NCBI GenBank assembly: GCA_964614115.1
Contig: CAZTKR010000001.1
Location: 10,614 to 74,613, forward strand
Direction of reading: 5' to 3'
Length of the DNA stretch: 64,000 nucleotides
Source of the DNA: an uncultured bacterium
Lineage (GTDB): Bacteria; Zhuqueibacterota; QNDG01; DSAB01
Part shown: piece after piece, positions 1 to 64,000 of the stretch
How the letters are laid out: the number at the start of each line of letters is the position of its first letter
How positions within the stretch are numbered: the first letter of the stretch is position 1
The notes under the pieces: model-generated
What the model was told of the DNA's origin: nothing
Database searches by the model: none
The model's input: the letters and a program-made list of their open reading frames with translations, nothing else
Translations under genes and position numbers: made by a program

Positions 1-1
1 C

Positions 2-451
2 AAAATGGCGGCACTTAAGGAAAAATACAAGAAGGAACCGCAGAAGCTGAACGAAGAGACGATGAAGCTCTACAAGCAGCACGGCGTGAACCCCATGGGG
101 GGATGTCTGCCCATGCTTCTCCAGATGCCGGTCCTGTTTGCCCTGTTCAACCTTTTCCGTACGACCATCATGCTGAGGCAGGCCAGCTTTCTCGGCGGTT
201 TGATTCAAGACCTGTCTGCACCCGATCGTATGATCGCTGGTATTAACGTGCTTCCCATACTGATGGGTGCGACGATGATTATCCAGCAGAAGCTTTCCAC
301 GCAGAGCCCTCAACAGAAGATGATGGCGTATTTCATGCCGATTTTCTTCACATTCCTGTTCTACCAGTTTTCGGCAGGACTGAACCTCTACTACCTGATG
401 TTCAACATACTGACCATCGCTCAGGAGATCCTCATCAAGAAACATAAATAA
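2..451 (+). CDS. yidC: Membrane protein insertase YidC, C-terminal part (5' end outside the window)
   Basis: The translation ends in a typical YidC C-terminal region ([22 protein letters not shown]...[15 protein letters not shown]). The reading frame is open to the window edge. Synteny yidC-mnmE-mnmG-rsmG supports the call. Confidence 0.85.
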
Positions 452-497
452 ACATGTGAGTTGAATTCTATTCGATCCTTTCAAGAATGAGGATGAT

Positions 498-541
498 GGG
501 AACCCCGTCTTAGGAGCAGAGAAGGTGGGGTTCTTTTATTT
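498..541 (+). terminator. Putative rho-independent terminator after yidC
   Basis: Stem GGGAACCCC / GGGGTTC with a large loop, followed by the T-tract TTTTATTT directly downstream of the yidC stop. Confidence 0.35.
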
Positions 542-546
542 GAAAT

Positions 547-1923
547 ATGGAACATGATGATACCATCGTCGCTGTTTCGACGCCGACCGGCTCGGGCGGC
601 ATCAGCGTGATCCGTATCAGCGGAGCCGATGCGATTCCCCTGGTTCAGCGTGTGTTCCGGGGAGGCGACATACAGGGATCGCGGGGATACAGAGCCTATC
701 ATGGATGGATCGTGGACGATTCAGAGCCCATCGACGAGGTGGTTCTCACTGTTTTCCGTGCGCCCCATTCTTACACGGGTGAGGATGTGGTGGAGATAAG
801 CTGCCACGGGGGCGTTTTCCTGGGCCAGTGTATCGTCGAGCTTCTGGTTGCCCATGGCGTACGCCCCGCCCAGCCCGGTGAGTTTACCCAGAGGGCATTC
901 CTATCTGGAAGGATGGATCTTTGTCAGGCCGAGGCCGTTGCAGACCTCGTACAGGCAAGAACAGAGGCATCCAGGAAAGTGGCTGCCTATCAACTGGAAG
1001 GGCGCCTGTCCGAAAGACTGAAGAAGATGCGAGAGCAACTGGTCCAGGCGTGCTCCCTCCTGGAAATAGAGCTCGATTTCAGCGAAGAGGATGTGGCGTT
1101 CACGTCACGGACGGAATTGATGGCCATGCTGAATGCCATGAAAAAAGAGATTGAGTCCATCGTATCCAGCTTCGACAGGGGAAGGGTGTGTCGTGAAGGT
1201 ATACGCATGGTCATCGTGGGCCGGCCCAACGTGGGCAAATCCAGCGTATTGAACGGGCTCGTGGAGAGGGAGCGGGCCATCGTCACCGAAGTGCCGGGTA
1301 CGACGCGGGATACTGTGGAGGATGTGCTGGACATCGGAGGTTTGTTGTTCATTATTACGGACACGGCAGGAATCCGCGAATCAGAGGATATTGTGGAGAG
1401 AATCGGTGTTCAGAAGGCCAGGCAGGCCCTGAGCGCCGCAGACCTTGTCCTATTGATATTCGACGGCAGCGAAGCCCTGACGGACGAGGACGAAGCCGTC
1501 GTTCGTACGATAAAGGAAATGGGGAAGCGGGAGATCGGAGTCATCAACAAGGTCGACCTGCGGGTGAAAGCAGACACGAAACGCATAAAGGCGTGGTTGC
1601 CGGGAGCACCCCTGGTAAGGGTGTCCGCCCTGAAGCAGGAGGGTTTCCCGGGACTCATCCAGAAGATAGAAGAGATGGTCTTGGCCGATGGCATTCCCCA
1701 TGCGGGCGAGGTCGTGCTTACCCGCGTACGGCACAGGGACAGCCTGAGCAAAGCGAAAGCGGCCATCGAGCACGCCGAGGACTCTTTAAAGATGGGGATG
1801 TCCCAGGAATTCGTCGTGGTTGACCTTAGGGAGGCGCTGGATTCCCTGGGAGAAATCACGGGAGAGACCATCACAGACGATATCCTGAACCGTATTTTTT
1901 CGGAATTCTGCATCGGCAAGTAG
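547..1923 (+). CDS. mnmE: tRNA modification GTPase MnmE (TrmE)
   Basis: 458 aa. The N-terminal domain and the G-domain (GRPNVGKSS, DTAG) are present. The C-terminus ends in the CIGK motif characteristic of MnmE. Confidence 0.95.
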   Translation: MEHDDTIVAVSTPTGSGGISVIRISGADAIPLVQRVFRGGDIQGSRGYRAYHGWIVDDSEPIDEVVLTVFRAPHSYTGEDVVEISCHGGVFLGQCIVELLVAHGVRPAQPGEFTQRAFLSGRMDLCQAEAVADLVQARTEASRKVAAYQLEGRLSERLKKMREQLVQACSLLEIELDFSEEDVAFTSRTELMAMLNAMKKEIESIVSSFDRGRVCREGIRMVIVGRPNVGKSSVLNGLVERERAIVTEVPGTTRDTVEDVLDIGGLLFIITDTAGIRESEDIVERIGVQKARQALSAADLVLLIFDGSEALTDEDEAVVRTIKEMGKREIGVINKVDLRVKADTKRIKAWLPGAPLVRVSALKQEGFPGLIQKIEEMVLADGIPHAGEVVLTRVRHRDSLSKAKAAIEHAEDSLKMGMSQEFVVVDLREALDSLGEITGETITDDILNRIFSEFCIGK

Positions 1924-1939
1924 TGTTCCACGTGGAACA
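1924..1939. repeat. Perfect 16-bp palindrome TGTTCCACGTGGAACA, copy 1 (CACGTG core)
   Basis: Seen directly in the sequence, immediately after the mnmE stop codon. The 15-nt string TGTTCCACGTGGAAC recurs at 3851-3865. Confidence 0.7.
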
Positions 1940-1958
1940 TTTTGCGTGAGCAAAACCA

Positions 1959-3875
1959 GTGAAAAGCAAGACCGCATATGATGTCATCGTCGTCGGGGGA
2001 GGGCACGCCGGTTGTGAGGCCGCCCTGGCGGCATCGCGTATGGGCGCACGAACCCTCCTCATCACGATGAACATTCCGACCATCGCCCAGATGTCGTGCA
2101 ATCCGGCCATCGGCGGGCCGGCCAAGGGGCATCTGGTCCGGGAGATAGATGCCCTGGGGGGTGAGATGGGCGTGGCCATCGACAAGACGGGCATTCAGTT
2201 TCGGATGCTGAACATGTCCAAGGGGCCTGCCGTCTGGGCGCCCAGGGCTCAGGCAGACAGGCAGGAATACTCCACACAGATGCGGTGGGCCCTGGAGTCT
2301 CAAGAAAGGCTGACGATTTTTCAGGGAATGGTCACAGGTCTGGGTGTTCGGGGTGACAGCATCGACGGTGTGGAGACAGAGACGGGACGACGGATCAACA
2401 GCAGAACGGTGATCCTCACGTGTGGGACCTTCCTGAACGGGCTCACCCACATAGGGCTCAAGAGCTTCCCCGCGGGCAGGGCCGGCGAGTTCCCGGCCGT
2501 GGGCTTGACAGAGAGTCTGGTGTCCCTGGGATTCGAAGCGGGCCGGTTGAAGACGGGAACGCCGCCCAGGGTAGACGGCCGGAGCATCGATTTTACCCGG
2601 ATGGAAATCCAGCCGGGCGATGCACAACCGCGTCCCTTTTCCCACAGGACAGAAAAAATCGAAGTCGATCAAATTCCCGTCTACTTGACCTACACCCATC
2701 CGGGCACGCACACGATACTGGCTTCGGGCCTGGATCGTTCACCCCTATACACGGGTAAGATTGTCGGCGTGGGCCCTCGGTATTGTCCCTCCATCGAAGA
2801 CAAGATCGTCCGTTTCGAGGATAAAGAGCGTCATCAGATCTTCCTGGAACCGGAAGGCAGGCGGTCGCATGAGTACTACGTGAACGGATTTGCCACCAGC
2901 CTACCCGAGGAGGTTCAAATCGAAGCGCTGAGAACGATTCCTGGGATGGAGAAGGCCGAAATCACCCGTCTGGGGTATGCCATTGAGTACGATTTCTTCC
3001 CGCCTACCCAGCTGAGGCCGACCCTGGAGACCAAGCGTATCCATGGCCTCTTCCTGGCCGGACAGATCAACGGGACGTCGGGGTATGAAGAGGCGGCGGC
3101 TCAGGGGCTGGTAGCCGGGATCAACGCGGTTCTCATGATACGGGGCGAACAACCGTTTCTCCTGGACCGATCCGACGGGTACATGGGCGTGCTTATCGAC
3201 GACCTGGTGACCAAGGGCACGAACGAGCCCTACCGCCTCTTCACGTCCAGGGCCGAGTATCGGCTGCTGCTCCGCCAGGACAACGCCGATCGACGGCTGA
3301 TGAAACATGGCCATCGCCTGGGCCTGATCCCCGATGCGCTGTATGACCGGTTGCAGCGTAAAGAGGCGTTCATTCAGAAGGCACTGGAGGATGTCCGCCG
3401 CATCAAGCCTGATTTGGACATCGTCAACCCGATTCTTCGGGAGTTGGACACCTCACCCCTGGATACACGGCAGAGTCTGCACCAGCTCCTCAAGCGTCCC
3501 CAGGTCGGACTGGAAAATCTGAGTCCGATTTCCGAGGTTGAGAATCTGATGGAGGCGTGGGGTGATTTGCGTAAAGACGTGATGGAGCAGGTCGAGATCG
3601 AGATCAAGTACGAGGGATACTTCCAGCGGCAGAAGGAAAGGATTCAACGGTTCAAGCGATTGGAGGAGAAGCGCATCCCGGAGACGTTGGATTTTCGGGC
3701 AGTCACGACCCTGTCAAAGGAGGCCAGGGAAAAGCTCAGCCAGATCCGGCCCGTCTCCTTGGGGCAGGCGGCCCGCATATCGGGCGTATCGCCGGCGGAC
3801 ATTTCTGTCCTGACGTTGATTCTGGATAAAACAACCAAAGAGCGCAGGCATGTTCCACGTGGAACTCATCGGTGA
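1959..3875 (+). CDS. mnmG: tRNA uridine 5-carboxymethylaminomethyl modification enzyme MnmG (GidA)
   Basis: 638 aa. FAD-binding N-terminus YDVIVVGGGHAGCEAA. Full-length GidA architecture. GTG start. Confidence 0.95.
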   Translation: MKSKTAYDVIVVGGGHAGCEAALAASRMGARTLLITMNIPTIAQMSCNPAIGGPAKGHLVREIDALGGEMGVAIDKTGIQFRMLNMSKGPAVWAPRAQADRQEYSTQMRWALESQERLTIFQGMVTGLGVRGDSIDGVETETGRRINSRTVILTCGTFLNGLTHIGLKSFPAGRAGEFPAVGLTESLVSLGFEAGRLKTGTPPRVDGRSIDFTRMEIQPGDAQPRPFSHRTEKIEVDQIPVYLTYTHPGTHTILASGLDRSPLYTGKIVGVGPRYCPSIEDKIVRFEDKERHQIFLEPEGRRSHEYYVNGFATSLPEEVQIEALRTIPGMEKAEITRLGYAIEYDFFPPTQLRPTLETKRIHGLFLAGQINGTSGYEEAAAQGLVAGINAVLMIRGEQPFLLDRSDGYMGVLIDDLVTKGTNEPYRLFTSRAEYRLLLRQDNADRRLMKHGHRLGLIPDALYDRLQRKEAFIQKALEDVRRIKPDLDIVNPILRELDTSPLDTRQSLHQLLKRPQVGLENLSPISEVENLMEAWGDLRKDVMEQVEIEIKYEGYFQRQKERIQRFKRLEEKRIPETLDFRAVTTLSKEAREKLSQIRPVSLGQAARISGVSPADISVLTLILDKTTKERRHVPRGTHR

Positions 3876-4512
3876 GTTGCTGGAAAGGGAAGGCATACGT
3901 CCGCCCTTTCCCGTCGTTCCTCTTTTTCGCCGGTATTGGGAGATGCTTCTCGACTGGAATCAGAGAATCAACCTGGTATCCAAAAACGATGAAAGACGGC
4001 TTGTGACCCGGCATTTCCTCGAGTCCCTGGGCCTCATCAAGGTCGTGCCGTTTCCTCCGGACGCCCGGGTGATGGACTTGGGATCTGGCGCAGGATTCCC
4101 GGGCATTCCTCTGAAGATTGTGCGGCCCGATCTTCGTATGGTTCTGGTGGAATCCAAGCGCAAGAAGATTCTTTTTCTCCGGCACGCGATCAATACCCTG
4201 GGCCTGGAAAACATGGAGGCCGTGCTGGGAAGAGTGGAGCAGTTGGCAGAAACGCTGGGACGGTTCGATTTTGTCGTCAGTCGGTCGGTGGCGAGCCTGG
4301 TGAAGTTGGCAAGGTGGAGCAGGGCGTACTTGGAGAAGAGCGGCGGGCAGCTCGTCGTGATCAAGGGTCCCGGCGCTCAGGAGGAATTGGTTGGATTAAA
4401 GGCCAAAGCGTCTGCCCTGGGAATCAAGGACGTGCACGTCGTCGCATACAATCCTTTCCCGGAATGGCTCGATCTGAAAAAAAGTGTGGTGGTAACCGTT
4501 CGATGGGGATAA
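3850..4512 (+). CDS. rsmG: 16S rRNA (guanine527-N7)-methyltransferase RsmG (GidB)
   Basis: 220 aa. SAM-binding motif DLGSGAGFPGIPL. The N-terminal region aligns with E. coli RsmG. It overlaps the mnmG 3' end by 26 nt in another frame. Confidence 0.9.
   Translation: MFHVELIGELLEREGIRPPFPVVPLFRRYWEMLLDWNQRINLVSKNDERRLVTRHFLESLGLIKVVPFPPDARVMDLGSGAGFPGIPLKIVRPDLRMVLVESKRKKILFLRHAINTLGLENMEAVLGRVEQLAETLGRFDFVVSRSVASLVKLARWSRAYLEKSGGQLVVIKGPGAQEELVGLKAKASALGIKDVHVVAYNPFPEWLDLKKSVVVTVRWG
3851..3865. repeat. Palindrome TGTTCCACGTGGAAC, copy 2 (14-bp perfect core GTTCCACGTGGAAC)
   Basis: The same 15-mer as at 1924-1938. It overlaps the rsmG start codon and the last codons of mnmG. Confidence 0.7.
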
Positions 4513-4594
4513 TAGGAATCCTCAGACATGCGTATCTAATGTGTAACGGTCAGCGCTGTCGACCAGCATTCAAGATATTGTAATTAAACGGGAT

Positions 4595-7846
<3,252 letters not shown>

Positions 7847-7890
7847 TGTATATTTTTTAGATGTTGTCCTATTCTTCTATTGGAGGGAGT

Positions 7891-9603
7891 ATGAAATATC
7901 GTTGCCTGATGCGGGTTTTTTTCCTCGTTCTTCTCGCCGGCTGTGGGAAGAAGGACCCCATCGTAGCCGTCATCGGCAATAAGCAGGTGATCACTTTAAA
8001 CGAGTTCAAGGAGGATTTTTCCCGAGGCAAGAGCACGGAAGCGGTGGAAACCTCCTCGCCCTCGAGATTGCTGAATCATCTGAATCATATGATCGACACA
8101 CGGATAAAAATCCTGGAAGCCTATGAGATGGGGCTGGAGCGCGACTCTGCCGTCGTTGCAAAGGTCGTCCCGACACGCACACAGGCGCTGTTCAACAGGC
8201 TCTATGAGACCGAGATCGTCGATCACATGGTGAAAGAAACGGATATACGGGCGTATTTTGCTCATATGGGCAAGGAGGTCGTGATCCGTAAGATCACGTT
8301 TCGTTGCGAAGCCGATTCGTCCTCGGAGGAAGAGGCAAAGAGGAAGGCTCAAGACGTTTTAAGTCAAGCCCGAGCCGGAGAGGATTTTGCAGCACTGGCC
8401 AGGACGCATTCCGAGGATAGGGGATCGGCCATGAACGGGGGCTTGATGAATCCTCTGGTATGGACGCAACAGAACGATCCCGTGAAGGATAGGGCGTTTA
8501 CGATGCAGGAAGGTGATATCTCTGGACTCATCAAGGACAACACAGGATATCACATCATCAAGGTCGAGAAGATACGGGAGAAAGAGCGTGATCCTTATCA
8601 CGAGGTTCGTGAGGAGATTCGTCAGAACCTGATTGCAGCAAATCGGCAGGCCATTGCCGAAGAAGCCAGAGCATACTGGTCAAAAGTAATGGAAGATAAA
8701 GGAGTGTTTTGGAATGAGGAGGAGTTGGAGTACCTTGTGCAGAGACTAAAGTCGGTAAAGGACCCGAGAAGGGATATCCTCGCAGACAGCTTGGATGGGC
8801 TGAGTCCCGAGGAAAAAGAGAAAGTTCTGGTACAGCACAAGGAGGGACAGATTACAGTTCAGGATTTTGAAGAGAAAATCCAGGAATATCCACAGCATAC
8901 GCGGTTTCCCATTGATCAGACGAGTGGTCTCAAACGTCTTTTTGAGCAATGGTTGATGAGAAGAATGTTGCTGGAAAAGGCCGTCAGTAAAGGTCTGGAA
9001 AAAGACAAAGCCGTCGTCGAAGAACTGCAAAAGACCACGGAGCAGGAAATCGTTCGTGTTCTGATGGACCGCTTTGTCATCGGGGAGATAAAACCCAGGG
9101 AAGAAGCGCTGAAGCTCTATTATGAAAGAAACAGAGAGGAAAAATACTCTGATCCCGAGAAAGTGAATGTTCAGGAAGTCATGGTTAAGGACGAGGACAT
9201 GGCCAACCGGATTGCTCAATGGGCCAAAGCGGGAAGAGATTTTAGCAAGCTGGCCCGGGATTATACGGAAAGACCGGGGTATAAGAACAAGGACGGCATT
9301 CTGGGTTTTTTCGCTCAGGGACGATGGGGTGACATGGGTGAGAAGGCATTCACCCTTAAGCCCGGCGAGGTAGCCGGACCCATCCCTTTGAAGAACGACC
9401 GTGGATTTTCCGTGATCAAGCTGCTAGAGCAAAGGCCATCCCAGGTGAAACCCTATGATGAAGTGAAAAGCCGGGTTCGGAATGATTTGATCAGAGAGAT
9501 TAAAAAGGATCGGGAAGAACAGTGGTTGGAAGAAAAGAGAAACAAATACAGTGTGAAGACATATGAAAACGTTTTACGAAAAGCGATACCCAGAGCATCG
9601 TAA
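7891..9603 (+). CDS. Periplasmic parvulin-type peptidyl-prolyl isomerase and chaperone, SurA/PpiD family (lipoprotein)
   Basis: Lipoprotein signal MKYRCLMRVFFLVLLAGC. Parvulin domain GYHIIKVEK plus chaperone-like flanking regions. RBS GGAGGG 5 nt before the ATG at 7891. The ORF track begins at 7861 with an N-terminal extension. Confidence 0.75.
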   Translation: MKYRCLMRVFFLVLLAGCGKKDPIVAVIGNKQVITLNEFKEDFSRGKSTEAVETSSPSRLLNHLNHMIDTRIKILEAYEMGLERDSAVVAKVVPTRTQALFNRLYETEIVDHMVKETDIRAYFAHMGKEVVIRKITFRCEADSSSEEEAKRKAQDVLSQARAGEDFAALARTHSEDRGSAMNGGLMNPLVWTQQNDPVKDRAFTMQEGDISGLIKDNTGYHIIKVEKIREKERDPYHEVREEIRQNLIAANRQAIAEEARAYWSKVMEDKGVFWNEEELEYLVQRLKSVKDPRRDILADSLDGLSPEEKEKVLVQHKEGQITVQDFEEKIQEYPQHTRFPIDQTSGLKRLFEQWLMRRMLLEKAVSKGLEKDKAVVEELQKTTEQEIVRVLMDRFVIGEIKPREEALKLYYERNREEKYSDPEKVNVQEVMVKDEDMANRIAQWAKAGRDFSKLARDYTERPGYKNKDGILGFFAQGRWGDMGEKAFTLKPGEVAGPIPLKNDRGFSVIKLLEQRPSQVKPYDEVKSRVRNDLIREIKKDREEQWLEEKRNKYSVKTYENVLRKAIPRAS

Positions 9604-10495
9604 GTGTCGAGCCATCGGAAGAGGCGCTTCCATCGCTTCGATCTGTGTGATAATTCTCCTCCTGTTGAAATGTGGAGTCCGCGTGGATGACGACGAAGTC
9701 GTGGCCCGGGTCGGTAATGCTGTTTTAACGAAAGAGGATATGAAGCAACGGATGAACTGGGAGGGTGTAGGCCCAGACCAGGAAAGCGATTTCGTCGACC
9801 GGTGGGTTGATCGCGAACTCCTCTATCAAGAGGCCAAGAGATTGGGATTAGACAAGGCTGTGGAGCTTCAGTGGGAAATCGAGCTCGTGGAGAAAGAATA
9901 CGTGATCCAAAAGCTGCTGGAGAGGACATTCATCCAGGAGGTCGAGATCACGGAAGAGGAAATCGCCGACTATTACGAGAGACACAAGGATGAATTCCAG
10001 GTGGATGAAGAGGAGGTGCGGGCACTCCATATTTTGAAGGATACCAAAGCCGAGGCCGATATCGCACGTCAGGAAATCATAGCAGGTAAACCGTTTGAAA
10101 CTGTGGCCAGGGAATCCTCCGAGGGCATCTTCAGGGAGAGAGGAGGGGATATGGGTTTTTTCCGAAGGGGGGATGTCATACCGGAGATAGAGCGGTATGC
10201 TTTCCGTCTTTCCGAAGGGCGGGTATCACGGGTTTTTCAGAGCAATTATGGTTTTCATATCATCAAGGTCATAAAGAAGCGTGCCAGGGGAGACTATCGC
10301 GACTTATCGGAAGTCCGGGATGATATATTCCATCAACTCCGCGTGAATAAAGAACGTTCTGCCTACTATGATCTCCTGTTCCAACTGCAGAACAGGACTA
10401 AGGTGTCCGTCACGATCCCCAGGAGTCTGGAAGAGACGCAGGATACACTGACTGTGCAAACCGAAGAAAATGATTTAGAGGAGTCGGAAAAGTGA
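9563..10495 (+). CDS. Parvulin-type peptidyl-prolyl isomerase (PrsA/SurA-like)
   Basis: 310 aa. Single parvulin domain (NYGFHIIKVIKKRARGD) after a SurA-like N-terminal region. Hydrophobic N-terminus. It overlaps the previous gene's end by 41 nt, so the exact start is uncertain. Confidence 0.7.
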   Translation: MKTFYEKRYPEHRKCRAIGRGASIASICVIILLLLKCGVRVDDDEVVARVGNAVLTKEDMKQRMNWEGVGPDQESDFVDRWVDRELLYQEAKRLGLDKAVELQWEIELVEKEYVIQKLLERTFIQEVEITEEEIADYYERHKDEFQVDEEEVRALHILKDTKAEADIARQEIIAGKPFETVARESSEGIFRERGGDMGFFRRGDVIPEIERYAFRLSEGRVSRVFQSNYGFHIIKVIKKRARGDYRDLSEVRDDIFHQLRVNKERSAYYDLLFQLQNRTKVSVTIPRSLEETQDTLTVQTEENDLEESEK

Positions 10496-11787
10496 GGAAA
10501 CCATTTTTTATCGTCCTATGTGCTGGTTTAGCCCTCTTTTTTTCATGGGCGTCCCATGCCCAGGAAGTTCTGGAGGGAGTCGTTGCTGTCGTTGGGGATG
10601 AGATCATTCTTCGTACCCAACTCATCCAGGCGGCGCAGGGATTCGCCGTGCAGATGGGCGTCAATCCCAGGAACCAGCCCCAGGAGTTCGAAAAGATCAA
10701 GGACAACATTCTTCAGAATTTGATAAATGAGAAGGTTCTTCTGGCCAAGGCTATCGAGGATACGGTTACTGTGGATGATCAGCAGGTGGAGTCTGCCCTG
10801 GAGTCGCGGATTGAGGAGCTGACCCAGCAATTAGGCTCCAAGGAGCGCGTGGAGGCGTACTTTGGCTCACCCATCCGCAAGATCAAGAGAGATTACAGAG
10901 ATGAGATTCGTAAACAGCTCATCGTCAGCACGGTTCAGCAGGAGAAACTAAGGGACATCAAGGTGTCGCGGAGTGAAGTCATATCGTTCTATGAAACCAT
11001 GAAAGATAGCCTGCCCGATATGAAATCCAGAGTCAAGCTTCGTCACATTCTGATCGATGTGAGTCCAGGTGAGCGTGCAAAACAGCAAGCCATGGAGCGC
11101 ATGCGGGAGATTCAGGAACGTATCCGTCAGGGAGAGGATTTTGCGGAATTAGCCAAGTTGTACTCCGAAGACCCGGGAACCGCATCCAACGGAGGAGCCT
11201 TGGGCTTTGTGGAGAAGGGCACGTTGTTTCAGTCCTTCGAAGAAACGGCGTTTCAGATGGAACCCGGCGAGATTTCCGATGTAGTGGAGACACCGGTGGG
11301 ATTGCATCTCATACGGTTGATCGAGAAGCGAGGCGACAAGGCGAGCATGCGCCATATCCTGATTCGTGTCGAGGTGACCTCTGTGGATGAGAATGCCGTG
11401 CTGGACACCTTGAGACGTATTCGTGAAAGAGTGTTGGCCGGAGAATCGTTTGAAGACCTGGCCCAAAAATATTCCCAGGATGAGACAACAAAAGACGTGG
11501 GAGGCGACTTGGGATGGCTGCCGCCTGACCAACTCCAGATCGAGGCTTTTAAGAGTGCCATCGACACACTCCAGACAGATGAGATCACCCGTCCGTTTAA
11601 AACACAGTTTGGCTATCATATCGTAAAGCTGGAAGGAAGAAGAGGCGCGCGAGAAGTGTCTCTGGAAGAAGACTGGGAACAGGTGGAATACTGGGCACTG
11701 AGTACGAAGAGACAGAAAGTGATAGAAGAGTGGATTGCGGAATTAAGAAAGAAGATCTACATAAAAATCAATGAGGACATGTTGTAG
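10492..11787 (+). CDS. surA: Chaperone SurA (two parvulin domains)
   Basis: 431 aa. Signal peptide. SurA N-domain (VVAVVGDEIILRTQL). Two PPIase domains (GLHLIRLIEKR and GYHIVKLEGRR). GTG start preceded by GAGGAG. Confidence 0.8.
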   Translation: MRKPFFIVLCAGLALFFSWASHAQEVLEGVVAVVGDEIILRTQLIQAAQGFAVQMGVNPRNQPQEFEKIKDNILQNLINEKVLLAKAIEDTVTVDDQQVESALESRIEELTQQLGSKERVEAYFGSPIRKIKRDYRDEIRKQLIVSTVQQEKLRDIKVSRSEVISFYETMKDSLPDMKSRVKLRHILIDVSPGERAKQQAMERMREIQERIRQGEDFAELAKLYSEDPGTASNGGALGFVEKGTLFQSFEETAFQMEPGEISDVVETPVGLHLIRLIEKRGDKASMRHILIRVEVTSVDENAVLDTLRRIRERVLAGESFEDLAQKYSQDETTKDVGGDLGWLPPDQLQIEAFKSAIDTLQTDEITRPFKTQFGYHIVKLEGRRGAREVSLEEDWEQVEYWALSTKRQKVIEEWIAELRKKIYIKINEDML

Positions 11788-11903
11788 GGGCATCGCCGTT
11801 CTTATTTAAGGGTTCTATGTAGATCGGTTCCTATCGTTCGTCAAGAACGAGCATGCCATTCGCCTAATCATACATTCAACAGCACGATGGAGTCACGCCG
11901 AGA

Positions 11904-11937
11904 CCCTGTCGGGATCATCCTCCGACGGGGTTTATTT
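11904..11937. terminator. Putative bidirectional hairpin plus T/A tract between surA (+) and the convergent dehydrogenase (-)
   Basis: Stem CCCTGTCGG / CCGACGGGG (9 bp, one G-U pair) followed by TTTATTT. The - strand stop codon lies inside the T-tract. Confidence 0.4.
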
Positions 11938-12957
11938 GTGCGGCTCGATGATCACCTTGATCGATTCCTTGGCCTGGGCCACCAACTCGAAGCCCCTGCT
12001 CGCTTCGGCCAGGGGGAGCCGGTGCGTGATCATTTCTTCCACAGCGACGCGTTTGGATCGGATGAGATCGATGGCAACGGCACAATCCAAGGGTGCGGCG
12101 CCGTACGAGGTGAGCATGGTGATCTGGTTTCGCCAGAAGTCGTTGACGGGAATCGAAAAATCCACGCCCGGGTCTGTGGGGGCGAAGAACTGGACGGTTC
12201 CGCCGCGATCCACGGACTGCATGGCCTGGGTGAAGGCCGGTGTGGCGCCGGTGCATATGATGACTAGGTCGGCCAGCAGGCCGTCGTTGGCACGACGGAC
12301 ATGCTCGGGAACGGCATCCCGTGCATCGATGACCGTATCAGCACCGAACCGGCGGGCGGCCTCGAGGCGGTAATTCTGCACATCGGTGGCCATGATGTGT
12401 CCGGCGCCCAGGGCTCTGGCCAGGGCGATATGGAGAAGCCCGGATATGCCGCTGCCCAGAATAAGGACGGTTTGACCGGGCTTGAGGCGTGCCAGCCGTT
12501 GTCCCCGGACCACACAGCCGAGGGGTTCGATGAACGTGCCCTCGTCGTAGCTCATCCCAGGAGGAAGTACGAATACGCCCCGATCCACGTTAATTTTCGG
12601 GACACGCAGGTATTCGGCGAATCCGCCGGGGTCGAAATTCGTGGTATGCAGCGTCTCGCAGACCGTGTGCTGTCCGTTCAGGCAATAACGGCACGTGTTG
12701 CAGGGCACATGGTGAGAAATAAAGACTCTGTCTCCCACGTTGAATCGGTCCACATTTTCACCGACTTGGGCGATGTCGCCCGCGATCTCATGGCCCAGGA
12801 CCAGCGGTGCCTTCTTGAGCCGGTACCATTCCATCACGTCGCTCCCGCAGAGGCCGCTGGCCAACACTTTTACCAGCATTTCATCGGGCCCGATTTTCGG
12901 CACATCCATTTCTTCCACCCGCACATCGCGGTTGTTGTAATACATGGCTACACGCAT
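11932..12957 (-). CDS. Zn-dependent alcohol/polyol dehydrogenase, MDR family (threonine/sorbitol dehydrogenase-like)
   Basis: Catalytic Zn ligands GLCGSDV...GHE, structural Zn Cys cluster CNTCRYC, and Rossmann motif GSGISG. I place the start at ATG 12957 (MRVAMYY), preceded by AGGAG. The track ORF extends further to 13056. Confidence 0.85.
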   Translation of the reverse strand: MRVAMYYNNRDVRVEEMDVPKIGPDEMLVKVLASGLCGSDVMEWYRLKKAPLVLGHEIAGDIAQVGENVDRFNVGDRVFISHHVPCNTCRYCLNGQHTVCETLHTTNFDPGGFAEYLRVPKINVDRGVFVLPPGMSYDEGTFIEPLGCVVRGQRLARLKPGQTVLILGSGISGLLHIALARALGAGHIMATDVQNYRLEAARRFGADTVIDARDAVPEHVRRANDGLLADLVIICTGATPAFTQAMQSVDRGGTVQFFAPTDPGVDFSIPVNDFWRNQITMLTSYGAAPLDCAVAIDLIRSKRVAVEEMITHRLPLAEASRGFELVAQAKESIKVIIEPHK

Positions 12958-13042
12958 CAAACACTCCTGTTCATAGGGTCCCCATCGTCCTCGAGATGAA
13001 AAAGACAGCGGTGAGAAATCCGTCCCGAGTCCGGGATGGTGT

Positions 13043-13837
13043 TTAGGCCCCTTCATCCTTCACGGTGTTGAATATCTCATCGGCTTCCTTCACGTCGGCA
13101 TTCTCGTGTATGATGGCCTGCAGAGCTCGGGCCATGGCCACAGGATGTGGGCTCTGCCACACGTTCCGGCCCAGATTAATCCCGATGGCGCCCCGTTCCA
13201 TGCCGTCGTGGACGAATTCGAAGACCTCCCGGGCGGTCTCACACTTGGGGCCACCGGCCATGACGACGGGAACCGGGCAGCCTTCGACAACCTTTTCGAA
13301 GTCTTCGCACCAGTATGTTTTGACCACACGGGCCCCCAGTTCGGCTGCGATACGGCAGAACAGACCCAAGGTTCGGGCCTCCCGCTTCTCCAGCTCGCGT
13401 CCGACGGCGGTGACGGCCATCACGGGAATACCCGTGTCCTCGCATTCGTTGACAACACTGGCCAAGTTCATCAGTGTTTGATGTTCGTACTCGGTGCCGA
13501 TGAAGACCGAGACGCCCACGGCAGCCGCGTTCAACCGGACGACTTCTTGTATGGATGTGGTAATGCCTTCGTTGGCCAGGTCTTTACTGACCACGCTGGT
13601 GCCTCCGGATATCCGCAGGATGATGGGCAGGCTGTCTGTTGCATCCACACACGCACGCAGGACGCCCCGGGTGACGAAGAGCGCATCGCAGTACGGCAGG
13701 AGCGGCTTGATGGTTTCGCCCGGTTTTTCCAGTTTGTGGGTGGGACCCTGAAAATAGCCGTGGTCTATGGGTAAAAAGAAACAGTGACCGTCGGGTTGGA
13801 TGAGTCGGGATAATCGGTTTTTTATTCCCCAGTCCAT
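13043..13837 (-). CDS. Class I aldolase of the DeoC/FbaB (DhnA-type) family
   Basis: 264 aa. FLPIDHG N-terminal motif. TIM-barrel aldolase features typical of archaeal-type class I FBP aldolase or 2-amino-3,7-dideoxy-D-threo-hept-6-ulosonate synthase. AGGAGG RBS. Confidence 0.8.
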   Translation of the reverse strand: MDWGIKNRLSRLIQPDGHCFFLPIDHGYFQGPTHKLEKPGETIKPLLPYCDALFVTRGVLRACVDATDSLPIILRISGGTSVVSKDLANEGITTSIQEVVRLNAAAVGVSVFIGTEYEHQTLMNLASVVNECEDTGIPVMAVTAVGRELEKREARTLGLFCRIAAELGARVVKTYWCEDFEKVVEGCPVPVVMAGGPKCETAREVFEFVHDGMERGAIGINLGRNVWQSPHPVAMARALQAIIHENADVKEADEIFNTVKDEGA

Positions 13838-13988
13838 ATAGATCGCCTCCTGTCATGCCTAATGATGATGTTCCAACGAGGGTCTATTTTACGAAAAAAG
13901 CACACGATTGTCAAGCCGACATTCGGTGAATAAAAATCCCTGTCCAGGTCGGTTAAGCCAGGGCTTGCGTGTTTTATCGTGACGAGAA

Positions 13989-15215
13989 TCAGCGGCTGGA
14001 TTTTAACTTCAGACTCCGCGTCAGTCTCTGGAATGCTTTCCGGTAAGAATCGGGATTCTTCCAATCCGTGAAATCTCCGACAACACGCGTCTGGCAGATT
14101 TCCGAAGCCCACTCTTCGTCGGATGCCATCACGGCCTCATCCAGACGAATGGGGAACAGGATCCTCTGTTTTCGTCCTTCCTCCTGCCTTAACGCTGTCT
14201 CGACTTCGCGCTTCACCCACGATCTGTGAATCATGCTCTTGGAGAGCACCAACACGAGTTTGTCATAGCCATGTTTGGACTTATGGCTGGACCCTGTCAT
14301 GTCGCCACCCGTTTTCATATCCTCCGGACAAAGCCAGCAGCGAATGCCCTTTTCCTGCAAATCACCGTGAATTTTCTGGGCAAGCACATCGTCTTCATGG
14401 GAATAGCCGATAAAACAGGTGTAGTACGGTATGGGCTTGTCCGAGGGCTTTGATGGCAGGACCTTGATTATCCTGTCTGGAAGGCCGACGCCTCTCAGAA
14501 AAGAGATCGGCAATCTGCCGGATCGGCACAGTGTGTCGTGATCGATGATGCTGGGCCCGTGATGGATGCAGGACGCCAGGTTTTTCACGCGGCTCAAATC
14601 GGTGAATCCGAAGACGGTCTTATACAGGCGCACCTGTTTGAAATTGGTGTTGTGCAGAAGTGATTCTGTCAGATCGGCCCCACGGAGATTGGCTCTGCTG
14701 AAATCGGTCTTGCTCAGATCGGCTCCGTAGAGATCGGCTTCGGTAATATCGGACTCGCAGAGGTCGGCTCCTTTGAGCGTGGCTTTACAGAGGATGGCGG
14801 AACGGAGACGGGTCCCGCTCAGGTTGGCTTGGTCCAGGACTGCGCCGCTGAGATCGGCTTCGATAAGGTTGGCTCCGCCCAGGTCGGCCTCGCTAAGGTC
14901 GGCATTGCGGAGATTGGCCAGGCTAATGTAAGCACCACTTAGGTAAGCCCCGTTCATAACGGCACCACTGAGACAGGCTCCGCTGAGATAGGTACCGTTG
15001 AGGTCGGCTCTGCTGAGATCGGCCTCCCGGAGGTCGGCACCGCTGAGATCGGCCTCGCTGAGATTGGCTTCGCTGAGGTCGGCCTTGACGAGCTCGGCCA
15101 TACGGAGATTGGCCAGATTGAGATCGGCCTTCTTACCCTCACTTCCGCCAGACATTACCCATTGCTTATGTTTTTCAAGGATTTTTTCAAGCTGTGGTGT
15201 TGTGGATTTTTTCAT
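13989..15215 (-). CDS. Pentapeptide-repeat protein fused to a C-terminal TIR domain
   Basis: 408 aa. Residues ~25-215 form about 35 consecutive pentapeptide repeats (ADLSE/ANLSE/ADLRE...). Residues ~265-400 show TIR hallmarks: YTCFIGYSHEDD (beta-A/alpha-A), GIRCWL, KTGGD (BB-loop), LVLVLSKSMIHRSWVKREVETAL (conserved Glu). No recognisable Shine-Dalgarno sequence. AT-rich non-coding DNA follows. Confidence 0.85.
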   Translation of the reverse strand: MKKSTTPQLEKILEKHKQWVMSGGSEGKKADLNLANLRMAELVKADLSEANLSEADLSGADLREADLSRADLNGTYLSGACLSGAVMNGAYLSGAYISLANLRNADLSEADLGGANLIEADLSGAVLDQANLSGTRLRSAILCKATLKGADLCESDITEADLYGADLSKTDFSRANLRGADLTESLLHNTNFKQVRLYKTVFGFTDLSRVKNLASCIHHGPSIIDHDTLCRSGRLPISFLRGVGLPDRIIKVLPSKPSDKPIPYYTCFIGYSHEDDVLAQKIHGDLQEKGIRCWLCPEDMKTGGDMTGSSHKSKHGYDKLVLVLSKSMIHRSWVKREVETALRQEEGRKQRILFPIRLDEAVMASDEEWASEICQTRVVGDFTDWKNPDSYRKAFQRLTRSLKLKSSR

Positions 15216-15693
15216 GTCAGGCTTCAGAAATTATTAAAAAGGAATATTTTTAGCGACGTCGCGCTTTGCCTAGACAAAGCATTCCAAAGCTGTAACCCTC
15301 TCCCTGGTGCACAGAAATCCGCATTTTGTCTATTACTAAAAAGAAGGATATCAGAATACAACATAAAAAATTTACAATAAAAAGCAAGGACTAATGAGTG
15401 GATTGCTGCCTCGACGATCAGTGGGTTTTCCATTTGATCTTTTGGGAAAGATTCTTATATTACGCGTGCGATGCAAAAACCGACGGACTTAGAGTAATCC
15501 TCTGACGGATGGAAATTACAGTCCAGCCCCCAGGACGGGCCTTGACCTATGCGCATCAGCGGCATCGTCTTCTGCTCTATCTTCCAAGAATCACTCCCGA
15601 ACAGGTGTTTGTCCCGTCCTTTTACTAGGATGACACGATGAAAATATACGTACTCTCCCCGAGCTTTGGAATCGAGAAATAAGGAATATCAGG

Positions 15694-18126
15694 ATGCCTA
15701 TTCGCAAGCTCTTCCTCTTCGCTCTCCTGTTTTTTTGTGTCTTCTCGAATACCCGTGGCCAAGAAGCAGAGATGAGCGAACTGTCGGACCTTACCGTTGA
15801 AAAGATCATGCGGGATCCCCGGTGGATGGGTGTATCGCCCAGTGAAATCACCTGGTCGGAAGACGGGCAACGCATTTACTTCAACTGGAATCCCGAAAAA
15901 GCCGAGAGTGACTCCTTATACGTGGTGTCCAGAAATGGCGGTACACCCCGTAAGGTGAGTTTGGCCGAGAGGAGAGTGCTCCCTGCCAGTCAGGGCGATT
16001 ATGACCGGTCCTGGTCCCGAAAAGTGTATGAGAAGGACGGCGACATTTTCCTCCTGGACATCAAGCGATGGAGGATCAGGCAGATCACCCGCACGGTCGA
16101 GGTGGAACGAAATCCCCGTTTTACCGCCGACGGGAAAAAGGTCACGTATATCAAAGACCGGAATTTATATCTCTGGCATATCGATAACGGAGAGATCGTT
16201 CAGCTCACCGATTTCCGTGACGGTTTTCAGAAATCCGAGAAAGAAGAGCCAAAGATCGACCAGGAGAAATGGCTGAAAAAAGAAGAAGCAGAGCTTGTCG
16301 GGTATTTAAAAAAGCAAGCAGATCTGAAAAAGTTATCCGAAAAAAACAAGAAAGCCGTGTTGCCCGAGAGACCGAAGAAGATCTTCGTCGAGGATAAAGT
16401 AGTGCAGGATGTGCAGTTGAGCCCCGGCGAGCGCTTCATCACCTTCGTCCTAAATAAACCGGCCAGGCAGGCCAAGCGGACGATGGTCCCCAATTATATC
16501 CATGAGACGGGATTCACAGAGGTCCTTGATGCCCGTACCAAGGTGGGAAGCACCCAGAGTACGTACCAGCTGGGCGTGTACGATATAAAGGAAGATACTG
16601 TCCTGTTCGTTTGCACAGAAGACATTCCGGGAATCTACGATCGGCCTGCGTATCTGGAAACGTATGATGAAGCGGGCTCAGAGGAGGACGCGCAAGAGAA
16701 ATCCCAAGAGACGGAAAAATCCGAACAGAAAAGTGCCAGGGAGGTGATGTTTCCCGACCTGGTCTGGGCAGAGGACGAAGACTGTGCCGTCGTTTCTGTG
16801 ATGGCTCAGGATCACAAGGATCGATGGATCATGCTCCTGGAGCCGGATTCGGCCAGGCTGAGGCTCCTGGATCGCCAGCATGATGACGCCTGGATCGGCG
16901 GACCGGGCATACGGCGTTGGCGGCGGCAGGGGCCCGTCCTCGGCTGGATGCCCGACGGCAGGCGGGTTTGGTTCCAGTCGGAAGCATCAGGCACCTCCCA
17001 TCTCTACACCGTCGATATCCAGACGGGTGAGAAAACGGCCCTGACCAGCGGCCCTTTCGAGGTTTATACGCCCCGAATCTCTCGGGATAAAAAACAATGG
17101 ACATTCACGTCCAACGAGGCGCATCCCGGCGAGCGGCATTTTTACCGCATGCCCATCGATGGCGGAAAGGCTGTCCAGACAACCCGGATGGAGGGTTCGA
17201 ATCAGGTTTTTCCATCACCCGACGGGAAGATGCTGGCCGTCTGTCATTCGGTCAGCAACCGGCCTTGGGAGCTGTTCATCATGGAGAACAAGACCGGCGC
17301 TCCAGCGAAACGCATAACCCATTCCCTGAGCCCGGAGTTCCTGTCGTATCCATGGCGCCAGCCCGACGTGATCACGTTTCCGGCCCGCGATGGAGCACGC
17401 GTCCATGCGCGTCTGTACCGTCCAGCGAATCCAGAGCCGGGGGGCCCGGCCGTGATCTTTGTTCACGGTGCGGGATACCTTCAGAACGCCCACAAGTGGT
17501 GGAGCCACTACTTTCGGGAATACATGTTCCACAACCTTCTAGTCGATCATGGCTACACAGTATTGGATATCGACTACCGGGCCAGCGCCGGCTACGGCCG
17601 GGACTGGCGAACGGCCATTTACCGGCACATGGGGGGGAAAGACCTGACGGATCAGGTCGATGGCGCCCGGTTCCTGGTCGAAGCATGCCACGTGGACCCG
17701 AAACGAATCGGCATATACGGCGGGTCGTACGGCGGGTTTATCACCCTGATGGCCCTGTTTACCGAACCTGATGTGTTTGCGGCGGGTGCGGCACTTCGAC
17801 CCGTGACAGACTGGGCGCATTACAATCACTGGTACACGTCCAACATCCTGAACGTGCCCTACGCCGACAGCTTGGCCTACGTGCGGAGCTCGCCCATCTA
17901 CCATGCCGAGGGGCTGAAGGGCGCCCTTTTGATGTGCCACGGCATGGTGGATGTGAATGTTCATTTTCAGGATGTCGTCCGGTTGTCCCAGCGGCTCATC
18001 GAACTGGGAAAGGAGAACTGGGAACTGGCCGTTTATCCGGTGGAGGGACATGGGTTCCGGGAGCCCAGCAGCTGGACCGATGAGTATAGACGCATCTTCA
18101 CGTTGTTCGAGGAGAACCTGAAATAA
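15694..18126 (+). CDS. S9 family serine peptidase (prolyl oligopeptidase/dipeptidyl peptidase-like) with N-terminal TolB-like beta-propeller
   Basis: 810 aa. Signal peptide. Propeller repeats. C-terminal alpha/beta-hydrolase domain with nucleophile motif GGSYGGF and Asp/His downstream. A Lys/Glu-rich linker is present. Confidence 0.9.
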   Translation: MPIRKLFLFALLFFCVFSNTRGQEAEMSELSDLTVEKIMRDPRWMGVSPSEITWSEDGQRIYFNWNPEKAESDSLYVVSRNGGTPRKVSLAERRVLPASQGDYDRSWSRKVYEKDGDIFLLDIKRWRIRQITRTVEVERNPRFTADGKKVTYIKDRNLYLWHIDNGEIVQLTDFRDGFQKSEKEEPKIDQEKWLKKEEAELVGYLKKQADLKKLSEKNKKAVLPERPKKIFVEDKVVQDVQLSPGERFITFVLNKPARQAKRTMVPNYIHETGFTEVLDARTKVGSTQSTYQLGVYDIKEDTVLFVCTEDIPGIYDRPAYLETYDEAGSEEDAQEKSQETEKSEQKSAREVMFPDLVWAEDEDCAVVSVMAQDHKDRWIMLLEPDSARLRLLDRQHDDAWIGGPGIRRWRRQGPVLGWMPDGRRVWFQSEASGTSHLYTVDIQTGEKTALTSGPFEVYTPRISRDKKQWTFTSNEAHPGERHFYRMPIDGGKAVQTTRMEGSNQVFPSPDGKMLAVCHSVSNRPWELFIMENKTGAPAKRITHSLSPEFLSYPWRQPDVITFPARDGARVHARLYRPANPEPGGPAVIFVHGAGYLQNAHKWWSHYFREYMFHNLLVDHGYTVLDIDYRASAGYGRDWRTAIYRHMGGKDLTDQVDGARFLVEACHVDPKRIGIYGGSYGGFITLMALFTEPDVFAAGAALRPVTDWAHYNHWYTSNILNVPYADSLAYVRSSPIYHAEGLKGALLMCHGMVDVNVHFQDVVRLSQRLIELGKENWELAVYPVEGHGFREPSSWTDEYRRIFTLFEENLK

Positions 18127-18206
18127 ATCTCATGGAATACGATGAGACCAGAGATCGGTCATTATAGGATTCAAGGTATCTTTGTGTATTCTGGATTTCG
18201 AATGAT

Positions 18207-18225
18207 GGGTTATCATGATAGGAGG
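18207..18225. promoter_or_regulatory. Palindromic box GGGTTATCATGATAGGAGG (core TTATCATGATA), copy 1
   Basis: An 11/12 match to the perfect palindrome TTATCATGATAA, located at the 5' end of amidohydrolase paralog 1. A 17/19-nt match lies at 21394-21412. Confidence 0.5.
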
Positions 18226-19975
18226 AAGGAGCATGATGTTTAAATCTCCGGTTGGATTTCAGAAAAGAATGCGGATTGGAATTGCCGTCCTATGGATGCT
18301 GGTTTTTCTCATTCCCTGTCACGGCGCTATCGGGAGCGGCGAGTTCGGGAATGTGTATGCCATCAAGGCCGGGAAAATCATCACCGTCACGGGCGGCATC
18401 ATCGAAAACGGGACGATTCTGGTGCGAGACGGCATCATACAGGCCGTGGGTCAGAACATTGTCATCCCACCGGACGCCGAGATTGTGGCGGCCGATACGA
18501 TGTGGGTGTATCCCGGGTTGATCGATGCACACACGTCCCTGGCCCTGAAGCTGCCGACGAAGAAGAGCGACGAGGCTCAGGAACAACAGACACAGACGCC
18601 GGCCAGCAGCGAAGGCAAGGCTTCCCCGGAATTACTGAAATCGGATCGATGTGCCGCCGATCTGTTGAATCCCAAAGACACCAAGATCGCCAAGGTGCGC
18701 CAGGCCGGTGTGACCACCGTGCTGACCATTCCCACCAGCGGGATTTTCATCGGTCAGAGCGCTTTGATCAACCTCTTTGGCGACACGGCCGAAGAGATGA
18801 TACTCAAATCGCCCGTGGCCATGCATCTGGGCTATCAGCGGCAGTCGGGGGTCTATCCGTCCACACTTTTCGGCGTCATCGCGTATCAAAGGCAGACGTT
18901 CCTGGATGCCCAGCACCATCAGCTTCTCTGGGATCGATACGAGAAGCAGAAGGCGGGATGGCGGCGTCCGCTGCCCGATAAATCTCTGGATGCGCTGATA
19001 CCTGTTCTGGAAGGAGATCTGCCCATCATCATCTCGGCCAACAAGGAAAACGAGATGAAGCGGGCCGTCCGTCTGGCCGAGGAGTTCGGATTGAATTACA
19101 TGATCAGCGGTGCCACCGAAGGGTGGCGAGTCGTGGATCTTTTAAAGGCCCAGCAGAAACCGATGCTGGTCAGCCTGAATTTCCCCAAGCCCAAGGACGT
19201 GACGGGTTATGCCTTCAAGCTCAAGGTAAAAGGGCCCGAAAAGGAGAAACCCGACGAAAAGAAGGCAGAGTCGAAGAAGGAGAAAGAAGGCAAAGAGAAG
19301 AAGGAGGAAGAAGATCCCGAGAAGAAAGAAATTTATGCCAATGCCAGCGTGCTCCACAGGGCCGGGATTACGTTCGCGTTCACATCACAAGGCCTGAAAA
19401 AGCCCGATGAATTCATGAAGAATGCGGCCAAGGCCGTGGAGCACGGCCTTGCCAAGGAAGAAGCCTTGAAGGCCATGACCATCAACCCGGCGACCATTTT
19501 CGGCGTGGCCGATCAGGTGGGCAGCATCGAAGAAGGCAAGATCGCCAACCTGGTCATCACGACAGGGGATCTGTTCGATGAGAAGAACAAGGTCAAGTGG
19601 GTCTTTATCGACGGCCATAAGATCGACGTGGAGGAGGCCAGGAAAAAGCCCGATGAGGAACCTGCCGTGGATGTGACGGGAACCTGGGAGATGATGGTCA
19701 CCACCGAGATGGGGGACATATCGGCTACCGTGACCCTGGCACAGACGGGTTCCGAGGTAACCGGTACGTTCAAGAGCGAAATGGGAACGTCGGACATCAC
19801 AGACGGGACAATCAGCGGCAGCGACATCGAATTTAGCGTCACGCTGCCCGTCATGGATCAGCCCAGGGAGTTGGTTTTCATCGGAACCGTGGAGGGAGAT
19901 ACGATGGAGGGCAGTCTCGATCTGGGCGCCATGGGCACGGCCGAGTGGAAGGCCACCCGTCCGGGCTGGGAGTGA
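18215..19975 (+). CDS. Secreted amidohydrolase-superfamily protein (COG1228-like), paralog 1, degenerate metal site, extra C-terminal beta-rich domain
   Basis: Signal peptide (the real start may be ATG 18233, behind AGGAGGAAGGAG). Amidohydrolase fold motifs are present, but the first-strand motif reads DAHTSL instead of HxH. It carries a KE-rich low-complexity insert and a ~100-aa C-terminal extension. Confidence 0.8.
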   Translation: MIGGRSMMFKSPVGFQKRMRIGIAVLWMLVFLIPCHGAIGSGEFGNVYAIKAGKIITVTGGIIENGTILVRDGIIQAVGQNIVIPPDAEIVAADTMWVYPGLIDAHTSLALKLPTKKSDEAQEQQTQTPASSEGKASPELLKSDRCAADLLNPKDTKIAKVRQAGVTTVLTIPTSGIFIGQSALINLFGDTAEEMILKSPVAMHLGYQRQSGVYPSTLFGVIAYQRQTFLDAQHHQLLWDRYEKQKAGWRRPLPDKSLDALIPVLEGDLPIIISANKENEMKRAVRLAEEFGLNYMISGATEGWRVVDLLKAQQKPMLVSLNFPKPKDVTGYAFKLKVKGPEKEKPDEKKAESKKEKEGKEKKEEEDPEKKEIYANASVLHRAGITFAFTSQGLKKPDEFMKNAAKAVEHGLAKEEALKAMTINPATIFGVADQVGSIEEGKIANLVITTGDLFDEKNKVKWVFIDGHKIDVEEARKKPDEEPAVDVTGTWEMMVTTEMGDISATVTLAQTGSEVTGTFKSEMGTSDITDGTISGSDIEFSVTLPVMDQPRELVFIGTVEGDTMEGSLDLGAMGTAEWKATRPGWE

Positions 19976-20039
19976 GGTTAGAGGCATGCAAGTCCTCATC
20001 CCGTCACGATCACGAGTAATAATCGTTATGGAGGTATAG

Positions 20040-21383
20040 ATGATGTTAAATGTACGATGGCGAAGGAGACTCATCGCCGGGCTGACTGTGATGGTCATTA
20101 TGATCGTTATTCCCCTGCACGGTCAGCTCAAAGTTGAAGGAGAGGGAGACGCCCTCTTGATCAAGAATGCTACGGTGATGACCGTGACTCAGGGAACCAT
20201 CGAGAACGGTTCCATCCTCATACGCAACGGGAAGATCGCATCGGTGGGTTCCGGTGTGGCCGGACCCGATGGGGTCCGGGTCATCGATGCCAAGGGACGA
20301 TATGTCATGCCGGGCATCATCGATTCCCATTCCCATATGTGCAGCGAGGGCGGCATCAACGAGATGACGGGCACGGTGACGCCTGAGGTGAACGTGGAGG
20401 ATATCCTCCGGCACGACGATATTGGCATGCAGCGTGCCCTGGCCGGAGGCGTGACTGCCCTGAATACGCTTCACGGGAGCGCCAATGTCATCGGCGGCCG
20501 GAATGCCGTAATCAAGCTCAAGTTCGGGAAACCCATGGAAGAGCTGATGATACCCGGCGCCATGTCCGGGATAAAATTTGCCCTGGGCGAGAATCCCAAG
20601 CGTTCCAATTTTCGTGATCCCCGGGGAAGCCGGTTTCCCATCTCCCGCATGGGAGTGATGCATAAAGTCCGGGAAGCCTTTACCCAGGCGAAAGAATACA
20701 TGCGCGCATGGGAAGAGTACGAGCTGAAAAAGCAGGGGAAGATCAAGCAGGCCCGATGGGAGAAGAAACGGGGTCCGATTCCCCCCAAGCGCGACCTTCG
20801 CCTGGAAGCGCTGGCCGATATCCTGCGGGGAAAACTCACCATCATCTGTCACGGGTACCGGGCCGATGAGATGCTGGCCCTGATGGAGCTGGGCGATGAG
20901 ATGGGATTCAAGGTAGGTTCGTACGAGCACTGTCTGGAGGGATACAAGATTGTGGAGGAACTGGTAGAGCACGACGTCATCGCTTCGATATTTGCCGATA
21001 TGTGGGCCTACAAGATGGAAGCCTTTGACGCCATTCCGTACAACGCAGCACTCTTGACAGAGCACGGCGTCGTGGTTACCATCAATTCGGACAGCAACGA
21101 GCGAATACGCCGTTTGTACCAGGAGGCGGCCAGGACAATCAAGTTCGGAATGTCCGAGGAGGATGCCCTGAAGACCATCACCCTGAACCCTGCCAAGATG
21201 CTGCACATCGATGATCGCGTGGGGAGCATCGAGAAGGGCAAGGACGCAGACCTGGCCATTTTCAACGGACACCCTTTCAGCGTGTATTCTAAGGTGGAGA
21301 TGACGCTGATCGAAGGGGAGATTTATTTCGACCTGAGTACGGCCAACACGGTTGCAAAGACACTGGCGGAATCATCGGACTAA
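20040..21383 (+). CDS. Secreted amidohydrolase-superfamily protein (COG1228-like), paralog 2, canonical HxH
   Basis: 447 aa. Signal peptide. VMPGIIDSHSHM metal-binding motif plus downstream His/Asp ligands. GGAGG RBS. Confidence 0.85.
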   Translation: MMLNVRWRRRLIAGLTVMVIMIVIPLHGQLKVEGEGDALLIKNATVMTVTQGTIENGSILIRNGKIASVGSGVAGPDGVRVIDAKGRYVMPGIIDSHSHMCSEGGINEMTGTVTPEVNVEDILRHDDIGMQRALAGGVTALNTLHGSANVIGGRNAVIKLKFGKPMEELMIPGAMSGIKFALGENPKRSNFRDPRGSRFPISRMGVMHKVREAFTQAKEYMRAWEEYELKKQGKIKQARWEKKRGPIPPKRDLRLEALADILRGKLTIICHGYRADEMLALMELGDEMGFKVGSYEHCLEGYKIVEELVEHDVIASIFADMWAYKMEAFDAIPYNAALLTEHGVVVTINSDSNERIRRLYQEAARTIKFGMSEEDALKTITLNPAKMLHIDDRVGSIEKGKDADLAIFNGHPFSVYSKVEMTLIEGEIYFDLSTANTVAKTLAESSD

Positions 21384-21393
21384 TGGCCCTCTC

Positions 21394-21412
21394 GGATTAT
21401 CATGATAAGAGG
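21394..21412. promoter_or_regulatory. Palindromic box GGATTATCATGATAAGAGG (perfect 12-bp palindrome TTATCATGATAA at 21397-21408), copy 2
   Basis: Seen in the sequence about 65 nt upstream of the paralog 3 start. It matches the box at 18207-18225. Confidence 0.5.
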
Positions 21413-21473
21413 TAGACATATCCATCTCAAAGATATATATCAGAACCCGAAAATGGAATACAAGAGGATGACT

Positions 21474-22790
21474 ATGAAAATAAAATCGATCCATCGTTTT
21501 AGACGAGGCATTTTTCTCGTTGTATGGCTCCTGGGAATGTTGGGAACTGCCGCGGCCGGGGACGTGGTCATCACCAATGCGACCCTCGTCACTGTGACGG
21601 GAGGAACCGTCGAAAACGGCACGCTCCTGATTCAAGATGATCGAATCGTGGCCCTGGGAACCGATGTGGACGTACCGCCCGGTGTTGAGGTCATCGACGC
21701 CCGGGGCTTGTATGTGTATCCCGGCATGATAGACGCCACCACATCATTGGGATTGTACGAAGTGGGAGCCGTCCGTGCGACGGTGGATGCGTCAGAGATG
21801 GGAACGTACAACCCCCATATCGAGGCGGCCGTGGCCATCAATCCCCACAGCGTTCACATACCCATCAGCCGCGTGAACGGAGTCACCTCGGCCCTGGTGG
21901 TCCCCGGAGGAGCCGTCATCTCGGGACAGAGCGCTCTCATCAATCTCAACGGCTGGACGCCGGAAGAGATGGTGGTGAAGGCTCCGGTGGGTATTCACAT
22001 TCAGTTCCCCCGCCTGCCCCGGCAGGACGATGAGAGCGGGCAGAGACCGTCGTCCCAGAAGAAGAAAGACACCAAGGAGAGGACAGAGAAGGAAATCAAG
22101 GCGTTGATGGACGTCTTCAAGAAGGCCAAGCGGTATGCGGCCACCTGGGAGGCCTACATGAAATCGATGAAGCCGCCGGCCCCTGCGAAAGACCTGATGC
22201 TGGAAGCCCTGGTACCGGTGGTCAAGCGGGAATTGCCCGTCATCGTTTCCGTGCATGTGGAAAAGGACATCAAGAATGCAGTGGATTTCGTGGACACCCT
22301 GAACATCAAGGCCATATTCCATGGTGTGTACGAGGGGTGGAAGGTGGCTCCCTTGCTCAGCAAGAAAGGCATCCCTGTTCTGGTGGGCCCGGTTATGGTC
22401 AGTCCGGGACCCGAGGATCCGTATGATGCCATCTATGCCAACGCGGGCGTGCTCCACAAGGCAGGCGTGAAGATTGCGTTTGTCACGGAAAGCGCTCCCG
22501 ATGTGCGCAGCCTGCCCTATCATGCGGGCATGGCGGCGGCGTTCGGATTGCCCAGGGAGCAGGCATTGAAAGCGGTGACGATTTATCCTGCAGAGATATT
22601 CGGCGTTGCCGATAAGCTGGGCAGCCTGGAGGTCGGCAAGCTCGCCAATGTGATCGTCACCGACGGCGATCCCTTGGAGATGCGGACACAGATAAAGCAT
22701 GTGTTCATCGCCGGCCAGAAGATCCCCATGACCAGCAAGCATAAGGCTCTTTATGAGACGTTTCGGAAACGACCGGCTGCGAAGGAGTGA
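21474..22790 (+). CDS. Secreted amidohydrolase-superfamily protein (COG1228-like), paralog 3, HxH motif lost
   Basis: Signal peptide MTMKIKSIHRFRRGIFLVVWLLGMLGTAAAG. Motif VYPGMIDATTSL (no His). Closest paralog is paralog 1. I place the start at ATG 21474 (AGAGG 6 nt upstream). The track ORF begins at 21402. Confidence 0.8.
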   Translation: MKIKSIHRFRRGIFLVVWLLGMLGTAAAGDVVITNATLVTVTGGTVENGTLLIQDDRIVALGTDVDVPPGVEVIDARGLYVYPGMIDATTSLGLYEVGAVRATVDASEMGTYNPHIEAAVAINPHSVHIPISRVNGVTSALVVPGGAVISGQSALINLNGWTPEEMVVKAPVGIHIQFPRLPRQDDESGQRPSSQKKKDTKERTEKEIKALMDVFKKAKRYAATWEAYMKSMKPPAPAKDLMLEALVPVVKRELPVIVSVHVEKDIKNAVDFVDTLNIKAIFHGVYEGWKVAPLLSKKGIPVLVGPVMVSPGPEDPYDAIYANAGVLHKAGVKIAFVTESAPDVRSLPYHAGMAAAFGLPREQALKAVTIYPAEIFGVADKLGSLEVGKLANVIVTDGDPLEMRTQIKHVFIAGQKIPMTSKHKALYETFRKRPAAKE

Positions 22791-23802
22791 ATCGGAGGCC
22801 AAGGAGACAGTCATCAGAAGCATCGTTCTCTGCGGCGTGCTCATCACCCTTTTTATCTCGTGTGCATCTTTTGTGACGAGAAGGCATCCTCTGGCGGATC
22901 GGGTTGTGTGCATCGATCCGGGGCATGGTGGGACGGCCGCGTTCGACAGTTACCGCGTCGGTCCCGCCGGAGAGCGCGAAGAATGGATTGATTTGCGCGT
23001 GGCCATAGCCCTTAAGGAGATGCTGGAGGTCCGAGGCGCCAGAGTCCTCATGACACGAACCGAGGATGTCGATGTGCCCTTGAAAGACAGGGCCTTCCTG
23101 GCCGTAACGGGCGGCGCCGATGTCTTTCTCTCCATCCATCACAACGCAACCGCGGATTCTTCTGTCAACTTTCCCATCATTTATTTTCACGGGAATGCCT
23201 CGGAGAATCGGGCCAGTGTGCAGTTGGGCCGTCTGGTGGCCCGCCGTCTTTCGGAAGCGCTGTTCGATGGACACACACCGTTGAGCCTGGTGTCGGATCA
23301 CACGATCTTTCCAGAGGCTGGCACGGCGGTCTTGAGGCATTCCTATGGGATTCCGGGTATCATCGGGGAAGCCTCTTTCTTTACCCATCCCGATGAAGAG
23401 GAACGCCTGAAAGACGATGCGTACAACCGGAAGGAGGCCGCGGCTTACGTCATGGCTCTGGAAGAATTCTTTTCCCACCGCATCCCCCCAATCCATGAGA
23501 AGTATTCCAACGGGCGGATTCCTCCCTTCGCCGTGTTCCAGGAAGCGGAACGCATGGATCCCGTGGCCAGGCGCTGGAAAGACGATTTCTACGAAGGTGA
23601 ACGCCTGTTTCAGGAAGGGCACACCGAAACACTCCAGCACGCTTACGATCTGTTCACCCGTTCGGCGAAGTCCTTCCCCGACTCGTGGGTCGCCGGAAAG
23701 TGTCATCTGTATCGCTGGAAAATACTGCGTTTGCTGAATAAGACGGAGGAGGCCGATCTGGAGAGAAAACGCGTTGAGGAGTATTATATCGATTTGAAAT
23801 AA
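22753..23802 (+). CDS. N-acetylmuramoyl-L-alanine amidase (Amidase_3, AmiC-like) lipoprotein with C-terminal helical/TPR-like region
   Basis: Lipobox LFISC. Amidase_3 Zn ligands in VVCIDPGHGG...SIHHNA...E. The exact start is uncertain because it overlaps the upstream gene by 38 nt. Confidence 0.8.
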   Translation: MRRFGNDRLRRSESEAKETVIRSIVLCGVLITLFISCASFVTRRHPLADRVVCIDPGHGGTAAFDSYRVGPAGEREEWIDLRVAIALKEMLEVRGARVLMTRTEDVDVPLKDRAFLAVTGGADVFLSIHHNATADSSVNFPIIYFHGNASENRASVQLGRLVARRLSEALFDGHTPLSLVSDHTIFPEAGTAVLRHSYGIPGIIGEASFFTHPDEEERLKDDAYNRKEAAAYVMALEEFFSHRIPPIHEKYSNGRIPPFAVFQEAERMDPVARRWKDDFYEGERLFQEGHTETLQHAYDLFTRSAKSFPDSWVAGKCHLYRWKILRLLNKTEEADLERKRVEEYYIDLK

Positions 23803-23890
23803 GAGATTTTTTTATTACTTTGATTTATGGCATGTCATGAGCCTGCGCCTTTTTTAAGCTCCTGTGAGAAGCAAAGGGAGGGAGAAAAAC

Positions 23891-24973
23891 ATGCCGTCCC
23901 AAGAAAAATCCAAGCAGCGGATAGCCCTTCACGCCGATAGTCGTCTCACCGTGTTCCTCTTGAGCATTCTGGTCATCATTGCCCTGGGATTCGTGCTCCA
24001 TCAGCTCCAGGCCATATTCAAACCGCTTCTGATTGCCGTGTTCCTCTCGTTCGTGTTCGAACCCATGGTGGACATCTTTACGAAAATAAAGATACCCAAA
24101 TTCTTAGCCTTCATCCTTTCGCTGATCATCGTGTTTGTGGTCATCGACCTGCTGGGCATGGTCATTTATGCGAACATCGCCGCATTCGTCGATGAGTTTC
24201 CCAAGTACCAGGACAAATTCAACGGGCTGTACACGCGAATCATCGGATTCTTGAGAATCCCCCACGAAGAGGTTCAAAACTACCTGGAAAACATCAAGTG
24301 GACAGAGCTGTGGCAGAAGGCATCCCTGACTCGAATACTCGGGTCTACGGTAGGATCGTTCGTGAATTTTCTGGCGAATCTTTTCCTGATTCTTTTATTC
24401 ACGGTATACATCGTCCTGGGCAGGACGCATTTTCTGATGAAGCTTCGTCGAGCCTTCGATGAGGAACGCACCTTAAAGGCGTATGACGTGTTTATCAACA
24501 TCAACATGGGCATGCAGAAGTATCTCGTGGCCAAGACGCTCATCAGCCTGGTAACGGGTGTGGTGGCGACGATTATCCTCCTGATTTTCGGAATCGAATT
24601 TGCCTTTGTGTGGGGTCTGTTGACGTTCGTACTCAACTTTATCCCCAACGTGGGGTCGATCATTGCCACTATTCCACCGGTTCTTGTGGCCTTCTTTCAG
24701 TACGGCTCCGTATTCCCGGGTGTTTGGGTCGTACTCCTGCTCCTGGCCAATCAGATGACTATGGGGAATCTGGTAGAGCCCCGTGTCATGGGCAAGAGCC
24801 TGAATCTGAGTCCTCTGGTCGTCATACTGTCGTTGATCTTCTGGGGATTCATCTGGGGGCCCATCGGTATGATCCTGGCCGTACCGATTTCCGTGACCAT
24901 TCAGATTATCTGTGCGAACATCGACTCGTTGAGACCGATCAGTGTTTTTATGGGAGGAGATATAGAGTCTTGA
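23891..24973 (+). CDS. AI-2E family transporter (PerM/YhhT-like permease)
   Basis: About 8 predicted TM helices with AI-2E family sequence features. I place the start at ATG 23891, behind GGAGGGAG. The track ORF begins at 23864. Confidence 0.85.
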   Translation: MPSQEKSKQRIALHADSRLTVFLLSILVIIALGFVLHQLQAIFKPLLIAVFLSFVFEPMVDIFTKIKIPKFLAFILSLIIVFVVIDLLGMVIYANIAAFVDEFPKYQDKFNGLYTRIIGFLRIPHEEVQNYLENIKWTELWQKASLTRILGSTVGSFVNFLANLFLILLFTVYIVLGRTHFLMKLRRAFDEERTLKAYDVFININMGMQKYLVAKTLISLVTGVVATIILLIFGIEFAFVWGLLTFVLNFIPNVGSIIATIPPVLVAFFQYGSVFPGVWVVLLLLANQMTMGNLVEPRVMGKSLNLSPLVVILSLIFWGFIWGPIGMILAVPISVTIQIICANIDSLRPISVFMGGDIES

Positions 24974-24984
24974 AAACAATACGT

Positions 24985-26751
24985 ATGGACGGCGAAAAAC
25001 TTTATTGGGCATTTTATTACGGCAAGAAAGAAGTCATCAAACGAAGAAAGCACCTGAACAAGATCAATGTGTTTCCCGTGGCCGACGGCGACACGGGAAC
25101 TAACCTGGCCATGACGATGCAGTCCATCATCGACGGAACGACGAGGACACCCGTTGTCTCCGACGTCAGCCGCGGCATGGCCGAAGCGGCATTGATGGGC
25201 TCCCGGGGCAATTCGGGAATCATCTTTGCTCAATTTTTATGGGGACTGAGTGAAGCGGTACGGGGCAAGAGGATACTGAATCGCAAAGAATTTGCCCATG
25301 CGATGAAGAATGGGGTGGAACACGCGTACCGGGCCATGAAGAAACCGGTGGAGGGGACGATACTGACGGTGATGAAGGCCTGGTCGAACGCATTATCGCA
25401 TCTTCATGAACATACCGGTGATTTTGTCGAACTGCTGAGTCATTCTCTGGACTCGGCCAGAACGTCACTCCGGGAGACGCCCAAAAAGTTGAAAGTACTG
25501 GAGAAGGCGGGCGTCGTGGATGCAGGCGCACAGGGATTTGTTCATTTTCTCGAGGGCATGGTCCATTTTCTCCGGCATGGGAGAAAGCATGACCTGGAAG
25601 CGGACGTCATCCCTGTGCTCGAAGACGACCATGATGCCGTGTTTGCGGCAGACAAGGAGATCGATTACAGGTACTGCACTGAGGCCATCCTCAGGGGAGA
25701 GCGGTGTGTGCCAGACGATGTTCGAGAGGCAGCTTCCCCCTACGGCGATTCTCTAATCGTGGCGGGAGCGGAGAGCCGGGTGAAGGTGCATATACACACA
25801 AACCAGCCGGCCGATTTTTTTTCCGCCCTGCGTCGTTTCGGGGACATCTCTCATCCCAAGGTGGACGACATGCTCCGGCAGCGCGATGTCCAGTTTCATC
25901 GTAAGGCATCCATCGCCCTGGTGACCGATTCGGCATGCGATCTTCCCCAGGAGATCTTCGATCGATACCAGATACACGTCGTGCCCCTGAACATTGTCTT
26001 TGGTGAGAGTCAGTATCTGGACAAGATAACATTGACGCCCGATCAGTTTTACACCATGCTGGAGGACGAACCCGAGTTTCCCAGAACGTCTCAACCCGTG
26101 GTTCGAGCATTCGAGCAGTTATACAGTCGGTTGATTGCCCACTACGATTCCGTCGTTTCCATCCATCTGTCCAGAGCTCTGTCCGGCACCTGGAATGCAG
26201 CGTATGTTGCTTCTCAAAACATCGACAAACGAAACATTGCGGTCATCGATTCGAAGAATTTATCCACCGCATTGGGTTTGATCGTCCTTCGCGTGGCCCA
26301 GGACATACAGGAAGGAAAATCGCTGGAAGAGGTGGTGCGAACAGCCGAGGCGTTACGCACCAAGGCGCGGGTGCTGGTGAGCGTCCGAACACTGAAGTAC
26401 ATGGTTCGAGGCGGAAGAGTCAGCCCGCTGAAGGGAATCCTGGCCAAGGCTCTCAACCTGAAGCCCATCGTGTCGTTGAATGAAGCGGGAGAAACAACGC
26501 TGTACGGAAAGGCCTTCAGCACCCGTTCGAATATCAGGAAGATTCTCAAGATGGTCGAAGCGCATCATCGTGCGTCTACCATCCAGACATACGCTATCGG
26601 GCATGCCCATGCCCAGGACGGGGGACAAGACCTGGCCGAGAGGCTTCATGACATACTCGGTTTTGAGCGGGCGTTTACGATGAATGTGTCACCGGCCATC
26701 GGAGCCCATGCAGGCATCGGTTGCGTGAGTGTAGCCTATCTATCCGATTAA
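24985..26751 (+). CDS. DAK2-domain / DegV-domain fusion protein (YloV-like)
   Basis: N-terminal DAK2 domain (NVFPVADGDTGTNLAMT) and C-terminal DegV fatty-acid-binding domain (IALVTDSACDLP...PRTSQP). The long upstream extension of the track ORF (from 24610) overlaps the transporter gene and is rejected. An alternative TTG start at 24970 has better SD spacing. Confidence 0.85.
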   Translation: MDGEKLYWAFYYGKKEVIKRRKHLNKINVFPVADGDTGTNLAMTMQSIIDGTTRTPVVSDVSRGMAEAALMGSRGNSGIIFAQFLWGLSEAVRGKRILNRKEFAHAMKNGVEHAYRAMKKPVEGTILTVMKAWSNALSHLHEHTGDFVELLSHSLDSARTSLRETPKKLKVLEKAGVVDAGAQGFVHFLEGMVHFLRHGRKHDLEADVIPVLEDDHDAVFAADKEIDYRYCTEAILRGERCVPDDVREAASPYGDSLIVAGAESRVKVHIHTNQPADFFSALRRFGDISHPKVDDMLRQRDVQFHRKASIALVTDSACDLPQEIFDRYQIHVVPLNIVFGESQYLDKITLTPDQFYTMLEDEPEFPRTSQPVVRAFEQLYSRLIAHYDSVVSIHLSRALSGTWNAAYVASQNIDKRNIAVIDSKNLSTALGLIVLRVAQDIQEGKSLEEVVRTAEALRTKARVLVSVRTLKYMVRGGRVSPLKGILAKALNLKPIVSLNEAGETTLYGKAFSTRSNIRKILKMVEAHHRASTIQTYAIGHAHAQDGGQDLAERLHDILGFERAFTMNVSPAIGAHAGIGCVSVAYLSD

Positions 26752-26763
26752 CAGGAGGCCGCC

Positions 26764-27537
26764 ATGGTGACGGGTATTTTCTATACGGGAGTCGCCCTTT
26801 TTGTGTTCATGAGTCTTTTTTATGTATGTTCTCAAATGGTGAAAAAGATCAGCATCGTGGACGTGGCATGGGGGGGCGGATTCATACTCGTGGCCGGTTT
26901 AAACCTGGCCAGGGCCCGAAGCATCACGACGCGGCAGGTCCTCGTAACATCCATGGTGTTCATCTGGGGAGTGCGCCTGATTGGTCATCTTTATTCACGG
27001 TTGAGAGGAAAACCCGAGGATTACCGTTACCAACAGATGAAGGAGCGTTGGGGAGACCGGGCGGCCGTACGAACGTACACGCGTGTGTTCCTTTTCCAGG
27101 GTTTATTGGTTCTGGCCATCGGATACCCCCTGATCATGGTGAATGTGCACATCGAAGAATCCCTTTATCCATCTGATTTTATCGGAACAGCCGTCTGGCT
27201 GGCTGGGTTTTTATGGGAAACCATCGCAGATGTGCAGTTGAGACGGTTCATTCGATTCCAGAAAAAATCGAGAGACGATATCATGACCCGCGGGCTGTGG
27301 CATTATTCCCGTCATCCCAATTACTTTGGCGAGGCATTGCAGTGGTGGGGCGTGGCTATCGTCGTCCTGCCCGTACGCTATGGATGGCTGGCCTTCTTCG
27401 GGCCCTTGATCATAACGATTTTATTGTTAAAAGTATCCGGCGTTCCTTTGCTGGAAAAGCGATATGCCGACAATCCTGCCTATGGTGAGTATGCGCGGAA
27501 AACCAGCCTGTTCATCCCCTGGTTTCCCAAGGAGTAA
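26764..27537 (+). CDS. DUF1295 family polytopic membrane protein (steroid 5-alpha-reductase / ICMT-like fold)
   Basis: 257 aa, multi-TM, with the signature WHYSRHPNYFGE. AGGAGG RBS. Confidence 0.8.
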   Translation: MVTGIFYTGVALFVFMSLFYVCSQMVKKISIVDVAWGGGFILVAGLNLARARSITTRQVLVTSMVFIWGVRLIGHLYSRLRGKPEDYRYQQMKERWGDRAAVRTYTRVFLFQGLLVLAIGYPLIMVNVHIEESLYPSDFIGTAVWLAGFLWETIADVQLRRFIRFQKKSRDDIMTRGLWHYSRHPNYFGEALQWWGVAIVVLPVRYGWLAFFGPLIITILLLKVSGVPLLEKRYADNPAYGEYARKTSLFIPWFPKE

Positions 27538-27549
27538 TATACCGTTTCC

Positions 27550-28170
27550 ATGAGTCTGTTCTTTCGCATGCACCCTGAGAATCCGCAAGTACGGATGATT
27601 CGACAATCAGCCCAGATTGTACGGGACGGTGGCGTGATTGCTTATCCGACGGATTCGGGCTATGCCCTGGGTTGTCACCTGGGGGATAAGACGGCACTGG
27701 ACCGGATGCGCCAGATCAGGCAGCTGGATGCGCGCCACCACTTTACGCTTATTTGCCGGCATCTTTCGGAGGTCGGAACGTTTGCGGCGTTCGATACGCC
27801 GGTCTATCGTTTGCTCAAGGCGAACACGCCGGGCTCCTATACATTTATCCTTCGTGCGACGCGAGTCGTTCCCAGGCGAGTCATGCACCAAAAGACAAAA
27901 ACCATCGGAATCCGTATCCCCGATCATCCCATCGTACAGGCACTTCTGATAGAGATGGACGAACCCATGCTCACCACCACACTCATACTCCCAGGTGATG
28001 TATACCCCATGAACGACGCATCGGAAATCCGTGAGCGTCTTCAAAATCATATAGACCTGATCATAGACGGCGGGCCGTGCGGAACCATTCCCACCACGGT
28101 CGTCGATTTATCCGACGATGTGCCACGTATACTCAGAGTAGGACGGGGGGATCCGTCTCCCTTTTCATGA
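27550..28170 (+). CDS. tsaC: L-threonylcarbamoyladenylate synthase (TsaC/YrdC family)
   Basis: 206 aa. YrdC fold motifs (VIAYPTDSGYALGC, NTPGSYTFIL). Single-domain form. Confidence 0.85.
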   Translation: MSLFFRMHPENPQVRMIRQSAQIVRDGGVIAYPTDSGYALGCHLGDKTALDRMRQIRQLDARHHFTLICRHLSEVGTFAAFDTPVYRLLKANTPGSYTFILRATRVVPRRVMHQKTKTIGIRIPDHPIVQALLIEMDEPMLTTTLILPGDVYPMNDASEIRERLQNHIDLIIDGGPCGTIPTTVVDLSDDVPRILRVGRGDPSPFS

Positions 28171-28283
28171 GTCACGAACGAGGATCTTAAGATCTCCGAC
28201 GGCTTTCATACACGTCACACCGAAAGGATAGGATTGATTTTTTCTTATTGATTTATAGGAATTCTTTTTATATGTTTCATACG

Positions 28284-28766
28284 ATGAATGGACGGCAGGA
28301 TTGGATCAAGTTGATCGTCAGTCTGTTGGTTTGCCAGCTGACAGGAGCCATCGGTTCGGTATTCACGCGACCGGCCATATCCCAGTGGTATGTTTTCCTG
28401 CAAAAACCGTCTTTCACACCTCCCAGCGGCGTATTTGCTCCTGTCTGGATTTTTCTGTACCTGTTGATGGGGCTCGCTTTCTTCCTCATCTGGCGCCAGG
28501 GTATCGATAATCAATATGCTAAACGTACCGTTATTTTTTTCATCGGGCAATTGATACTAAACGGCCTATGGTCTATCCTGTTTTTTGGTCTCCGGTCACC
28601 GCTGGCGGGGTTGGTGGATATCCTGCTTTTATGGGTATTGATTGTTATCACAACCTGTCGTTTTTATAGAATATACCGCACAGCTGGACTGCTGATGTTG
28701 CCCTACATTGTTTGGGTGAGTTTTGCGGCTGTTTTGAATGGAAGCATCTGGCTTCTTAACCGGTAA
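28284..28766 (+). CDS. tspO: TspO/MBR family tryptophan-rich sensory protein
   Basis: Five TM helices, Trp-rich, length ~160 aa from ATG 28284. The track ORF starts at TTG 28248 (ATG 28272 is also possible). Confidence 0.85.
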   Translation: MNGRQDWIKLIVSLLVCQLTGAIGSVFTRPAISQWYVFLQKPSFTPPSGVFAPVWIFLYLLMGLAFFLIWRQGIDNQYAKRTVIFFIGQLILNGLWSILFFGLRSPLAGLVDILLLWVLIVITTCRFYRIYRTAGLLMLPYIVWVSFAAVLNGSIWLLNR

Positions 28767-28808
28767 CGAGGACTGAAATATACGTAATAGAATCGAAAGG
28801 AGAAGAGA

Positions 28809-29291
28809 ATGGCCAACGTACTTAAAGTGATCGATGTGGTCGATATCGGGATCGAAAAGGAGAAGGCACGGCGCGATTTCTATGATCGGGTGTCGCAGCA
28901 TTTTGAGGACGAAGAGATGAAGAGCCTGTTTACCCGGCTCAGAGATTGGGAAGACGCCCATATTAAAAAATTTCACCTGATACGGAATACCGTGGAGAGC
29001 TCTCCAACCGTCGAAACGTATCCGGGTGAACTGCAATCTTATATGGATGCCCTGGTAGACGACATGCTGTATTCGAAAGTATCGCCCGAATCGTTCAGTG
29101 CCAATGTAAAAACACCCATAGACGCCATCAATTATGGGATCGGGTTCGAGAAGGACGCCATCATGCTCTTCATGGAATTATCGGGCTATGTTGAGTCGAA
29201 GGACAAGGAGGCCATTCAAGAATTGATGGGAGAGGAGAGGCAGCATATCGTTTATCTGATAAAGCTTCGCAAGAAGTTGGCCGGTTCATAA
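28809..29291 (+). CDS. Ferritin-like (rubrerythrin-type diiron) domain protein
   Basis: 160 aa. Two E-x-x-H motifs (EDAHIKKF, EERQHIVYL) in a four-helix-bundle-like context. Good RBS GAAAGGAG. Confidence 0.6.
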   Translation: MANVLKVIDVVDIGIEKEKARRDFYDRVSQHFEDEEMKSLFTRLRDWEDAHIKKFHLIRNTVESSPTVETYPGELQSYMDALVDDMLYSKVSPESFSANVKTPIDAINYGIGFEKDAIMLFMELSGYVESKDKEAIQELMGEERQHIVYLIKLRKKLAGS

Positions 29292-29654
29292 CGGGCTTTT
29301 TTGCGATGCCCATGACTCCCCGGTTCCAGTCCCGCAATACCGGGGTCATAGGTCACGAGCGTGCATGGTGAGCCGCGCACCTCGGACGGTTCCTTCCCGA
29401 AATTCAAGGTCTGAATGCATTCTGTACGGAATTCCATTTTCGCTTCGAGTATCTAAAATACAAGGATGACATTTTTGTCCGGCGATGACTCAAGAATTAT
29501 TAGTAAAAGCTTTATTCGAATACGATAAGACGGTGCGTTCGATGCATTCGTTTTTTTAAGAGACCTTATGTATGTCGGTTTTAATAAAAGCACGACCCGG
29601 TGGGACACACCTCAGAACCCATACAATAATAATATAGAGAGGAATGAAGAGGAT

Positions 29655-32300
29655 ATGCGAATGAAACGACCGTTGATGTGTCTTTTTTTATGGATGTGGA
29701 TTCTTTCTTTTTATTCGATTGCACCCGATGTTTCTTCGGAGGAGAAACAAGAAACGACACCGATTTTTGTGACGGCCTGGCTGAAAGCAGGGCCCGTCAC
29801 CGTCCGTATGCCGGTATTCCACGATACAAAGAATATCAAAGGAGAGGTATTCGGTCTTAAGGAATTATTACGATTCGACGATACCGATACAGAATCGTGG
29901 TGGCCCACGATAGGTGGGCCGTTTCCGTGGTCGGGGATGTGTGATCGGGTGTGGAGCGAGGTGCTGTGCGATACGCATGGCGTGATGCTGGAATCGGAAA
30001 GGGGGGTCGAATCCCCGGAGATAGCGTTTCTGGCAACGTACATTCGGGCCGGCCGATTTGCCGAGGCCACGCTGGAGATATCCGGGTATCATCTGTTTCG
30101 AGCGTTTCTCGACGGCAACATGGTGTTGGAGAAAGCCTCTGCCCAAAAGCCGGCAGATGACAGGGCCTCCGTGAAGGCCAAGAAGCTTTCCAAGCAAATA
30201 AAACTGGAAGCAGGCGTCCATCTGCTTCTGGTCAAGGCCATGAAAGATCCCGATTGTCAGGCGCCCTGGGTAGTCAAGGCGACGTTGAGGATTCCAGTCA
30301 ACCATGAAGATGCATTAACTGTCGGAACTCAGCCGCGCCAGGTCATGACCATCCGGCACATGATGGACGGTCCCAAGGTCCGTAGCGTGTCCATCTCATC
30401 CGACGGAAAATTAGTCGCCGTGTCGATGCAGCAGTCGCAGCCTCCCAGCGATGATGCCGAGTCCTGGATTGAACTGCGGCAAACCGAGGACGGCGGCCTT
30501 GTCCAGACCTTCCGGGGAGGCATGGCGCTTTCCCAAATTCAGTGGTCGCCCGTTGGACGGCGGCTTTCCTACATAAGTTCGGAAAAAGAGAAAAAGACAT
30601 TATGGATCATGGATGTGGATAAGGGCACGAGTATTCCTTTATTGAAGGATGTCGAGGATTTGGGGGATTACACGTGGTCGCCGGCCGGGGATTTTCTCAT
30701 TTATAGCATCACAGAAGAGCCGAAAGAGGACAAGACCGGCCTGAAACGGCTGGAGGGCATGCCCGACCGATGGCCGTGGTACAGGGAACGTCATTTCCTG
30801 TACCGAGTGAACGTGGCCGACGGAACCCGGCAGAGGCTCACGGCAGGCCGGCTGTCCACGAGTCTCAACAGCGTCCATCCCGATGGCAGCCGTTTGTTGT
30901 TCTCCCGCTCCATCTACGATTACACGGAGCGCCCGTACAGTAAAACGGAGTTCTTCGTCCTGGACCTGAACACGCTATCCCTGGATACCCTGTTTGTCGA
31001 CCGATGGGCACAGACGGCCCAGTGGTCGCCCGACGGGAAACAGTTGCTGGTAACCGGCGGTCCGATGTGCTTCGATGGGATCGGCAAAAACGTGCCCGAC
31101 GGAAGGATTCCCAACGATTACGACACCCAGGCTTTTCTGTACGATTTGGAGACCGGTCGTGCGGAGCCCATCACCAAAGAATTCGACCCCTCCATCAACC
31201 AGGCTGTATGGAGCCAAAGCGAATCCTGTATCTATTTCAATACCACGGATCGTTCGTATAAGAGACTCTATCGGCATGATGTCGAAAAGAAGAATTTTGA
31301 GATGATGGATACCGGGTTCGATGTTCTGGACGAATTCGATATTGCCGAAGATAGGCCCGTGGCCGCGGCCATTGGATCCGGAGCCTCTCTTCCGCCCAGG
31401 GCCTCCGTGCTGGACCTGCGCAGGAGACGAACCCGTACCCTCATCAATCCTGGGGAGAAGGATTACCAGCATGTTCATTTTGGCCAGGTAGAGCGCTGGA
31501 CGTTCACCAACACGCGCGGAACAGAAATCGACGGACATGTTTACTATCCCCCGGAATTCGATCCTCAAAAAAAATACCCGTGCATCGTGTACTACTACGG
31601 CGGCACCAGCCCGGTGACCCGGGATTTTGGCGGACGGTATCCCAAGGAGATTTGGGCGGCCAACGGGTATGTGGTATACGTTCTGCAGCCCAGCGGTGCC
31701 ACGGGATATGGTCAGGCCTTTTCAGCCTTTCACGTGAACGACTGGGGGCAGATCGCGGCGGATGAGATCATCGACGGAACAAAGCAGTTCCTGGAAGCCC
31801 ATCCCTTTATCGATGCATCGCGGATGGGTTGCATCGGTGCTTCGTTCGGGGGGTTCATGACCATGCTGCTGACCACTCGCACGGATATGTTTGCCTCGGC
31901 CGTGGCCCATGCCGGAATCAGTTCGATTTCCAGCTACTGGGGCGAGGGATACTGGGGATATCTCTACAGTGCTGCGGCCACGGCGGAAAGCTTTCCCTGG
32001 AACCGCAAGGACATTTACGTGGATCAGAGTCCCTTGTTCCACGCAGACAAAATCACAACGCCCCTGCTCCTGGTTCACGGCGCGTCGGACACCAACGTAC
32101 CGCCGGGCGAAAGCCGGCAGCTGTACACGGCCCTGAAATTGCTGGGAAGGGACGTCGAGCTGGTCGAGGTCGAGGGGCAGAACCATCATATCATGCAGTA
32201 CAATAAACGCATTCGGTGGACCAAGACAATCATGGCATGGTTAGACCGATGGCTGAAAGATCAACCCCAGTGGTGGGAGGATCTGTATTCCGATAAATAG
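29655..32300 (+). CDS. S9 family serine peptidase with TolB-like beta-propeller (second copy)
   Basis: Signal peptide MRMKRPLMCLFLWMWILSFYS. Propeller region. C-terminal hydrolase domain with GASFGGF nucleophile motif, Asp and His. I place the start at 29655. The track ORF begins at 29568. Confidence 0.9.
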   Translation: MRMKRPLMCLFLWMWILSFYSIAPDVSSEEKQETTPIFVTAWLKAGPVTVRMPVFHDTKNIKGEVFGLKELLRFDDTDTESWWPTIGGPFPWSGMCDRVWSEVLCDTHGVMLESERGVESPEIAFLATYIRAGRFAEATLEISGYHLFRAFLDGNMVLEKASAQKPADDRASVKAKKLSKQIKLEAGVHLLLVKAMKDPDCQAPWVVKATLRIPVNHEDALTVGTQPRQVMTIRHMMDGPKVRSVSISSDGKLVAVSMQQSQPPSDDAESWIELRQTEDGGLVQTFRGGMALSQIQWSPVGRRLSYISSEKEKKTLWIMDVDKGTSIPLLKDVEDLGDYTWSPAGDFLIYSITEEPKEDKTGLKRLEGMPDRWPWYRERHFLYRVNVADGTRQRLTAGRLSTSLNSVHPDGSRLLFSRSIYDYTERPYSKTEFFVLDLNTLSLDTLFVDRWAQTAQWSPDGKQLLVTGGPMCFDGIGKNVPDGRIPNDYDTQAFLYDLETGRAEPITKEFDPSINQAVWSQSESCIYFNTTDRSYKRLYRHDVEKKNFEMMDTGFDVLDEFDIAEDRPVAAAIGSGASLPPRASVLDLRRRRTRTLINPGEKDYQHVHFGQVERWTFTNTRGTEIDGHVYYPPEFDPQKKYPCIVYYYGGTSPVTRDFGGRYPKEIWAANGYVVYVLQPSGATGYGQAFSAFHVNDWGQIAADEIIDGTKQFLEAHPFIDASRMGCIGASFGGFMTMLLTTRTDMFASAVAHAGISSISSYWGEGYWGYLYSAAATAESFPWNRKDIYVDQSPLFHADKITTPLLLVHGASDTNVPPGESRQLYTALKLLGRDVELVEVEGQNHHIMQYNKRIRWTKTIMAWLDRWLKDQPQWWEDLYSDK

Positions 32301-32313
32301 AAGGAGGCACACG

Positions 32314-33696
32314 ATGAAGCAGAGACGGATCATCATCACCAGCGCGCTTGTCATCATCCTGATGGTATCGTCCGTTTTCGGTTTGGTGTTCGACAAGTCC
32401 GAGTATGCTGCCCGGAGACATAAATTCATGGAAACGATTCCCGACGGTGTGGCCATTCTTTTGGGTGCTCAGCTGCCCGGAAGCTACATGGAATACTATC
32501 AGAACAACGATTTTATGTACTTCACCGGCGTGGAGATTCCAGATGCCATACTCCTCGTGGACGGCATACGGAAGGAGAGCATTCTCTTTTTTACGATTAG
32601 CGAGGGTGCGGCTCGCAACGAGGGGATTTCGCTGGACCTGGTACGCAACCCGGAAGAAGTGACCGGCATCGAAAAGATTCTTCCCGTCGAGCAGTTCTCG
32701 TCCTACTTGAACCGGCTGAGTTCGAGCACAACGGTTTTTTACACACCGTACAAGCCCGAAGAGCTGATGCGGGAGTGCACCAACGAGAAATTCAGGAGGC
32801 TCCAGCAGAACATCACGCTCAACGACTGGGACGGGAGGCTGACCCGCGAGCTTCAATTCGTTCAATTACTGAGGGATCGGTTTCCCTATGTCGAGGTCAA
32901 GGATTGCTGCCCGATGATCTGGGAGCTCCGGATGATTAAATCACCGGCCGAGATCGCCCTGCTGCGCAGGGCCGGTGAAATCGCCGTGAAGGCCCACATC
33001 GAAATGATGAAGACCACGCGGGTGGGCATGCACGAGTGGGAGCTGGCCGCTCTGTATGAATACTACTGTAGAAAGGAGGGCGCCCAGGACCTGGCCTACT
33101 ACTGCATCATCTCCTCGGGCGAGAACCATCCCTATTTTCATTATTATAAACATGACCGCCAGCTCCAGGATGGTGATTTTCTCGTGGTAGATGTAGGGCC
33201 GGATGTCGATTATTACGATATCGATATCACGGTATCCTATCCTGCCAACGGCCAGTTTACGCCAAGACAAAAAGAGATATACGAAGCGGCCAAAGCCGTG
33301 CATGAGGTGAGCATGGAGTGCTACAGGCCAGGCGTTACTCTGGAGGAGGTCGAAAAAACGGTCGTAGACGTACTCACAAAGAGGGGATTCGACCTGTCGA
33401 AACCGATTTTCCAACACCGGGGCATGCGGGGGCGTTTCGGCCATTACGTGGGCATGGCCGTCCACGATGTGGGGGGCAGTCCCACAGTCCTCAAGCCGGG
33501 CATGGTGATCGCCAACGAACCCCTGGCTGCGTTTCCCCAAGAAAACCTGGGCGTCCGGGTGGAGGATACGATCCTGATCACCGAGGACGGTTACGAGATT
33601 CTTTCGGATGGTCTCCCCAGGGAAGTGGAAGAGATAGAAGCTTTGATGAAGCAGGATGGTGTGGTTCAAGTCCTGAAAAAGGCCGCGTTGTATTGA
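32314..33696 (+). CDS. Xaa-Pro aminopeptidase / M24 family metallopeptidase (exported)
   Basis: N-terminal signal or anchor. AMP_N-like domain. M24 pita-bread metal ligands (DVGPDVDYYDIDITV, HYVGMAVHDVGG, E...E). AAGGAGG RBS. Confidence 0.85.
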   Translation: MKQRRIIITSALVIILMVSSVFGLVFDKSEYAARRHKFMETIPDGVAILLGAQLPGSYMEYYQNNDFMYFTGVEIPDAILLVDGIRKESILFFTISEGAARNEGISLDLVRNPEEVTGIEKILPVEQFSSYLNRLSSSTTVFYTPYKPEELMRECTNEKFRRLQQNITLNDWDGRLTRELQFVQLLRDRFPYVEVKDCCPMIWELRMIKSPAEIALLRRAGEIAVKAHIEMMKTTRVGMHEWELAALYEYYCRKEGAQDLAYYCIISSGENHPYFHYYKHDRQLQDGDFLVVDVGPDVDYYDIDITVSYPANGQFTPRQKEIYEAAKAVHEVSMECYRPGVTLEEVEKTVVDVLTKRGFDLSKPIFQHRGMRGRFGHYVGMAVHDVGGSPTVLKPGMVIANEPLAAFPQENLGVRVEDTILITEDGYEILSDGLPREVEEIEALMKQDGVVQVLKKAALY

Positions 33697-33818
33697 ACGG
33701 ACAACGATCCATCGTCCAACCGTAGATTGAATGGAGAGCAATAGCGAGTTTCATCTGTTCAGCCAGGGAGATTTTGATAAGCTTAGGAAAATAGGATTCT
33801 AAAAAGGAGGGTAAGAAC

Positions 33819-35120
33819 GTGATAAACCGGCGAGCATTCTTGGGGGCCATCGGCAGACCGGCGTCAGCAGCGTTTATCGTGGCGGCACTGGATACCATCG
33901 GTATGCATCGGGCGCTGGAAGCCATCGCAGATTATCCGGGCAGTCCGGAGGAGATAGCGGGGGATGAAGCCTTCTGGTTCGAGGTACAGCAGGCGTTTAC
34001 CGTGGACCGCAGCCTCATCAATCTCAACAACGGGGGCGTCTGTCCATCACCCGCCATCGTCCAGGACGCTATGAAGAAACATCTGGATTTTTCAAACAAG
34101 GCCCCGACATACACGATGTGGCAGATTCAAGAACCGCAGAAGGAGGCTGTCCGCAAACGTCTGGCGCGTATGTTCGGTTGCGATGCCGAAGAGATCGCCC
34201 TGACGCGGAACGCCTCAGAGGGTCTCCAGATCTGTCAATTCGGAATGGATTTTCACAAAGGGGATGAATTCTTAACGACGACTCAGGATTACCCCAGGAT
34301 GATCACGACGTTTCGACAGAGGGAGCGCCGCGAGGGTCTGGTCCTGAAGCAGTTCTCCATCCCAGTGCCCGCAGAAGACCCGGATGAGCTCGTTTCGCTC
34401 TTCGAGCAGAACATCACGAAACGAACGAAAGTCATACTGATCTGTCATGTGATTAACCTCACGGGTCAGATCATGCCCGTGAAGGCCATTGCCCAGATGG
34501 CCCGGAAGAAGGGCATTCCCGTGCTGGTAGATGGCGCCCATGCCTTTGCCCATTTCGAATTCAAGCATGAAGACCTGGATTGTGATTACTACGCCACGAG
34601 CCTGCACAAATGGCTGTGTGCGCCCCACGGCACGGGATTGCTTTACGTGCGGAGGGGAAAGATAAAAGACCTCTGGCCGCTGATGGCCGCCCCGGAGGAC
34701 ATGGACGATGATATCCGTAAATTCGAGGAGATCGGTACTCACCCGGCGGCTCCGTATCTGTCCATTGCCGAGGCATTGACGTTCCACCAGGGAATCGGAA
34801 TCAAGCGGAAGGAGGCGCGACTGCGGTTTCTCCGGGATTACTGGGCCAAACGGCTTCTTCAGCACGATCGCGTTCGGCTGCATACCAGTCTGAAACCAAA
34901 CTTCTCCTGTGGCCTGGCCAACATGCAGATCGAGGGCATCGATACGGTGGATTTGGTCGAATTCCTATGGGAGAAGTACAAGATCATCGTGGTGCCCATC
35001 AAACATCCCGAATTCGAGGGCATCCGTGTCACGCCCAACGTGTATACGACGCTGGAAGAGCTGGACCGGTTCTGCGATGCCATAGAAGGCGTGATCAAAA
35101 ACGGATTGCCCGTATCATGA
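33819..35120 (+). CDS. Tat-exported class V aminotransferase-fold PLP enzyme (isopenicillin-N epimerase / cysteine desulfurase-like)
   Basis: GTG start behind AAGGAGGG. Twin-arginine motif NRRAFLGA. PLP lysine motif SLHKWL. Fold-type I class V features. Confidence 0.8.
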   Translation: MINRRAFLGAIGRPASAAFIVAALDTIGMHRALEAIADYPGSPEEIAGDEAFWFEVQQAFTVDRSLINLNNGGVCPSPAIVQDAMKKHLDFSNKAPTYTMWQIQEPQKEAVRKRLARMFGCDAEEIALTRNASEGLQICQFGMDFHKGDEFLTTTQDYPRMITTFRQRERREGLVLKQFSIPVPAEDPDELVSLFEQNITKRTKVILICHVINLTGQIMPVKAIAQMARKKGIPVLVDGAHAFAHFEFKHEDLDCDYYATSLHKWLCAPHGTGLLYVRRGKIKDLWPLMAAPEDMDDDIRKFEEIGTHPAAPYLSIAEALTFHQGIGIKRKEARLRFLRDYWAKRLLQHDRVRLHTSLKPNFSCGLANMQIEGIDTVDLVEFLWEKYKIIVVPIKHPEFEGIRVTPNVYTTLEELDRFCDAIEGVIKNGLPVS

Positions 35121-35153
35121 CATCATGAACATCCAAAACGTGAAGGCGTCAGA

Positions 35154-36755
35154 ATGCGAAAGTTTATCTTATTGTTGGTGGCGGTTGCCATCGTTTGTGT
35201 GTGGGCCCTGACATGCTCCCTCCTGCCTGTCAAGTATGACATTCTCATTAAGAACGGCGTGGTGATCGACGGGAGCGGTAAGCCCCGGTACACGGCCGAT
35301 GTCGGTATAAACGGCGGTAAGGTGGTGGCCATCGGTTCTCTGTGGGCGTTGATTACTGAGATCGACATCGATGCCTCTGGCAAGGTTGTCTGCCCGGGAT
35401 TCATCGACCTGCATACCCACGCAGAACGCAACATCCTGGAAATTCCGGCCGTGGAGAATTACACGCGTCAGGGTGTGACGACGGTTGTGGGCGGGAATTG
35501 CGGTGGGTCTCCATTTCCCGTGGGCGAGTTCATGCAGTCCGTCGAGGAGGAAGGAATCACCCTGAACCTGATCCTCCTGGTCGGTCACAATACCGTGCGT
35601 GAGCGGATCATGGGAACGGAGAATCGCGTGCCCACCAAAGACGAATTGGTGATGATGAAGGAACTGGTCGCCCAGGCCATGGACGAGGGCGCTTTTGGTT
35701 TTTCCACGGGTTTAAAATACGTTCCCGGGAGCTACGCTTCCACGGATGAGGTCGTCGCCCTGGCCGGAGTGGCCGCCTCCTACGGTGGATTCTACGCCAC
35801 CCACATGCGGGACGAGGGATTGAAGATCATAGAATCCGTACAGGAAGCCATCGAGATTGGACGCCGGACAAACGCACCGATCCAAATCTCGCATCACAAG
35901 GTGGTGGGCAGGGGAATGTGGGGTCGCAGCGAAGAGACGCTCCGGCTCATCGATGAAGCTCACGAACAGGGCCTCGACATCACGTTCGATCAGTATCCGT
36001 ACACGGCCACGAGTACCGGGCTGACCGTTCTCTTTCCCGCATGGTCTCTGGCCGGCGGACCCGACAGCATCAGAATACGGCTGGACGATCCCCGTACAAG
36101 GAAGAGGATCAAGGAGGGTATCGAATTCAACATCCTTCATGACCGCGGCGGGGGCGATCCGGCCAGTGTCGTGGTCGTTTCCCATCGGACCGATTCGACG
36201 CTGGCCGGGAAAGACTTGGCCGAGATCACCAGAATGCGGGGTCGCAGGCCCACGGTGGCCAATGCCGCGGAAACGCTGATGGAGCTCGTGTACGAGGGCG
36301 GGGGCAGCGGCATTTACCATTGTCTCAGCGAGGACGATGTGACCCGGATCATGCGTCATCCTCTGGGCACCGTGGGCTCCGATGGCAGCACGGTCCTGTT
36401 CGGAGAGGGCATCGTGCATCCGCGGAATTACGGGACATTCCCTCGGGTTCTGGGCCGGTACGTCCGTGAGCAGAGCGTACTCACACTGGAGGAAGCCATC
36501 CGGAAGATGACGTCCCTGCCTGCAGAACGTCTGGGGCTGGAGGATCGTGGGCTGATACACAAGGGCAGCCGGGCCGACGTGGTCGTGTTCGATCCCAAGA
36601 CAATCCTGGATAATGCCACGTTCCTGGACCCACATCAGTATTCCGCTGGGATTGAATATGTGATCGTCAACGGTCAGATGGTCATCGGAAATGGCGTGTA
36701 TACGGGAAAAAGGCCAGGATATGTCTTAAGAAAAACCAAGACGATAATTAAATAA
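35154..36755 (+). CDS. N-acyl-D-amino-acid deacylase (D-aminoacylase), amidohydrolase 3 family
   Basis: 533 aa. Signal peptide. CPGFIDLHTHAE metal motif. D-aminoacylase-specific insertion domain architecture. Confidence 0.85.
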   Translation: MRKFILLLVAVAIVCVWALTCSLLPVKYDILIKNGVVIDGSGKPRYTADVGINGGKVVAIGSLWALITEIDIDASGKVVCPGFIDLHTHAERNILEIPAVENYTRQGVTTVVGGNCGGSPFPVGEFMQSVEEEGITLNLILLVGHNTVRERIMGTENRVPTKDELVMMKELVAQAMDEGAFGFSTGLKYVPGSYASTDEVVALAGVAASYGGFYATHMRDEGLKIIESVQEAIEIGRRTNAPIQISHHKVVGRGMWGRSEETLRLIDEAHEQGLDITFDQYPYTATSTGLTVLFPAWSLAGGPDSIRIRLDDPRTRKRIKEGIEFNILHDRGGGDPASVVVVSHRTDSTLAGKDLAEITRMRGRRPTVANAAETLMELVYEGGGSGIYHCLSEDDVTRIMRHPLGTVGSDGSTVLFGEGIVHPRNYGTFPRVLGRYVREQSVLTLEEAIRKMTSLPAERLGLEDRGLIHKGSRADVVVFDPKTILDNATFLDPHQYSAGIEYVIVNGQMVIGNGVYTGKRPGYVLRKTKTIIK

Positions 36756-36845
36756 AAACGGGGAATGGTCGTCACCAACGAGAACGCCGATCGGTGGAAT
36801 CGGCCTTTATGTAGATCATTCCGAATAAATCACTCAAGGAGTATA

Positions 36846-37970
36846 ATGATGAATTCAACTTTCCAGCCCTTTATCATGGAACGCGTGATGTCCAAGTGGG
36901 AGAACGTCGTGGAGTATAACCTGTCGGAGAGCGGTGTACATCCGATGACGCTTCATGAATTGATGCAAGATCCGAAGGACATCGAGAAGCTCTTAAATAC
37001 CGAAATCAACTACCCCCAGGCCAACGGCATCGTAGAACTGAGAGAAAGGATTGCGGCCATGTATCCGGGCAGCACACCGGATAACATTCTGGTCACGGTG
37101 GGTGCGGCCGAGTCCAACTTCATCACGATGCAGACCGTACTGGACCCCGGCGACGAGGTGGCCATCATGCTGCCCAATTACATGCAGGTCTGGGGCGTGG
37201 CCAAGAACAGGGGACTGAAGATTCAGGAATTTCGACTCAAGGAAGAAAAGGGTTGGGCCCTGGAAGACGATTGGGAACGGGCCGTGACGACGAACACAAA
37301 GCTCATCGCCGTGTGTAATCCCAACAATCCCACGGGGTACATCCTGACGGATAAAGAGATGGATGCCGTGGTGGCAGCGGCGGAGAGGGTGGGTGCCTGG
37401 ATCCTGGCCGACGAGGTCTACGCCGGGGCCGAGCGGACTACGGATGTGGTGACGCCCTCGTTCTGGGGTCGTTACGATAAGGTACTGGCCATAGGCAGTA
37501 TGTCCAAAGCCTACGGCCTGCCGGGATTGCGTTTGGGTTGGGTTGTGGGGCCGGCCGACACGGTGGACGACATATGGGCACGGCACGAGTACGTGGCCAT
37601 CAGTACGACGATGCTATCCAATCACATCACAGCGTACGCGCTATCATCCGAAGTGCTGCCGCGCGTCCGCCAACGGGCCCGTGATTATATCCGGCGTGGG
37701 TATCCCATCCTGGAAGACTGGATGAAAGGCCACGGCGATACCTTCAGCACAGTACAGCCCCAGGCGGCGGCTATCGCCTATGTCCGGTACCATCTGGATA
37801 TCAATTCCACGGAGTTGATCGAACGGTTGATGCACGAGAAGAGTGTGTTTATCGTACCCGGCGATCATTTCGGCATGGACCGGTATCTGCGCATCAGCTT
37901 CGGTCTGGAACCCGACTTCCTGAGAGCGGGGCTGGATCGCATTCACGAGCTGATCGTCGAACTGGGGTAG
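36846..37970 (+). CDS. Class I/II (aspartate-family) aminotransferase
   Basis: PLP-lysine motif SMSKAYGLPGLRLGW, plus NPNNPTG. I place the start at ATG 36846, behind AAGGAG. The track ORF begins at 36765. Confidence 0.85.
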   Translation: MMNSTFQPFIMERVMSKWENVVEYNLSESGVHPMTLHELMQDPKDIEKLLNTEINYPQANGIVELRERIAAMYPGSTPDNILVTVGAAESNFITMQTVLDPGDEVAIMLPNYMQVWGVAKNRGLKIQEFRLKEEKGWALEDDWERAVTTNTKLIAVCNPNNPTGYILTDKEMDAVVAAAERVGAWILADEVYAGAERTTDVVTPSFWGRYDKVLAIGSMSKAYGLPGLRLGWVVGPADTVDDIWARHEYVAISTTMLSNHITAYALSSEVLPRVRQRARDYIRRGYPILEDWMKGHGDTFSTVQPQAAAIAYVRYHLDINSTELIERLMHEKSVFIVPGDHFGMDRYLRISFGLEPDFLRAGLDRIHELIVELG

Positions 37971-38035
37971 GATAGAAGAGAGCGCGGACGCATGGGCGTC
38001 GTTCGGCATGCGCCATCCAATCATAAAGGGGAGCG

Positions 38036-39007
38036 ATGGAATATATCTCACTGGGCCGTTCGGGTCTGAAGGTGAGCCGGCTTTGCCTTGGGACGATGAA
38101 TTTTGGCCCTCATACGTCTGAAAAAGACAGCTTCGCCATCATGGACAAGGCCCTGGAGCTGGGCATCCAGTTTTTCGATACGGCCAACGTGTACGGGGGG
38201 AAGAAGGGCGAGGGTGTGACGGAACAGATTATCGGGAGATGGCTGGCTCAGGGAGGGGGCCGCAGAGAGCGCATCGTCCTTGCCACCAAGGTCTATGGTT
38301 CCATGGGAGACGGCCCCAACGACAGAGGGCTCTCGGCCTACCATATACGCCGGGCCTGCGAGGAGAGTCTGAAACGGCTTCAAACAGATCACATCGATCT
38401 ATATCAGATGCACCACGTGGATCGCACCACGCCCTGGGAAGAGATCTGGCAGGCCATGGAGCAACTCGTTGGCGAAGGTAAGGTGATCTATGTGGGCAGC
38501 AGCAATTTCGCCGCCTGGCACATCGCCGAGGCCAACAGCGTGGCTGCCCAGCGGCACTTCTTGGGCTTAATCTCCGAGCAGAGTCTGTATAATCTGACCG
38601 CCCGGACGGTGGAACTGGAAGTCATTCCCGTGTGCCGTGCCCTGGGATTGGGCGTCATCCCATGGAGCCCCCTGGCCAGTGGATTCCTGGGAGGGATGAC
38701 AAAAGAAATAAAAACAGTGCGGCGGATGGAAGAGAATGTACAGCAGATGATGAAGATACATCGTCAGAGTCTGGAAGCATATGAGACGTTTTGTGCAGGA
38801 CTCGGCGAGTCGCCGGCCAACGTGGCTCTGGCCTGGCTGCTGCACCAGACGGGCGTCACGGCACCCATCATCGGCCCCCGCACGATGGAACAACTGGTGG
38901 GATGCATGGGATCGTTGGACATCGCCCTGTCCGAAGAAGATTTGATGAAATTGGATGCCATCTGGCCGGGGCCCGAGGGTCAGGCACCGGAGGCTTATGC
39001 GTGGTGA
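38036..39007 (+). CDS. Aldo/keto reductase
   Basis: 323 aa. AKR catalytic tetrad context (D...Y...K...H) with FFDTANVYGG and YQMHHVD motifs. Confidence 0.9.
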   Translation: MEYISLGRSGLKVSRLCLGTMNFGPHTSEKDSFAIMDKALELGIQFFDTANVYGGKKGEGVTEQIIGRWLAQGGGRRERIVLATKVYGSMGDGPNDRGLSAYHIRRACEESLKRLQTDHIDLYQMHHVDRTTPWEEIWQAMEQLVGEGKVIYVGSSNFAAWHIAEANSVAAQRHFLGLISEQSLYNLTARTVELEVIPVCRALGLGVIPWSPLASGFLGGMTKEIKTVRRMEENVQQMMKIHRQSLEAYETFCAGLGESPANVALAWLLHQTGVTAPIIGPRTMEQLVGCMGSLDIALSEEDLMKLDAIWPGPEGQAPEAYAW

Positions 39008-39102
39008 AAGAAACATCCCCAGAAGCCAAACGTCCATTACATGCCCTTCCCTCCCTCGTTTCTTACAGTGGATGCCAATCATAGGAAGAGGAAATTGAAC
39101 CC

Positions 39103-39498
39103 ATGAAAATCATCGAAACGACGAACGCGCCGTTGCCCGCAGGACACTATTCGCAGGGCATCGTCCATGACGGTCTGGTCTTTGTCTCCGGTCAACTGCC
39201 CGTGGACCCGGAGACGGGAGAGAAGGTGACCGGTTCTGTGGAAGAGGAGACGGACAGAGCATTGAAAAACGTGGCCGCTGTTCTGGAAGCGGCCGGGAGC
39301 GGTCTTCATCGGGTGATCAAGACGACGGTCTACGTGTCGGATATCACGCTTTGGGATCGTGTCAATCAGGTCTATGCCCGTCATTTCGGCGAGCACCGGC
39401 CGGCCCGGGCCGTGGTTCCCACCAAACCACTCCACTTTGGGTTTCATGTGGAGATCGAAGCCGTGGGTGTCGTGGAGACCGGGAGTGAGACCGCATGA
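39103..39498 (+). CDS. ridA: RidA family reactive-intermediate (enamine/imine) deaminase
   Basis: 131 aa, YjgF/RidA fold. ETTNAPLPAGHYSQG...VFVSGQ. Conserved Arg near the C-terminus. Confidence 0.9.
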   Translation: MKIIETTNAPLPAGHYSQGIVHDGLVFVSGQLPVDPETGEKVTGSVEEETDRALKNVAAVLEAAGSGLHRVIKTTVYVSDITLWDRVNQVYARHFGEHRPARAVVPTKPLHFGFHVEIEAVGVVETGSETA

Positions 39499-40496
39499 AG
39501 GGGCGTCCCGACATCAAAGACATTCGTGAAGCCCACGACAGGATTCGGCCTTACATCCACAGAACGCCCGTGCTCACGTGTGCGTCCATCAATGCCATGG
39601 TCGGAGCACGCGTTTTTTTTAAGTGTGAGAATTTTCAAAAAGTCGGTGCCTTTAAGTTTCGGGGCGCCACGAATGCTGTCTTTAGCCTGTCGGACGAGGA
39701 GGCTAACAGAGGGGTGGTGACGCATTCATCGGGCAACCATGCTGCTGCATTGGCCTTGGCCGCGAGGAATCGGGGCATTACCGCCCGGATTGTCATGCCG
39801 TCCAACGCACCGCCCGTGAAAATAGCAGCCGTGGAAGGATACGGCGGGAACATCACGTTTTGCGAGCCCAAGCCTCAGGCCAGGGAAGAAGCAGCGGATC
39901 GCATCGTAAAAGAGACGGGCTCGACGCTGGTTCATCCCTCCAATGACGTGTCTGTCATCACGGGTCAGGGGACGACGGCCTTGGAATTCATCGAGACTGC
40001 GGGAGATTTGGATTTTCTCCTCACGCCGTTGGGGGGCGGGGGCCTGCTTAGCGGAACCGCCTTGACCGTGCGGGGCCTGAAGGCGAGGATCAAGGTCGTC
40101 GGATGCGAGCCCAAGAACGCCGATGATGCCTATCGTTCCATACGTGCCGGGCGAATCCTGCCGTCGGTGAATCCCGATACCATTGCCGACGGTCTTCGGA
40201 CGTCTCTGGGTGACAACACGTTTCCCATCATTCGGGACCTCGTGGATGATATCGTGCTGGTCAGCGAGGAGGAGATCGTGGCTGCTATGCAGACGATTTT
40301 TCAGAGGATGAAGATTGTTATCGAACCTTCTTCGGCCGTACCTGTGGCTGCCGCTTTATTCGAAAAAATACGGGTGACGGATAAAAACGTTGGTATCATT
40401 CTGTCCGGGGGAAATGTCGATTTCAGCCGATTCTTCCAGTCGATGCTCGGCAATCCTCCTCCACAAACGCCCCGGAAAAACGATTCACACCGATAG
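39495..40496 (+). CDS. Fold-type II PLP enzyme: serine/threonine dehydratase or serine-racemase-like
   Basis: PLP lysine motif FKFRGA, Gly-rich loop GGGGLLSG, ~330 aa with no ACT domain. The start ATGA overlaps the ridA stop, indicating translational coupling. Confidence 0.85.
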   Translation: MKGRPDIKDIREAHDRIRPYIHRTPVLTCASINAMVGARVFFKCENFQKVGAFKFRGATNAVFSLSDEEANRGVVTHSSGNHAAALALAARNRGITARIVMPSNAPPVKIAAVEGYGGNITFCEPKPQAREEAADRIVKETGSTLVHPSNDVSVITGQGTTALEFIETAGDLDFLLTPLGGGGLLSGTALTVRGLKARIKVVGCEPKNADDAYRSIRAGRILPSVNPDTIADGLRTSLGDNTFPIIRDLVDDIVLVSEEEIVAAMQTIFQRMKIVIEPSSAVPVAAALFEKIRVTDKNVGIILSGGNVDFSRFFQSMLGNPPPQTPRKNDSHR

Positions 40497-40541
40497 CGTG
40501 TGAGCGCCTCCAACCCATTTAAACGTCCCTGGGAGGGAATC

Positions 40542-40880
40542 ATGTCTTATAAAATCACGTACTACAACGATATCGCCATCGTTACGGCAAAGGGCAGTTT
40601 GATGGGAGGCAAGGAAACGACGGATTATCATCAACTGGTCAAGGATTTGATATCCGGCAAGAACATTAAGATTATTGCCGACCTGGCCCAAGTGAAGTGG
40701 ATCAACAGCAAAGGATTGGGGATGCTGATGGCATGCTTCACGTCGTGCAAAAACGCGGGTGGCGATTTTAAAATCGTAGGGGCTACAGAAAAGGTCAAGA
40801 GCCTGCTGATGATGACCAAACTGCTAACGATCTTCGAATCCTTCGATATCATTGACGAGGCTGCGGCCAGCTTCAAGTAA
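40542..40880 (+). CDS. STAS-domain protein (anti-sigma-factor antagonist, SpoIIAA-like), orphan copy 1
   Basis: 113 aa. DLAQVKWINSKGLGMLM contains the phosphorylatable-Ser position. Paralog of the gene at 56010-56348. I place the start at ATG 40542, behind GGGAGGG. Confidence 0.8.
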   Translation: MSYKITYYNDIAIVTAKGSLMGGKETTDYHQLVKDLISGKNIKIIADLAQVKWINSKGLGMLMACFTSCKNAGGDFKIVGATEKVKSLLMMTKLLTIFESFDIIDEAAASFK

Positions 40881-41064
40881 CATCCGATTTCCTGGCCGAC
40901 GTGGCGCCTTGGAAAGACACGGGCACAATCCTCTTCATCATGGATTGAATGCCCTGCTTTATCATCGCGCAAAGGACGTTTTCATGCGTTCCTTCCTGGA
41001 TTCTTCGGCCCCAAATCAACCATGCCCGATACCATTCAAATGAAACGGTCCGCCTATTTCTTTC

Positions 41065-41092
41065 TTGACATTTGCCGAATATTTTATAAGAT
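41065..41092 (+). promoter_or_regulatory. Candidate sigma-70-type promoter (TTGACA, 16-nt spacer, TAAGAT)
   Basis: Consensus -35 hexamer and an acceptable -10, in a 490-bp non-coding region about 280 nt upstream of the formamidase gene. Confidence 0.3.
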
Positions 41093-41369
41093 GTTGATGG
41101 TACGTCCTTCTTCTGGAGTGGCATCGTATGAGGAACAGGGAAATCCGATTAATGTTCGCAGGGGACATCTGTTTGTGTCCGGAGCAGCGTGCCGTCTCCC
41201 GGGGAATGGATGTATCTCGAACTGTAACGATGATGCGTCTACTGGATTTTGCCAGAGCGATGTGCCGGGGTCTCGAAAGACAAAATAGACATCACCATAC
41301 AATCCCCATGCTTGGACTTTGAACCGGGCGGGGAGCGTCTTTTGAACGAATGATGGAGGGAGATAAACG

Positions 41370-42392
41370 ATGAAAACGAGGCATTCTTTATGGATTTTCT
41401 TCGGGATTTTTCTTTATGGAATCACGCTTTTCGGGCTTTCCTGTACGGGTTTACCGGAGGATACGGGCAAACCGAGAACGGTTCCCAAGGCCGAGTATTT
41501 TTTGACCAGGGATCAGACCCACAACAAATTCAGCCGGGCCATACCGCCCGTTCTGAGAGTTCCATCGGGGGCCGTGATCGAAGCGGAGACAGAAGAAGCT
41601 TCGGATGCGCAGATACTTATCGATTCCGATGTGGAGGATGTCGTCACCATGAAATCAGACCTCATTCATCCCATCACAGGCCCGGTTTATGTGGAAGGGG
41701 CCCTGCCGGGAGACGTACTGGCTGTGACGCTCCACAAGATCGAGATCGGCGATTACGGATGGGTGGCCATCTCCCCCGGTTTCGGGTTACTGGCGGATGA
41801 GTTCACGGAACCCTATCTCAGGACCTACGCGCTGGGACGGAATGCCACAGAAGTGTCGTTCTCGAATAAAATCACCATCCCGCTAAAACCCTTTCCAGGC
41901 GTCATGGGTGTTGCGCCGGATACCGACGAGATGCTCTCCACGATTCCGCCGAGGGCCAACGGCGGCAACATGGACGATCCCCATCTCGTGGAAGGGGTTA
42001 CCGTCTATTTTCCCGTTTTTGTGGAAGGCGCCCTTTTTTCTCTGGGAGATGCCCATTCGGTTCAGGGTGCCGGGGAGGTTTGCGGCACGGCCATCGAAAC
42101 GCCGATGAAAATAACGTACGAAGCGAACGTCATCAAGGGCAAGACGTACGTTCGAGAACCGCAGTACGAAACAGACGACACCTATGCCGTGACGGCTTTT
42201 GGGGCGACCATCGACGAGGCTGCCAGAAAAGCCTTGCGTTTTATGATCGATTATCTGGAGGCAGAGCATGGCATGGACCGCACCGAAGCCTATGTCCTGT
42301 GTTCCCTGGCCGGAGACTTGAAGATCGCCGAGGTCGTGGACGTGCCCCACATGCTGGTTTCCATGCATATCTCCAAAGGGATTTTACGCTAA
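41370..42392 (+). CDS. Acetamidase/formamidase family amidase (FmdA_AmdA), lipoprotein
   Basis: 340 aa. Lipobox LFGLSC. FmdA/AmdA family sequence features. Strong RBS GGAGGGAG. Confidence 0.85.
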   Translation: MKTRHSLWIFFGIFLYGITLFGLSCTGLPEDTGKPRTVPKAEYFLTRDQTHNKFSRAIPPVLRVPSGAVIEAETEEASDAQILIDSDVEDVVTMKSDLIHPITGPVYVEGALPGDVLAVTLHKIEIGDYGWVAISPGFGLLADEFTEPYLRTYALGRNATEVSFSNKITIPLKPFPGVMGVAPDTDEMLSTIPPRANGGNMDDPHLVEGVTVYFPVFVEGALFSLGDAHSVQGAGEVCGTAIETPMKITYEANVIKGKTYVREPQYETDDTYAVTAFGATIDEAARKALRFMIDYLEAEHGMDRTEAYVLCSLAGDLKIAEVVDVPHMLVSMHISKGILR

Positions 42393-42526
42393 AGACAGAT
42401 TGTGCTCGGACGATAACACGATGAGGGTAACCGTCAAATTCATCGGGGTACAGAACATAAAAAGTCGTGCAAGACAGAGTATCGAATCAGGCGATCGAAG
42501 AATCGTTCATCCTACAAAGGGTAAAG

Positions 42527-43948
42527 ATGACTAAGAACGGGGCAGCACATCCAGACGATGGTGTTCGATTGAGAATGTTCGGTGGAATATGGGGAGGTCT
42601 GTTTCCCCTGGTTGTACTCATCGTCGTTTTGTTCGTACTCTCCATCGGGGGCAAGGGTGGCGTTTCGGCATTCTGGACGGCGGGCTGGCTGGCGCTGGTG
42701 GCGGGGATGTTTCTGGCCAGGGACAAGGGGGCCTACTGCCAGACACTAATGAAGGGCCTGGGCGATAAGAACGGCATCGTCATCGTGACGGCGTGGCTGT
42801 TCGCCGGTGTCTTTGGGAAGATAATGGTGGCCGGGGGATTGGTCGACGGATTGGTGTGGTTTGGACTGAAGACAGGGGCTGCGGGCTCGCTGTTCTCGCT
42901 CATCGCGTTTGTGTCGGCCATGCTTTTTTCCATGGGTACGGGCACGAGTACGGGCACGGTACTGTCGCTGGTGCCTGTCCTCTATCCTGCCGGGGTTTTT
43001 CTCGGTGCGAGTCCAGCGATGCTGGCCGTGGGAATCCTGTCCGGAGCCGCGTTTGGTGATAATCTGGCACCCATTTCCGACACCACCATCGTTTCGGCAT
43101 TTACCCAGGAAGCGGAGATGCGGGACGTGGTCAGGAGCCGTTTTCCCCTGGCCATGACCGCGGCGCTGATGGCCGCGGCCGTGATTTTCATCTTTGGAGG
43201 CGGAGGAACCGTGAAAGACTTTCCCGAGATTCAGGCACGGATGCATCCTGCGGGACTATTGATGCTCATCCCTTTCATCATCGTGGTGGTGTCTGCCCTG
43301 TCCGGCCGGCATCTCGTGGAATCGCTGATCTACGGGAATGTGTCTGCTGCGGCTACAGGCATCCTCAACGGACAGACGAAACTGAGCACGCTTTTCTCCA
43401 TACCCGCGGAGCGTGGAGAATCCACGGGAATCATCCAAGACGGAATCAGCAGTGTGGTGGGTGCGGTGGTTTTTGCTCTGTTGATGCTGGCCATCACCCA
43501 GGTTTTGGTGGACAGCGGTGTACTGGAAAGGATACTGAGGGCGTTCGAGAGAGCATTCGTCAAGACGGTGAGAAGGGCAGAGTTGTCCATCATCTTCGTG
43601 ACGATTCTGGCCTCCATTCCCATCGCTTCCAACGCGGCAGCCGAGCTTCTCGTGGGCCCGGGCCTGGTGAAGCCGTTGGGGAAGAAGTTCAACCTCGCCG
43701 CGGCCAGACGGGCCAACCTGATGGACTGCTCCGTGTGTACGATTTTTTATACGATCCCCTGGGCCATCGCCGTGGTGGTCTGGTACGCGGCCGTGCAATC
43801 GGCGGCGGACGCGTTTCAGATACCAAGCTTGCCCTTCGGTGCGTCCTTCTTGAATCCCTATTCCTGGGCGCTTCTGGCCGTACTCCTCTTTTCTGCGGTC
43901 ACCGGCTGGAACCGGGCATTCGATGGAACCGCTCCTGAAGGCGAGTGA
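42527..43948 (+). CDS. Na+/H+ antiporter NhaC family transporter
   Basis: About 12 TM helices with NhaC-family features. The start is uncertain: the track ORF begins at 42467, and ATG 42527 or 42575 is more likely. Confidence 0.75.
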   Translation: MTKNGAAHPDDGVRLRMFGGIWGGLFPLVVLIVVLFVLSIGGKGGVSAFWTAGWLALVAGMFLARDKGAYCQTLMKGLGDKNGIVIVTAWLFAGVFGKIMVAGGLVDGLVWFGLKTGAAGSLFSLIAFVSAMLFSMGTGTSTGTVLSLVPVLYPAGVFLGASPAMLAVGILSGAAFGDNLAPISDTTIVSAFTQEAEMRDVVRSRFPLAMTAALMAAAVIFIFGGGGTVKDFPEIQARMHPAGLLMLIPFIIVVVSALSGRHLVESLIYGNVSAAATGILNGQTKLSTLFSIPAERGESTGIIQDGISSVVGAVVFALLMLAITQVLVDSGVLERILRAFERAFVKTVRRAELSIIFVTILASIPIASNAAAELLVGPGLVKPLGKKFNLAAARRANLMDCSVCTIFYTIPWAIAVVVWYAAVQSAADAFQIPSLPFGASFLNPYSWALLAVLLFSAVTGWNRAFDGTAPEGE

Positions 43949-44144
43949 ATGGTCATCCCCTTGTCAAGCCATCCTGAGATGGATACCCTGTCTCGTCTCG
44001 GTCGCAGACATTTATTTGAATGGATGGAGACACACACAACCGGATTCGTCATCGATGACAGAAAGAGGATGTTACCATAAGCGTCGAACCATATACAGAA
44101 GACCCGGCATAGGCATCTTTCGTCGGGTATAAGAGGAGACATCG

Positions 44145-45242
44145 ATGAGACGAAGAGACTTTTTAAAGACGACACCCTCCGCCAGCTTGGCGGTCGCATT
44201 GGGAGCAAAGAAAGGACGCACACGTCAGCAAGAGAGCAAGCCGCTCGTCATCGATGGCATGGCCGAGATACGGGTGAACTATCCCATGAGCCTGATCTCC
44301 GAGGTGTTGGACAGCGGCACGAATGTGGTGAGAATATCATTGGGGAGCCCCTTGCCGCCGGATACGGCGTATCAGATCGTACTGGACACGTATGCGGAAT
44401 ATGAGAGGCACATTAAGGTTCACGGCAACTATCTGGTGAAGGCGTCCTGCGTGGCCGATATCGATCAGGCAAAGAAGGAAGGACGCCTGGCACTGATGTA
44501 TTATTTCCAGAATGCGACGCCCATCGGATTTGACCTCGACAACATCGATTTTTTCTACAATCTGGGTATATCCAGCATACAGCTGACGTATAACACGAGA
44601 AACCTGGTGGGGGACGGGTGTATGGACAGGACGCATTCCGGGCTCTCGGAGTTTGGTCTGAATGTCATCGATCGTATGAACAGCCTGAACATGCTCGTCG
44701 ATTTATCCCACGCGAGCATGGCCACCATGGCGGACGGGATAAAACACTCCAAACAAACGGTTATCGTGGGACACTCGGGATGCAGAGCAGTATACGATCA
44801 TCCCAGGAACACGACGGACAAAAATATCCGGGCGCTGGCAGACAAGGGCGGTGTCATCGGCATGTACCAGATCAATCCCTTCCTGGGACCAAAACAACGA
44901 AACAGTTTGGAAGATTATTTGAACCATATCGATCATGCGGTAAACGTTGGAGGAATCGACCATGTGGGCATCTCCAGCGATCGGGAGCACATGCGGATCC
45001 CGGACACGGAGGAGGAAAGAAGAAGACTCGAGAAGGAGATGGAGGGCAAGAGCACGAAGGGTGTTTTCCGGGGACCGGATAAGAACAAGATAGATTGGCC
45101 CTTTTTCATCGAGGCGCTAAACGGCCCAAGACGTATGGAAACCGTCCGGGCCGGACTCGAAAAACGCGGATACAACGCCCGTGAGATCGAGAAGATCATG
45201 GGTCAGAATTTCTACAGGGTTTTCAAAGAAGTGATCGGATGA
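44145..45242 (+). CDS. Tat-exported membrane dipeptidase (peptidase M19, renal dipeptidase family)
   Basis: Twin-arginine motif MRRRDFLK. M19 metal-ligand regions (HxD near the N-terminus, DLSHAS, GHSGCRAV). Confidence 0.9.
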   Translation: MRRRDFLKTTPSASLAVALGAKKGRTRQQESKPLVIDGMAEIRVNYPMSLISEVLDSGTNVVRISLGSPLPPDTAYQIVLDTYAEYERHIKVHGNYLVKASCVADIDQAKKEGRLALMYYFQNATPIGFDLDNIDFFYNLGISSIQLTYNTRNLVGDGCMDRTHSGLSEFGLNVIDRMNSLNMLVDLSHASMATMADGIKHSKQTVIVGHSGCRAVYDHPRNTTDKNIRALADKGGVIGMYQINPFLGPKQRNSLEDYLNHIDHAVNVGGIDHVGISSDREHMRIPDTEEERRRLEKEMEGKSTKGVFRGPDKNKIDWPFFIEALNGPRRMETVRAGLEKRGYNAREIEKIMGQNFYRVFKEVIG

Positions 45243-45268
45243 AACTTAATAATCTATAAAGGAGGACG

Positions 45269-46513
45269 ATGGTCATGACGACGAGACGAGAGTTTATCAA
45301 AAAATCGGTTGCGGTTGCAGGCGGAACGGCTTTGATGGGCGTTCCGTTGGCATGCGGGAAGAGGACGCTTGCCGAAAAGAGCCGCGTTGTCTCCGCTGCG
45401 GCCGACGACATGCTGATAGGGCAGAAGTACAATCCCGACGCGGTTCACAGGGCCTTCGAGGAAGGGCTGATGGAGCTCACGGGCGAAAGTTCGCTGGGGG
45501 ATGCCTGGGCCGCCATGGTCTCGCCCGATGATGTGGTGGGCATCAAGATCAACTGTCTAGGAGCGCCGAAAGTCTCATCTTCTCTGGAGTCGATACGAGA
45601 AACGATTGCCGGACTCAAGTCGGCCGGTGTGAAGGAGAATAATATCATCGTATGGGATGCCAGGGATTGGATGTTCCAGAGAACGGGATTGAAGCTCAAC
45701 GACGGCACAGAAGGCGTTCGGATCATGGGCTCTTCCACGGAGTGGGAGGCGGCCATTCCCTGGATCGAAGGGTACGACAGAGACGTGCACTGGTCGTGGG
45801 ACGTGGGAACGCTGAAGAAGTACCAGGAACTGGTCCGGCAGAATTTTACCCAGGACGGTACGCACCGCGAGATTTTCAATTCCTGCGCTTGGCTGTGGAT
45901 GCTCATTCAGCAGGGGAATCCCAAGGCACAGAAGTACAACGAAGAAATCCGGAGGCTGTATATGGATTACAGCGACCGGGAAGGAATCAAGAAAATCGCA
46001 GAAGAAGTGGCCGATGAGTTCAACGATGTGACCATCGAGGACGAGGACAAGTCCTTCTTCTCGGAAATCGTGACGAAGAAGATCACCAAGCTCATCAACA
46101 TCCCCGTCCTCAAGCACAACGAGGACAGCGGCGTTACGTGGGCCACGAAGAACATCGCCCTGGGCGTGACGACCAACAAGATTCGTTTTCACATCGATTA
46201 CTGCACCACAGCCATACCGGAGATTCTCAACAATCCATCCATCAAGGATAAGATGGTTCTGCATATCGGAGAGGCCGCCAAAATTTCCACGGTCAGTGTG
46301 GCGGGCGCCCGCATGGCCTTTGACAACCGTCTCTTCTTCAGCAGGGATCCTGTGGCCATGGATCGCATCGGTCTGGACATCCTGGATGGGAAACGTGTGG
46401 AGCAGGGGCTGGAACCCATCCGGGACATCTCGACTCACATCGCAGCGTGTGCCAAGAAGGGATTGGGTACGGATGACATGAATAGAATCGATTTGAGAGA
46501 ATTGGTTGTGTGA
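45269..46513 (+). CDS. Tat-signal DUF362-domain protein
   Basis: TRREFIKK twin-arginine motif. DUF362-like N-terminal VVGIKINCLG (compare the vlIKPNl signature). The second ATG at 45275 has better SD spacing behind AGGAGG. Confidence 0.65.
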   Translation: MVMTTRREFIKKSVAVAGGTALMGVPLACGKRTLAEKSRVVSAAADDMLIGQKYNPDAVHRAFEEGLMELTGESSLGDAWAAMVSPDDVVGIKINCLGAPKVSSSLESIRETIAGLKSAGVKENNIIVWDARDWMFQRTGLKLNDGTEGVRIMGSSTEWEAAIPWIEGYDRDVHWSWDVGTLKKYQELVRQNFTQDGTHREIFNSCAWLWMLIQQGNPKAQKYNEEIRRLYMDYSDREGIKKIAEEVADEFNDVTIEDEDKSFFSEIVTKKITKLINIPVLKHNEDSGVTWATKNIALGVTTNKIRFHIDYCTTAIPEILNNPSIKDKMVLHIGEAAKISTVSVAGARMAFDNRLFFSRDPVAMDRIGLDILDGKRVEQGLEPIRDISTHIAACAKKGLGTDDMNRIDLRELVV

Positions 46514-46584
46514 ACGTCGGAATAGCAGATGGAGACCTGTCTTGATGCGATGCCATCTGCAAAGCATAAAAGGGAAAAGATCGT

Positions 46585-48291
46585 ATGAATAAGAGAACAG
46601 GAATCATCGTCTTTGGAATTCTGCTATGTTTTTGTCGGAGCTGCAGCAACCGCTATACAGGCCCCCCGGCGGACCTGGTCATCAAGAACGCCAAGGTCGT
46701 GACCATCGACAGGAAAAATCCCAGGGCCGAGGCCGTGGCCGTGTCTGGTGAATTTATCGTCGGTGTGGGTTCGAATCGACACATTCAACAATTCGTCGAG
46801 GAAGGTAAAACCACGGTCATCGACGCCCAGGGCCGGCTGGTCGTACCGGGATTCAACGATGCCCACGCCCACTTCAGAGCCATCGATCCGGACTACATCG
46901 ACCTGAGGTACATCACCGACCCGGGCATCATCACGCGGCGTGTACGGGAGAAGGTGGCCAAAGCCCAGCCGGGAGAGCTCATCCGGGGAGGACGCTGGGA
47001 ACACGAGATGTTCCACAACAAGCAATGGCCGACAAAAGAGCTCGTCGATTCTGTGTCGCCCAGAAATCCGGTTGCTCTGAGCCGGGCCGACGGCCATTCG
47101 GTTCTGGTCAACAGCTATGTGCTCCGCCATTCGGGTATCACCAAGGACACGCCCGATCCGCCGGGCGGCGAGATTCAGAAAGACCCGGTCACGGGCGAAC
47201 CCACGGGCATCATCAAAGAACTGGCGCGGCGTCTTCTGGATTACGGCGATGTCGAAGTCGTCCGAACGCCCGAAGAGGAGGAAGCCCGGGATGTCGAAGG
47301 CTGGCTGGCGGCGCTGGACATGGCCAAGCGTCTGGGTGTGACCACGGTCCAGCTTCCGCCTGGAGATTTCGAGCCCTTCCAGAAGCTTCGGGACATGGAA
47401 AAGCTTACCCTGCGCGCCTACATCGGCCAGCGATTGGACGGATTAACGCCAGAAGATCTGGAGACGTATCAAAAGCTCCGGGAAACGTATCCCCTGGAGG
47501 ACAACTGGATACGGTTCGGTTTTCTGAAAGGCCATATCGACGGCACCCTGGGCTCGGGTACGATGCTGGTGTTCGAGCCCTTTGAGGATGAGCCGGACAA
47601 GACGGGACTGCCCTTCCAGCCGTACGAAGAGCTGGAACGCATCATCGTGGAAGCGGACAGGGCAGGATTCCAGGTGGCCATCCATGCCATCGGGCCCAAG
47701 GGGAATCACCTGACGCTGAATGCCATCCAGGAAGCCATCCAACGCAACGGCAACAGGGATCATCGGCACCGGATCGAACACGCGCAGTTTCTCATCGATG
47801 ACGACATTCCCCGATTCGCTGAGCTGGGTGTGATCGCCTCCATGCAGCCGACCCACTGCATCACGGACAAGCGATTCGCCGAAAAGCGGGTGGGGCGGGA
47901 GCGGTGCCGGGGAGCCTATGCATGGCGGAGCCTCCTGGACGTCGGAGCAAGGATCGCCTTTGGAACCGACTATGCCGTAGAACCACTGGACCCCATGGAA
48001 GGGTTGTACGCGGCCGTCACGCGCAAGGATCGGGCAGGAGAAGAGGGAGACGGCTGGTTTCCGGAACAGAAGCTGACGATGGAGGAGGCCATCGCGTTGT
48101 ATACGGTGGGATCGGCCTATTCCGAGTTCATGGAGGATCGGAAAGGCATGATCAAGGAGGGATATCTGGCAGATATGGTGATCCTTGACCGGGATTTGAT
48201 GACGATCCCCGAAGATCAGATCATGAAGACCCGAGTGGATGTGACTGTGGTCGGCGGAAAAATCGCGTATGAACGGGAGGATGTCCGCTGA
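46585..48291 (+). CDS. Amidohydrolase 3 family protein (YtcJ-like), lipoprotein or secreted
   Basis: 568 aa. Signal peptide with Cys. PGFNDAHAHF HxH motif. Distal His/Asp ligands (HAIGPKG, FGTDYAVEPLDP). Confidence 0.85.
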   Translation: MNKRTGIIVFGILLCFCRSCSNRYTGPPADLVIKNAKVVTIDRKNPRAEAVAVSGEFIVGVGSNRHIQQFVEEGKTTVIDAQGRLVVPGFNDAHAHFRAIDPDYIDLRYITDPGIITRRVREKVAKAQPGELIRGGRWEHEMFHNKQWPTKELVDSVSPRNPVALSRADGHSVLVNSYVLRHSGITKDTPDPPGGEIQKDPVTGEPTGIIKELARRLLDYGDVEVVRTPEEEEARDVEGWLAALDMAKRLGVTTVQLPPGDFEPFQKLRDMEKLTLRAYIGQRLDGLTPEDLETYQKLRETYPLEDNWIRFGFLKGHIDGTLGSGTMLVFEPFEDEPDKTGLPFQPYEELERIIVEADRAGFQVAIHAIGPKGNHLTLNAIQEAIQRNGNRDHRHRIEHAQFLIDDDIPRFAELGVIASMQPTHCITDKRFAEKRVGRERCRGAYAWRSLLDVGARIAFGTDYAVEPLDPMEGLYAAVTRKDRAGEEGDGWFPEQKLTMEEAIALYTVGSAYSEFMEDRKGMIKEGYLADMVILDRDLMTIPEDQIMKTRVDVTVVGGKIAYEREDVR

Positions 48292-48486
48292 TCTCGGAAT
48301 GGGCACTCCGATGAACGATACAGCACCTAAATTCGTGGTTAAGGCTCTGTGGCTTTTTTGCCCCATAATCGATGTGCAGGATTCGTTTTCAGTGTATCTT
48401 CTTCAGCTCGCTCACGCATGCCATGACCTTTGCGCTTCCATGTGATACATTCAATGATGAGGTCAGTCATGGACGAGGAGGATAGG

Positions 48487-49260
48487 ATGAAACGGTCACC
48501 TATTTACACTATAGGAATCGGACTTTTTTGGCTGATGGCCGCCTGCGCGCCGTCGGACAATTTTGTGGTACACCATCAGGCGACAGGCCCCATCATGACA
48601 AACTGTTACCTATTGTATGATGAGACTAGCAAAGAGGCGGCCCTTTTCGATGTCGGAGGCCCCATCGATTCGCTTCTGACGTATATAGACGAGAACGATC
48701 TGAAGTTGAAGTACATATTTGCCACGCACTGTCATATGGATCATGTCGAGGGAATACCGGTGGTCAAGAAACAATTTCCAGATGCATCGGTCTGTTTTAA
48801 TAGAGAAGAATACGAGGATTTGCAGGTTTTCAGAGAATGGTTTGAAGAAAACATACCGCCCGAAGAACTGGCAGAGATGAAGCGAGTCCCTGGCATCGCC
48901 AAGTGGTTTTCCATGGATCTTGCAGACATCGGAGAGCCGGATATTTGGCTTGAGGACGATAAGACGTACAGGTTGGGCGGGCTGAAGATAAAAACCATAC
49001 TGTCTCCCGGACATTCCCGGGGAAGTATGTGTTTCATCGTCGGTGATGTGCTGTTTTCAGGCGATGTTCTATTCTACCGGAGGGTAGGGAGGACGGACCT
49101 TCTGGGAGGATCGTCCGAGGCACAAGTGCGATCCGTACAGCGGCTGTATGAACGGCTACCCGATGAAACCAAAGTCTATCCGGGTCACGGTCAAATCACG
49201 GATATCGGGTCTGAAAAAACCGAGAATCGGGACGTGACCACGGATACGAGCCATCTCTGA
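48487..49260 (+). CDS. MBL-fold metallo-hydrolase (glyoxalase II-like), lipoprotein
   Basis: Lipobox LMAAC. ATHCHMDHVEG motif. I place the start at ATG 48487, behind GAGGAGG. The track ORF begins at 48430. Confidence 0.8.
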   Translation: MKRSPIYTIGIGLFWLMAACAPSDNFVVHHQATGPIMTNCYLLYDETSKEAALFDVGGPIDSLLTYIDENDLKLKYIFATHCHMDHVEGIPVVKKQFPDASVCFNREEYEDLQVFREWFEENIPPEELAEMKRVPGIAKWFSMDLADIGEPDIWLEDDKTYRLGGLKIKTILSPGHSRGSMCFIVGDVLFSGDVLFYRRVGRTDLLGGSSEAQVRSVQRLYERLPDETKVYPGHGQITDIGSEKTENRDVTTDTSHL

Positions 49261-49378
49261 CGCTCGAGAGACTGGAGCTATCGCAAGTTCGGCATCGAAG
49301 ACGATCCGAAGAAAGGTTGAAAAGCTTTTAGGGATTGATAAGTATCTGTCGAAAAATATACAACCGGAGGACAGACGT

Positions 49379-51673
49379 ATGGCACGGCGGCGAATGATTG
49401 GGGTTCTTTTTATACTTTTATTCTCGGTCTCCGCATATTCTGGGGACCTGGAGTTCAGCGCAGACTCGGTGCTTGCTCATATCCGTCATCTGAGCGTGAC
49501 CATCGGGCCGCGTCCTATGGGCTCGCAGAATGAACGAGTGGCCCTCGAGTGGGCGGCGCGGAGAATGGCCAACTATGGAGCAGACTCGGTGGCCATCATG
49601 AGGTTTCGGAAGGCACCCTCGAAGCGTATTGCGATGAATACCAACAGCGGCTCGGTCGTGGGCGTCTTTCGCGGAGACACAGACTCGACCATCGTCGTCG
49701 GGGGACACATCGATTCGGCAGATCGGGAGGTCCCCGGGGCCAACGACAATGCCTCGGGCGCGGCGACGGTTATCGAGCTGGCCCGGCTGTGGAGCACGCG
49801 GCCCAGGCACTACACGATGGTGTTCGTTGCCTTCGGAGGTGAAGAGTCGGGCTTGCATGGATCCAAGCATTTCGTCGAGCATTATCCGAATATCGACGAC
49901 GTTACTCTGATGATTTCCGTCGATATGACGGGTGCGGACGACGACATCGTCACGATTTTCGAGACAAAATCTGGACGGGCACCCGTGTGGTTGCTCCAGG
50001 ATGCGTTCCGATTGGACGGAGACCTCCAGATCAATCGACTGAAGTATCCCACCCATTTCTGTACGCTGAACAACCTTGCAGGAGGAGCAGGCTCGGATCA
50101 CGAACCGTTTGTGAATCGGGGTATACCGGCCATCGACTTTACCGTCGGGATTAACCGTTCCCCGATTCATACGCAGCAGGATGTTGTCGAATACATCCAC
50201 AAGCCCATGCTGACACACTGCGGCCAGCTGGTGGATGGACTTCTCAAGAAATACCAGAACCAGGGCATACCCGGGTCCCGAAGCAGTGCGTATATGCTCT
50301 GGCGGCCGCTGGGGTTTCTGGTGTTTATCCCCGCGTCCCTGTTCGTGGTTTTCAACCTGGTTGCCCTGTGTCTGGGCGTCTGTGCTTTTATTTACAGCCG
50401 TATACGCCGTCTCCGGATTGAAAGGGCCGAGCGTGTGCGATTTTCAGGATTCAAATTGTTCGTCATGCTCCCCGTGATCGCTGTTTTTGTACGTTCAGGG
50501 GGGTGGCTCTTAACGCTTGTCAAGGGCCTGAGATATCCCTGGTACGTGCATCTGGATGCGTATCTTTGGTACACACCCATCTGGCTTCTTGCCGGCGTGT
50601 GGATGGTCCTGCAGTTGAGCCGCAAATGGCGGTTCAGTCCCGATCCGTATGTGTATGCAAAACGCGGGCTCATCCTTCTGTTTCTCTATCTCATCGGTTG
50701 CGGACTGATGAGCATGCGACTGGCACTGTATCCTGCAGTGACCTTGATTCTTTTCGGGCTGGCCATCTTCGTCCGTCCGTCAATCCTGAAAATGGTGTTT
50801 GCCATCCTCGCTCCCCTTCCCATGTCCCGGTTGATCTTCTCCGAGGCCGTACCGTTTGCCGGAAGAGTCATGGCCCAGATAGGCATACTACTGGATGCGC
50901 CCTGGAAATCCATCCTCTTCCAGTTGGTTCTCATCCTACTTCTGGTTATCTGGTACGTACCGTTCATCTATACATTTTCTTATGCTGTCGTCTCCGTTCC
51001 AAGGTTGAAAGGTATGCTCAAACAATTCCGCAGGCCACTTTTTGGTCTTGGGATACTGGCGTTGATTCTGGTCTACGGCGGTGTGTTGTATGCTCTGCCA
51101 GCCTACAACGAGATGTGGCGGCCTTTTATTCATGTGAACGCGAAATACGATATCTCGAAGCAGGAGAGTGAGCTTGTCATCGTGGGGAACGAGTTTTTAC
51201 GGGATGTATCCGTGAAATCTGACACGTTGGAGGAGCACCTGCACGGACGGTTCAACAGGAAAGAACTGCCCATTGATTTCAAGGCCGAGTGGTTTCACAT
51301 CCACGGAAAAGAGACGGTCACGCCCGGCGACAGGGATACGCTGGATGTTCGGTGGCACATCACCAGCGACCGCGACTGGTATCGCCTAGCGCTGAGCCTG
51401 GAGGTGGACACACTGGAGGTCTATGATTTTCAATCGGATTTGGAATTTGCCCACGATAAGGATCGTGTACGCATCTCGTGGTTTGCAGACCCGCCAGATA
51501 ACGTACCGGTGGAAGCACGGTTCTCTGTTCACCCCGGTGCCCGGTTGATACGGAAGGTCACGGCTTACTACCCGGAGATGCCCGTGCCCATCCAGGTGTC
51601 ATCGCCGCTGGGTAATGTACGGTACCGTACCACCGTCACGCGGACCGATACATTGTTGATCTCGGAAATGTGA
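49379..51673 (+). CDS. M28 family aminopeptidase domain fused to a polytopic membrane domain and a C-terminal soluble domain
   Basis: N-terminal M28 (HIDSAD, NDNASGAA, EESGLHGS, DH). Then about 8 TM helices (aa ~300-560). Then a ~200-aa C-terminal domain. Confidence 0.8.
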   Translation: MARRRMIGVLFILLFSVSAYSGDLEFSADSVLAHIRHLSVTIGPRPMGSQNERVALEWAARRMANYGADSVAIMRFRKAPSKRIAMNTNSGSVVGVFRGDTDSTIVVGGHIDSADREVPGANDNASGAATVIELARLWSTRPRHYTMVFVAFGGEESGLHGSKHFVEHYPNIDDVTLMISVDMTGADDDIVTIFETKSGRAPVWLLQDAFRLDGDLQINRLKYPTHFCTLNNLAGGAGSDHEPFVNRGIPAIDFTVGINRSPIHTQQDVVEYIHKPMLTHCGQLVDGLLKKYQNQGIPGSRSSAYMLWRPLGFLVFIPASLFVVFNLVALCLGVCAFIYSRIRRLRIERAERVRFSGFKLFVMLPVIAVFVRSGGWLLTLVKGLRYPWYVHLDAYLWYTPIWLLAGVWMVLQLSRKWRFSPDPYVYAKRGLILLFLYLIGCGLMSMRLALYPAVTLILFGLAIFVRPSILKMVFAILAPLPMSRLIFSEAVPFAGRVMAQIGILLDAPWKSILFQLVLILLLVIWYVPFIYTFSYAVVSVPRLKGMLKQFRRPLFGLGILALILVYGGVLYALPAYNEMWRPFIHVNAKYDISKQESELVIVGNEFLRDVSVKSDTLEEHLHGRFNRKELPIDFKAEWFHIHGKETVTPGDRDTLDVRWHITSDRDWYRLALSLEVDTLEVYDFQSDLEFAHDKDRVRISWFADPPDNVPVEARFSVHPGARLIRKVTAYYPEMPVPIQVSSPLGNVRYRTTVTRTDTLLISEM

Positions 51674-51707
51674 GACATAACCGCACAATGATTCAGGAGG
51701 TGCGTGT

Positions 51708-52877
51708 ATGGAAAAGAATGAGTCCAGAAGGAACACCATCAAAAGACGAGAATTCATCAAGACCACGGCAGCGGCGGGTGCGGCCATGGTGCTGCCGTGT
51801 TTCGGTCCGTTTTCCAGCGCACCGGACGCGACGGATGTGTACTACAGCACCCTGGCCGATGCGTTGAACCGATTGCCCAACGCATTCCCCAGGACGAAAT
51901 CAAACGTCGAGGTCTTACTCCTGAAAAAAATATTTACACCCGAGGAGGCCTGGCTGGCCGGCCAGATGAGTGTCGAGAGAGAGGCAGTGGACAGCATCGC
52001 AAAACGAGTCGACTTGCCCGTGGACGACGTCCGGGAGAGGCTGGAGAAATTGTCGGAGCGCGGGTTCGTCTGGGGAGGACGGGATACATACAGGCTCGCA
52101 CCGTTCATCGTCGGGATATACGAATCCCAGTGGGAGGTCATGGATCATGAATTGGCCCATCTTTTCGAGGAGTGGATGGACGAGGGTGGGGCCGAATTCA
52201 TGCGGCCCAGGCCGGCCATACACCGCGTCATCCCGGCTCAGAGTGCGGTCAAGTCGGAATGGATTCTTCCCTACGATGACATCAAGGCCATCTTGAAAAA
52301 AATGAAATCGTTCCGTGTGCGGGACTGCATCTGCCGTCTTCAGCAGGACGAGCTGGAAGAAAGGCAGTGCGATTTTCCCCTCAAGACATGCCTTACCTTT
52401 ACCCCTTTCGAGCGCTCACCCAGCGAAAGAGACATCACCCTGGAGGATGCTCTGGCTCTCATCGATGAGACGGAGGAAGTGGGCCTGGTGCATTCGGTGA
52501 GCAATGTGGCCGGTGGTTTTTATTATGTGTGTAACTGCTGCGGATGCTGCTGCGGCATACTCCGGGGAATCACGGAATGGGGCATCGAAAAATCGGTGGC
52601 CGCTGCGAACTACTATGTTGATATCGATCCTGATTTATGTCAAGGCTGCGGGAAATGTGTAGACCGGTGCCAGATGAAAGCGGTGTCCATCCAGAACGGT
52701 GTGTCGGTGGTCGACCGCGACAAATGCATCGGTTGCGGCCTCTGCGTAACGGGCTGTCCGTTCGGAATCGCAAAGCTGGAACCCAAATCGGAAGATCAGA
52801 TCGTTCCGCCGCCGGAGAACCTGATGGTCTGGGAGAAGGAACGTCTGAAAAACCGGGGCCTATTAAAATCGGATTAA
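51708..52877 (+). CDS. Tat-signal iron-sulfur protein: 2x[4Fe-4S] ferredoxin domain plus Cys-rich CxCCGCCC cluster
   Basis: KRREFIKTTAAAGAAMV twin-arginine signal. CQGCGKCVDRC...P and CIGCGLCVTGCP motifs. An unusual VCNCCGCCCG cluster. The N-terminal half has a segment resembling a winged-helix fold. Confidence 0.7.
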   Translation: MEKNESRRNTIKRREFIKTTAAAGAAMVLPCFGPFSSAPDATDVYYSTLADALNRLPNAFPRTKSNVEVLLLKKIFTPEEAWLAGQMSVEREAVDSIAKRVDLPVDDVRERLEKLSERGFVWGGRDTYRLAPFIVGIYESQWEVMDHELAHLFEEWMDEGGAEFMRPRPAIHRVIPAQSAVKSEWILPYDDIKAILKKMKSFRVRDCICRLQQDELEERQCDFPLKTCLTFTPFERSPSERDITLEDALALIDETEEVGLVHSVSNVAGGFYYVCNCCGCCCGILRGITEWGIEKSVAAANYYVDIDPDLCQGCGKCVDRCQMKAVSIQNGVSVVDRDKCIGCGLCVTGCPFGIAKLEPKSEDQIVPPPENLMVWEKERLKNRGLLKSD

Positions 52878-52980
52878 TTTCTGGGCGTCATTGTTTTTAG
52901 GCTTTAAATTTATTAAAATAAATGTTACATTCGTGTGATACTGGTTTTCATTACGGTTTTGGCTGGATATTACAAGCATG

Positions 52981-53009
52981 TTGACTCATTCATCTCCGGG
53001 ATATATTAT
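52981..53009 (+). promoter_or_regulatory. Candidate promoter TTGACT-N17-TATTAT in an AT-rich 130-bp spacer
   Basis: Near-consensus hexamers, but the -10 abuts the TTG start used in the ORF track for the downstream gene. Either the promoter or that start is wrong. Confidence 0.2.
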
Positions 53010-55231
53010 TGAGAGATTTCAAGCACGCGTATCTGCATCGGTCTCTTCTGTTGTTTCTGATGTATGCATTGATTCATCAGGCGTTCGGCCAGGAACCGTA
53101 TGTGTTGTCCCGTATCCAGGCTCCCGTACAACTGGACGGAGTGAGCGATGAGCCGGCGTGGGCGGATATCGAACCGCTTCCCGTGGTCCAGCATGCACCG
53201 ATGTTCGGGAATCCGCCCAAAGAGCGAACGGAGATTCTCATCGCGTATGATGACGCGTATCTCTACGTGGCCGGACGACTCTTCATGCGCGATCCTGCGG
53301 GCGTTCAATCCACGTCCAAGAAAAGGGATTTCATGGGAGGGAATAGCGACTGGTTCGGCGTGATTCTGGATACGTTCAACGACAAGGAAAACGCCGTGGG
53401 ATTCTTCACCACACCCGCGGGTCTGAGGCTGGATGTGACGGTGTTCAACGATGCCCAGGGGGAAGAACCCATCAATGTCAGCTGGAACACGTTCTGGGAT
53501 GTCGAAACCGTTGTCAACAGCGACGGCTGGTTTGCCGAACTACGGATTCCGTTTTCAAGCCTTCGGTTTCAAGAAATCGACGGTCAGATCGTCATGGGGC
53601 TCATCGCCTGGCGGTGGATCGCGGCCTCATCGGAACAGATCATTTTCCCAGCCATTCCGAATAAGTGGGGCATGTGGAGTGCGTGGAAACCGTCCCAGGC
53701 CGGAGAGGTCAGCCTGAAAGGGATCCGCAGCCGGAGGCCCCTGTATGTCGTGCCTTACGTGCTGGGCGGATACGAGTACCTCAACGAGCTCAACGATGAC
53801 GAGACCGCCTATGAGCGCAGCGAAGAGCCCGCGTTCGAAGTCGGCCTGGATGTGAAGTACGGCCTCACCGACAACCTGACCGTGGACGTGACCCTGAATA
53901 CTGATTTTGCTCAGGTAGAGGCCGATGACCAGCAAGTCAACCTGACGCGTTTCTCCCTCTTTTTCCCGGAGAAACGCCTCTTTTTCCAGGAGCGTTCTAG
54001 CAATTTCGATTTTCAGCTGGGAGGGTCGCAGAATCTGTTTTACAGCAGACGTATCGGCATCCACGATGACCAGCCTGTGCGAATCCTGGGAGGCGCCCGA
54101 ATCGTCGGCCGTGTGGGGCCCTGGGATGTTGGCCTGATGAATATGCAAACGGCACGTACAGAGGAAGTGGTTTCGGAAAACTTTGGCGTGCTTCGGCTTC
54201 GTCGTCGGGTGATCAATCCCTACACGTATGCGGGCGGAATCGTGACTTCTCGAATCGGTGTCGACGGGCAGTATAACGTCACATACGGCCTTGACGGCAT
54301 TTTCCGTCTCTACGGGGATGATTATTTGAAAGTACACTGGGCTCAGTGTTTCGATGACAGCGCGAAAAACGATCCTTTTACCCTCACGCCCACGAGGATG
54401 AGCGTCAATTGGGAACGGAGAACGCTGGAGGGATTCGCGTACGATCTGGGTTATTCCCGGATGGGTGATGACTTTGAGCCCGGGATTGGATTCTTGGAGC
54501 GCGACGATGTGACCCGTATCGGCAACCGTGTGCTGTATGGATGGATTCCGGGAGAAGCGTCTCCTTTGCTGCGTCACGATGTGTTTCTTCAGGGGTTTTG
54601 GGTGCAGCGCAACAGCGACAAGAAGACAGAATCGGCGGAAATCGGACCGGGCTGGGAGTTTACGACCAAGTCGAACTGTTTTGGTAAGGTCGAGGCCAAG
54701 ATGTACTACGAAAACCTCACGGACACGCTGGAATTTTCCGACGATGTACATGTACCCCTCGGACAGTACAGATTCTACGGTCTTAAGGGATTTTTCCATT
54801 CGCCCATGGGGTATATGATGTATGCCATGATCAATGTGGAAGCAGGTTCTTTTTATGACGGTTGGCGTGTCACGACAAATATCATGCCGACATGGAGTCT
54901 TTCATCCGATCTGGAACTGAGTGGTTTTTATGAATACAACAGGGTGTCGTTCTCGAAACGGAACCTGGAATTGACGGCGCACATCGCAAGACTCCGGGCC
55001 ACTTGGATGTTGAGTATCGCCACGTCGTTTTCCGCCTTTATCCAATACAACAGCGCCATCGATGCGATCATTACCAATGTTCGGTTCCGGTACAATCCCA
55101 GGGAGGGAAACGATCTCTACGTTGTTTATGATGAGGGATTCAATACCCACCGATATCGGGACGACCTCGTTGCACCGGTCACCAGCAACCGTACGTTGCT
55201 GGTGAAGTACTCGTATACGTTTCAATTATAG
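53009..55231 (+). CDS. Putative outer-membrane protein: CBM9-like N-terminal domain plus DUF5916-like beta-barrel
   Basis: 740 aa. Signal peptide. The N-terminal region resembles carbohydrate-binding family 9 / DOMON. The long C-terminal region has alternating amphipathic strands and an aromatic-rich C-terminus (YSYTFQL). TTG start, uncertain. Confidence 0.6.
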   Translation: MRDFKHAYLHRSLLLFLMYALIHQAFGQEPYVLSRIQAPVQLDGVSDEPAWADIEPLPVVQHAPMFGNPPKERTEILIAYDDAYLYVAGRLFMRDPAGVQSTSKKRDFMGGNSDWFGVILDTFNDKENAVGFFTTPAGLRLDVTVFNDAQGEEPINVSWNTFWDVETVVNSDGWFAELRIPFSSLRFQEIDGQIVMGLIAWRWIAASSEQIIFPAIPNKWGMWSAWKPSQAGEVSLKGIRSRRPLYVVPYVLGGYEYLNELNDDETAYERSEEPAFEVGLDVKYGLTDNLTVDVTLNTDFAQVEADDQQVNLTRFSLFFPEKRLFFQERSSNFDFQLGGSQNLFYSRRIGIHDDQPVRILGGARIVGRVGPWDVGLMNMQTARTEEVVSENFGVLRLRRRVINPYTYAGGIVTSRIGVDGQYNVTYGLDGIFRLYGDDYLKVHWAQCFDDSAKNDPFTLTPTRMSVNWERRTLEGFAYDLGYSRMGDDFEPGIGFLERDDVTRIGNRVLYGWIPGEASPLLRHDVFLQGFWVQRNSDKKTESAEIGPGWEFTTKSNCFGKVEAKMYYENLTDTLEFSDDVHVPLGQYRFYGLKGFFHSPMGYMMYAMINVEAGSFYDGWRVTTNIMPTWSLSSDLELSGFYEYNRVSFSKRNLELTAHIARLRATWMLSIATSFSAFIQYNSAIDAIITNVRFRYNPREGNDLYVVYDEGFNTHRYRDDLVAPVTSNRTLLVKYSYTFQL

Positions 55232-55243
55232 GGCATTTCTACC

Positions 55244-55933
55244 ATGACAGGAAGAGATTCGGGCGTTCGCATCGATCCCATTACGCTGGGAATTACGGAC
55301 TGCTGGCTGATCCAGGCCGACGGCATCATCCTGGTCGATACAGGTGTACCCAATAAAGCAACACGTTTCGAACAGCGCCTCCGGAGTCTGGCCATTCGTC
55401 CTGAGGACATTCGACTCATCGTCATCACCCACGGACATTATGATCATATCGGATCGGCCAGGGACATCAAAGCCATCACAGGTGCACCCATTGCCATGCA
55501 TCACGAAGAGAGGGTTTGTCTCGAGAAAGGTCGGATATCCATGCCGCCGGGCGTGACGCCATGGGGTCGTTTGTTGATAAAGATGAGGGGTGTCGCCAAG
55601 CCGTTTATACGGGTTCCTGAGGCGGATGTAGACATAGGCATCACAGAGAAAGGACTTTCTCTGTCCGAATACGGGATTCCGGGAAGGGTGATTACCACGC
55701 CGGGTCATACCGGCGGTTCGGTCAGTGTCCTGCTGGAATCCGGCGAGGCGTTTGTCGGCGACCTGGCCATGAACAAGGCGCCTTTGCGGTTCACTCCTGG
55801 ACTTCCCATTTTCGCCGAGGACATTCATCGAGTGAAAGCGAGTTGGAAAAAGCTGATGGAGATGGGCGCTAAAACGATTTATCCAGGACACGGGAAACCG
55901 TTTTCCGTAGATGTCATTCGAAAGGCATTATAG
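55244..55933 (+). CDS. MBL-fold metallo-hydrolase
   Basis: 229 aa. VITHGHYDHIGSA motif and downstream His/Asp ligands. No SD, possibly coupled to the upstream gene. Confidence 0.8.
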   Translation: MTGRDSGVRIDPITLGITDCWLIQADGIILVDTGVPNKATRFEQRLRSLAIRPEDIRLIVITHGHYDHIGSARDIKAITGAPIAMHHEERVCLEKGRISMPPGVTPWGRLLIKMRGVAKPFIRVPEADVDIGITEKGLSLSEYGIPGRVITTPGHTGGSVSVLLESGEAFVGDLAMNKAPLRFTPGLPIFAEDIHRVKASWKKLMEMGAKTIYPGHGKPFSVDVIRKAL

Positions 55934-56009
55934 AGAGACAGTGTCTGCGATACGATTGTATTCCAAAGAAACGATACGATTTGTTTCATTGAAAACATGA
56001 GGTGTGACC

Positions 56010-56348
56010 ATGGCCGTCAAGACAAGGGTGATGGAAGACGTTGGCGTCGTCAAAGTGAAGGGCAATCTGATTGGGGGCGACGAAACGACGGAAGTACATG
56101 AAGCCGTGAAGCGTCTGGTTGCCGAGGACATTAAAAAAATCGTCATCGACCTTCATCGAGTCAAGTGGATGAACAGTCATGGCATCGGCATGCTGATGGG
56201 GTGCTATTCTACAGCGCAGAATGCGCAGGGCAAGCTGGCCGTTTCCAGGATTTCGGATAAGGTGAAGGACCTCCTCACGATGACACAGGTCATTAAACTC
56301 TTCGATGTGTTCGAGAGCGTGCACCAGGCTGTCAAGGCGATGGTCTAA
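56010..56348 (+). CDS. STAS-domain protein (anti-sigma-factor antagonist-like), orphan copy 2
   Basis: 113 aa. DLHRVKWMNSHGIGMLM. About 45% identical to the copy at 40542-40880. GAGGTG 7 nt upstream of ATG 56010. Confidence 0.8.
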   Translation: MAVKTRVMEDVGVVKVKGNLIGGDETTEVHEAVKRLVAEDIKKIVIDLHRVKWMNSHGIGMLMGCYSTAQNAQGKLAVSRISDKVKDLLTMTQVIKLFDVFESVHQAVKAMV

Positions 56349-56461
56349 GCTAAGAACATCACGATTACAAAAATATATCGCAAAGCGTTTAATTTCGTTT
56401 TGTGCATCAATGGACACATGCCACTGTTTAGAGGGAACTCAATGGAATAAGGAGGTAAGCA

Positions 56462-59400
56462 ATGGATAAGACACAGAGAAGCATAACAATGCGAATCATT
56501 GGAATGATGATCCTACTCGTGTTTTTTTCCATCGGATTCGGAACGGCTCGTTCGACGGAAAACAGGCCTTTGATGCGATTTCCAGACATTCATGATAACA
56601 CGGTGGTGTTCGTGTACGGCGAAGATATCTGGAAAGCACCAGCCGCAGGGGGCGTAGCCGTACGGCTGACCATTCACGACGGCGAGGAACGGTTTCCCAA
56701 GTTTTCGCCCGACGGGACGATGATCGCCTTCACGGGTGAGTACGACGGCAACAGCGATGTGTACGTTATGAGTGTGCACGGGGGCGACATTACACGGGTC
56801 ACCTACCATCCGGCATACGACCGTGTGGTGGGCTGGCATCCGACGAAGAATAAGATCATGTTCATATCCCGGAGGACGCATTTTCGATTCCTGCGACTGT
56901 ACCTCATTTCCCCCGACGGTACGGGAATGGAGGAGATGATTCTCCACAACATTGCCCAGGGCAGTTTCTCGCCAGACGGTAAGAAAGTAGCCTATAACAA
57001 GGTGGCTCGGGAGAACCGCACGTGGAAGCGGTACGAGGGCGGTACGGCCCAGGAGGTGTATCTGTATGACCTGGAGAGCAACAAGGAAACAAATCTGACC
57101 CAGTTTAGGGGCACGGACCGTATTCCCATGTGGATCGGAGATAAAATCTATTTCAGCTCGGACCGGGACCGTGTGCTGAACATCTATTCGGTGGATCCTG
57201 TCACGGGAACTATCGAGCAGATCACCCAGCATTCCGAATTTGATGTCCGGCGTCCCAGCGAGGGGGGCCATACCATCGTCTACGAACTCGGAGGTTCTTT
57301 GTGGATGCTGGACGTGAACACGAAAGAAACACAGCAGATTCCCATCCAGATCAAGACCGATGTGCCGGAAGTGCGCCCCGAACTAATCGATGTGAGTGAG
57401 CATATTCAGGGTTTCGACATCTCTCCTTCGGGGCAGCGTGCCCTGGTGGTAGCCCGGGGAGAGGTATTTACCGTGCCTAAAAAAGACGGGCCCATCAGGA
57501 ACCTCACCCTGGATTCCGGGTCGAGGGACAAGGATGCCGTATGGTCGCCAGACGGGAAAAGGATTGCGTACTTCTCGGATAAGGACGGTGAATACGACTT
57601 GTATCTCGTCGATCCCAGGGGGAAAACCGAAGCCGTCAGACTGACCCAGTATGAAGACGGATACCGCCATACACTCCGATGGTCGCCGAACAGCAAGAAA
57701 ATTGCTTTCACGGATCAGACCCTCGCGCTGTATGTTCTGGATATGGCTACCAAGAAAGTCATCCGAGTCGACAAGGCCGAGTTCGAGAACATCGATGTTT
57801 CCCTGGATCTGAAACCCATCTACGATTTTGCTTGGTCACCCGACAGCAGGTATATCGCCTATTCCATGATGAATCACGATCTGGTCTACCAGATTGCCAT
57901 CTACGATCTGGACACGGGTAAAATCCATCGGGTCTCCAACGAGTTGTTCAACGATTTTCATCCCGTGTTTTCGCGAGACGGTAAACGCCTTTTCTTTATA
58001 TCCAACCGCCGGTTCAATCCCACGTTCTGTGACTTCGAATGGGAGATGGTGTACAAGAAAACCTCGGGCATTTACTGCATGACACTGCAGAAGGATGTCG
58101 GGCCGTTTCTTTCACTCAATAGCGACGAGGAGTCGGAAGGCGAGTCCGATGCTAAGTCGACAAAAAAGAAGAAGGCTAACTTGGCCATCGACTTCGACGG
58201 GATCGTCGACAGGGTCGAGGCGCTTCCCCTACCGAGGGGGAATTATCGGTACCTGGCCGCGGGCGAGTCGGCTCTTTTTTACTTGAACAGAGACGAGGGC
58301 GATTTCAACCGGTTTGAATTCCGCGTACCCGAGACGATGACTCTCTACGCGTACGACTTTGAAAGTCGAGAAGAGGGAGTCGTCATCCAAGAGATCAACG
58401 GGTACAAGCTATCGGCCGATGGGTCTCATATCGTTTACAGACAGGGAGACGCCTTGGGCATCATCGCGTCCAGTGCGAGGAATTCCCACGGAGAACCTAT
58501 GGACCTGGCGAACCTGAAAATGTGGCTGCATCCCAAGGCCGAGTGGGCACAGATCTTCAACGAGGCGTGGCGTATGGAGCGGGATTTTTACTACGAGCCC
58601 AACATGCACGGTCTCGACTGGAACGCGATGAAGGAAAAATACGGCCAATTGATTCCGTATGCCTCCTGCCGGCGGGATATCCAGTTCATCGTGGGTGAGC
58701 TCATCGGCGAACTCAACACGTCGCATACGTATGTGTACGGCGGTGACCTCCGGCGCGAAGCGGAGGGCATTGATGTGGGCATGCTGGGTGCCGACTACGA
58801 GGTAGACGAGGCCGCTAACCGGTACCGGTTCAAGAAAATTCTGTCTGTGCCCGGATGGACGAGAGCTATTTTTCCGCCTCTGGCCAAACCGGGATTGAAT
58901 GTCCAGGAAGGGGATTACCTCCTGTCAGTAAACGGTGAAGAGGTGACGGCCGACAGGAACATCTACAGTTATTTTCAAGATCTGGCCGAGAAACAGGTCA
59001 TCCTTTTAATCAACGATAAACCCGCAAAGCAGGGGGCCCGGGAGATCGCCGTGGAACCGTTGGACGATGAGAACGCGTTGCGCTACCTCGACTGGGTGGA
59101 GCACAACCGCCGGACGGTCGAGAAGGCTTCCGACGGACAGATCGGATACATTCATCTGCCGGATACGTATACAAGCTCGGCACGGGAGTTTCCCAAGTAT
59201 TTCTACGGTCAGACGCGGAAGAAGGGCCTTATCATCGACGGCCGTTTTAACGGCGGCGGGCTCGACCCGGCCATCTTCCTGCAGCGCCTTCAGAAGAAGG
59301 CATGGTCATACTGGACACGGCGTTATTCCCACGACCAGACGAGTCCGCAACACTCCGTGAATGCCCATATGGTCTGCCTGACAAACCGGCAGGCCGGTTC

Positions 59401-59746
59401 CGGCGGTGATGAGCTTCCGTGGGAGTTCCAGTACTTCGGGATGGGACCGGTCATCGGTACGCGCTCGTGGGGCGGATTGGTCGGCGTGTCGATGTTCCTT
59501 GAGATGATCGACGGCGGCGGTCTGACGGCGCCCGATTACCGCATCTACGACCCCAACGGCAAGTGGATCGTGGAGAACGTGGGTGTTCAGCCCGACATCG
59601 TCATCGACCTTCACCCGTTGGAAATGGCTCGGGGACATGATGCCCAGTTGTGGAAGGGCGTCGAGGTTTTGATGGAGAACATCGAACGTGATCCACAGAC
59701 CTGGCCGAAGCACGAACCGTTTCCCGTGGACAGGCTGAAGGAATAG
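56462..59746 (+). CDS. Tricorn protease homolog (S41 family; beta-propellers plus PDZ plus C-terminal peptidase domain)
   Basis: 1094 aa. Signal peptide. TolB-like N-terminal propeller repeats (FSPDG...DVYV). C-terminal S41 catalytic region (GRFNGGG, Ser/His/Glu context). Confidence 0.9.
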   Translation: MDKTQRSITMRIIGMMILLVFFSIGFGTARSTENRPLMRFPDIHDNTVVFVYGEDIWKAPAAGGVAVRLTIHDGEERFPKFSPDGTMIAFTGEYDGNSDVYVMSVHGGDITRVTYHPAYDRVVGWHPTKNKIMFISRRTHFRFLRLYLISPDGTGMEEMILHNIAQGSFSPDGKKVAYNKVARENRTWKRYEGGTAQEVYLYDLESNKETNLTQFRGTDRIPMWIGDKIYFSSDRDRVLNIYSVDPVTGTIEQITQHSEFDVRRPSEGGHTIVYELGGSLWMLDVNTKETQQIPIQIKTDVPEVRPELIDVSEHIQGFDISPSGQRALVVARGEVFTVPKKDGPIRNLTLDSGSRDKDAVWSPDGKRIAYFSDKDGEYDLYLVDPRGKTEAVRLTQYEDGYRHTLRWSPNSKKIAFTDQTLALYVLDMATKKVIRVDKAEFENIDVSLDLKPIYDFAWSPDSRYIAYSMMNHDLVYQIAIYDLDTGKIHRVSNELFNDFHPVFSRDGKRLFFISNRRFNPTFCDFEWEMVYKKTSGIYCMTLQKDVGPFLSLNSDEESEGESDAKSTKKKKANLAIDFDGIVDRVEALPLPRGNYRYLAAGESALFYLNRDEGDFNRFEFRVPETMTLYAYDFESREEGVVIQEINGYKLSADGSHIVYRQGDALGIIASSARNSHGEPMDLANLKMWLHPKAEWAQIFNEAWRMERDFYYEPNMHGLDWNAMKEKYGQLIPYASCRRDIQFIVGELIGELNTSHTYVYGGDLRREAEGIDVGMLGADYEVDEAANRYRFKKILSVPGWTRAIFPPLAKPGLNVQEGDYLLSVNGEEVTADRNIYSYFQDLAEKQVILLINDKPAKQGAREIAVEPLDDENALRYLDWVEHNRRTVEKASDGQIGYIHLPDTYTSSAREFPKYFYGQTRKKGLIIDGRFNGGGLDPAIFLQRLQKKAWSYWTRRYSHDQTSPQHSVNAHMVCLTNRQAGSGGDELPWEFQYFGMGPVIGTRSWGGLVGVSMFLEMIDGGGLTAPDYRIYDPNGKWIVENVGVQPDIVIDLHPLEMARGHDAQLWKGVEVLMENIERDPQTWPKHEPFPVDRLKE

Positions 59747-59827
59747 TCCAGACATCGTATTTATAGCAGGGGTGATGGATGTATTACCTCTGTCGTTTTT
59801 ATCCTATGTTATTGGAGAGGAGTGGTT

Positions 59828-61552
59828 ATGGTGTGGCGTAAGATTTTTATGATCAATATAGTTGTATTATGTGCGTGTGTATCTCTCGCCTATCCCCAGC
59901 AGGCCAACATCACCGAGCGAGACATCGTCTTTCCCGTCTATGCCCGGAATGGCATGGTGGTGACCAGCGAGCCCACAGCCACGAAGATCGGCACATCCAT
60001 ACTCCAACAGGGAGGCAATGCCGTGGATGCAGCCGTGGCCGTGGGGTTTGCTCTGGCTGTAACGCTTCCCAGGGCCGGGAATATCGGCGGCGGTGGTTTT
60101 ATGATGGTCTATTCATCGGATGGCGGGCGGGTGACGGCCATCGATTACCGGGAAAAGGCCCCGGGCCGAGCCCATCGAGACATGTACCTTGACGAGGACG
60201 GACACGTCGATACAGACCGTGTTCAGTACAGCCACCTGGCGTCGGGCGTTCCCGGCACGGTCGCGGGACTGGCGCTGGCTTTGGAGACGTATGGGACAAT
60301 GTCGCTGGAGCAAGTCATAACTCCGGCCATCGAAGTTGCCGAGAAGGGGTTCGAGGTGACACCCTGGTTCAGCGAGGGCATCAAACATCGGGCGGAACGA
60401 TTCAGGAAGCACGCGTCGACACGGGAGGTCTTCTTCAAGCCCGACGGGAGCTTCTATGAACCCGGCGATGTGTTCGTTCAAAGAGACCTGGCCAGGACGC
60501 TGAGGCTAATCGCCCGGCAGGGGCCGGATGCTTTTTACCGGGGCGAGATTGCCGACCTCATCACCGCAGAGATGGAACGGCACGGCGGGTGGATCACGAA
60601 AGAAGACCTTGCCGCATACCGTCCGGCCGTCCGGCAGCCTGTCTCCGGGATTTACCGGGGCTACCAGGTGTTTTCCATGCCGCCACCCAGTTCGGGAGGC
60701 GTCCACATCATACAAATGCTCAACATCCTGGAGGGATTCGATCTGAAGGCTTCGGGTCACAACGCCGCAGTCACGATTCATCTGATGACCGAGACGATGA
60801 AGCGGGCCTATGCCGACCGGTCCAGGTATCTAGGTGATCCCGATTTCGGCGATGTGCCCGTGGAGGGACTGACGTCCAAGGCCTATGCATCGGCCTTGCG
60901 AGAGCAGATCGATCCGTCGAAAGTCACGCCCAGCCAGGACATCGCGCCGGGGACGCCCCCGGGCTATGAGAGTCCCGAGACGACCCATTTTTCCATCGTC
61001 GACAAGGACGGAAACGTCGTGTCCAACACGTACACGATCAACTTCAGCTACGGATCGGGTATCGTGGTCCAGGGTGCCGGTTTTCTCCTGAACAACGAGA
61101 TGGACGACTTCAGCGCCAAGCCCGGCGTGCCCAACGACGACGGACTCATCGGTGCAGACACCAACGCCATTGCGCCCAATAAGCGCATGCTGAGCTCCAT
61201 GACACCCACTATCGTTCTCAAGGAGGGGAAACCGTTTCTGGTCACCGGAAGTCCCGGCGGCTCCCGCATCATCACGACGACACTCCAGGTCATCCTGAAC
61301 GTCATCGATCATGGAATGAATGTCCAGGAAGCGGTGAACGCACCGCGGATGCATCATCAGTGGTTGCCCGATCGAATACGCATGGAGGAAGGCTTCAGCG
61401 CCGACACCATCCACATCCTAAAATCCATGGGATACGATGTCGTCACCGGTACGGCCATGGGATCGGCCAACAGCATACTCATCGATCATCAGACAGGATT
61501 TTTATACGGTGCCGTGGATCCCAGGAGGCATGGATTGGTCATGGGTTATTAA
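59828..61552 (+). CDS. ggt: Gamma-glutamyltranspeptidase
   Basis: Signal peptide. Nucleophile TTHFSIVD. GGT family motifs (PPSSGG, GSPGGSRII). GGAGAGG RBS 7 nt before ATG 59828. Confidence 0.9.
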   Translation: MVWRKIFMINIVVLCACVSLAYPQQANITERDIVFPVYARNGMVVTSEPTATKIGTSILQQGGNAVDAAVAVGFALAVTLPRAGNIGGGGFMMVYSSDGGRVTAIDYREKAPGRAHRDMYLDEDGHVDTDRVQYSHLASGVPGTVAGLALALETYGTMSLEQVITPAIEVAEKGFEVTPWFSEGIKHRAERFRKHASTREVFFKPDGSFYEPGDVFVQRDLARTLRLIARQGPDAFYRGEIADLITAEMERHGGWITKEDLAAYRPAVRQPVSGIYRGYQVFSMPPPSSGGVHIIQMLNILEGFDLKASGHNAAVTIHLMTETMKRAYADRSRYLGDPDFGDVPVEGLTSKAYASALREQIDPSKVTPSQDIAPGTPPGYESPETTHFSIVDKDGNVVSNTYTINFSYGSGIVVQGAGFLLNNEMDDFSAKPGVPNDDGLIGADTNAIAPNKRMLSSMTPTIVLKEGKPFLVTGSPGGSRIITTTLQVILNVIDHGMNVQEAVNAPRMHHQWLPDRIRMEEGFSADTIHILKSMGYDVVTGTAMGSANSILIDHQTGFLYGAVDPRRHGLVMGY

Positions 61553-61656
61553 GTTGTCATCGTTCATGATATAAATAGAATGATGGTTCAGCATATAAAG
61601 TTGAAGAGTCATGGTGGTGGTCGTTTTAATAACGAGGATTTTCAGGAGGAAATGTC

Positions 61657-64000
61657 ATGAAACGGATCGTATGGACGATCCTGTGTGTCGTCCCCATATT
61701 CCTGTTCGGTCAAACAAAAGTCGATGTTCTGGTGTCCAGACTGGACGCCCTGAGTCAGATGCCGTTGCATAACTGGAAGTACACGACGCGTATCACAGGG
61801 AGCCAGAAAGAGGTGTCCGAGTACAGCCAGCCCGGTTTCGACGATTCGGACTGGGAAGACCTGAGCCTCGGTCAATCCGTCTACGTCGATTCCTGCTGGA
61901 TGAGGAAGGAAATCGTGCTGCCCAGGTACATAGCAGGCGTTCCGGTGGAAGGGTTTATCCAATTTCTCGTGTCCGTGGACGATTACGGGCACCTCTGGAT
62001 CAACGGAGAGAGCCGGGGCCATTTCCCGTGGGACGGCGAGTTCGAGTTGGTCCGGAATGCCGAGCCAGGGATGACCCTGGTCCTGCTGATCCGGGCCATC
62101 AACACCGGAGGGCCTCTGCGGCTGATTCGGGCCAAGGCCACATCCGACGCTATGGCACCGACGCAGCAGAAGATACAGGACTTCGTGCTCGGTCTCCGTG
62201 TCGGCCAGAAGCTGCTGGGATTCGATACGTATCAGACCAATGCCAGGGTAAGGACGGATCCGGGTGTCGACAAATCAAGGATGGATAGGGAGGAGAAGAA
62301 GAGACTGAGCGACCTGCTCCAGCGTATCACGGAAGAAATCGATGTCCACGCCCTGGCAGACGGAGGCATGTCACGGTTCTGGCGGTCGGTTGATGTTTTC
62401 CACGCCAAGGCGAAGCCAGTCTCGGAGTTTGTCCGGCGGTTTACCCTGTATTTCGATTCCAATGCCCACATCGATGCGGCCTGGCTGTGGCGGTCGAAAG
62501 AGACCATCGAAGTCTGCAACAGGACGTTTGGTTCGGTCATGAATATGATGAACGTCCGGCCGGACTTCACGTATACCCAGAGCCAGGCAGCGTTGTACGA
62601 TTGGATGGTTCGGTATTATCCCGATCTGTTTCGCCAGATTCAAGAGCGGGAGAAGGAAGGGCGATGGGAAATCATCGGAGGCATGTGGGTGGAGCCGGAC
62701 TGCAACCTGCCCGGCGGGGTGTCGTGGGCCCGGCAGCTCCTGTACGGGCAGAAATTCTTCCAGAAGCATTTCGGCAATACAGTTCAAATCGGATGGAATC
62801 CCGATTCCTTCGGATACAACTGGAATATGCCTCAGTTTTTCCTGAACGCGGGCATCGATGCGTTCATCACCCAGAAGATCGGCTGGAACGACACCAGCGT
62901 GTTCCCGTACCGTGCCTTCTGGTGGCAGGCCCCGGACGGCTCCCGCATCCTGGCATACTTTCCCTTCAGCTATGTCGACCGCATCGAGAATCCCTTCCGG
63001 CTGGTGGATTGGCTGCGCCAGTTCGAGGCCAACACGGGTTTTACCAAGCTCATGATTCTTTTTGGTGTGGGCGACCACGGAGGCGGCCCCTCCCTGGAGA
63101 TGATGGAACGCATCGACCGGCTGAAGACCGTGGATATTTTTCCTGAGGTGGTGTTTGGGACGGCCACCCAGTACCTGACATGGATGAAGGATCAAGACCT
63201 TTCCGACCTGCCGGTGTGGGAGAGCGAACTTTATCTCGAATACCATCGCGGCACGTACACGACGCAGGCGAACACGAAAAAATGGAACCGGAGGTCGGAG
63301 GTTCTGCTGACGAATGCCGAGAAGTTCTCTGCCTTGGCGACGATGGCAGGCCGGCCCTACAATCAACCTGATTTGGAAGAAGCCTGGCAGACGGTATGCT
63401 TCAATCAGTTCCATGACATCCTGCCCGGTTCCAGCATTCGAGAAGTTTATTTCGATGCCGACAAATCCTACCGCGAGGCGCACGTCATTGGAAAGCATGA
63501 ACTCATGGGAGCGTTGAAGGCAATCGCCAAGCAGATCGATACGGAGGGTCTTCCCCAGGGCAAGCCCGTTGTTGTGTTCAATCCCCTTGCCTGGAATCGC
63601 ACGGACATGGCCAAAGTACGGCTGGCCGCGGGGGATGCGGATGACTATGCTGTTTATGATCAGGCAGGAAAGGAAATACCGTCCCAGATCGTCGCTCAAG
63701 GTAAGTATCATCGGGACGTCTTGTTCGTGGCCGAGGATGTGCCTTCCCTGGGTTACGAGGTGTATGTCTTACGAACCGGGAAACCGACGATAAAGAAATC
63801 TGCTTTCAAAGTATCCGAAACCACACTGGAGAATGAGATATTTAGGGTGACCGTCGATACGGACTCCGGATGGATTGAGAGCATTCTGGACAAACGCAGC
63901 GGCCGGGAGCTGCTGGACGGGTACGGAAATCGTCTCCAGCTTTTCGAGGATAAGCCCACGGCCTGGGATGCGTGGAACATCGGCCTGGGTACGGAGTATC
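61657..64000 (+). CDS. Glycoside hydrolase family 38 alpha-mannosidase, secreted (3' end beyond the window)
   Basis: Signal peptide MKRIVWTILCVVPIFLFG. GH38 N-terminal catalytic motifs SNAHIDAAWLW, GGMWVEPDCNLPGG, FGVGDHGGGP, YLEYHRGTYTTQ. The frame is open to the window end. It is absent from the ORF track because it has no stop. AGGAGG RBS. Confidence 0.85.
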   Translation, partial: MKRIVWTILCVVPIFLFGQTKVDVLVSRLDALSQMPLHNWKYTTRITGSQKEVSEYSQPGFDDSDWEDLSLGQSVYVDSCWMRKEIVLPRYIAGVPVEGFIQFLVSVDDYGHLWINGESRGHFPWDGEFELVRNAEPGMTLVLLIRAINTGGPLRLIRAKATSDAMAPTQQKIQDFVLGLRVGQKLLGFDTYQTNARVRTDPGVDKSRMDREEKKRLSDLLQRITEEIDVHALADGGMSRFWRSVDVFHAKAKPVSEFVRRFTLYFDSNAHIDAAWLWRSKETIEVCNRTFGSVMNMMNVRPDFTYTQSQAALYDWMVRYYPDLFRQIQEREKEGRWEIIGGMWVEPDCNLPGGVSWARQLLYGQKFFQKHFGNTVQIGWNPDSFGYNWNMPQFFLNAGIDAFITQKIGWNDTSVFPYRAFWWQAPDGSRILAYFPFSYVDRIENPFRLVDWLRQFEANTGFTKLMILFGVGDHGGGPSLEMMERIDRLKTVDIFPEVVFGTATQYLTWMKDQDLSDLPVWESELYLEYHRGTYTTQANTKKWNRRSEVLLTNAEKFSALATMAGRPYNQPDLEEAWQTVCFNQFHDILPGSSIREVYFDADKSYREAHVIGKHELMGALKAIAKQIDTEGLPQGKPVVVFNPLAWNRTDMAKVRLAAGDADDYAVYDQAGKEIPSQIVAQGKYHRDVLFVAEDVPSLGYEVYVLRTGKPTIKKSAFKVSETTLENEIFRVTVDTDSGWIESILDKRSGRELLDGYGNRLQLFEDKPTAWDAWNIGLGTEY

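Follow-up and report, generated by a model that had tools for sequence, protein, structure and literature searches.

Chromosomal parS sites are the places on which the partition protein ParB (Spo0J) is loaded, and the nucleation of ParB on these sites, the formation of a CTP clamp, its sliding along the DNA, the action of ParA and the loading of SMC were reviewed elsewhere (PMC7333895). The number of parS sites ranges from 1 to 20 per chromosome and the sites are clustered (PMC10197239). For Pseudomonas aeruginosa it was shown that segregation needs one of four origin-proximal parS sites and that any one of them suffices. Two of the four, parS2 and parS3, are the ParB sites with the highest affinity, and parS1 and parS4, which are variants at position 16 (…AACC), are still bound with high affinity. 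These four principal sites are found within 16 kb of oriC and are numbered clockwise, the parAB genes being located approximately 7 kb counterclockwise. The P. aeruginosa gidAB and parAB genes are reported to make up one operon.

Several other ParB-bound elements are known. The parS of Burkholderia cenocepacia chromosome II has the sequence gTTTATGCGCATAAAc. Noc sites (ATTTCCCGGGAAAT) and plasmid or phage centromeres such as P1 parS, F sopC and RK2 OB are short palindromic or repeated sequences that are bound by proteins of the ParB family, which subsequently spread from them, and ParB complexes also bridge and condense DNA. A survey by Livny and colleagues from 2007 reportedly presented the general chromosomal parS consensus and described a low copy number as well as clustering of the sites in the gidA-gidB-parA-parB region.

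The window, i.e., the whole stretch of 64,000 nucleotides that was analysed, carries two copies of a palindrome, one at either end of mnmG (Table 1). Judged by their sequence both are very probably chromosomal parS sites, on which ParB would be loaded to build the partition complex. The order of the genes, as assigned by Pfam, is yidC (a fragment), mnmE, mnmG, rsmG and mfd. Site 1 occupies the 35-nt spacer between mnmE and mnmG; it directly adjoins the mnmE stop codon TAG (1921–1923), measured to the GTG start codon of mnmG at 1959, its centre is 27 nt and its end (1939) 20 nt away. The first 15 bases of site 1, TGTTCCACGTGGAAC, are found again at 3851–3865, where the 14-bp palindrome spans 3852–3865 and the 16th base is a T instead of the A present in site 1. 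Read in the mnmG frame, site 2 falls among the last codons and encodes H-V-P-R-G-T shortly ahead of the stop codon at 3873–3875, and the ATG of rsmG at 3850 is formed by the A preceding site 2 together with its first bases TG. The start at 3850 is a called one, chosen also by the gene callers in three metagenome contigs of the same organism (L001–L003), and GTG at 3859 and TTG at 3877 are alternative in-frame starts; the 26-nt overlap of mnmG and rsmG given in the preliminary description thus holds if the called start is correct. A location within coding sequence is normal for P. aeruginosa as well, where nine out of ten sites are intragenic. If the sites are parS, their overlap with the tail codons of MnmG and with the rsmG start would be a by-product of an old site residing in a compact operon.

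Table 1. Positions of the two palindromic sites and of the neighbouring genes in the window.
Feature	Positions	Strand	Description
Predicted parS site 1	1924-1939	.	Perfect 16-bp palindrome TGTTCCACGTGGAACA, identical to P. aeruginosa parS2/parS3
Predicted parS site 2	3851-3866	.	TGTTCCACGTGGAACt; 15/16 bases of TGTTCCACGTGGAACA, 14-bp perfect palindrome
mnmE	547-1923	+	Pfam TrmE_N, MnmE_helical, MMR_HSR1; upstream neighbour of site 1
mnmG/gidA	1959-3875	+	Pfam GIDA 6.6e-171, GIDA_C_1st, SAM_GIDA_C; bracketed by both sites
rsmG/gidB	3850-4512	+	Pfam GidB 1.9e-49, match from residue 26
mfd	4595-7846	.	Next gene after rsmG

The assignment as parS is based on the agreement with sites that were studied in distant bacteria. 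A full-text literature search with the exact 16-mer TGTTCCACGTGGAACA returned only papers on bacterial partition systems. All 16 positions of site 1 agree with P. aeruginosa parS2/parS3, the sequence is also identical to the parS of P. putida, and the parS consensus of Myxococcus xanthus is one base away from it. Site 2 shares 15 of the 16 positions with parS2/parS3 and keeps the full 14-bp core, and as a one-base variant at position 16 it resembles P. aeruginosa parS1 and parS4. The 16-mer moreover fits the general chromosomal consensus TGTTNCACGTGAAACA (Bacillus subtilis Spo0J sites), i.e., a 16-bp palindrome with the invariant core GTT.CACGTG.AAC, from which it deviates by a G instead of an A at position 12. 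This symmetric ‘CC/GG’ variant also occurs in Pseudomonas, in Myxococcus and in many of the Bacteroidota loci compared. The sites belong to the chromosomal parS type, unlike the Noc sites or the site of B. cenocepacia chromosome II. By sequence they are canonical parS and not a novel regulatory motif, and a scan for the parS consensus in any annotation pipeline would flag both of them.

The locus differs from P. aeruginosa in several respects. The organism is a member of another phylum, and its nearest relatives among the listed MnmG matches are metagenome-assembled genomes (MAGs) of the FCB group with at most 63% identity. Furthermore, the principal P. aeruginosa sites do not bracket mnmG, since they lie on the clockwise side and parAB, reportedly with gidAB in the same operon, lies counterclockwise. 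Binding of ParB to the identical 16-mer was demonstrated in P. aeruginosa; in the organism of the window a ParB is presumably present and would be expected to bind both sites. Its presence is an assumption because no ParA or ParB gene was found near the sites, and the residual doubt on the parS function stems mainly from this unseen parB gene.

The low copy number and the clustering are in line with a role as parS. The two sites are 1.9 kb apart, and further copies of the core with up to two mismatches are present neither in the rest of the 64-kb window nor in the 10 kb upstream; two copies in this sequence agree with the 1–20 clustered sites per chromosome stated above. The preliminary description had reported the perfect palindrome after the mnmE stop, its recurrence as a 15-mer with a 14-bp core across the mnmG 3′ end and the rsmG start, and the lack of further perfect copies in the 64 kb, all of which was reproduced in position and sequence. 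The 8-mer CCACGTGG, which it placed only at ~17694, occurs at 17688 and 38413. Its argument that two exact copies are unlikely by chance is weak when taken alone, as some ten further, unrelated pairs of exact 15-mers and another six perfect 14-bp palindromes are present in the window. It does stand for the combination of both features: the same palindrome is present twice and fits a known 12-base palindromic consensus, for which ~0.004 matches are expected per 64 kb (64000/4^12) and two were seen, which is far beyond chance. Based on the counts in the window and in related loci, a chance origin was rejected and so was a dispersed repeat; a scattering over hundreds of places, as considered in the preliminary description, is not seen in the sequence examined.

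By analogy with the described systems, a ParB dimer would recognise each of the 16-bp palindromes via its helix-turn-helix domains, bind CTP, close into a clamp and slide onto the flanking DNA. The two sites, being 1.9 kb apart, would seed a single ParB-DNA partition complex that is centred on mnmG and spans mnmE-mnmG-rsmG and the surroundings. ParA-ATP would then move this complex, and with it the chromosome's origin-proximal part, into each daughter cell, and the complex would also load the SMC condensin. Both sites mark the probable centromere, and hence probably the origin-proximal domain, of this uncultured bacterium, which helps to orient the assembly and predicts the places of ParB and SMC loading.

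The surroundings of the sites were searched for partition genes and for an origin of replication. Pfam scans of about 40 large open reading frames revealed no ParA or ParB in the window, and no match was obtained in the window or in contig L001 by tblastn using B. subtilis Spo0J and Soj as queries. This search covered the window and the loci L001–L085, and the queries were validated indirectly, as Pfam confirmed the proteins that they had matched in L082 and L017. Likewise, neither ParA nor ParB is among the gene calls and precomputed Pfam matches for the 10 kb upstream of mnmE (contig L001) and the approximately 10 kb past the window end (contig L166), so that overall no par genes were found in ~84 kb around the sites. 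Upstream of the window the contig of the same organism carries a 1887-residue minus-strand gene, lptF, lptG, rnpA and yidC, resulting in the neighbourhood rnpA-yidC-mnmE-mnmG-rsmG, and in related loci the same order extends into parA-parB. Nearly all genes of the window are on the plus strand and the GC skew is positive throughout the 64 kb. Together with the gene neighbourhood, this would fit a leading strand that runs away from an origin, but a skew switch, dnaA or a DnaA-box cluster was not found within 10 kb upstream. The inspection of GC skew, DnaA boxes and the divergent intergenic region of L001 did not yield a convincing oriC upstream, and neither an oriC nor dnaA nor a GC-skew switch was seen in the sequence examined around the sites. 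The GC skew of the 10 kb on either side of mnmG in 44 related loci, taken as an indicator of closeness to the origin, followed no consistent pattern. The open reading frame at 62371–63711 on the minus strand was rejected as a false antisense frame within a plus-strand GH38 gene.

Five metagenome contigs of the same organism (L001–L005) carry the same sites, the two shortest ending before site 2. One close relative, L086, was obtained from a metagenome scan with RsmG; its MnmG is 95.6% and its RsmG 86% identical. It keeps both copies, site 1 being identical to TGTTCCACGTGGAACA and site 2 being a perfect 16-mer at the same place, and in comparison 9 nt are deleted in frame from the window immediately behind the palindrome of site 2. 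The DNA identity of 92–97% around the sites is too high to show purifying selection within the lineage.

For a wider comparison, 80 species-level loci listed from a scan of a genome collection with MnmG were analysed, comprising 1.41 Mb and mostly derived from Bacteroidota, Ignavibacteria, Calditrichota and the KSB1 group. The nearest among the listed matches, with an MnmG identity of 63–55%, are a ‘Cytophagia’ MAG, KSB1, Calditrichia and Calditrichota, and most of the others are Bacteroidota. Only perfect matches to the core GTTNCACGTGNAAC were counted as sites. Among the 93 sites found in these loci, 87 are at mnmG boundaries, i.e., 63 upstream of mnmG, no more than 250 nt from its start, and 24 around the mnmG 3′ end (from −130 to +250 relative to the stop codon), and six are elsewhere in the 1.41 Mb; the chance expectation is 0.08 overall. 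An upstream site is present in 41 and a 3′ site in 20 of the 80 listed loci, 11 having both. Accordingly, at least one perfect-core site at an mnmG boundary exists in 50 listed loci, and 30, among them many Saprospiraceae, have no site at mnmG. Conservation of the element in relatives, by which the preliminary description proposed to judge it, is therefore seen in these 50 loci as well as for both copies in L086.

The position of the sites relative to mnmG is also similar between distant relatives. The upstream site typically has its centre 8–30 nt ahead of the mnmG start, and in many cases another copy lies 37–55 bp further up. If the 3′ site is inside mnmG, it is usually located at approximately +1890 nt from the start and in the same frame, encoding V-S/P-R-E/G-T, and this frame is shared by KSB1, Calditrichota, Bacteroidales, Flavobacteriia and the window. 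In just seven of the listed loci mnmE is the upstream neighbour of mnmG, which shows that the upstream site travels with mnmG and not with mnmE. The Ignavibacteria MAG locus L082 (CAZVLB010000005.1) has the order yidC-mnmE-parS-mnmG-parS-rsmG with the same two site positions as the window. Its sites have the sequence TGTTTCACGTGAAACA, their positions being just beyond the coding regions, and parA-parB follow directly after rsmG, where the window has mfd; the ParB of L082 was confirmed by Pfam HTH_ParB and ParB_N. The genes parA-parB are also beside rsmG in the relatives L008, L053 and L077. The KSB1 locus L007 shows the layout of the window: mnmG has a site at either end, rsmG and mfd come next, and par genes are missing. 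In most Bacteroidota loci parS is retained at mnmG and no parAB is present within 10 kb, so that it is usual for this clade to have the genes and the sites apart.

Three further explanations of the sites were considered. They might be relics, i.e., the lineage might have lost or retargeted its ParB and the sites might no longer act as centromeres. The lack of parA-parB in the ~84 kb around the sites, when some relatives have both genes right after rsmG, would suit such a loss, as would the 9-nt deletion that abuts site 2 and alters its 16th base. However, the deletion halted exactly at the edge of the palindrome, unselected 16-mers would be expected to decay whereas site 1 is perfect and site 2 retains 15 of 16 bases with the full core, and the persistence of parS at mnmG without nearby parAB in most Bacteroidota loci takes weight from the distance to the par genes. 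We therefore regard a relic as very unlikely. Even less probable is an operator for a dimeric transcription factor recognising CACGTG palindromes, an operator of this kind or a site for DNA looping having been proposed in the preliminary description; the factor would regulate mnmG and rsmG, perhaps through a loop that joins both sites. The sites are indeed palindromic, one preceding the mnmG start by 27 nt and the other lying on the rsmG start, and the 8–30 nt distance usual for the upstream site in relatives is one at which a bound protein could affect expression. All 16 positions are nevertheless identical to validated ParB sites of distant phyla, making a separate regulator dispensable, and in Vibrio cholerae, i.e., in another organism, the gidAB promoter was reported to be unregulated by ParA1/ParB1, so that proteins of the parS region need not regulate these genes. 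What persists of the earlier proposal is the symmetric site for a dimeric DNA-binding protein, and the operon-specific operator gives way to canonical parS.

The least probable explanation, to which we assign hardly any weight, is an RNA element in which stem-loops of the mRNA terminate transcription after mnmE or tune how the translation of mnmG and rsmG is coupled. On their own, the 16- and 17-mers are able to fold into hairpins of 5–6 bp (−6.3 and −5.9 kcal/mol), site 1 is followed by TTTT, and a hairpin at site 2 would bury a portion of the rsmG AUG. Placed in their 81-nt contexts, however, the sites fold no better than shuffled sequences (z = −1.19 and +0.81), and the structures of minimum energy both lack the palindrome hairpin; moreover, a terminator scan gave no plus-strand terminator at either site, and Rfam had no match across the whole window. 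The variation between species points in the same direction. The 89 orthologous sites, i.e., the 87 from related loci and the two of the window, carry at positions 5/12 the combinations C/G (37), T/A (25), T/G (8) and C/A (19), following the known degeneracy of parS at these two positions, and both types of half-site are mixed in 20 of 51 species (the 50 related ones and the organism of the window). At the would-be pair 5/12 the C/A combination is unpairable, and its share of 21% argues against a required stem; these sites agree with the classical parS consensus, which has an ‘N’ as its fifth position. Compensatory changes, which the preliminary description suggested to look for as a sign of RNA structure, do exist in the form of C-G to T-A double changes resembling covariation, but they are equally expected from a symmetric protein dimer. 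In addition, most Bacteroidota have no mnmE upstream, and the contexts of the sites are varied and probably belong to promoter regions. A structured RNA, terminator or coupling hairpin was hence rejected on folding, terminator, Rfam and pairing evidence, and with it the stem-loop that the preliminary description had envisaged for the coupling of mnmG and rsmG.

With both sites read as parS, the association of parS with both ends of mnmG across Bacteroidota, Ignavibacteria, Calditrichota and the KSB1 group is a modest, mildly new point: a description of the parS-mnmG linkage in Bacteroidota was not found in the searchable literature, and the survey by Livny and colleagues may already note it. 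That parS stays close to mnmG even with parAB elsewhere may serve studies of chromosome organisation in Bacteroidota and their relatives, and parS at the ends of mnmG offers a practical way to locate centromeres in MAGs of that group. A more far-reaching and rather doubtful interpretation is that parS-mnmG-parS represents a ‘centromere cassette’ of ancient origin in the Bacteroidota, Ignavibacteria, Calditrichota and KSB1 group, possibly with a functional coupling beyond inherited linkage. Such an arrangement may outlast the relocation of parAB and of the genes next to it. In case of a coupling, the occupancy by ParB might set the expression of mnmG and rsmG, or else the loading of ParB or the entry of SMC might be influenced by the transcription and translation of mnmG; effects of ParB on mnmG or rsmG expression are speculative.

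As a separate observation from the scan with RsmG, some gut-metagenome loci of the order mnmG-rsmG-parA-parB carry a parS with one mismatch just after mnmG and further sites before parA.

The two sequences differ by a 9-nt in-frame indel (GAACACGTT) that directly adjoins parS site 2, a predicted ParB loading site at the mnmG 3' end and rsmG start, at 3866-3867 in the window vs. ~5003-5011 in the close relative L086. In L086 parS site 2 is a perfect 16-mer, and the RsmG N-terminus reads MFHVEHVELI in this locus and MFHVELI in the window. The near-repeats GTGGAAC and GTTGAAC are located on either side of the 9-nt deletion.

In many loci from Bacteroidota, parS occurs twice directly 5' of the mnmG start, with the copies spaced 37-55 bp apart (Table), and this even spacing may reflect a role in ParB loading or in the mnmG promoter. 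For Saprospiraceae, Lewinella and Phaeodactylibacter (loci L016, L019-L021, L023, L032, L037, L039, L042, L066, L072, L079 and L081), no parS-like site was found at mnmG or elsewhere in the 20-kb loci. In this lineage parS may have been moved, altered or lost.

Table. Positions of features in the window and in related loci and contigs
Feature	Sequence	Position	Strand
G+C-rich hairpin between yidC stop and mnmE start	window	~495-540	
Three consecutive PPIase/SurA-like genes directly 3' of mfd	window	7861-11787	+
Pentapeptide repeats with C-terminal TIR domain, 408 residues	window	13989-15215	-
Peptidases: two S9, M24, M19, M28, tricorn-like S41 protease, gamma-glutamyltranspeptidase	window	15694-61552	
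Amidohydrolase-family genes, at least six	window	15694-61552	
Dak2, FakA-like middle and DegV domains in a single 713-residue ORF	window	24610-26751	+
GH38 alpha-mannosidase (gene callers), extending beyond window end	L166, contig reaching past window end	15196-18423	+
Paired parS copies	L009, L015, L018, L027, L043, L067 and others	~10-100 nt upstream of mnmG	

The gap between yidC and mnmE contains a hairpin (GGAACCCCG...GGTGGGGTTC) followed by TTTTATTT, which looks like an intrinsic terminator; it is absent from the output of a simple terminator scan. Further downstream, the order of mfd followed by PPIase is also present in L001, a contig of the same organism, and in the KSB1 locus L007 the ORFs 3' of mfd are similar in length to the PPIase/SurA-like genes of the window.

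The pentapeptide-TIR protein may act in defence or signalling; very few genes of the window lie, like its own, on the minus strand. The Dak2/FakA-like/DegV ORF looks like a fusion of the fatty-acid kinase subunits A and B, and its start is uncertain because it overlaps with the preceding AI-2E transporter ORF.

Finally, peptidases and amidohydrolases are very dense across a large part of the window, suggesting a lifestyle of breaking down proteins and peptides. Close to the window's end, a 446-residue minus-strand ORF (62371-63711) without Pfam match was rejected as spurious; gene callers place the plus-strand GH38 alpha-mannosidase there.

Follow-up and report, generated by a model that had tools for sequence, protein, structure and literature searches.

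A vertically maintained single-gene cassette encoding a pentapeptide-repeat–linker–TIR protein in an uncultured Zhuqueibacterota bacterium

Described TIR and pentapeptide-repeat systems

TIR enzymes are central to bacterial, plant and animal immunity, and their activity requires self-association of the TIR domains. The pentapeptide beta-helix is rod-shaped and rigid, with dimensions roughly resembling those of DNA; pentapeptide-repeat proteins are abundant and few of them have a known function. The protein described here, which is encoded in a window of 64,000 nucleotides (the whole stretch of DNA that was analysed), unites a pentapeptide-repeat (PRP) beta-helix and a TIR domain within one chain. 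With the enzymatic immune TIRs (AbTir/BtTir, ThsB, TIR-STING, TIR-SAVED, TIR-APAZ) it has in common the flavodoxin-like TIR fold (TM about 0.6 to 0.7) and the catalytic-position glutamate of a W-x3-E motif. At 15 to 24% identity, however, none of them stands out as a particularly close match to its TIR, and their STING, SAVED, APAZ/Argonaute and ThsA partners are absent from the protein and its locus. In contrast to these TIRs it possesses an N-terminal PRP beta-helix plus a family-specific linker, without solved counterpart.

The similarity to Thoeris ThsB remains below threshold, as the window protein reaches 13.5 bits in the ThsB_TIR model (cut-off 21.2) and matches none of the PADLOC ThsB models at E≤1, while 37 of the 42 family members show weak matches to the latter. 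An adjacent gene for ThsA (SIR2/SLOG or Macro/TM) is not found among the 45 window proteins, which confirms the earlier observation that no ThsA-like partner is nearby. Concerning CBASS and Pycsar, the PADLOC SAVED_TIR match covers the TIR part only (profile 8-100/404) and the window contains no cyclase gene. Likewise, the Foldseek match to TIR-APAZ of SPARTA comprises about 145 columns, i.e. the TIR only, and neither Argonaute nor APAZ is present in the window. The PADLOC candidate PDC-S66 is matched in its TIR alone (profile 146-240/282, E=7.9e-8) and by no full-length alignment; its best match among the 42 family members has E=2.4e-18. The same logic of superstructure-forming repeats combined with a constant TIR is encountered in TIR-NLR/STAND proteins (PADLOC TIR-NLR, Avs/bNACHT-type), which also share paralogue arrays and effector swapping with the PRP-linker-TIR family. 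In contrast to the window protein, which comprises only 408 residues and in which Pfam, NCBIfam and PADLOC scans reveal no NTPase domain, these proteins have an NTPase switch. The PADLOC TIR-NLR model matches 18 of the 42 family members, weakly and over the TIR.

With respect to the beta-helix, the best structural matches are Np275/Np276 (2j8k; TM 0.88, rmsd 1.9 Å, 40% identity) and HetL (3du1), whose NCBIfam model ranks top although below its cut-off (131 vs 260 bits). Both lack a TIR and the conserved linker. Qnr, MfpA and AlbG belong to the same fold class, the right-handed quadrilateral beta-helix, at identities of 12 to 24%. The sequence-only reading had addressed the repeats as a DNA mimic of the Qnr/MfpA type. 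This assignment is not supported, as the corresponding NCBIfam models score far below cut-off (penta_rpt_Qnr 60.3 vs 240, mfpA 41.2 vs 360, all Qnr subfamily models below 56 bits vs 425 to 500), Np275/276 and HetL are nearer in structure, and the net charge varies widely across the family. We found no evidence tying the protein to topoisomerases. [quoted passage not shown] Compared by description only, HalA differs in that it carries a channel instead of a TIR and belongs to a two-gene system including a nucleotidyltransferase. Furthermore, pentapeptide repeats have been named among the superstructure-forming modules of conflict systems (PMC7159879).

The PRP-linker-TIR protein

The 408-residue open reading frame proposed earlier indeed exists, and its parts are located as follows:

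13989..15215, minus strand: PRP-linker-TIR coding sequence (408-aa ORF)
15144..15215, minus strand: N-terminal cap, residues 1-24 with a helix at 7-21 (AlphaFold2 secondary structure)
14580..15143, minus strand: PRP part forming a right-handed beta-helix; the repeats, about 37 without interruption, keep the A[DN]Lxx register over residues 25-212
14430..14579, minus strand: conserved helical linker, residues 213-262, HxGPSxID...FLRGxGLPD, three short helices (AlphaFold2)
13992..14429, minus strand: TIR domain, residues 263-408 (Pfam TIR_2 and TIR)
14205..14207, minus strand: codon GAA of E337, which by alignment occupies the position of the catalytic glutamate in TIR NADases

Clearly, this is a predicted cytoplasmic three-part protein consisting of a rigid PRP beta-helix, a family-specific helical linker and a C-terminal TIR. 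Together with the cap these parts cover all 408 residues, and the full-length AlphaFold2 model has a mean pLDDT of 87.4. The start codon is supported by the cap residues L9 and W19, which are nearly invariant across the family. Pfam recognises only PRP and TIR in the protein. The repeats, formerly counted as about 35, amount to about 37; they yield 165 bits with PF00805 (cut-off 20.2, E=1.9e-49), are predicted by AlphaFold2 to form a beta-helix with pLDDT above 95, and are reflected by a 15/30/45-nt periodicity of the DNA. The net charge of this part is -8 over 188 residues. Within the linker L213, F239 and G244 are invariant and G220, P221, S222, R241 and P246 near-invariant across the family, and a family-specific HMM recovers this segment in all family loci. 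Foldseek reveals no solved structure matching it.

The suggested TIR domain passes the cut-offs of both Pfam models, namely TIR_2 (PF13676; 66.4 vs 28 bits, E=4.2e-18, residues 268-398, profile 2-121/122) and TIR (PF01582; 27.2 vs 21.3 bits), and the named motifs FIGYSHED (268-275), KTGGD (301-305) and REVETAL (336-342) are all present. Since the beta-helix dominated the full-length Foldseek search, linker and TIR were modelled separately. The AlphaFold2 model of the TIR displays the flavodoxin-like order betaA-alphaA-betaB-BB loop-betaC-alphaC-betaD-alphaD-betaE-alphaE, and linker plus TIR retrieve 36 PDB matches at E≤1e-3, the listed ones being TIR domains or proteins that contain one, among them SPARTA TIR-APAZ, TLR15, MyD88, AbTir and SARM1. 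The conserved glutamate noted before is borne out by the alignment of W333-x3-E337 with the WxxxE of AbTir (7uwg/8g83), BtTir (7uxr) and TIR-STING (6wt6) and by its retention in 41 of 42 family members. The window protein has kept E337, W333 and S325 as well as every position that is invariant in the family.

A departure from the family consensus is observed within the TIR of the window clade, which reads FIGYS for FISYS (S270G) and KTGGD for KIGDK, and in which alpha-B is replaced by SSHKSKHGY with a pLDDT of about 32. Both the model and the alignment thus present the BB-loop/alpha-B segment (300-315) as low-confidence and divergent. This region takes part in TIR-TIR contacts. In P0004, the next relative of the window clade, the catalytic glutamate is lost.

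The cassette, its junctions and its age

The gene resides among ordinary metabolic genes, as had been recognised; the surroundings are core housekeeping genes rather than a defence island, no defence or mobile gene was found at the locus, neither ThsA-like nor other defence genes occur among the 45 window proteins, and we found no secretion system near it in the window. A relative with an empty site, L178, which was reached by collecting relatives via the S9 peptidase, allows the insertion to be delimited. Homology between the window and L178 stops at 13920 and restarts at 15433, and 11 nt in L178 replace window positions 13921-15432. Hence, a single-gene cassette has come to separate the divergently oriented promoters of the aldolase and the S9 peptidase:

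13921..15432, minus strand: inserted single-gene cassette, 1,512 nt (68-nt 3' tail, ORF, 217-nt upstream region)
15216..15432, minus strand: AT-rich upstream region of the cassette, presumed promoter and 5'UTR, 38.7% GC, without Shine-Dalgarno sequence
13929..13963, minus strand: weak hairpin and T-tract 3' of the stop codon (5-bp stem 13938-13963, T-tract 13929-13937)
13886..13914, minus strand: aldolase-ADH operon (downstream), its native promoter, outside the cassette, TTGACA-17-TAAAAT (11/12 consensus)
15434..15461, plus strand: S9 peptidase, its native promoter-like site, outside the cassette, TTGATC-16-TATATT

The notion of an inserted cassette is therefore upheld by the empty site of L178, but its boundaries are 13921-15432 and not 13838-15693. 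At the junctions neither terminal inverted repeats nor a convincing target-site duplication are visible. Both flanking promoters have counterparts in the spacer of L178, as the aldolase-ADH promoter is homologous to it and the S9-peptidase site shows 90% identity to its nucleotides 87-116. In 80 metagenomic loci with the aldolase at 74 to 84% identity the wider synteny is lost and none carries the PRP-TIR gene. In a comparison based on MnmG (L169-L171) synteny ends beyond surA and the flanks fall short of the insertion site.

The sequence-only reading had placed the gene in a low-GC islet. In fact, its GC content is 54.4% (window 54.5%), its GC3 is 0.64, it ranks 10th among 25 genes in codon-usage distance, and all of these values, as well as dS, resemble those of its neighbours; the entire cassette has 51.9% GC. 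Nor is the spacer upstream of the gene the sole strongly AT-rich DNA of the window, since the stretch 29398-29875 is lower (40.6%) and short spacers go down to 33 to 36%. From the 478-nt spacer attributed to the cassette only 15216-15432 belongs to it, while 15433-15693 represents the native promoter and leader of the S9 peptidase.

A syntenic orthologue of 86% identity is present in a sister lineage, and three lineages carry an uninterrupted ORF at 84 to 100% identity. The dS of the gene (0.22) lies within the range of its neighbours (0.17 to 0.40). Its dN/dS amounts to 0.32, indicating purifying selection (p=2e-8, compared with the L001 orthologue). Neighbour-like composition and dS together with the syntenic orthologue show the insertion to be old; it precedes a split at a dS of about 0.2 to 0.3, exhibits no compositional sign of recent transfer and has since then been vertically inherited under purifying selection. 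The constraint is unevenly distributed, as dN/dS is 0.41 in the TIR, 0.47 in the linker and 0.20 in the PRP part, compared to 0.08 to 0.17 in the neighbours. The TIR is less constrained than the PRP part (p=0.04), although purifying selection on the TIR alone is significant (p=0.005), and between orthologues the supposed sensor is the better-conserved part. Given a TIR that strays from the consensus in the window clade and changes more rapidly than the PRP part, NADase competence of the window copy is less certain than previously implied.

The region upstream of the gene contains a distal segment of 90 nt (15343-15432) which hardly differs between the window and L001, and the minus strand of 15216-15432 gave no call of a sigma-70 consensus. 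The lack of a strong ribosome-binding site had correctly been noted, AGGAGG being absent before the ATG of the PRP-TIR gene and present at the aldolase. Downstream, a 5-bp stem followed by AUUUUUAUU is present as reported and kept in L001, but its folding (MFE -9.7 kcal/mol) is no better than that of shuffled sequence (z=0.28). As a terminator scan likewise made no call, we do not consider it an intrinsic terminator. A 69-aa ORF within the spacer (15224-15433) was rejected as a gene because both L001 and L003 have a stop in place of its codon 45. An Rfam scan of 13700-15900 returned one chance snoRNA-like match only (E=0.25), and therefore the spacers contain no known RNA.

The family and its possible function

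Members of the family are defined by an N-cap, a PRP part of variable length, the HxGPSxID...FLRGxGLPD linker and a C-terminal TIR with CFISYS/RCW/SxWxxxE/FPIRLD. The window protein belongs to this family as it scores 184 (TIR), 75 (linker) and 184 bits (PRP) with HMMs built without its own clade and keeps all 16 invariant columns, deviating at S270G and alpha-B. With the linker+TIR half as query, no fewer than 1,045 clusters (50% identity) are found at E≤1e-30, the PRP-TIR fusion occurs in at least 582 reference-genome loci of many phyla, and it is common to 119 of the best 120 homologues; the best match to the window protein in the reference-genome scan has 50% identity. Thus, the architecture, which had been held to be none of the described Thoeris, CBASS or Pycsar ones, is not rare. 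It is nevertheless absent from PADLOC, in which no model covers the window protein beyond the TIR domain, and full-text literature searching found no paper describing a PRP-TIR fusion. Accordingly, the PRP-linker-TIR family, which is very large and phylogenetically patchy, is unstudied rather than unseen. The same full-length architecture is present in database entries such as “toll/interleukin-1 receptor domain-containing protein” (NCBI; NTW82583.1, Chlorobiaceae MAG) and “uncharacterized protein YjbI with pentapeptide repeats” (JGI). Named relatives show 39 to 50% identity over about 76 to 99% of the query, their names are automatic, and no functional study of them was found in the literature; the window clade differs from them in TIR beta-A, BB-loop and alpha-B. 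Throughout the family cap plus PRP measure 140 to 310 residues ahead of the linker, differing mostly in 5-residue steps, and the net charge of the PRP part ranges from -11.5 to +2.2 per 100 residues, which speaks against a conserved acidic DNA-like surface. The family occurs in free-living bacteria from sediment and soil and in phototrophs, which together represent many phyla, and members are occasionally found on prophage or viral contigs and on one plasmid.

A conserved partner gene is found in none of 78 family loci, the sole recurrent neighbours being paralogues (18 of 78 loci). In the resulting tandem arrays linker plus TIR are up to 92% identical while the PRP part drops to background (about 40 to 57%), which applies to 31 of 32 pairs; some array members have a non-PRP N-terminus. 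The PRP module is also found fused to an Mrr nuclease (P0092), and it occupies the sensor position of a caspase-nSTAND1-PRP protein adjoining a family member. The neighbours of family loci include DISARM (twice), BREX, Type I and IIG RM, DRT, PIN toxins and integrases, none of which was found by the same procedure at 35 housekeeping control loci. A recognisable defence system stands beside only about one locus in eight to ten. Many neighbours are plain metabolic genes, and the contrast between family (roughly 9 of 78) and control loci (0 of 35) is marginal (Fisher p about 0.055), the former count being an estimate (about 8 to 10) as bulk scans report family counts and not the matching protein.

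We cautiously lean towards the view that the family to which this vertically kept single-gene cassette belongs consists of self-contained immune sensor-effectors of the abortive-infection type. A sensor-effector of this kind fits the partnerless loci, the arrays with constant TIR and diverged PRP part, the swap of PRP to Mrr and the occasional DISARM, BREX and RM neighbours. Among E. coli TIR systems, moreover, 37.5% of the 32 that were tested proved antiphage (PMC11350192). Recognition or assembly would then fall to the beta-helix as the variable module, with linker plus TIR as constant effector. An invader-derived, probably oligomeric, protein might engage the beta-helix and thereby cause the TIR domains to cluster; clustering would complete the TIR active site, leading to NAD+ consumption as in characterised enzymatic TIRs, and the infected cell would be halted. 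Trigger and mode of oligomerisation in this scheme are purely inferred. The window copy itself stands alone, is of old date and diverges somewhat; it may have an altered activity.

The divergence of the window copy would also be accounted for by a domesticated or drifting protein without immune function, in which the TIR acts as mere interaction module or is losing its activity while the beta-helix serves as a scaffold. Such a domestication or decay appears rather improbable to us. It would conform to the housekeeping context in which the gene is held in place in two lineages, to the degenerate alpha-B/BB-loop and S270G, to the raised dN/dS of TIR and linker, and to the lack of the catalytic glutamate in P0004, the nearest outgroup. 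In addition, the majority of the TIR proteins tested, 62.5%, displayed no antiphage activity (PMC11350192). Yet, the ORF has stayed intact in three lineages, the TIR alone is under purifying selection, and E337, W333, S325 and the invariant positions are preserved. A housekeeping role is further disfavoured by the missing link to the aldolase operon, since none of the 80 other aldolase loci carries the gene and the aldolase has its own promoter. We consider it more improbable still that the TIR generates a signal in trans, i.e. a cADPR-isomer-type messenger which, as in the case of ThsB, serves an effector encoded elsewhere. The catalytic glutamate, the weak ThsB matches of most family members and the Pfam ThsB_TIR entries in precomputed domain lists of many homologues would agree with this. 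The window, however, contains no ThsA, SLOG, SIR2 or Macro protein, the 78 loci have no recurrent non-paralogous neighbour, the window protein fails the ThsB_TIR cut-off, and the cassette has moved as one gene, a transfer which would break a two-component system.

Two further explanations start from single parts of the protein. That the helix guards gyrase from a toxin as a DNA mimic in the manner of Qnr, MfpA and AlbG, with the TIR as an accessory, is highly improbable. The fold and the net charge of -8 would be suited to this purpose and QnrB1, MfpA and AlbG are among the weaker Foldseek matches, but the Qnr and MfpA scores and identities given above, the closer structures Np275/276 and HetL and the charge range of the family all speak against it, and the invariant linker and TIR would be left unexplained. 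The least probable of all is a secreted effector directed against eukaryotic hosts, comparable to TcpB/BtpA with respect to the TIR or to PipB2 with respect to the repeats. Although TcpB/BtpA occurs among the Foldseek TIR matches and NCBIfam finds partial matches to PipB2 and PipB, the latter are far below cut-off (106 vs 354 bits) and confined to the repeats. Moreover, the N-terminus is a hydrophilic helix, by eye without a hydrophobic signal-peptide-like stretch, a secretion system is absent nearby, and the hosts are free-living bacteria of many phyla.

For the window, the annotation is corrected to an old single-gene insertion with mapped junctions instead of a compositional island. Because the family travels as one gene, diversifies its PRP part and keeps its TIR, it offers a cheap and well-defined experimental target consisting of one gene and one point mutant. 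A more far-reaching version of the immune sensor-effector, to which we attribute a rather low probability, regards PRP-linker-TIR proteins as widespread NTPase-less single-chain immune receptors with the beta-helix as a surface for pattern recognition or as bait for invader proteins, the linker as oligomerisation hub licensing the TIR NADase, and the arrays of constant TIR and diversified helices as bacterial analogues of NLR clusters. If true, this would add a new sensor type to TIR immunity, and one of the largest PRP groups would be given a function for the first time. Ultimately, the family could show how a TIR is switched without an NTPase, a nucleotide signal or an Argonaute, and what beta-helical repeats recognise.

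Architecture of the fusion protein

The gene under study is a minus-strand open reading frame whose coordinates and length agree with those put forward in the sequence-only reading, and it does code for pentapeptide repeats (PRP) fused to a TIR domain. In Pfam, the 408-residue protein matches PF00805 (Pentapeptide) with E=1.9e-49 and, at residues 268-398, PF13676 (TIR_2) with 66.4 bits against a cut-off of 28 (E=4.2e-18), PF01582 likewise scoring above its cut-off. About 37 pentapeptides in the A(D/N)Lxx register follow one another without a break (residues 25-212). By eye, the N-terminus is not signal peptide-like. An AlphaFold2 model of the full-length protein, for which a 42-sequence alignment served as input, reaches a mean pLDDT of 87.4, the BB-loop/alpha-B segment (residues 300-315) being of low confidence, and predicts the arrangement listed below.

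The PRP-TIR gene and the predicted parts of its product (AlphaFold2)
13989..15215, minus strand: PRP-TIR open reading frame, 408 aa
Residues 7-21: N-cap helix
Residues about 25-215: beta-helix, pLDDT >95
Residues 226-252: linker of three short helices
Residues 263-405: TIR fold

The structures nearest to the beta-helix as identified by Foldseek are Np275/276 (2j8k, TM 0.88, rmsd 1.9 Å) and HetL, whereas Qnr, MfpA and AlbG are far weaker matches (12-24% identity). The linker and TIR, modelled separately (pLDDT 83), resemble in Foldseek TIR domains in general (TM about 0.6-0.7, 15-24% identity), among them SPARTA TIR-APAZ, TLR15, MyD88, Roq1, AbTir, SARM1, TcpB and TIR-STING. No single TIR structure is prominent among these matches, and none of the solved structures resembles the linker. 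The TIR motifs quoted from the sequence alone are present in the protein. The glutamate proposed for the catalytic position is borne out as well, since pairwise HMMER alignment places W333-x3-E337 on the W-x3-E of AbTir, BtTir and TIR-STING, and E337 is retained in 41/42 family members.

The repeat-encoding DNA is itself periodic. Throughout window positions 14566-15237, its 15/30/45-nt periodicity gives rise to long spurious open reading frames, both antisense to the gene and out of frame with it, e.g. 14998-15237 (plus) and 14954-15142 (minus). Pentapeptide HMMs match some of these, as also happens in many loci of the family, which constitutes an annotation trap.

Genomic setting, insertion and age

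Nearly all genes of the window lie on the plus strand, with the cumulative GC skew climbing steadily; ADH, aldolase and PRP-TIR (11932-15215) form the sole sizeable run of minus-strand genes up to about 61.6 kb.

Features of the surrounding DNA
1-11787: yidC-mnmE-mnmG-rsmG-mfd followed by three PPIase/SurA genes, the opening of the window
13921-15432: cassette, consisting of a 68-nt 3' tail, the open reading frame and its own upstream DNA (217 nt at 38.7% GC)

The start of the window, with its yidC-mnmE-mnmG-rsmG-mfd cluster, is probably an origin-proximal core region, next to the replication origin. The block from yidC to SurA is common to the relatives L169-L171, and the relatives' version of the yidC-mfd block runs left to rpmH-rnpA. 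In relatives with a 74-78% identical MnmG the conserved core block stops at surA. The nearest named MnmG relatives belong to candidate division KSB1 (65-70% identity); an uncultured, KSB1-like bacterium is the probable host. The window holds no genuine defence or mobile gene, the PADLOC matches being generic ones to a helicase and a desulfurase.

That the gene is a laterally inserted cassette had been proposed from the sequence alone. The insertion as such is upheld by a relative with an empty site (L178), while the borders had to be redrawn and the event turns out to be old. L178, whose S9 peptidase, aldolase and ADH are 72%, 89% and 78% identical to those of the window, shows the order ADH (-), aldolase (-), a 319-nt spacer and S9 peptidase (+), with no gene in between. 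Nucleotides 28-75 of this spacer correspond to window 13873-13920 (aldolase promoter) and nucleotides 87-116 to 15433-15462, a TTGATC-16-TATATT site upstream of the peptidase. Because the gap between the two matched segments amounts to 11 nt in L178 and to 1,512 nt in the window, the cassette spans 13921-15432. What is left of the AT-rich 478 bp (15433-15693) belongs to the S9 peptidase as its native promoter and leader. Neither a target-site duplication nor a terminal inverted repeat was seen at the junctions. The alternative, a deletion in L178, appears less parsimonious than an insertion here, since the gene is missing from all other aldolase loci; it occurs in 0/80 metagenomic ones (74-84% identity), in which the aldolase-ADH pair is retained. 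In three contigs of the sister lineage, by contrast with this empty site, an orthologue (P0002, 86% identical) is found in full synteny. As its dS of 0.22 equals that of ten neighbours (0.17-0.40), the gene was already there before the window and sister lineages split.

The claim of a low-GC islet does not hold: the gene has a GC content of 54.4% (window 54.5%), a GC3 of 0.64 (24 other genes span 0.58-0.73) and rank 10/25 in codon-usage distance. Nor is the 478-nt upstream spacer (43.1% GC) the sole strongly AT-rich DNA, as 29398-29875 has 40.6% GC over the same length and several short spacers reach 33-36%. The most AT-rich stretches are 29398-29875 and 52878-53008 (32.8% over 131 nt). The supposed terminator of the gene, a 5-bp stem plus T-tract after the stop codon, folds no better than shuffled sequences (z=0.28) and was not called by the terminator scan. 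A Shine-Dalgarno sequence is indeed absent ahead of the ATG, unlike at the adjacent DeoC-type aldolase gene, where AGGAGG is found and a separate, near-consensus promoter (TTGACA-17-TAAAAT) is present.

Some further observations concern the flanking DNA. The block 15343-15462 (about 120 nt), which covers the right junction of the cassette and the promoter-like site of the S9 peptidase, hardly differs between the window and the syntenic sister-lineage locus L001, compared with about 85-90% identity in other spacer DNA and a divergence of about 20-25% at synonymous sites. It has no match in Rfam; back-to-back promoters, or an operator used in common, may be located in it. Should the promoter-like site be genuine, the peptidase leader measures about 230 nt in the window (15462-15693) and about 200 nt in L178 (5859-6061); its length being kept with no detectable sequence conservation suggests 5'UTR regulation of the peptidase-amidohydrolase operon. 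The longest ADH (Zn-dependent alcohol dehydrogenase) frame, 11932-13056 (minus strand, 374 aa), overlaps the aldolase gene; as the orthologues in L178 and L001 comprise 337-341 aa, the true start is probably the ATG at 12957.

A large family with arrays of paralogues

The architecture had been called undescribed, which is correct only in the sense of unstudied. Full-text literature searches returned no description of the fusion, yet it belongs to a large existing family. A search of 5.8 billion proteins found it in 119 of the 120 top matches, and the linker-TIR half, almost always C-terminal after a variable N-terminal region, has 8,849 representatives at E<=1e-3, 4,097 at E<=1e-10 and 1,045 at E<=1e-30. 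Species-representative genomes contain at least 582 loci, in groups that include Acidobacteriota, Chloroflexota, Chlorobiota, Cyanobacteria, Alpha- and Gammaproteobacteria, Calditrichia, Nitrospirales, Verrucomicrobiota, Ignavibacteriota and SAR324. Conservation of the 50-residue linker (HxGPSxID...FLRGxGLPD) equals that of the TIR domain; the cap and PRP ahead of it measure between 140 and 310 aa, with lengths that mostly differ by multiples of five. Automatic database names read 'TIR domain-containing protein' or 'YjbI with pentapeptide repeats'. For the window protein and the 42 members no PADLOC model reaches beyond the TIR, the best match (E=2.4e-18) being to the TIR part of the candidate system PDC-S66. 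Surveys of the Aravind laboratory count pentapeptide repeats among the superstructure-forming modules of conflict systems (PMC7159879, PMC8195603, PMC10853773).

No partner gene emerged from 554 neighbours (four genes either side) at 78 loci, all non-paralogue families occurring at four loci or fewer. The sole recurrent neighbours (18/78 loci) are paralogous PRP/TIR proteins. Two to five paralogues can be arranged in tandem, in the manner of an operon, examples being found in Bryobacterales, Chlorobiaceae, Anaerolineae and Ktedonobacteraceae, among others; some array members have a non-PRP N-terminus. Within arrays, linker and TIR average 62% identity (up to 92%), whereas the PRP averages 39%, i.e. 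family background (41% for unrelated pairs). This pattern, present in 31/32 array pairs, fits a constant effector combined with a diversifying recognition module. Triplets occupy L004 10001-13860 (identical to L011, Bryobacterales), L005 10001-13504 and L006 10001-14305 (Chlorobiaceae); the former two consist of two PRP-TIR genes followed by one for a PRP protein of 428-463 aa whose C-terminal half has no assignment, the last of three PRP-TIR genes. The L004 array lies inside a phage-tail gene cluster (Phage_tail_L, Phage-tail_3, tailspike), and another adjoins Abi_alpha and IS elements. The same N-terminal PRP module is joined to an Mrr-type nuclease (Mrr_cat) in the homologue P0092, and in Leptolyngbya sp. 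Heron Island J a 969-aa caspase-nSTAND1-PRP protein (L063 6076-8985, minus strand), with the PRP in sensor position, is encoded three genes from PRP-TIR.

Inspection of homologue neighbourhoods speaks in part for a link to defence. Among 268 nearest neighbours (two genes either side), strong matches comprise DISARM DrmA and DrmD (two members each), BREX BrxL, PglZ and BrxH, Type I and Type IIG RM, UG13a reverse transcriptase, PIN toxins and integrases, while 116 neighbours of 35 aldolase control loci gave only generic look-alikes (DinG, dCTPase) by the same procedure. The effect is modest, however, with about 8-10 of 78 loci being defence-adjacent (9/78 versus 0/35, Fisher p about 0.055) and many neighbours being ordinary metabolic genes. 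At L008 8036-12996 a solitary homologue (P0043, with 50% identity across 82% of the query) is flanked by M19 and M24 peptidase genes; such peptidases are also encoded elsewhere in the window, possibly by coincidence. The fusion is present on six IMG/VR contigs. On Skermanella rosea plasmid pSR-5 (L181, NZ_CP086116.1, 3850-7606) it appears to be split by two IS256 transposase genes into halves labelled 'pentapeptide repeat-containing protein' and 'TIR domain-containing protein', adjoined by a recombinase and an AlpA-family regulator. Cultured phages encode PRP-only proteins, none with TIR; these records (H1-H15 from Rheinheimera phages vB_RspM_barba and 468 further, hosts including Mycobacterium, Rheinheimera, Staphylococcus and Listeria) reach 51% identity to the repeat region. 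Antiphage activity has been reported for 37.5% of 32 E. coli TIR systems tested (PMC11350192).

Putative mechanism and divergence of the window copy

The beta-helix could be the surface used for recognition or assembly. Stacking of helix on helix, or a ligand that comes from the invader and is probably multivalent, would gather the TIR domains and thereby complete the active site, leading to NAD+ depletion as in characterised enzymatic TIRs. Such clustering completes the active site and depletes NAD+ in SARM1, AbTir, TIR-STING, TIR-SAVED and SPARTA. Since Qnr and MfpA carry C-terminal dimerisation helices, the conserved linker is, by analogy, a candidate for the hub of dimerisation. The formerly proposed trigger, in which the repeats act as DNA-mimic bait for a DNA-binding protein or a poisoned topoisomerase, finds no support: the Qnr and MfpA models fail, the PRPs of the family are not consistently acidic, and between orthologues the PRP is the better conserved half.

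Comparison with the L001 orthologue shows that purifying selection acts on the window gene (dN/dS 0.32, binomial p=2e-8) and on its TIR alone (p=0.005). Constraint is weaker than in the neighbours (dN/dS 0.08-0.17) and weaker in the TIR (0.41) than in the PRP (0.20; Fisher p=0.04). The window clade has FIGYS and KTGGD instead of the family consensus FISYS and KIGDK, and SSHKSKHGY where the family has the alpha-B helix RIDEAIRLY. P0004 (404 aa, 50% identity), the closest relative outside this clade, shares the degenerate alpha-B and has a serine at the catalytic-glutamate position (WIQNSVATIL). Judged from these sequences, the P0004/window branch may be losing or changing TIR catalysis. The window copy is functional in the evolutionary sense, but the way its TIR works may depart from what is usual in the family.

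Among housekeeping genes, the window copy stands alone and diverges somewhat from other members. For PRP-TIR within its large existing family, a role in immunity, as a TIR effector coupled to an unstudied sensor module, is, in our estimate, about an even chance, and the family represents a good target for experiments.

Follow-up and report, generated by a model that had tools for sequence, protein, structure and literature searches.

Examples of amidohydrolase-fold proteins that lost the metal ligands are PyrC', the dihydroorotase-like protein of Pseudomonas aspartate transcarbamoylase, and the animal CRMP/DPYSL proteins. They are cytoplasmic members of the dihydroorotase and dihydropyrimidinase branches that selection has maintained as oligomer subunits without catalytic function or as binding proteins. 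The partner of PyrC' is an unrelated enzyme and not its own catalytic paralog. The Xaa-Arg/Lys and Xaa-Pro peptidases of COG1228 (Cc2672, PDB 3MTW; Sgx9260b, PDB 3BE7; Sgx9260c) are single-gene homo-oligomers and are not known to have pseudo-enzyme partners. The window examined here, the whole stretch of 64,000 nucleotides, contains three adjacent genes, W1, W2, and W3. Unlike PyrC' and CRMP, this trio is an exported module of three genes in fixed order, in which a catalytic protein goes with two putative pseudo-subunits, its paralogs from the same subfamily. No description of the trio was found in the literature on PDB entry 3OOQ, COG1228, amidohydrolase pseudoenzymes, and non-catalytic subunits.

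Among solved structures, by far the best match to each of the three proteins is 3OOQ (Table 1), an "amidohydrolase" of Thermotoga maritima MSB8. As a structural-genomics entry without an assigned function, it gives no substrate. No other entry is close in fold: the TM-score to the modelled S1-S2 fusion homolog (38% identity to 3OOQ) is 0.88 for 3OOQ versus 0.63 or less for all others. 3OOQ and W2 align end to end (W2 aa 39-428) and have all W2 ligand motifs in common, including GxKxAxGENPKR; 3OOQ lacks a signal peptide, its residue 7 aligning with W2 residue 39. The entry comprises 10 chains, and 3OOQ is listed as a dihedral homomer (bioRxiv 10.64898/2026.08.06.736029). Whereas the 3OOQ chains are identical and bear the ligands, the window encodes three exported paralogs that have diverged, and two of these lack the ligands. 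W2 fits an informal 3OOQ-like subfamily, recognized by the end-to-end match together with DxHSH, GxKxAxGENPKR, H-x-[HY]-RAD, EH, and the strand-8 D. W1 and W3 match the 3OOQ fold end to end but do not carry these motifs.

The initial annotation had related the three proteins to Xaa-Arg/Lys dipeptidases. The COG1228 peptidases are of the same superfamily as the trio, share the binuclear ligand pattern of W2, and receive the same generic label from JGI annotators, "imidazolonepropionase-like amidohydrolase"; the fold comparison, however, gave a TM-score of 0.54. PDB entries 3MTW, 3BE7, and 2QS8 matched the trio with E values of 1e-5 to 1e-8 in N- or C-terminal segments only. W1, W2, and W3 scored 65.6, 64.2, and 58.7 bits against NCBIfam NF051886 (XaaProDiPepCaul; cut-off 500) and 48, 64, and 44 bits against the HutI imidazolonepropionase model TIGR01224 (cut-off 298). 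The kinship is therefore remote only, and membership in the dipeptidase family was unsupported.

Three exported amidohydrolase-fold proteins

The window sequence contained intact plus-strand reading frames for W1, W2, and W3, all with signal peptides and ribosome-binding sites (Table 1). The claim of three same-strand amidohydrolase genes with signal peptides was thus borne out, apart from the start of W1. The W1 frame opens at 18215, and a Shine-Dalgarno sequence (AGGAGG) lies at 18220-18225. Because of this sequence and the length of 579 aa given by gene callers, ATG 18233 or 18236 is a likelier start than 18215. A GGAGG stands 5 nt 5' of the W2 ATG; the W3 frame opens at 21402, and AAGAGG stands 6 nt ahead of ATG 21474. 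In all three proteins, a basic n-region at the N-terminus leads into a hydrophobic stretch, and a crude hydropathy rule detected a signal-like N-terminus in approximately 95% of full-length orthologs in each of the corresponding clades, S1, S2, and S3. Tat export was considered and dropped, with twin-arginine-like motifs present in <10% of orthologs. The Pfam Amidohydro_1 scores exceeded the gathering cut-off of 25 bits for all three proteins (Table 1). Together with the fold of a modelled S1-S2 fusion homolog, these scores place W1, W2, and W3 in the amidohydrolase superfamily, which is characterized by a (beta/alpha)8 barrel and a composite beta-sandwich.

W1 has two additional features, a K/E-rich insert in a region that varies among S1 orthologs and a C-terminal beta-barrel. 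AlphaFold2 modelled the C-terminal module as eight antiparallel strands with a pLDDT of 89.7, and Foldseek indicated resemblance to Cap15, FABP, and CRBP barrels at TM-scores of 0.5-0.65. The barrel has 2215 representative homologs, many of them stand-alone or in tandem. Searches of this domain against Pfam gave no match at threshold (GH43_C, lipocalin-like, was sub-threshold at E 0.07), and sequence searches against the PDB gave none. The barrel is absent from some S1 orthologs, such as that of locus L088, which indicates that it is not essential.

Table 1. Coordinates of the three genes and their features in the window.
Feature	Position	Strand	Description and basis
W1 (clade S1)	18236..19975	+	Exported non-catalytic amidohydrolase-fold paralog; Amidohydro_1 60 bits, 3OOQ E 2e-35
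W1 strand-1 motif DAHTSL (aa 104-109)	18524..18541	+	Degenerate, replacing D-x-H-x-H
W1 K/E-rich low-complexity insert (aa 339-372)	19229..19330	+	Barrel loop; missing from W2/W3; alignments
W1 C-terminal calycin-like eight-stranded beta-barrel (aa 485-584)	19667..19966	+	AlphaFold2 and Foldseek
W2 (clade S2)	20040..21383	+	Exported canonical amidohydrolase, presumed sole catalytic subunit; Amidohydro_1 70 bits, 3OOQ E 1e-63
W2 strand-1 motif DSHSHM (aa 95-100)	20322..20339	+	Ligands H97/H99; 3OOQ mapping, orthologs
W2 motif GIKFALGENPKR	20568..20603	+	Contains K179; invariant in S2 clade, common to 3OOQ
W2 ligands H271 (ICHGYRA, strand 5), H297 (SYEHCLEG, strand 6), D351 (TINSDSN, strand 8)	20844..21098	+	
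W3 (clade S3)	21474..22790	+	Exported non-catalytic amidohydrolase-fold paralog; Amidohydro_1 56 bits, 3OOQ E 5e-46
W3 strand-1 motif DATTSL (aa 87-92)	21732..21749	+	Degenerate, both His ligands gone

Loss of metal ligands in W1 and W3

Alignment to 3OOQ revealed all six metal ligands in W2 (H97, H99, K179, H271, H297, and D351). Among 120 S2 orthologs, H97, H99, K179, E184, H271, Y273, and H297 were invariant, and D351 was present in 119. With strand positions assigned by reference to the S2 half, homologous to W2, of the fusion protein P0158 as modelled by AlphaFold2, W2 has the arrangement of the binuclear subtype: HxH in strand 1, Lys in strand 4, His in strands 5 and 6, and Asp in strand 8. 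K179 falls within what is predicted to be strand 4 of the barrel, where binuclear amidohydrolases have their bridging lysine.

We mapped the same six columns in the other two proteins against 3OOQ and W2. They read H, S, G, S, G, and Q in W1 and T, S, Q, S, G, and E in W3; neither protein has the six-ligand set of the binuclear subtype, and the columns were variable across the 120 orthologs of each clade. In S1, the first strand-1 column was H in only 63 of the 120 orthologs, the second was S, N, D, or T, and the strand-5 column held S, Y, N, H, Q, or T. In S3, the first-His column was D in 53 orthologs, G in 30, and S in 14, with strand-1 motif variants including ADTEI, SGTEI, and ASTSL, and the strand-8 column was N in 51, G in 23, L in 13, R in 9, and E in 8. 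The strand-6 His was replaced by Gly in 97-99% of S1 and S3 orthologs (119/120 in S3). Many S3 orthologs, those with the ADTEI motif, carry Asp and Glu at the former two-His positions, and these residues could in principle bind another cation.

The nearby histidines, H263 and H283 of W3 and H106 of W1, were not conserved in their own clades, so that the refuting case named in the initial annotation, His ligands that are present but shifted, fails. The motifs named in the initial annotation, DSHSHM and ICHGYRA in W2, DAHTSL and IISANKE in W1, and DATTSL in W3, were all exact. The complete set is found in W2 alone, and its replacement in W1 and W3 is clade-wide.

Selection, gene order, and natural fusions

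Comparison with a relative 92-97% identical gave dN/dS values of 0.12, 0.09, and 0.09 for W1, W2, and W3, respectively, and of 0.06-0.19 for neighbouring genes. Values were similar against a relative 63-75% identical, the overall range for W1 and W3 being 0.08-0.12. These low values show purifying selection on all three genes and indicate that W1 and W3 are not decaying. Across 120 S3 orthologs, 142 positions were conserved at 90% or more, versus 136 in S2. In a distance tree of the three clades and 3OOQ, S1, S2, and S3 were each monophyletic, S1 and S3 were sisters in 100/100 bootstraps, and 3OOQ was nearest to S2. The topology fits an origin of S1 and S3 in which the ligands would have been lost once, before duplication.

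The exact order S1, S2, S3, all on the same strand, was observed in 53 of the 56 genome loci that were informative, their upstream DNA being long enough, and reverse look-ups starting from S2 proteins recovered the trio in four of four cases. The test proposed in the initial annotation, whether the degenerate paralogs form a conserved clade that co-occurs with a canonical copy, was thus positive, such a copy being beside them in nearly all of these loci. Intergenic gaps within the trio in the look-ups ranged from -4 to 107 nt. The order occurs in Acidobacteriota, Bacteroidota, and Gemmatimonadota, with loci from Blastocatellia, Pyrinomonadaceae, Thermoanaerobaculia, Aminicenantes, Saprospiraceae, Ekhidna, Chitinophagales, and Gemmatimonadaceae. 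At a single locus, L079, the S2-S3 pair has no S1 next to it.

No further conserved neighbour was found, the largest flanking family being present in 14 of 80 loci. The gene at 22753-23802, annotated initially as an AmiC-type cell-wall amidase, belongs to Pfam Amidase_3 (E 7e-30). It was rejected as part of the module, with Amidase_3 near the trio in 0/80 loci, as was the S9 peptidase (15694-18126), with S9-like genes near the trio in 3/80. The presence of both genes beside the trio in the window is incidental. An Rfam search over 15100-24000 gave no match at E values up to 1, and a scan for promoter and terminator consensus sequences gave no useful excess over shuffled expectation. Neither conserved neighbours in the 80 loci nor riboswitches in the Rfam search over 15100-24000 offered a hint of the substrate.

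Natural S1-S2 fusions were found in P0158, P0224, P0225, P0229, approximately 18 N-truncated proteins, and locus L039, representing at least two phyla. Each begins with its only signal peptide, continues with a degenerate S1 half and a disordered linker, and ends in an S2 half that keeps HSH and has no signal peptide of its own. The AlphaFold2 model of P0158, built from an alignment without S2-only rows, reached a pLDDT of 86 and a pTM of 0.84 over 956 residues, with only about 20 alignment rows spanning both halves. Both halves showed the same strand and helix order. A pTM of 0.84 would be too high for freely oriented halves, suggesting confident packing of one against the other. Neither S2-S3 nor S1-S3 fusions were seen, so that it is synteny that points to an association of W3.

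A proposed heteromer and its alternatives

Clade-wide ligand loss, dN/dS values of 0.08-0.12, the monophyly of S1 and S3, synteny, and the S1-S2 fusions support the initial proposal of one canonical enzyme with two pseudo-enzyme-like partners rather than redundant enzymes. We lean towards the view that the trio is an exported hetero-oligomer in which one catalytic subunit is joined by two paralogs without catalytic function, and from these data we infer the physical association and stoichiometry of the subunits, the roles of W1 and W3, and the class of substrate. W1, W2, and W3 would be subunits of one amidohydrolase-superfamily enzyme, located in the periplasm or outside the cell, with W2, bearing the complete binuclear-type metal site, as the sole catalytic subunit. 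One ancestral paralog would have lost its metal site and then duplicated to give W1 and W3, which keep the barrel-plus-sandwich fold and would act as non-catalytic subunits. They probably occupy the places held by identical subunits in homo-oligomeric 3OOQ, and likely stabilize W2 or shape its access and specificity. The calycin-like barrel of W1 may serve to anchor the complex or as a binding site for a small ligand. The enzyme probably hydrolyses an amide or peptide-like bond of some external substrate and so would scavenge nutrients.

The partnership could also exist without a stable complex, W1 and W3 being exported, soluble proteins that bind the substrate or product of W2, so as to capture, deliver, or sequester it, in the pocket of the former active site and, for W1, also in the barrel. 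Conserved operon membership is accounted for equally well by such a role, the pocket residues are now polar non-ligands within a strongly conserved fold, and calycin-like barrels belong to a class of folds typically found in proteins that bind small molecules. However, variation between orthologs in the former ligand columns speaks against one conserved site there, the fusions in at least two phyla and the packing suggested by the pTM of P0158 favour a fixed association, and the closest structural relative is itself oligomeric. We consider independent binding proteins unlikely.

A still smaller probability falls to the suggestion that all three proteins are active in successive or parallel steps, W1 and W3 using a different metal or a metal-independent mechanism. 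W1 and W3 are constrained as strongly as W2, W3 has Glu at the strand-8 Asp position, and the Asp and Glu of many S3 orthologs occupy the two-His positions. However, W3 of the window has T and S in place of the D and E of these orthologs, Gly replaces the strand-6 His almost throughout both clades, and with every former ligand column variable in S1 and S3, no alternative catalytic set is conserved. Adjoining paralogs that have lost catalytic residues are also what would be expected of a lineage-specific tandem duplication with W1 and W3 decaying or neutral and no joint function. This explanation, to which we give almost no credence, is already refuted by the comparative data: the low dN/dS values, three ancient clades that are each monophyletic, a gene order common to several phyla, and three intact frames with signal peptides and ribosome-binding sites.

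Returning to the hetero-oligomer, we regard a stronger form of it as evenly balanced between true and false. The heteromer would be obligate, its catalytic subunit held by two anciently diverged pseudo-enzymes, one with a calycin-like barrel, an architecture undescribed for the amidohydrolase superfamily. A large proportion of the Acidobacteriota, Gemmatimonadota, and Bacteroidota of soils and sediments carry the trio.

Thousands of public proteins are labelled "amidohydrolase family protein" or "imidazolonepropionase-like". Judged by ligand loss, two-thirds of the proteins of this module would be unable to act as metal enzymes, and function prediction and enzyme-discovery screens would fail on them; characterization of W2 should probably use co-expression with W1 and W3. 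The module may offer a clean natural case in which duplication, with catalysis lost from some of the subunits, turned a 3OOQ-type homo-oligomer into a hetero-oligomer, and natural fusions show which subunits pair. It is common in abundant, poorly cultured soil phyla, and its substrate would inform the turnover of extracellular organic nitrogen. If the proposal is true, the heteromer could be a major uncharacterized extracellular enzyme for nitrogen or peptide scavenging.

Gene structure and family assignment of the three paralogs

The adjacent amidohydrolase-fold genes W1, W2 and W3 are separated by intergenic gaps of 64 nt (W1-W2) and 90 nt (W2-W3), and W1 is 42% identical to W3 and 31% identical to W2 at the protein level. 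From its sequence context, the start codon of W1 is most likely ATG 18233 or 18236; public gene calls give a length of 579 aa. GGAGG was found 5 nt upstream of the W2 ATG, and AAGAGG 6 nt upstream of the W3 ATG at 21474. The window contains another tandem array of periplasmic paralogs, the rotamase genes listed in the table.

Coordinates of features in the window and in related loci
Feature	Sequence	Position	Strand	Length or detail
Three consecutive genes, each with a PPIC-type parvulin or SurA-like rotamase domain	window	7861-11787	+	580, 310 and 431 aa
N-terminal pentapeptide repeats and C-terminal TIR_2 gene	window	13989-15215	-	408 aa; Pfam E 2e-49 (repeats), 4e-18 (TIR_2)
W1	window	18215-19975	+	586 aa as ORF
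AGGAGG upstream of the preferred W1 start codons	window	18220-18225		
K/E-rich insert of W1	window	19229-19330	+	34 residues
Beta-barrel of W1	window	19667-19966	+	aa 485-584
W2	window	20040-21383	+	447 aa
W3	window	21474-22790	+	438 aa
Overlap of annotated Amidase_3 start with W3 end	window	22753-22790	+	38 nt
S1-S2 fusion ORF	L039	6579-10007		
S2-S3 pair (Pyrinomonadaceae)	L079	8250-11212		

All three proteins passed the Pfam Amidohydro_1 threshold, and an NCBIfam search with the same three placed every model far below its own cut-off: the top match, XaaProDiPepCaul, scored 59-66 bits against a cut-off of 500, and the HutI model 44-64 against 298. The characterised Cc2672 and Sgx9260b peptidases matched W1, W2 and W3 only at E 1e-5 to 1e-8 and over terminal segments. 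The relation to Xaa-Arg/Lys dipeptidases proposed in the initial annotation thus holds as remote similarity, and membership of that family is not supported. By far the top solved relative of all three was 3OOQ, an amidohydrolase of Thermotoga maritima (E 2e-35 for W1, 1e-63 for W2 and 5e-46 for W3).

In W1, W2 and W3 and in about 95% of the full-length orthologs in each clade, the first 45 residues hold a basic n-region and, after it, a hydrophobic stretch, as called by a crude hydropathy rule rather than a trained predictor; twin-arginine-like motifs were rare among the orthologs in this survey. Unlike the trio, 3OOQ has no signal peptide, and its residue 7 aligns to W2 residue 39. In a barrel loop, W1 carries a low-complexity K/E-rich insert (KGPEKEKPDEKK...EEDPEKKE) that W2 and W3 lack and whose length differs among the W1 orthologs (clade S1). 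AlphaFold2 further predicted an eight-stranded up-and-down beta-barrel in W1 (pLDDT 89.7). Among solved structures, its best matches were the barrel of the cyclic-dinucleotide receptor Cap15 (TM 0.65) and proteins that bind fatty acids or retinol, which place it in the calycin class; a Pfam search of the barrel gave no match at threshold. The module is widespread, with 2215 representative homologs at E <= 1e-3 (P0361-P0507 among them), mostly secreted proteins of ~130 aa that stand alone, or arrays with 2-8 copies. In P0493 the module follows an M16 peptidase, and in P0402 it occurs with a penicillin-amidase fragment. Many S1 orthologs have two copies and some, as in locus L088, have none, so the barrel is an accessory part of the system.

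Metal ligands and conservation of the paralog clades

Ligand columns were read from alignments to 3OOQ and from a joint alignment of 363 sequences. W2 retains H97 and H99 in the HxH motif of strand 1, K179 in strand 4, H271 in strand 5, H297 in strand 6 and D351 in strand 8. The corresponding residues, in the same order, are H, S, G, S, G and Q in W1 and T, S, Q, S, G and E in W3. In an AlphaFold2 model of a homolog, strand 1 of the S2 half (S2 being the W2 clade) ends in HSH, a Lys lies inside strand 4, strand 5 ends in the His of a HAHCY motif, and strand 8 ends in Asp. Among 120 W2 orthologs, H97, H99, K179, E184, H271, Y273 and H297 were each conserved in 120/120, and D351 in 119/120.

The ligand columns of 120 S1 and 120 S3 (W3 clade) orthologs were both substituted and variable. 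The first-His column of S3 contained D (53), G (30), S (14), A (6) and Y (6), and its strand-8 column N (51), G (23), L (13), R (9) and E (8); the strand-5 column of S1 contained S (26), Y (19), N (17), H (14) and Q (11). The strand-6 His was replaced by Gly in 119/120 S3 and 116/120 S1 sequences. Four canonical-looking S1 rows proved to be S1-S2 fusion proteins. The motifs quoted in the initial annotation matched the window sequence exactly, and the ligand loss that it described in W1 and W3 was confirmed and extends throughout both clades. Residual His near the old sites (W1 H106; W3 H263 and H283) were unconserved within their own clades, which makes a rescue by shifted ligands untenable.

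Compared with L089, a relative with 92-97% identity, dN/dS was 0.12 for W1 and 0.09 for both W2 and W3, and 0.06-0.19 for neighbouring genes; against L091 (63-75% identity) the values were 0.12, 0.09 and 0.08, respectively. Positions conserved in at least 90% of the 120 orthologs of each clade numbered 142 in S3, 136 in S2 and 75 in S1. A neighbour-joining tree with 3OOQ as root (100 bootstraps) recovered S1, S2 and S3 each as monophyletic (97, 100 and 100 of 100), joined S1 and S3 as sister clades (100/100), and put S2 nearest to 3OOQ. Decaying duplicates were excluded by the low dN/dS of W1 and W3 (0.08-0.12), the conserved positions and the monophyletic clades, and this sequence evidence indicates that W1 and W3 are functional proteins. 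The simplest history would be that a paralog of an S2-like enzyme lost the metal site once and was then duplicated to give S1 and S3.

Synteny, fusions and oligomeric relatives

An S3 profile run against a single genome from each species yielded 80 loci, mostly from Acidobacteriota (Blastocatellia, Pyrinomonadaceae, Thermoanaerobaculia, Aminicenantes), with others from Bacteroidota (Saprospiraceae, Chitinophagales, cultured Ekhidna sp. To15) and Gemmatimonadaceae. The Ekhidna locus, L052, lies around 6873-11233 of NZ_CP179868. ORFs were assigned by clade-specific HMMs, and gene order was scored in the 56 loci whose sequence extended 3.6 kb or more upstream of S3. The exact order S1, S2, S3 on a single strand was found in 53/56; the exceptions were L039 (S1-S2 fusion), L065 (split S2) and L079 (no adjacent S1). 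Together with the S1+S3 grouping, this gives a positive outcome to the check proposed in the initial annotation, whether the degenerate paralogs form a conserved clade that co-occurs with a canonical copy. Look-ups started from S2 on long contigs recovered the trio in 4/4, with gene gaps of -4 to 107 nt. Upstream of the L079 pair, a 691-aa minus-strand ORF stands in place of S1. The trio also occurs, at ~50% identity to the Acidobacteriota versions, in MAGs titled 'uncultured Clostridia', 'Eubacteriales' or 'Heliobacteriaceae' (L001, L009, L016, L022, L024, L041, L055, L060), taxon labels that look doubtful.

No other conserved neighbour was found in the 80 loci, the largest flanking family reaching 14/80. 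Relatives of the window's S9 peptidase lay near the trio in 3/80 loci and Amidase_3 in 0/80; their proximity to the trio is therefore local and confined to this lineage. The S9 peptidase and the cell-wall amidase also lie beside the trio in L081, L089 and L090. The N-terminus of the Amidase_3 protein (…LFISCAS…) resembles a lipoprotein signal. In L089, a related contig, the pentapeptide-TIR_2 gene, whose product may be defence-related, likewise adjoins the S9 peptidase.

S1-S2 fusions comprise P0158 (956 aa), P0224, P0225, P0229, ~18 N-truncated proteins and the L039 ORF; their source names include Acidobacteria, Blastocatellia and Gemmatimonadales/Gemmatimonadetes. They consist of a single N-terminal signal peptide, a degenerate S1 half (e.g. 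DAHSDL, DAASGA), a low-complexity linker and an S2 half that keeps DxHSH and begins at the mature S2 start, without a signal peptide of its own. The L039 fusion retains the calycin barrel of its S1 part ahead of the S2 half, P0158 has only a barrel remnant, and P0224 and P0225 have a Gly/Arg-rich linker in its place. The two fusion forms suggest more than one fusion event. P0158 was modelled with AlphaFold2 over all 956 residues from an alignment with S1-only rows on the S1 half (mean pLDDT 86, pTM 0.84). If the two halves tumbled independently, pTM would be capped near 0.5; the halves are therefore packed with confidence in the predicted structure.

A Foldseek search with this model matched 3OOQ at TM 0.88 and all others at <=0.63, so the trio and 3OOQ form a distinct subfamily. 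A homo-oligomeric ancestor whose subunit positions pass to diverged paralogs is a well-known path to hetero-oligomers. The 3OOQ entry holds 10 chains, and a docking benchmark (bioRxiv 10.64898/2026.08.06.736029) lists it among dihedral homomers. In Thermotoga, an S2-type gene is present with neither S1 nor S3. The trio may have arisen through paralogs replacing subunits of such an ancestor, which fits the fold, synteny, fusion and tree data.

Putative roles of W1, W2 and W3

Pseudo-enzyme subunits are a known phenomenon, and PyrC' and CRMPs are inactive members of the amidohydrolase fold. Our literature search found no description of the three-gene module or of S1-S2 fusions, and no function reported for 3OOQ-type proteins. 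We consider it rather probable that the trio forms one exported enzyme complex, with W2 as the catalytic subunit and W1 and W3 as non-catalytic paralogous subunits. A looser partnership with W1 and W3 as free binding proteins appears unlikely. That all three are active enzymes with unorthodox sites is more doubtful still, since the clades conserve no alternative set of residues.

Hints to the substrate are ecological only: the proteins are predicted to be exported, and the carriers belong to proteolytic soil phyla. COG1228 genes are enriched in Pyrinomonas, which the authors connect with growth on protein (PMC4644332). In the favoured enzyme complex, W2 would perform the chemistry at its binuclear metal site, and W1 and W3 would stabilise W2 or shape its specificity.

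Follow-up and report, generated by a model that had tools for sequence, protein, structure and literature searches.

The window, a 64-kb stretch of DNA from an uncultured bacterium, carries seven consecutive plus-strand open reading frames exactly where the earlier note had placed them (32314-33696, 33819-35120, 35154-36755, 36765-37970, 38036-39007, 39103-39498, and 39495-40496), and Pfam, NCBIfam, and PDB comparisons returned the superfamilies that it had named. No Pfam family matched the minus-strand open reading frames overlying this block. The enrichment in peptide and amide hydrolases that had been ascribed to these 8 kb is real but not confined to them, as it extends over a co-directional region of ~45 kb (about 15.7 to 61.6 kb) in which 14 of 31 genes encode such hydrolases, mostly exported. 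At its start the window carries mnmE-mnmG-rsmG-mfd, and cumulative GC skew climbs all the way through it; the plus-strand bias is therefore global, and the ~45-kb region is origin-proximal and on the leading strand. Since the plus strand carries nearly all genes of the window, co-orientation is not operon evidence, and strand and spacing say little about a block that sits in such a long co-directional, hydrolase-rich region.

An exported serine peptidase of family S9 (prolyl-oligopeptidase/dipeptidyl-peptidase; 29568-32300, plus strand; Pfam Peptidase_S9, 1.8e-43) was not part of the block as noted, yet it stops just 13 nt ahead of the first block gene, with an AAGGAGG motif inside the gap. 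Its N terminus is hydrophobic downstream of an internal Met, and its true start is probably at about 29655 (MRMKRPLMCLFLWMWIL...). The first block gene (32314-33696, plus strand) encodes, as proposed, an exported M24B Xaa-Pro aminopeptidase-like protein, with both Peptidase_M24 (4.9e-51) and AMP_N domains and an N-terminal signal or anchor. The closest structures were Xaa-Pro aminopeptidases (PDB 3IG4 and E. coli AMPP, 180 to 200 bits), and the NCBIfam PepP model gave 204 bits, under its cut-off of 465.

The second gene (33819-35120, plus strand; Aminotran_5, 1.5e-41) encodes a class V pyridoxal phosphate (PLP) enzyme whose N-terminal RRAFLG twin-arginine motif bears out the suggested Tat export. 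Its best NCBIfam match was PvdN (162 bits, under the cut-off of 650), and PvdN was also the nearest solved structure (118 bits). PvdN and PtaA, PLP enzymes that reach the periplasm through Tat and act in pyoverdine tailoring (PMC6206403), share with the protein the twin-arginine signal, the class V fold, and the PLP lysine (in SLHKW). The protein differs from them in its low PvdN score and in having no pyoverdine genes around it, and its orthologues come from uncultured bacteria, on metagenome contigs of several projects, with no conserved partner. A cysteine desulfurase, the identity that the earlier note had set against its own reading, was ruled out: the protein is Tat-targeted and lacks a Cys at the position aligned to the catalytic Cys of SufS-type enzymes. 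We obtained no evidence for the suggested isopenicillin-N epimerase identity or for epimerase activity, the nearest characterized relative being periplasmic PvdN; a putative role in D-amino-acid use is nonetheless plausible.

The third gene (35154-36755, plus strand) belongs, as annotated before, to the D-aminoacylase family of amidohydrolases, with full-length similarity to known D-aminoacylase at about 300 bits (PDB 1M7J, 306 bits; 3GIP, 299 bits) and with every metal and catalytic residue retained (HxH, Cys, His, His, and Asp). Unlike known D-aminoacylase, the domain is preceded by a hydrophobic 26-residue N-terminal extension, a signal or anchor by which this product, too, is predicted to be exported. 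Relatives are reportedly able to hydrolyze L-Xaa-D-Xaa dipeptides, in work attributed to Cummings et al. (2009). A D-amino-acid substrate is not guaranteed, because the family also holds carbohydrate de-N-acetylases such as OngB (PMC12017989), against which the protein scored 229 bits.

The fourth gene is a cytoplasmic class I aminotransferase-fold PLP enzyme (plus strand; Aminotran_1_2, 4e-46). Its open reading frame begins at 36765, but the start is most likely 36843 (gene 36843-37970): this position is preceded by an AAGGAG motif, is where alignments with relatives begin, and agrees with the 373-amino-acid gene called on an identical contig (L081). It shares a common fold with PRK07324 aminotransferases (279 bits, cut-off 476; PDB 3OP7, 189 bits) and with the PLP cyclodehydratases GntC of guanitoxin (270 bits, cut-off 415) and VioD of viomycin (216 bits), and matched PDB 8FFT at 166 bits, yet it falls under every curated cut-off. 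Relatives at 61 to 78% identity span Chloroflexota, Acidobacteriota, Bacteroidota, Planctomycetota, and other phyla, and in contrast to GntC and VioD their neighbors are of catabolic rather than biosynthetic type (Thr-dehydratase-like, cyclodeaminase, ABC transporter, and glycine cleavage genes).

Three further cytoplasmic enzymes complete the block. The NADPH-type aldo/keto reductase (38036-39007, plus strand; Aldo_ket_red, 1.9e-74) is structurally closest to tylosin reductase AKRtyl of subfamily AKR12D (385 bits); it has no assigned step in the three-unit reading developed below. RidA, the enamine/imine deaminase (39103-39498, plus strand), contains a PAR motif and exceeds its family cut-off (TIGR00004, 132 bits versus 106). 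The last gene (39495-40496, plus strand; PALP, 3.4e-80) encodes a fold-type II PLP enzyme resembling serine racemase and beta-hydroxyaspartate dehydratase; BhcB was its best NCBIfam match (441 bits, cut-off 550), ahead of PRK07048, threo-3-hydroxy-L-aspartate ammonia-lyase (390 bits, cut-off 452), and PDB serine racemases scored 320 to 345 bits (5CVC, 345 bits). The ATGA overlap described between the two genes is present, the ridA stop overlapping the dehydratase start (GCATGAAG). The partnership read into it also holds, as the pairing of RidA with PLP-dependent Ser/Thr dehydratases is established in the IlvA/TdcB-RidA/TdcF paradigm (PMC3565831), in which RidA would be expected to hydrolyze the released enamine/imine. 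Here RidA is likewise directly upstream of a fold-type II dehydratase, but the latter lies on the serine-racemase/3-hydroxyaspartate-dehydratase branch rather than with IlvA or TdcB, an aldo/keto reductase and a PRK07324-type aminotransferase are attached, and no other tdc or ilv gene occurs.

Downstream, a STAS-domain protein of the anti-sigma-antagonist type (40542-40880, plus strand; Pfam STAS, 4.3e-8) follows in the frame of the dehydratase with a single TAG between them. From the S9 gene to the STAS gene, intergenic gaps are short (13 to 122 nt), a Shine-Dalgarno motif precedes each gene, and no convincing intrinsic terminator was found between 29.6 and 40.9 kb, all of which is compatible with a single long transcript and favors a single-operon view. 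The next gene, an exported acetamidase/formamidase-family amidase (41370-42392, plus strand; FmdA_AmdA, 4.1e-54), is probably a separate transcription unit, since the 489-nt gap before it holds a promoter-like TTGACA-16-TAAGAT (41065-41092; 10 of 12 positions, with good -35 and -10 matches). It is followed by an NhaC-family membrane transporter (42467-43948, plus strand; Na_H_antiporter, 1.3e-22, and a weak ArcD-like match), a candidate importer connecting the exported hydrolases with the cytoplasmic enzymes. Hydrophobic or twin-arginine N termini occur on the S9, M24, class V, and D-aminoacylase products, and also on the amidase, an M19 product, and others, but are absent from the aminotransferase through the STAS protein.

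Across more than 110 related loci that we compared, the expectation that the gene order would be co-conserved was not upheld. The full seven-gene order was present only in relatives at 92 to 100% identity (L081, 100%; L085, 92 to 97%). Relatives at 65 to 82% identity (L108, L113, L001, L002, and L112) had lost genes in differing combinations, with M24 decayed and the D-aminoacylase, aldo/keto reductase, RidA, or class V gene absent, while the pairing of aminotransferase and dehydratase stayed. Locus L108 reads Sua5, an M24 pseudogene in three fragments, class V enzyme, aminotransferase, dehydratase, SpoIIE, STAS, FmdA; L113 reads D-aminoacylase, aminotransferase, RidA, dehydratase fused to STAS, SpoIIE, FmdA-like, NhaC; L001 retains class V enzyme, aminotransferase, and dehydratase; and L002 retains aminotransferase, RidA, and dehydratase. 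The D-aminoacylase is thus missing from L108, L001, and L002, and the aldo/keto reductase from all four loci. L108, L113, and L001 share a broad lineage with the window, and their losses, which could have arisen secondarily, do not prove functional independence. The STAS gene (76% identity in L108 and L113) and the NhaC gene (71% in L113) are retained as well. The borders of the block are arbitrary, and it is not a distinct unit: the S9 gene adjoins it upstream, and on the downstream side the STAS, formamidase-like, and NhaC genes match it in synteny.

In other genomes, small linkages recurred: aminotransferase-dehydratase, aminotransferase-RidA-dehydratase, aldo/keto reductase-RidA-dehydratase, which appeared independently once in unrelated surroundings (L112), and D-aminoacylase-aminotransferase (in L113). 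Only the first recurred across phyla: at 35 of 70 loci, a PALP-family dehydratase gene lay within 500 nt of the aminotransferase orthologue. In an Anaerolineae MAG (L020), an aminotransferase orthologue adjoins a gene for a distant, cytoplasmic D-aminoacylase-like protein, and given this pair and the adjacency in L113, some amidohydrolase-aminotransferase coupling may be functional. Dehydratase orthologues at about 70% identity were common and often solitary (as in L109 to L111), and several of those with a named source were Zixibacteria MAGs. Class V orthologues at 63 to 80% identity were otherwise alone, unlinked to any block gene, and D-aminoacylase orthologues at 62 to 64% occurred in other peptidase contexts, beside beta-lactamase-family, GGT, M14, NhaC, and asparaginase_2 genes (an NhaC-family gene, Pfam PF03553, in L115).

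We put at slightly better than even (about 0.55) the chance that the nine co-directional genes at 29.6 to 40.9 kb are three chance-adjacent units rather than one single-substrate pathway. What stands of the coherent peptide/D-amino-acid catabolic block envisaged earlier is its gene families, its RidA-dehydratase pair, and its sub-linkages; the co-conserved seven-gene unit and the block limits do not. A single operon of the seven genes, with or without S9, that converts peptides and N-acyl-D-amino acids to D/L-amino acids, by way of class V epimerization, and then to 2-oxo acids and ammonium is improbable. In its favor, all genes fit amino-acid or peptide chemistry and share one strand, with short gaps and no strong terminator found within the run; the D-aminoacylase has kept an intact active site; enzymes resembling serine racemase can use D-Ser; and L113, L108, and L001 each keep several members together. 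Yet the complete set exists only at 92% identity or above, every member but the aminotransferase and dehydratase is lost or decayed in some relative at 65 to 82% identity, and the class V and D-aminoacylase genes of other lineages have unrelated neighbors. Moreover, the products split into four exported ones (S9, M24, class V enzyme, and D-aminoacylase) and four cytoplasmic ones (aminotransferase, aldo/keto reductase, RidA, and dehydratase) with no transporter within the block, the noncatabolic flanking genes Sua5, STAS, and SpoIIE are equally syntenic, and the nearest characterized relative of the supposed epimerase is a decarboxylating tailoring enzyme (PMC6206403).

It is very unlikely that the genes form a tailoring or biosynthetic cassette for a nonproteinogenic amino acid or natural product, with a GntC/VioD-type cyclodehydratase, a PvdN-type periplasmic enzyme, and an AKR12-type aldehyde reductase. 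The GntC, VioD, 8FFT, PvdN, and AKRtyl matches point that way, but every score is well under family cut-offs, the scanned genes of the 64-kb window include no NRPS, PKS, hydroxylase, or export genes, the surroundings are hydrolases, the neighbors of aminotransferase orthologues are of catabolic type, and the likeness mostly reflects which relatives have been characterized. Least credible is a variant beta-hydroxyaspartate cycle for glyoxylate assimilation, which the BhcB and ammonia-lyase matches and the adjacent aminotransferase recall, since the dehydratase falls under both cut-offs, the top 25 NCBIfam matches listed for the aminotransferase do not include BhcA, the Pfam-scanned window genes include no BhcC-type aldolase or BhcD/OCD-family iminosuccinate reductase, and the RidA found in place of that reductase would hydrolyze the iminosuccinate that the cycle must reduce.

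Under the three-unit reading, the exported proline-specific S9 and M24B pair would trim oligopeptides outside the cytoplasm. The second unit would comprise two exported, independently distributed enzymes, the Tat-dependent PvdN-like PLP enzyme and the D-aminoacylase-family metallo-amidohydrolase, the latter predicted to free D-amino acids from N-acyl-D-amino acids. The third would be a cytoplasmic amino-acid deamination module of aminotransferase, aldo/keto reductase, RidA, and dehydratase, in which the dehydratase may strip the beta-hydroxyl from Ser, Thr, or 3-hydroxy-Asp (L-isomers and possibly D-isomers), and RidA, translationally coupled to it, would convert the resulting enamine/imine to 2-oxo acid and ammonium, shielding neighboring PLP enzymes. 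The aminotransferase could exchange amino groups between that 2-oxo acid and other amino acids derived from peptides. We infer that the hydrolases would feed amino acids generally, with import possibly through the NhaC-type transporter encoded two genes downstream. As a set of small adjacent units, of which just the aminotransferase, RidA, and serine-type dehydratase genes are linked in other organisms, the locus is an ordinary one.

All seven plus-strand open reading frames were recovered where the earlier note had placed them, and its family assignments agreed with searches of Pfam, NCBIfam, and PDB sequences. The first, g1 (32314-33696), encodes an M24B Xaa-Pro-aminopeptidase-like protein whose N-terminus is hydrophobic, and is followed by g2 (33819-35120), a class V PLP enzyme; g3 (35154-36755), a D-aminoacylase-family amidohydrolase (306 bits to PDB 1M7J); and g4, with a class I aminotransferase fold, whose ORF opens at 36765 and likely starts at 36843, because an AAGGAG motif and alignments of relatives point there. 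The remaining three are g5 (38036-39007), an aldo/keto reductase (AKR) whose nearest structure is AKRtyl (AKR12D; 385 bits); g6 (39103-39498), which belongs to the RidA subfamily (TIGR00004, Rid family detoxifying hydrolase; 132.1 bits, above the curated cut-off of 106.25); and g7 (39495-40496), a serine-racemase-like enzyme (345 bits to PDB 5CVC). The ATGA overlap between g6 and g7 was seen in the sequence. Minus-strand ORFs across the block (171-307 aa) were treated as shadow ORFs because none matched a Pfam family. We read the stretch, with a probability of roughly 55%, as juxtaposed units that are metabolically linked only generically, and not as a fixed pathway.

The setting of these genes bears directly on that reading. 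The order mnmE, mnmG (gidA), rsmG (gidB), mfd at the start of the window (547-7846), together with a cumulative GC skew that climbs monotonically along it, suggests the leading strand just after a replication origin. Between 15.7 and 61.6 kb, all family-supported genes lie on the plus strand, and 14 of the 31 genes code for enzymes that hydrolyse peptides or amides: two S9, five amidohydrolases, Amidase_3, M24, a formamidase-like protein, M19, M28, a tricorn-like S41, and GGT, almost all of them with signal-like or RR N-termini. Since intergenic gaps of 12-90 nt are likewise frequent across the whole window, strand and spacing do not distinguish g1-g7. The borders of the seven-gene block are arbitrary: an exported S9 peptidase (29568-32300) stops 13 nt upstream of g1, with AAGGAGG in between; a STAS gene (40542-40880) starts 45 nt after g7; and the first sizeable gaps measure about 360 nt, ahead of the probable S9 start, and 489 nt, after STAS, the latter holding a 10/12 promoter match ahead of the formamidase-like gene (FmdA; 41370-42392). 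A sigma-70 promoter scan found 13 sites versus 13.2 expected, which is chance level, and terminator-like sites were enriched, but nearly all within coding sequence. Neither the terminator scan nor a reading of the gaps gave a convincing terminator between 29.6 and 40.9 kb, the intergenic folds being modest, and one long transcript over this interval is possible as judged from sequence. A tRNA scan of the window found none.

Several other features of the window are worth recording. A 408-aa protein with pentapeptide repeats and a C-terminal TIR domain (13989-15215, minus strand) sits in a three-gene minus-strand island with ADH-like and DeoC-like genes and is possibly an effector that serves in defence or consumes NAD. 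The longest ORF of a FakA-like (Dak2)-DegV fusion (24610-26751) overlaps the end of an AI-2E transporter ORF (23864-24973) by about 360 nt; its true start probably lies further downstream. Between Sua5 and the S9 peptidase lie a TspO/MBR gene and a small rubrerythrin-like one (28248-29291), in a segment whose G+C is lower (0.47 over 28-30 kb) and which is missing from the syntenic locus L108. Amid the exported hydrolases, a DUF362 protein (45269-46513) and a 4Fe-4S dicluster protein (51708-52877) have twin-arginine-type N-termini (TRREFIKKS and KRREFIKTT, respectively).

A single-operon D-amino-acid pathway over g1-g7 would be in keeping with gaps this short and with the lack of a convincing terminator, yet we consider it unlikely, because the seven-gene co-conservation expected of such a unit did not hold up. 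The whole order occurred only in relatives at least 92% identical, L081 (an identical contig) and L085 (92-97%), and loci at 65-82% identity kept subsets only. Among these, L108 (71-82%) carried Sua5, M24, g2, g4, g7, GAF-SpoIIE, STAS, and FmdA; L113 (67-76%) carried g3, g4, g6, g7 fused to STAS, SpoIIE, an FmdA-like gene, and NhaC; L001 (69-80%) carried g2, g4, and g7; L002 (75-78%) carried g4, g6, and g7; and L109, L110, and L111 (69-73%) carried g7 alone. In L108 (4348-5062), the M24 gene is decayed to three fragments (residues 12-86, 190-256, and 354-460) flanked by intact Sua5 and class V genes. The AKR-RidA-g7 linkage recurs once independently, in a 5.2-Mb genome (L112; 65-67%) where the surroundings are unrelated. 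As g1, g2, g3, g5, and g6 are each lost or decayed somewhere, each is dispensable in some relative, and the non-catabolic neighbours Sua5, STAS, and SpoIIE are syntenic to the same degree as the block genes; shared gene order therefore looks like, in large part, inheritance by descent. Further downstream, the M19 dipeptidase gene (44145-45242; Tat signal), between NhaC and DUF362, is absent from the close relative L085 (about 95% identity; at 12232-12518) and is therefore a recent gain or loss. The closest relatives bearing names were Zixibacteria, KSB1, and Marinimicrobia MAGs (56-70% identity).

In g7, the PALP domain was matched at 3.4e-80 (Pfam), serine racemases in the PDB scored 320-345 bits, and the motifs AFKFRG, THSSGNHA, and GGGGL were found, so that g7 shows what marks the serine racemase / Ser-Thr dehydratase fold-type II PLP enzymes: a PALP domain with its PLP lysine, HSSGNH motif, and glycine loop. 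The best NCBIfam models were BhcB (441 bits; cut-off 550) and then threo-3-hydroxy-L-aspartate ammonia-lyase PRK07048 (390 bits; cut-off 452), and g7 fell below both equivalog cut-offs. Imine hydrolysis by RidA requires a conserved arginine, numbered Arg105 in both Salmonella and E. coli; g6 has an RPARAVV motif near its C-terminus, at a position judged by eye. The proposal that g6 serves as the RidA partner of a g7-type dehydratase agrees with an established pairing (PMC3565831), and the two genes overlap. Separately, g7 and the following STAS ORF (39495-40880) share a reading frame with a single TAG between them; in L113 (10458-11840), dehydratase and STAS form one unbroken 460-aa ORF (PALP plus STAS) with a GAF-SpoIIE phosphatase after it, and in L085 (about 8761-9243) two stops lie between them. 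The fusion would join the enzyme to a partner-switching domain and may be ancestral or lineage-specific; it may also be an artefact of assembly.

The nearest characterised relative of g2, both in NCBIfam and in the PDB, is PvdN. This PLP enzyme of the periplasm, exported by Tat, turns pyoverdine's glutamate side chain into succinamide (PMC6206403). Membership in the PvdN family itself is excluded, because the PvdN model gave g2 162 bits (cut-off 650) and pvd genes were absent among the Pfam-scanned window genes. The protein begins with the twin-arginine sequence MINRRAFLGAIG (RRAFLG also occurs in an orthologue), the lysine of its SLHKW motif aligns with the PLP lysine of PvdN, and g2 is predicted to be a Tat-exported PLP enzyme like PvdN and PtaA. 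A cysteine desulfurase (SufS/IscS/NifS) with an Fe-S role, which the earlier note had named as the case that would count against it, can be set aside: g2 carries a Tat signal, scored far under every NCBIfam desulfurase cut-off, and in alignment with desulfurase 5VPR places IKH...P opposite the GHHC segment, so that no Cys aligns with the catalytic Cys and an Fe-S assembly role is thereby excluded. Nothing was found in favour of an epimerase role. Across 20 metagenome loci, orthologues of g2 (63-80% identity) had no block gene nearby; their neighbours included valS, DUF1295, esterases, and, twice, a DAO-family oxidoreductase. In these two loci, from marine or sediment metagenomes (L088, 11348-12550, and L090, 11326-12525), a gene for a DAO-family FAD oxidoreductase of ~400 aa comes no more than about 30 nt after the g2 orthologue, a neighbour that hints at amine or D-amino-acid chemistry; the adjacency is not conserved in the other g2 orthologue loci.

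Alignment of g3 to 1M7J and 1RJP showed that DLHTH, GNCG, ATHMRDEG, ISHHK, and GSDG are all kept, and with them the residues that bind metal in 1M7J (HxH, Cys, His, and His) and its catalytic Asp. The D-aminoacylase family also holds sugar de-N-acetylases, one of which (PDB 9KB1) matched g3 at 229 bits. Orthologues of g3 (62-64% identity) lie among beta-lactamase-family, GGT, M14, NhaC, and asparaginase_2 genes. From the N-terminal sequences, export signals were predicted on the S9 peptidase and g1-g3, and none on g4-g7 or the STAS protein; the block thus mixes four envelope and four cytoplasmic enzymes. No transporter lies within it; the NhaC-family gene at 42467-43948 is the nearest candidate.

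The aminotransferase g4 fell below the curated NCBIfam cut-offs for GntC (270 bits versus 415), VioD (216 versus 391), and PRK07324 (279 versus 476). A scan of 185,579 species genomes gave 384 relatives, of which the best 80 (61-78% identical) were taken; these came from Chloroflexota, Acidobacteriota, Bacteroidota, Planctomycetota, Gemmatimonadota, and other phyla. Among 70 loci from these best 80 of 384 relatives, 35 had a fold-type II PLP dehydratase within 500 nt of the g4 orthologue, mostly Thr-dehydratase/EutB-like and 36-40% identical to g7, and 23 had an OCD-family cyclodeaminase within 3 kb (PRK08291, 421 bits, above the cut-off of 408). Found at this frequency in many phyla, the aminotransferase-dehydratase pairing is robust across phyla. 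In loci L003-L080 (e.g., L031, 1307-4513, L011, L030, L037, and L046), the g4 orthologue, the Thr-dehydratase/EutB-like PALP, and the PRK08291-type cyclodeaminase make up a recurrent module, for which we found no described pathway; amino-acid ABC transporter genes often join it, as does a regulator-like gene without any NCBIfam match, and three loci also have a GntG-family PLP aldolase. In an Anaerolineae MAG (L020), the gene adjoining the g4 orthologue is D-aminoacylase-like, 42% identical to g3 and without a signal peptide.

Of the single catabolic pathway proposed earlier, then, the families and the g6-g7 logic stand; g1-g7 as a conserved unit does not, nor does the mix of exported and cytoplasmic enzymes without a transporter speak for it. 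Read as juxtaposed units, the stretch would comprise a pair of exported peptidases specific for proline (S9 plus M24B); two exported enzymes independent of each other, namely the PvdN-like PLP enzyme and the amidase of the D-aminoacylase family; and a cytoplasmic module. In the last, g7 would beta-eliminate water from Ser, Thr, or 3-hydroxy-Asp, RidA would hydrolyse the freed enamine/imine to a 2-oxo acid and ammonium, and g4 would redistribute amino groups; the hydrolases would feed in amino acids generically, possibly imported by the NhaC-type carrier. It is quite unlikely that the D-aminoacylase, aminotransferase, (AKR,) RidA, dehydratase, and NhaC form a route dedicated, in this uncultured lineage, to scavenging D-amino acids (D-Ser, D-Asp, or hydroxy-Asp), their source being N-acyl-D-amino acids or D-residue peptides of dead cell walls, with g2 as a widespread, uncharacterised periplasmic PLP class acting on free amino acids or peptides. 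A natural-product tailoring cassette is very improbable, given that NRPS and PKS are absent among the scanned window genes and every match is below cut-off. A variant of the beta-hydroxyaspartate cycle has next to no likelihood, as g7 lies under the BhcB cut-off and neither the BhcC aldolase nor the OCD-family iminosuccinate reductase BhcD was among the Pfam-scanned window genes. Ectoine/hydroxyectoine catabolism, an idea prompted by EutB-like and EutC-like neighbours of g4 relatives and a weak M24 match to ectoine hydrolase, was rejected: the Pfam-scanned window genes include none of the OCD family, DoeA scored ~40 bits against ~600, and g7 scored 258 bits against the EutB model (cut-off 413).

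The components are all from known families, the RidA-dehydratase logic is textbook, and the gene arrangement is a further case of a familiar catabolic neighbourhood; nothing new is added in mechanism. The practical value is one of caution, in that a shared strand and thematic coherence do not define an operon. Separate study may suit the conserved, uncharacterised Tat-exported PvdN-like PLP family, as well as the highly conserved PRK07324-type aminotransferase that is accompanied across phyla by fold-type II dehydratases and cyclodeaminases. If the reading as juxtaposed units is right, the stretch would represent a gene layout typical of uncultured protein-degrading bacteria, with clustered genes for secreted peptidases and amidases close to the replication origin, beside a small cytoplasmic deamination module.
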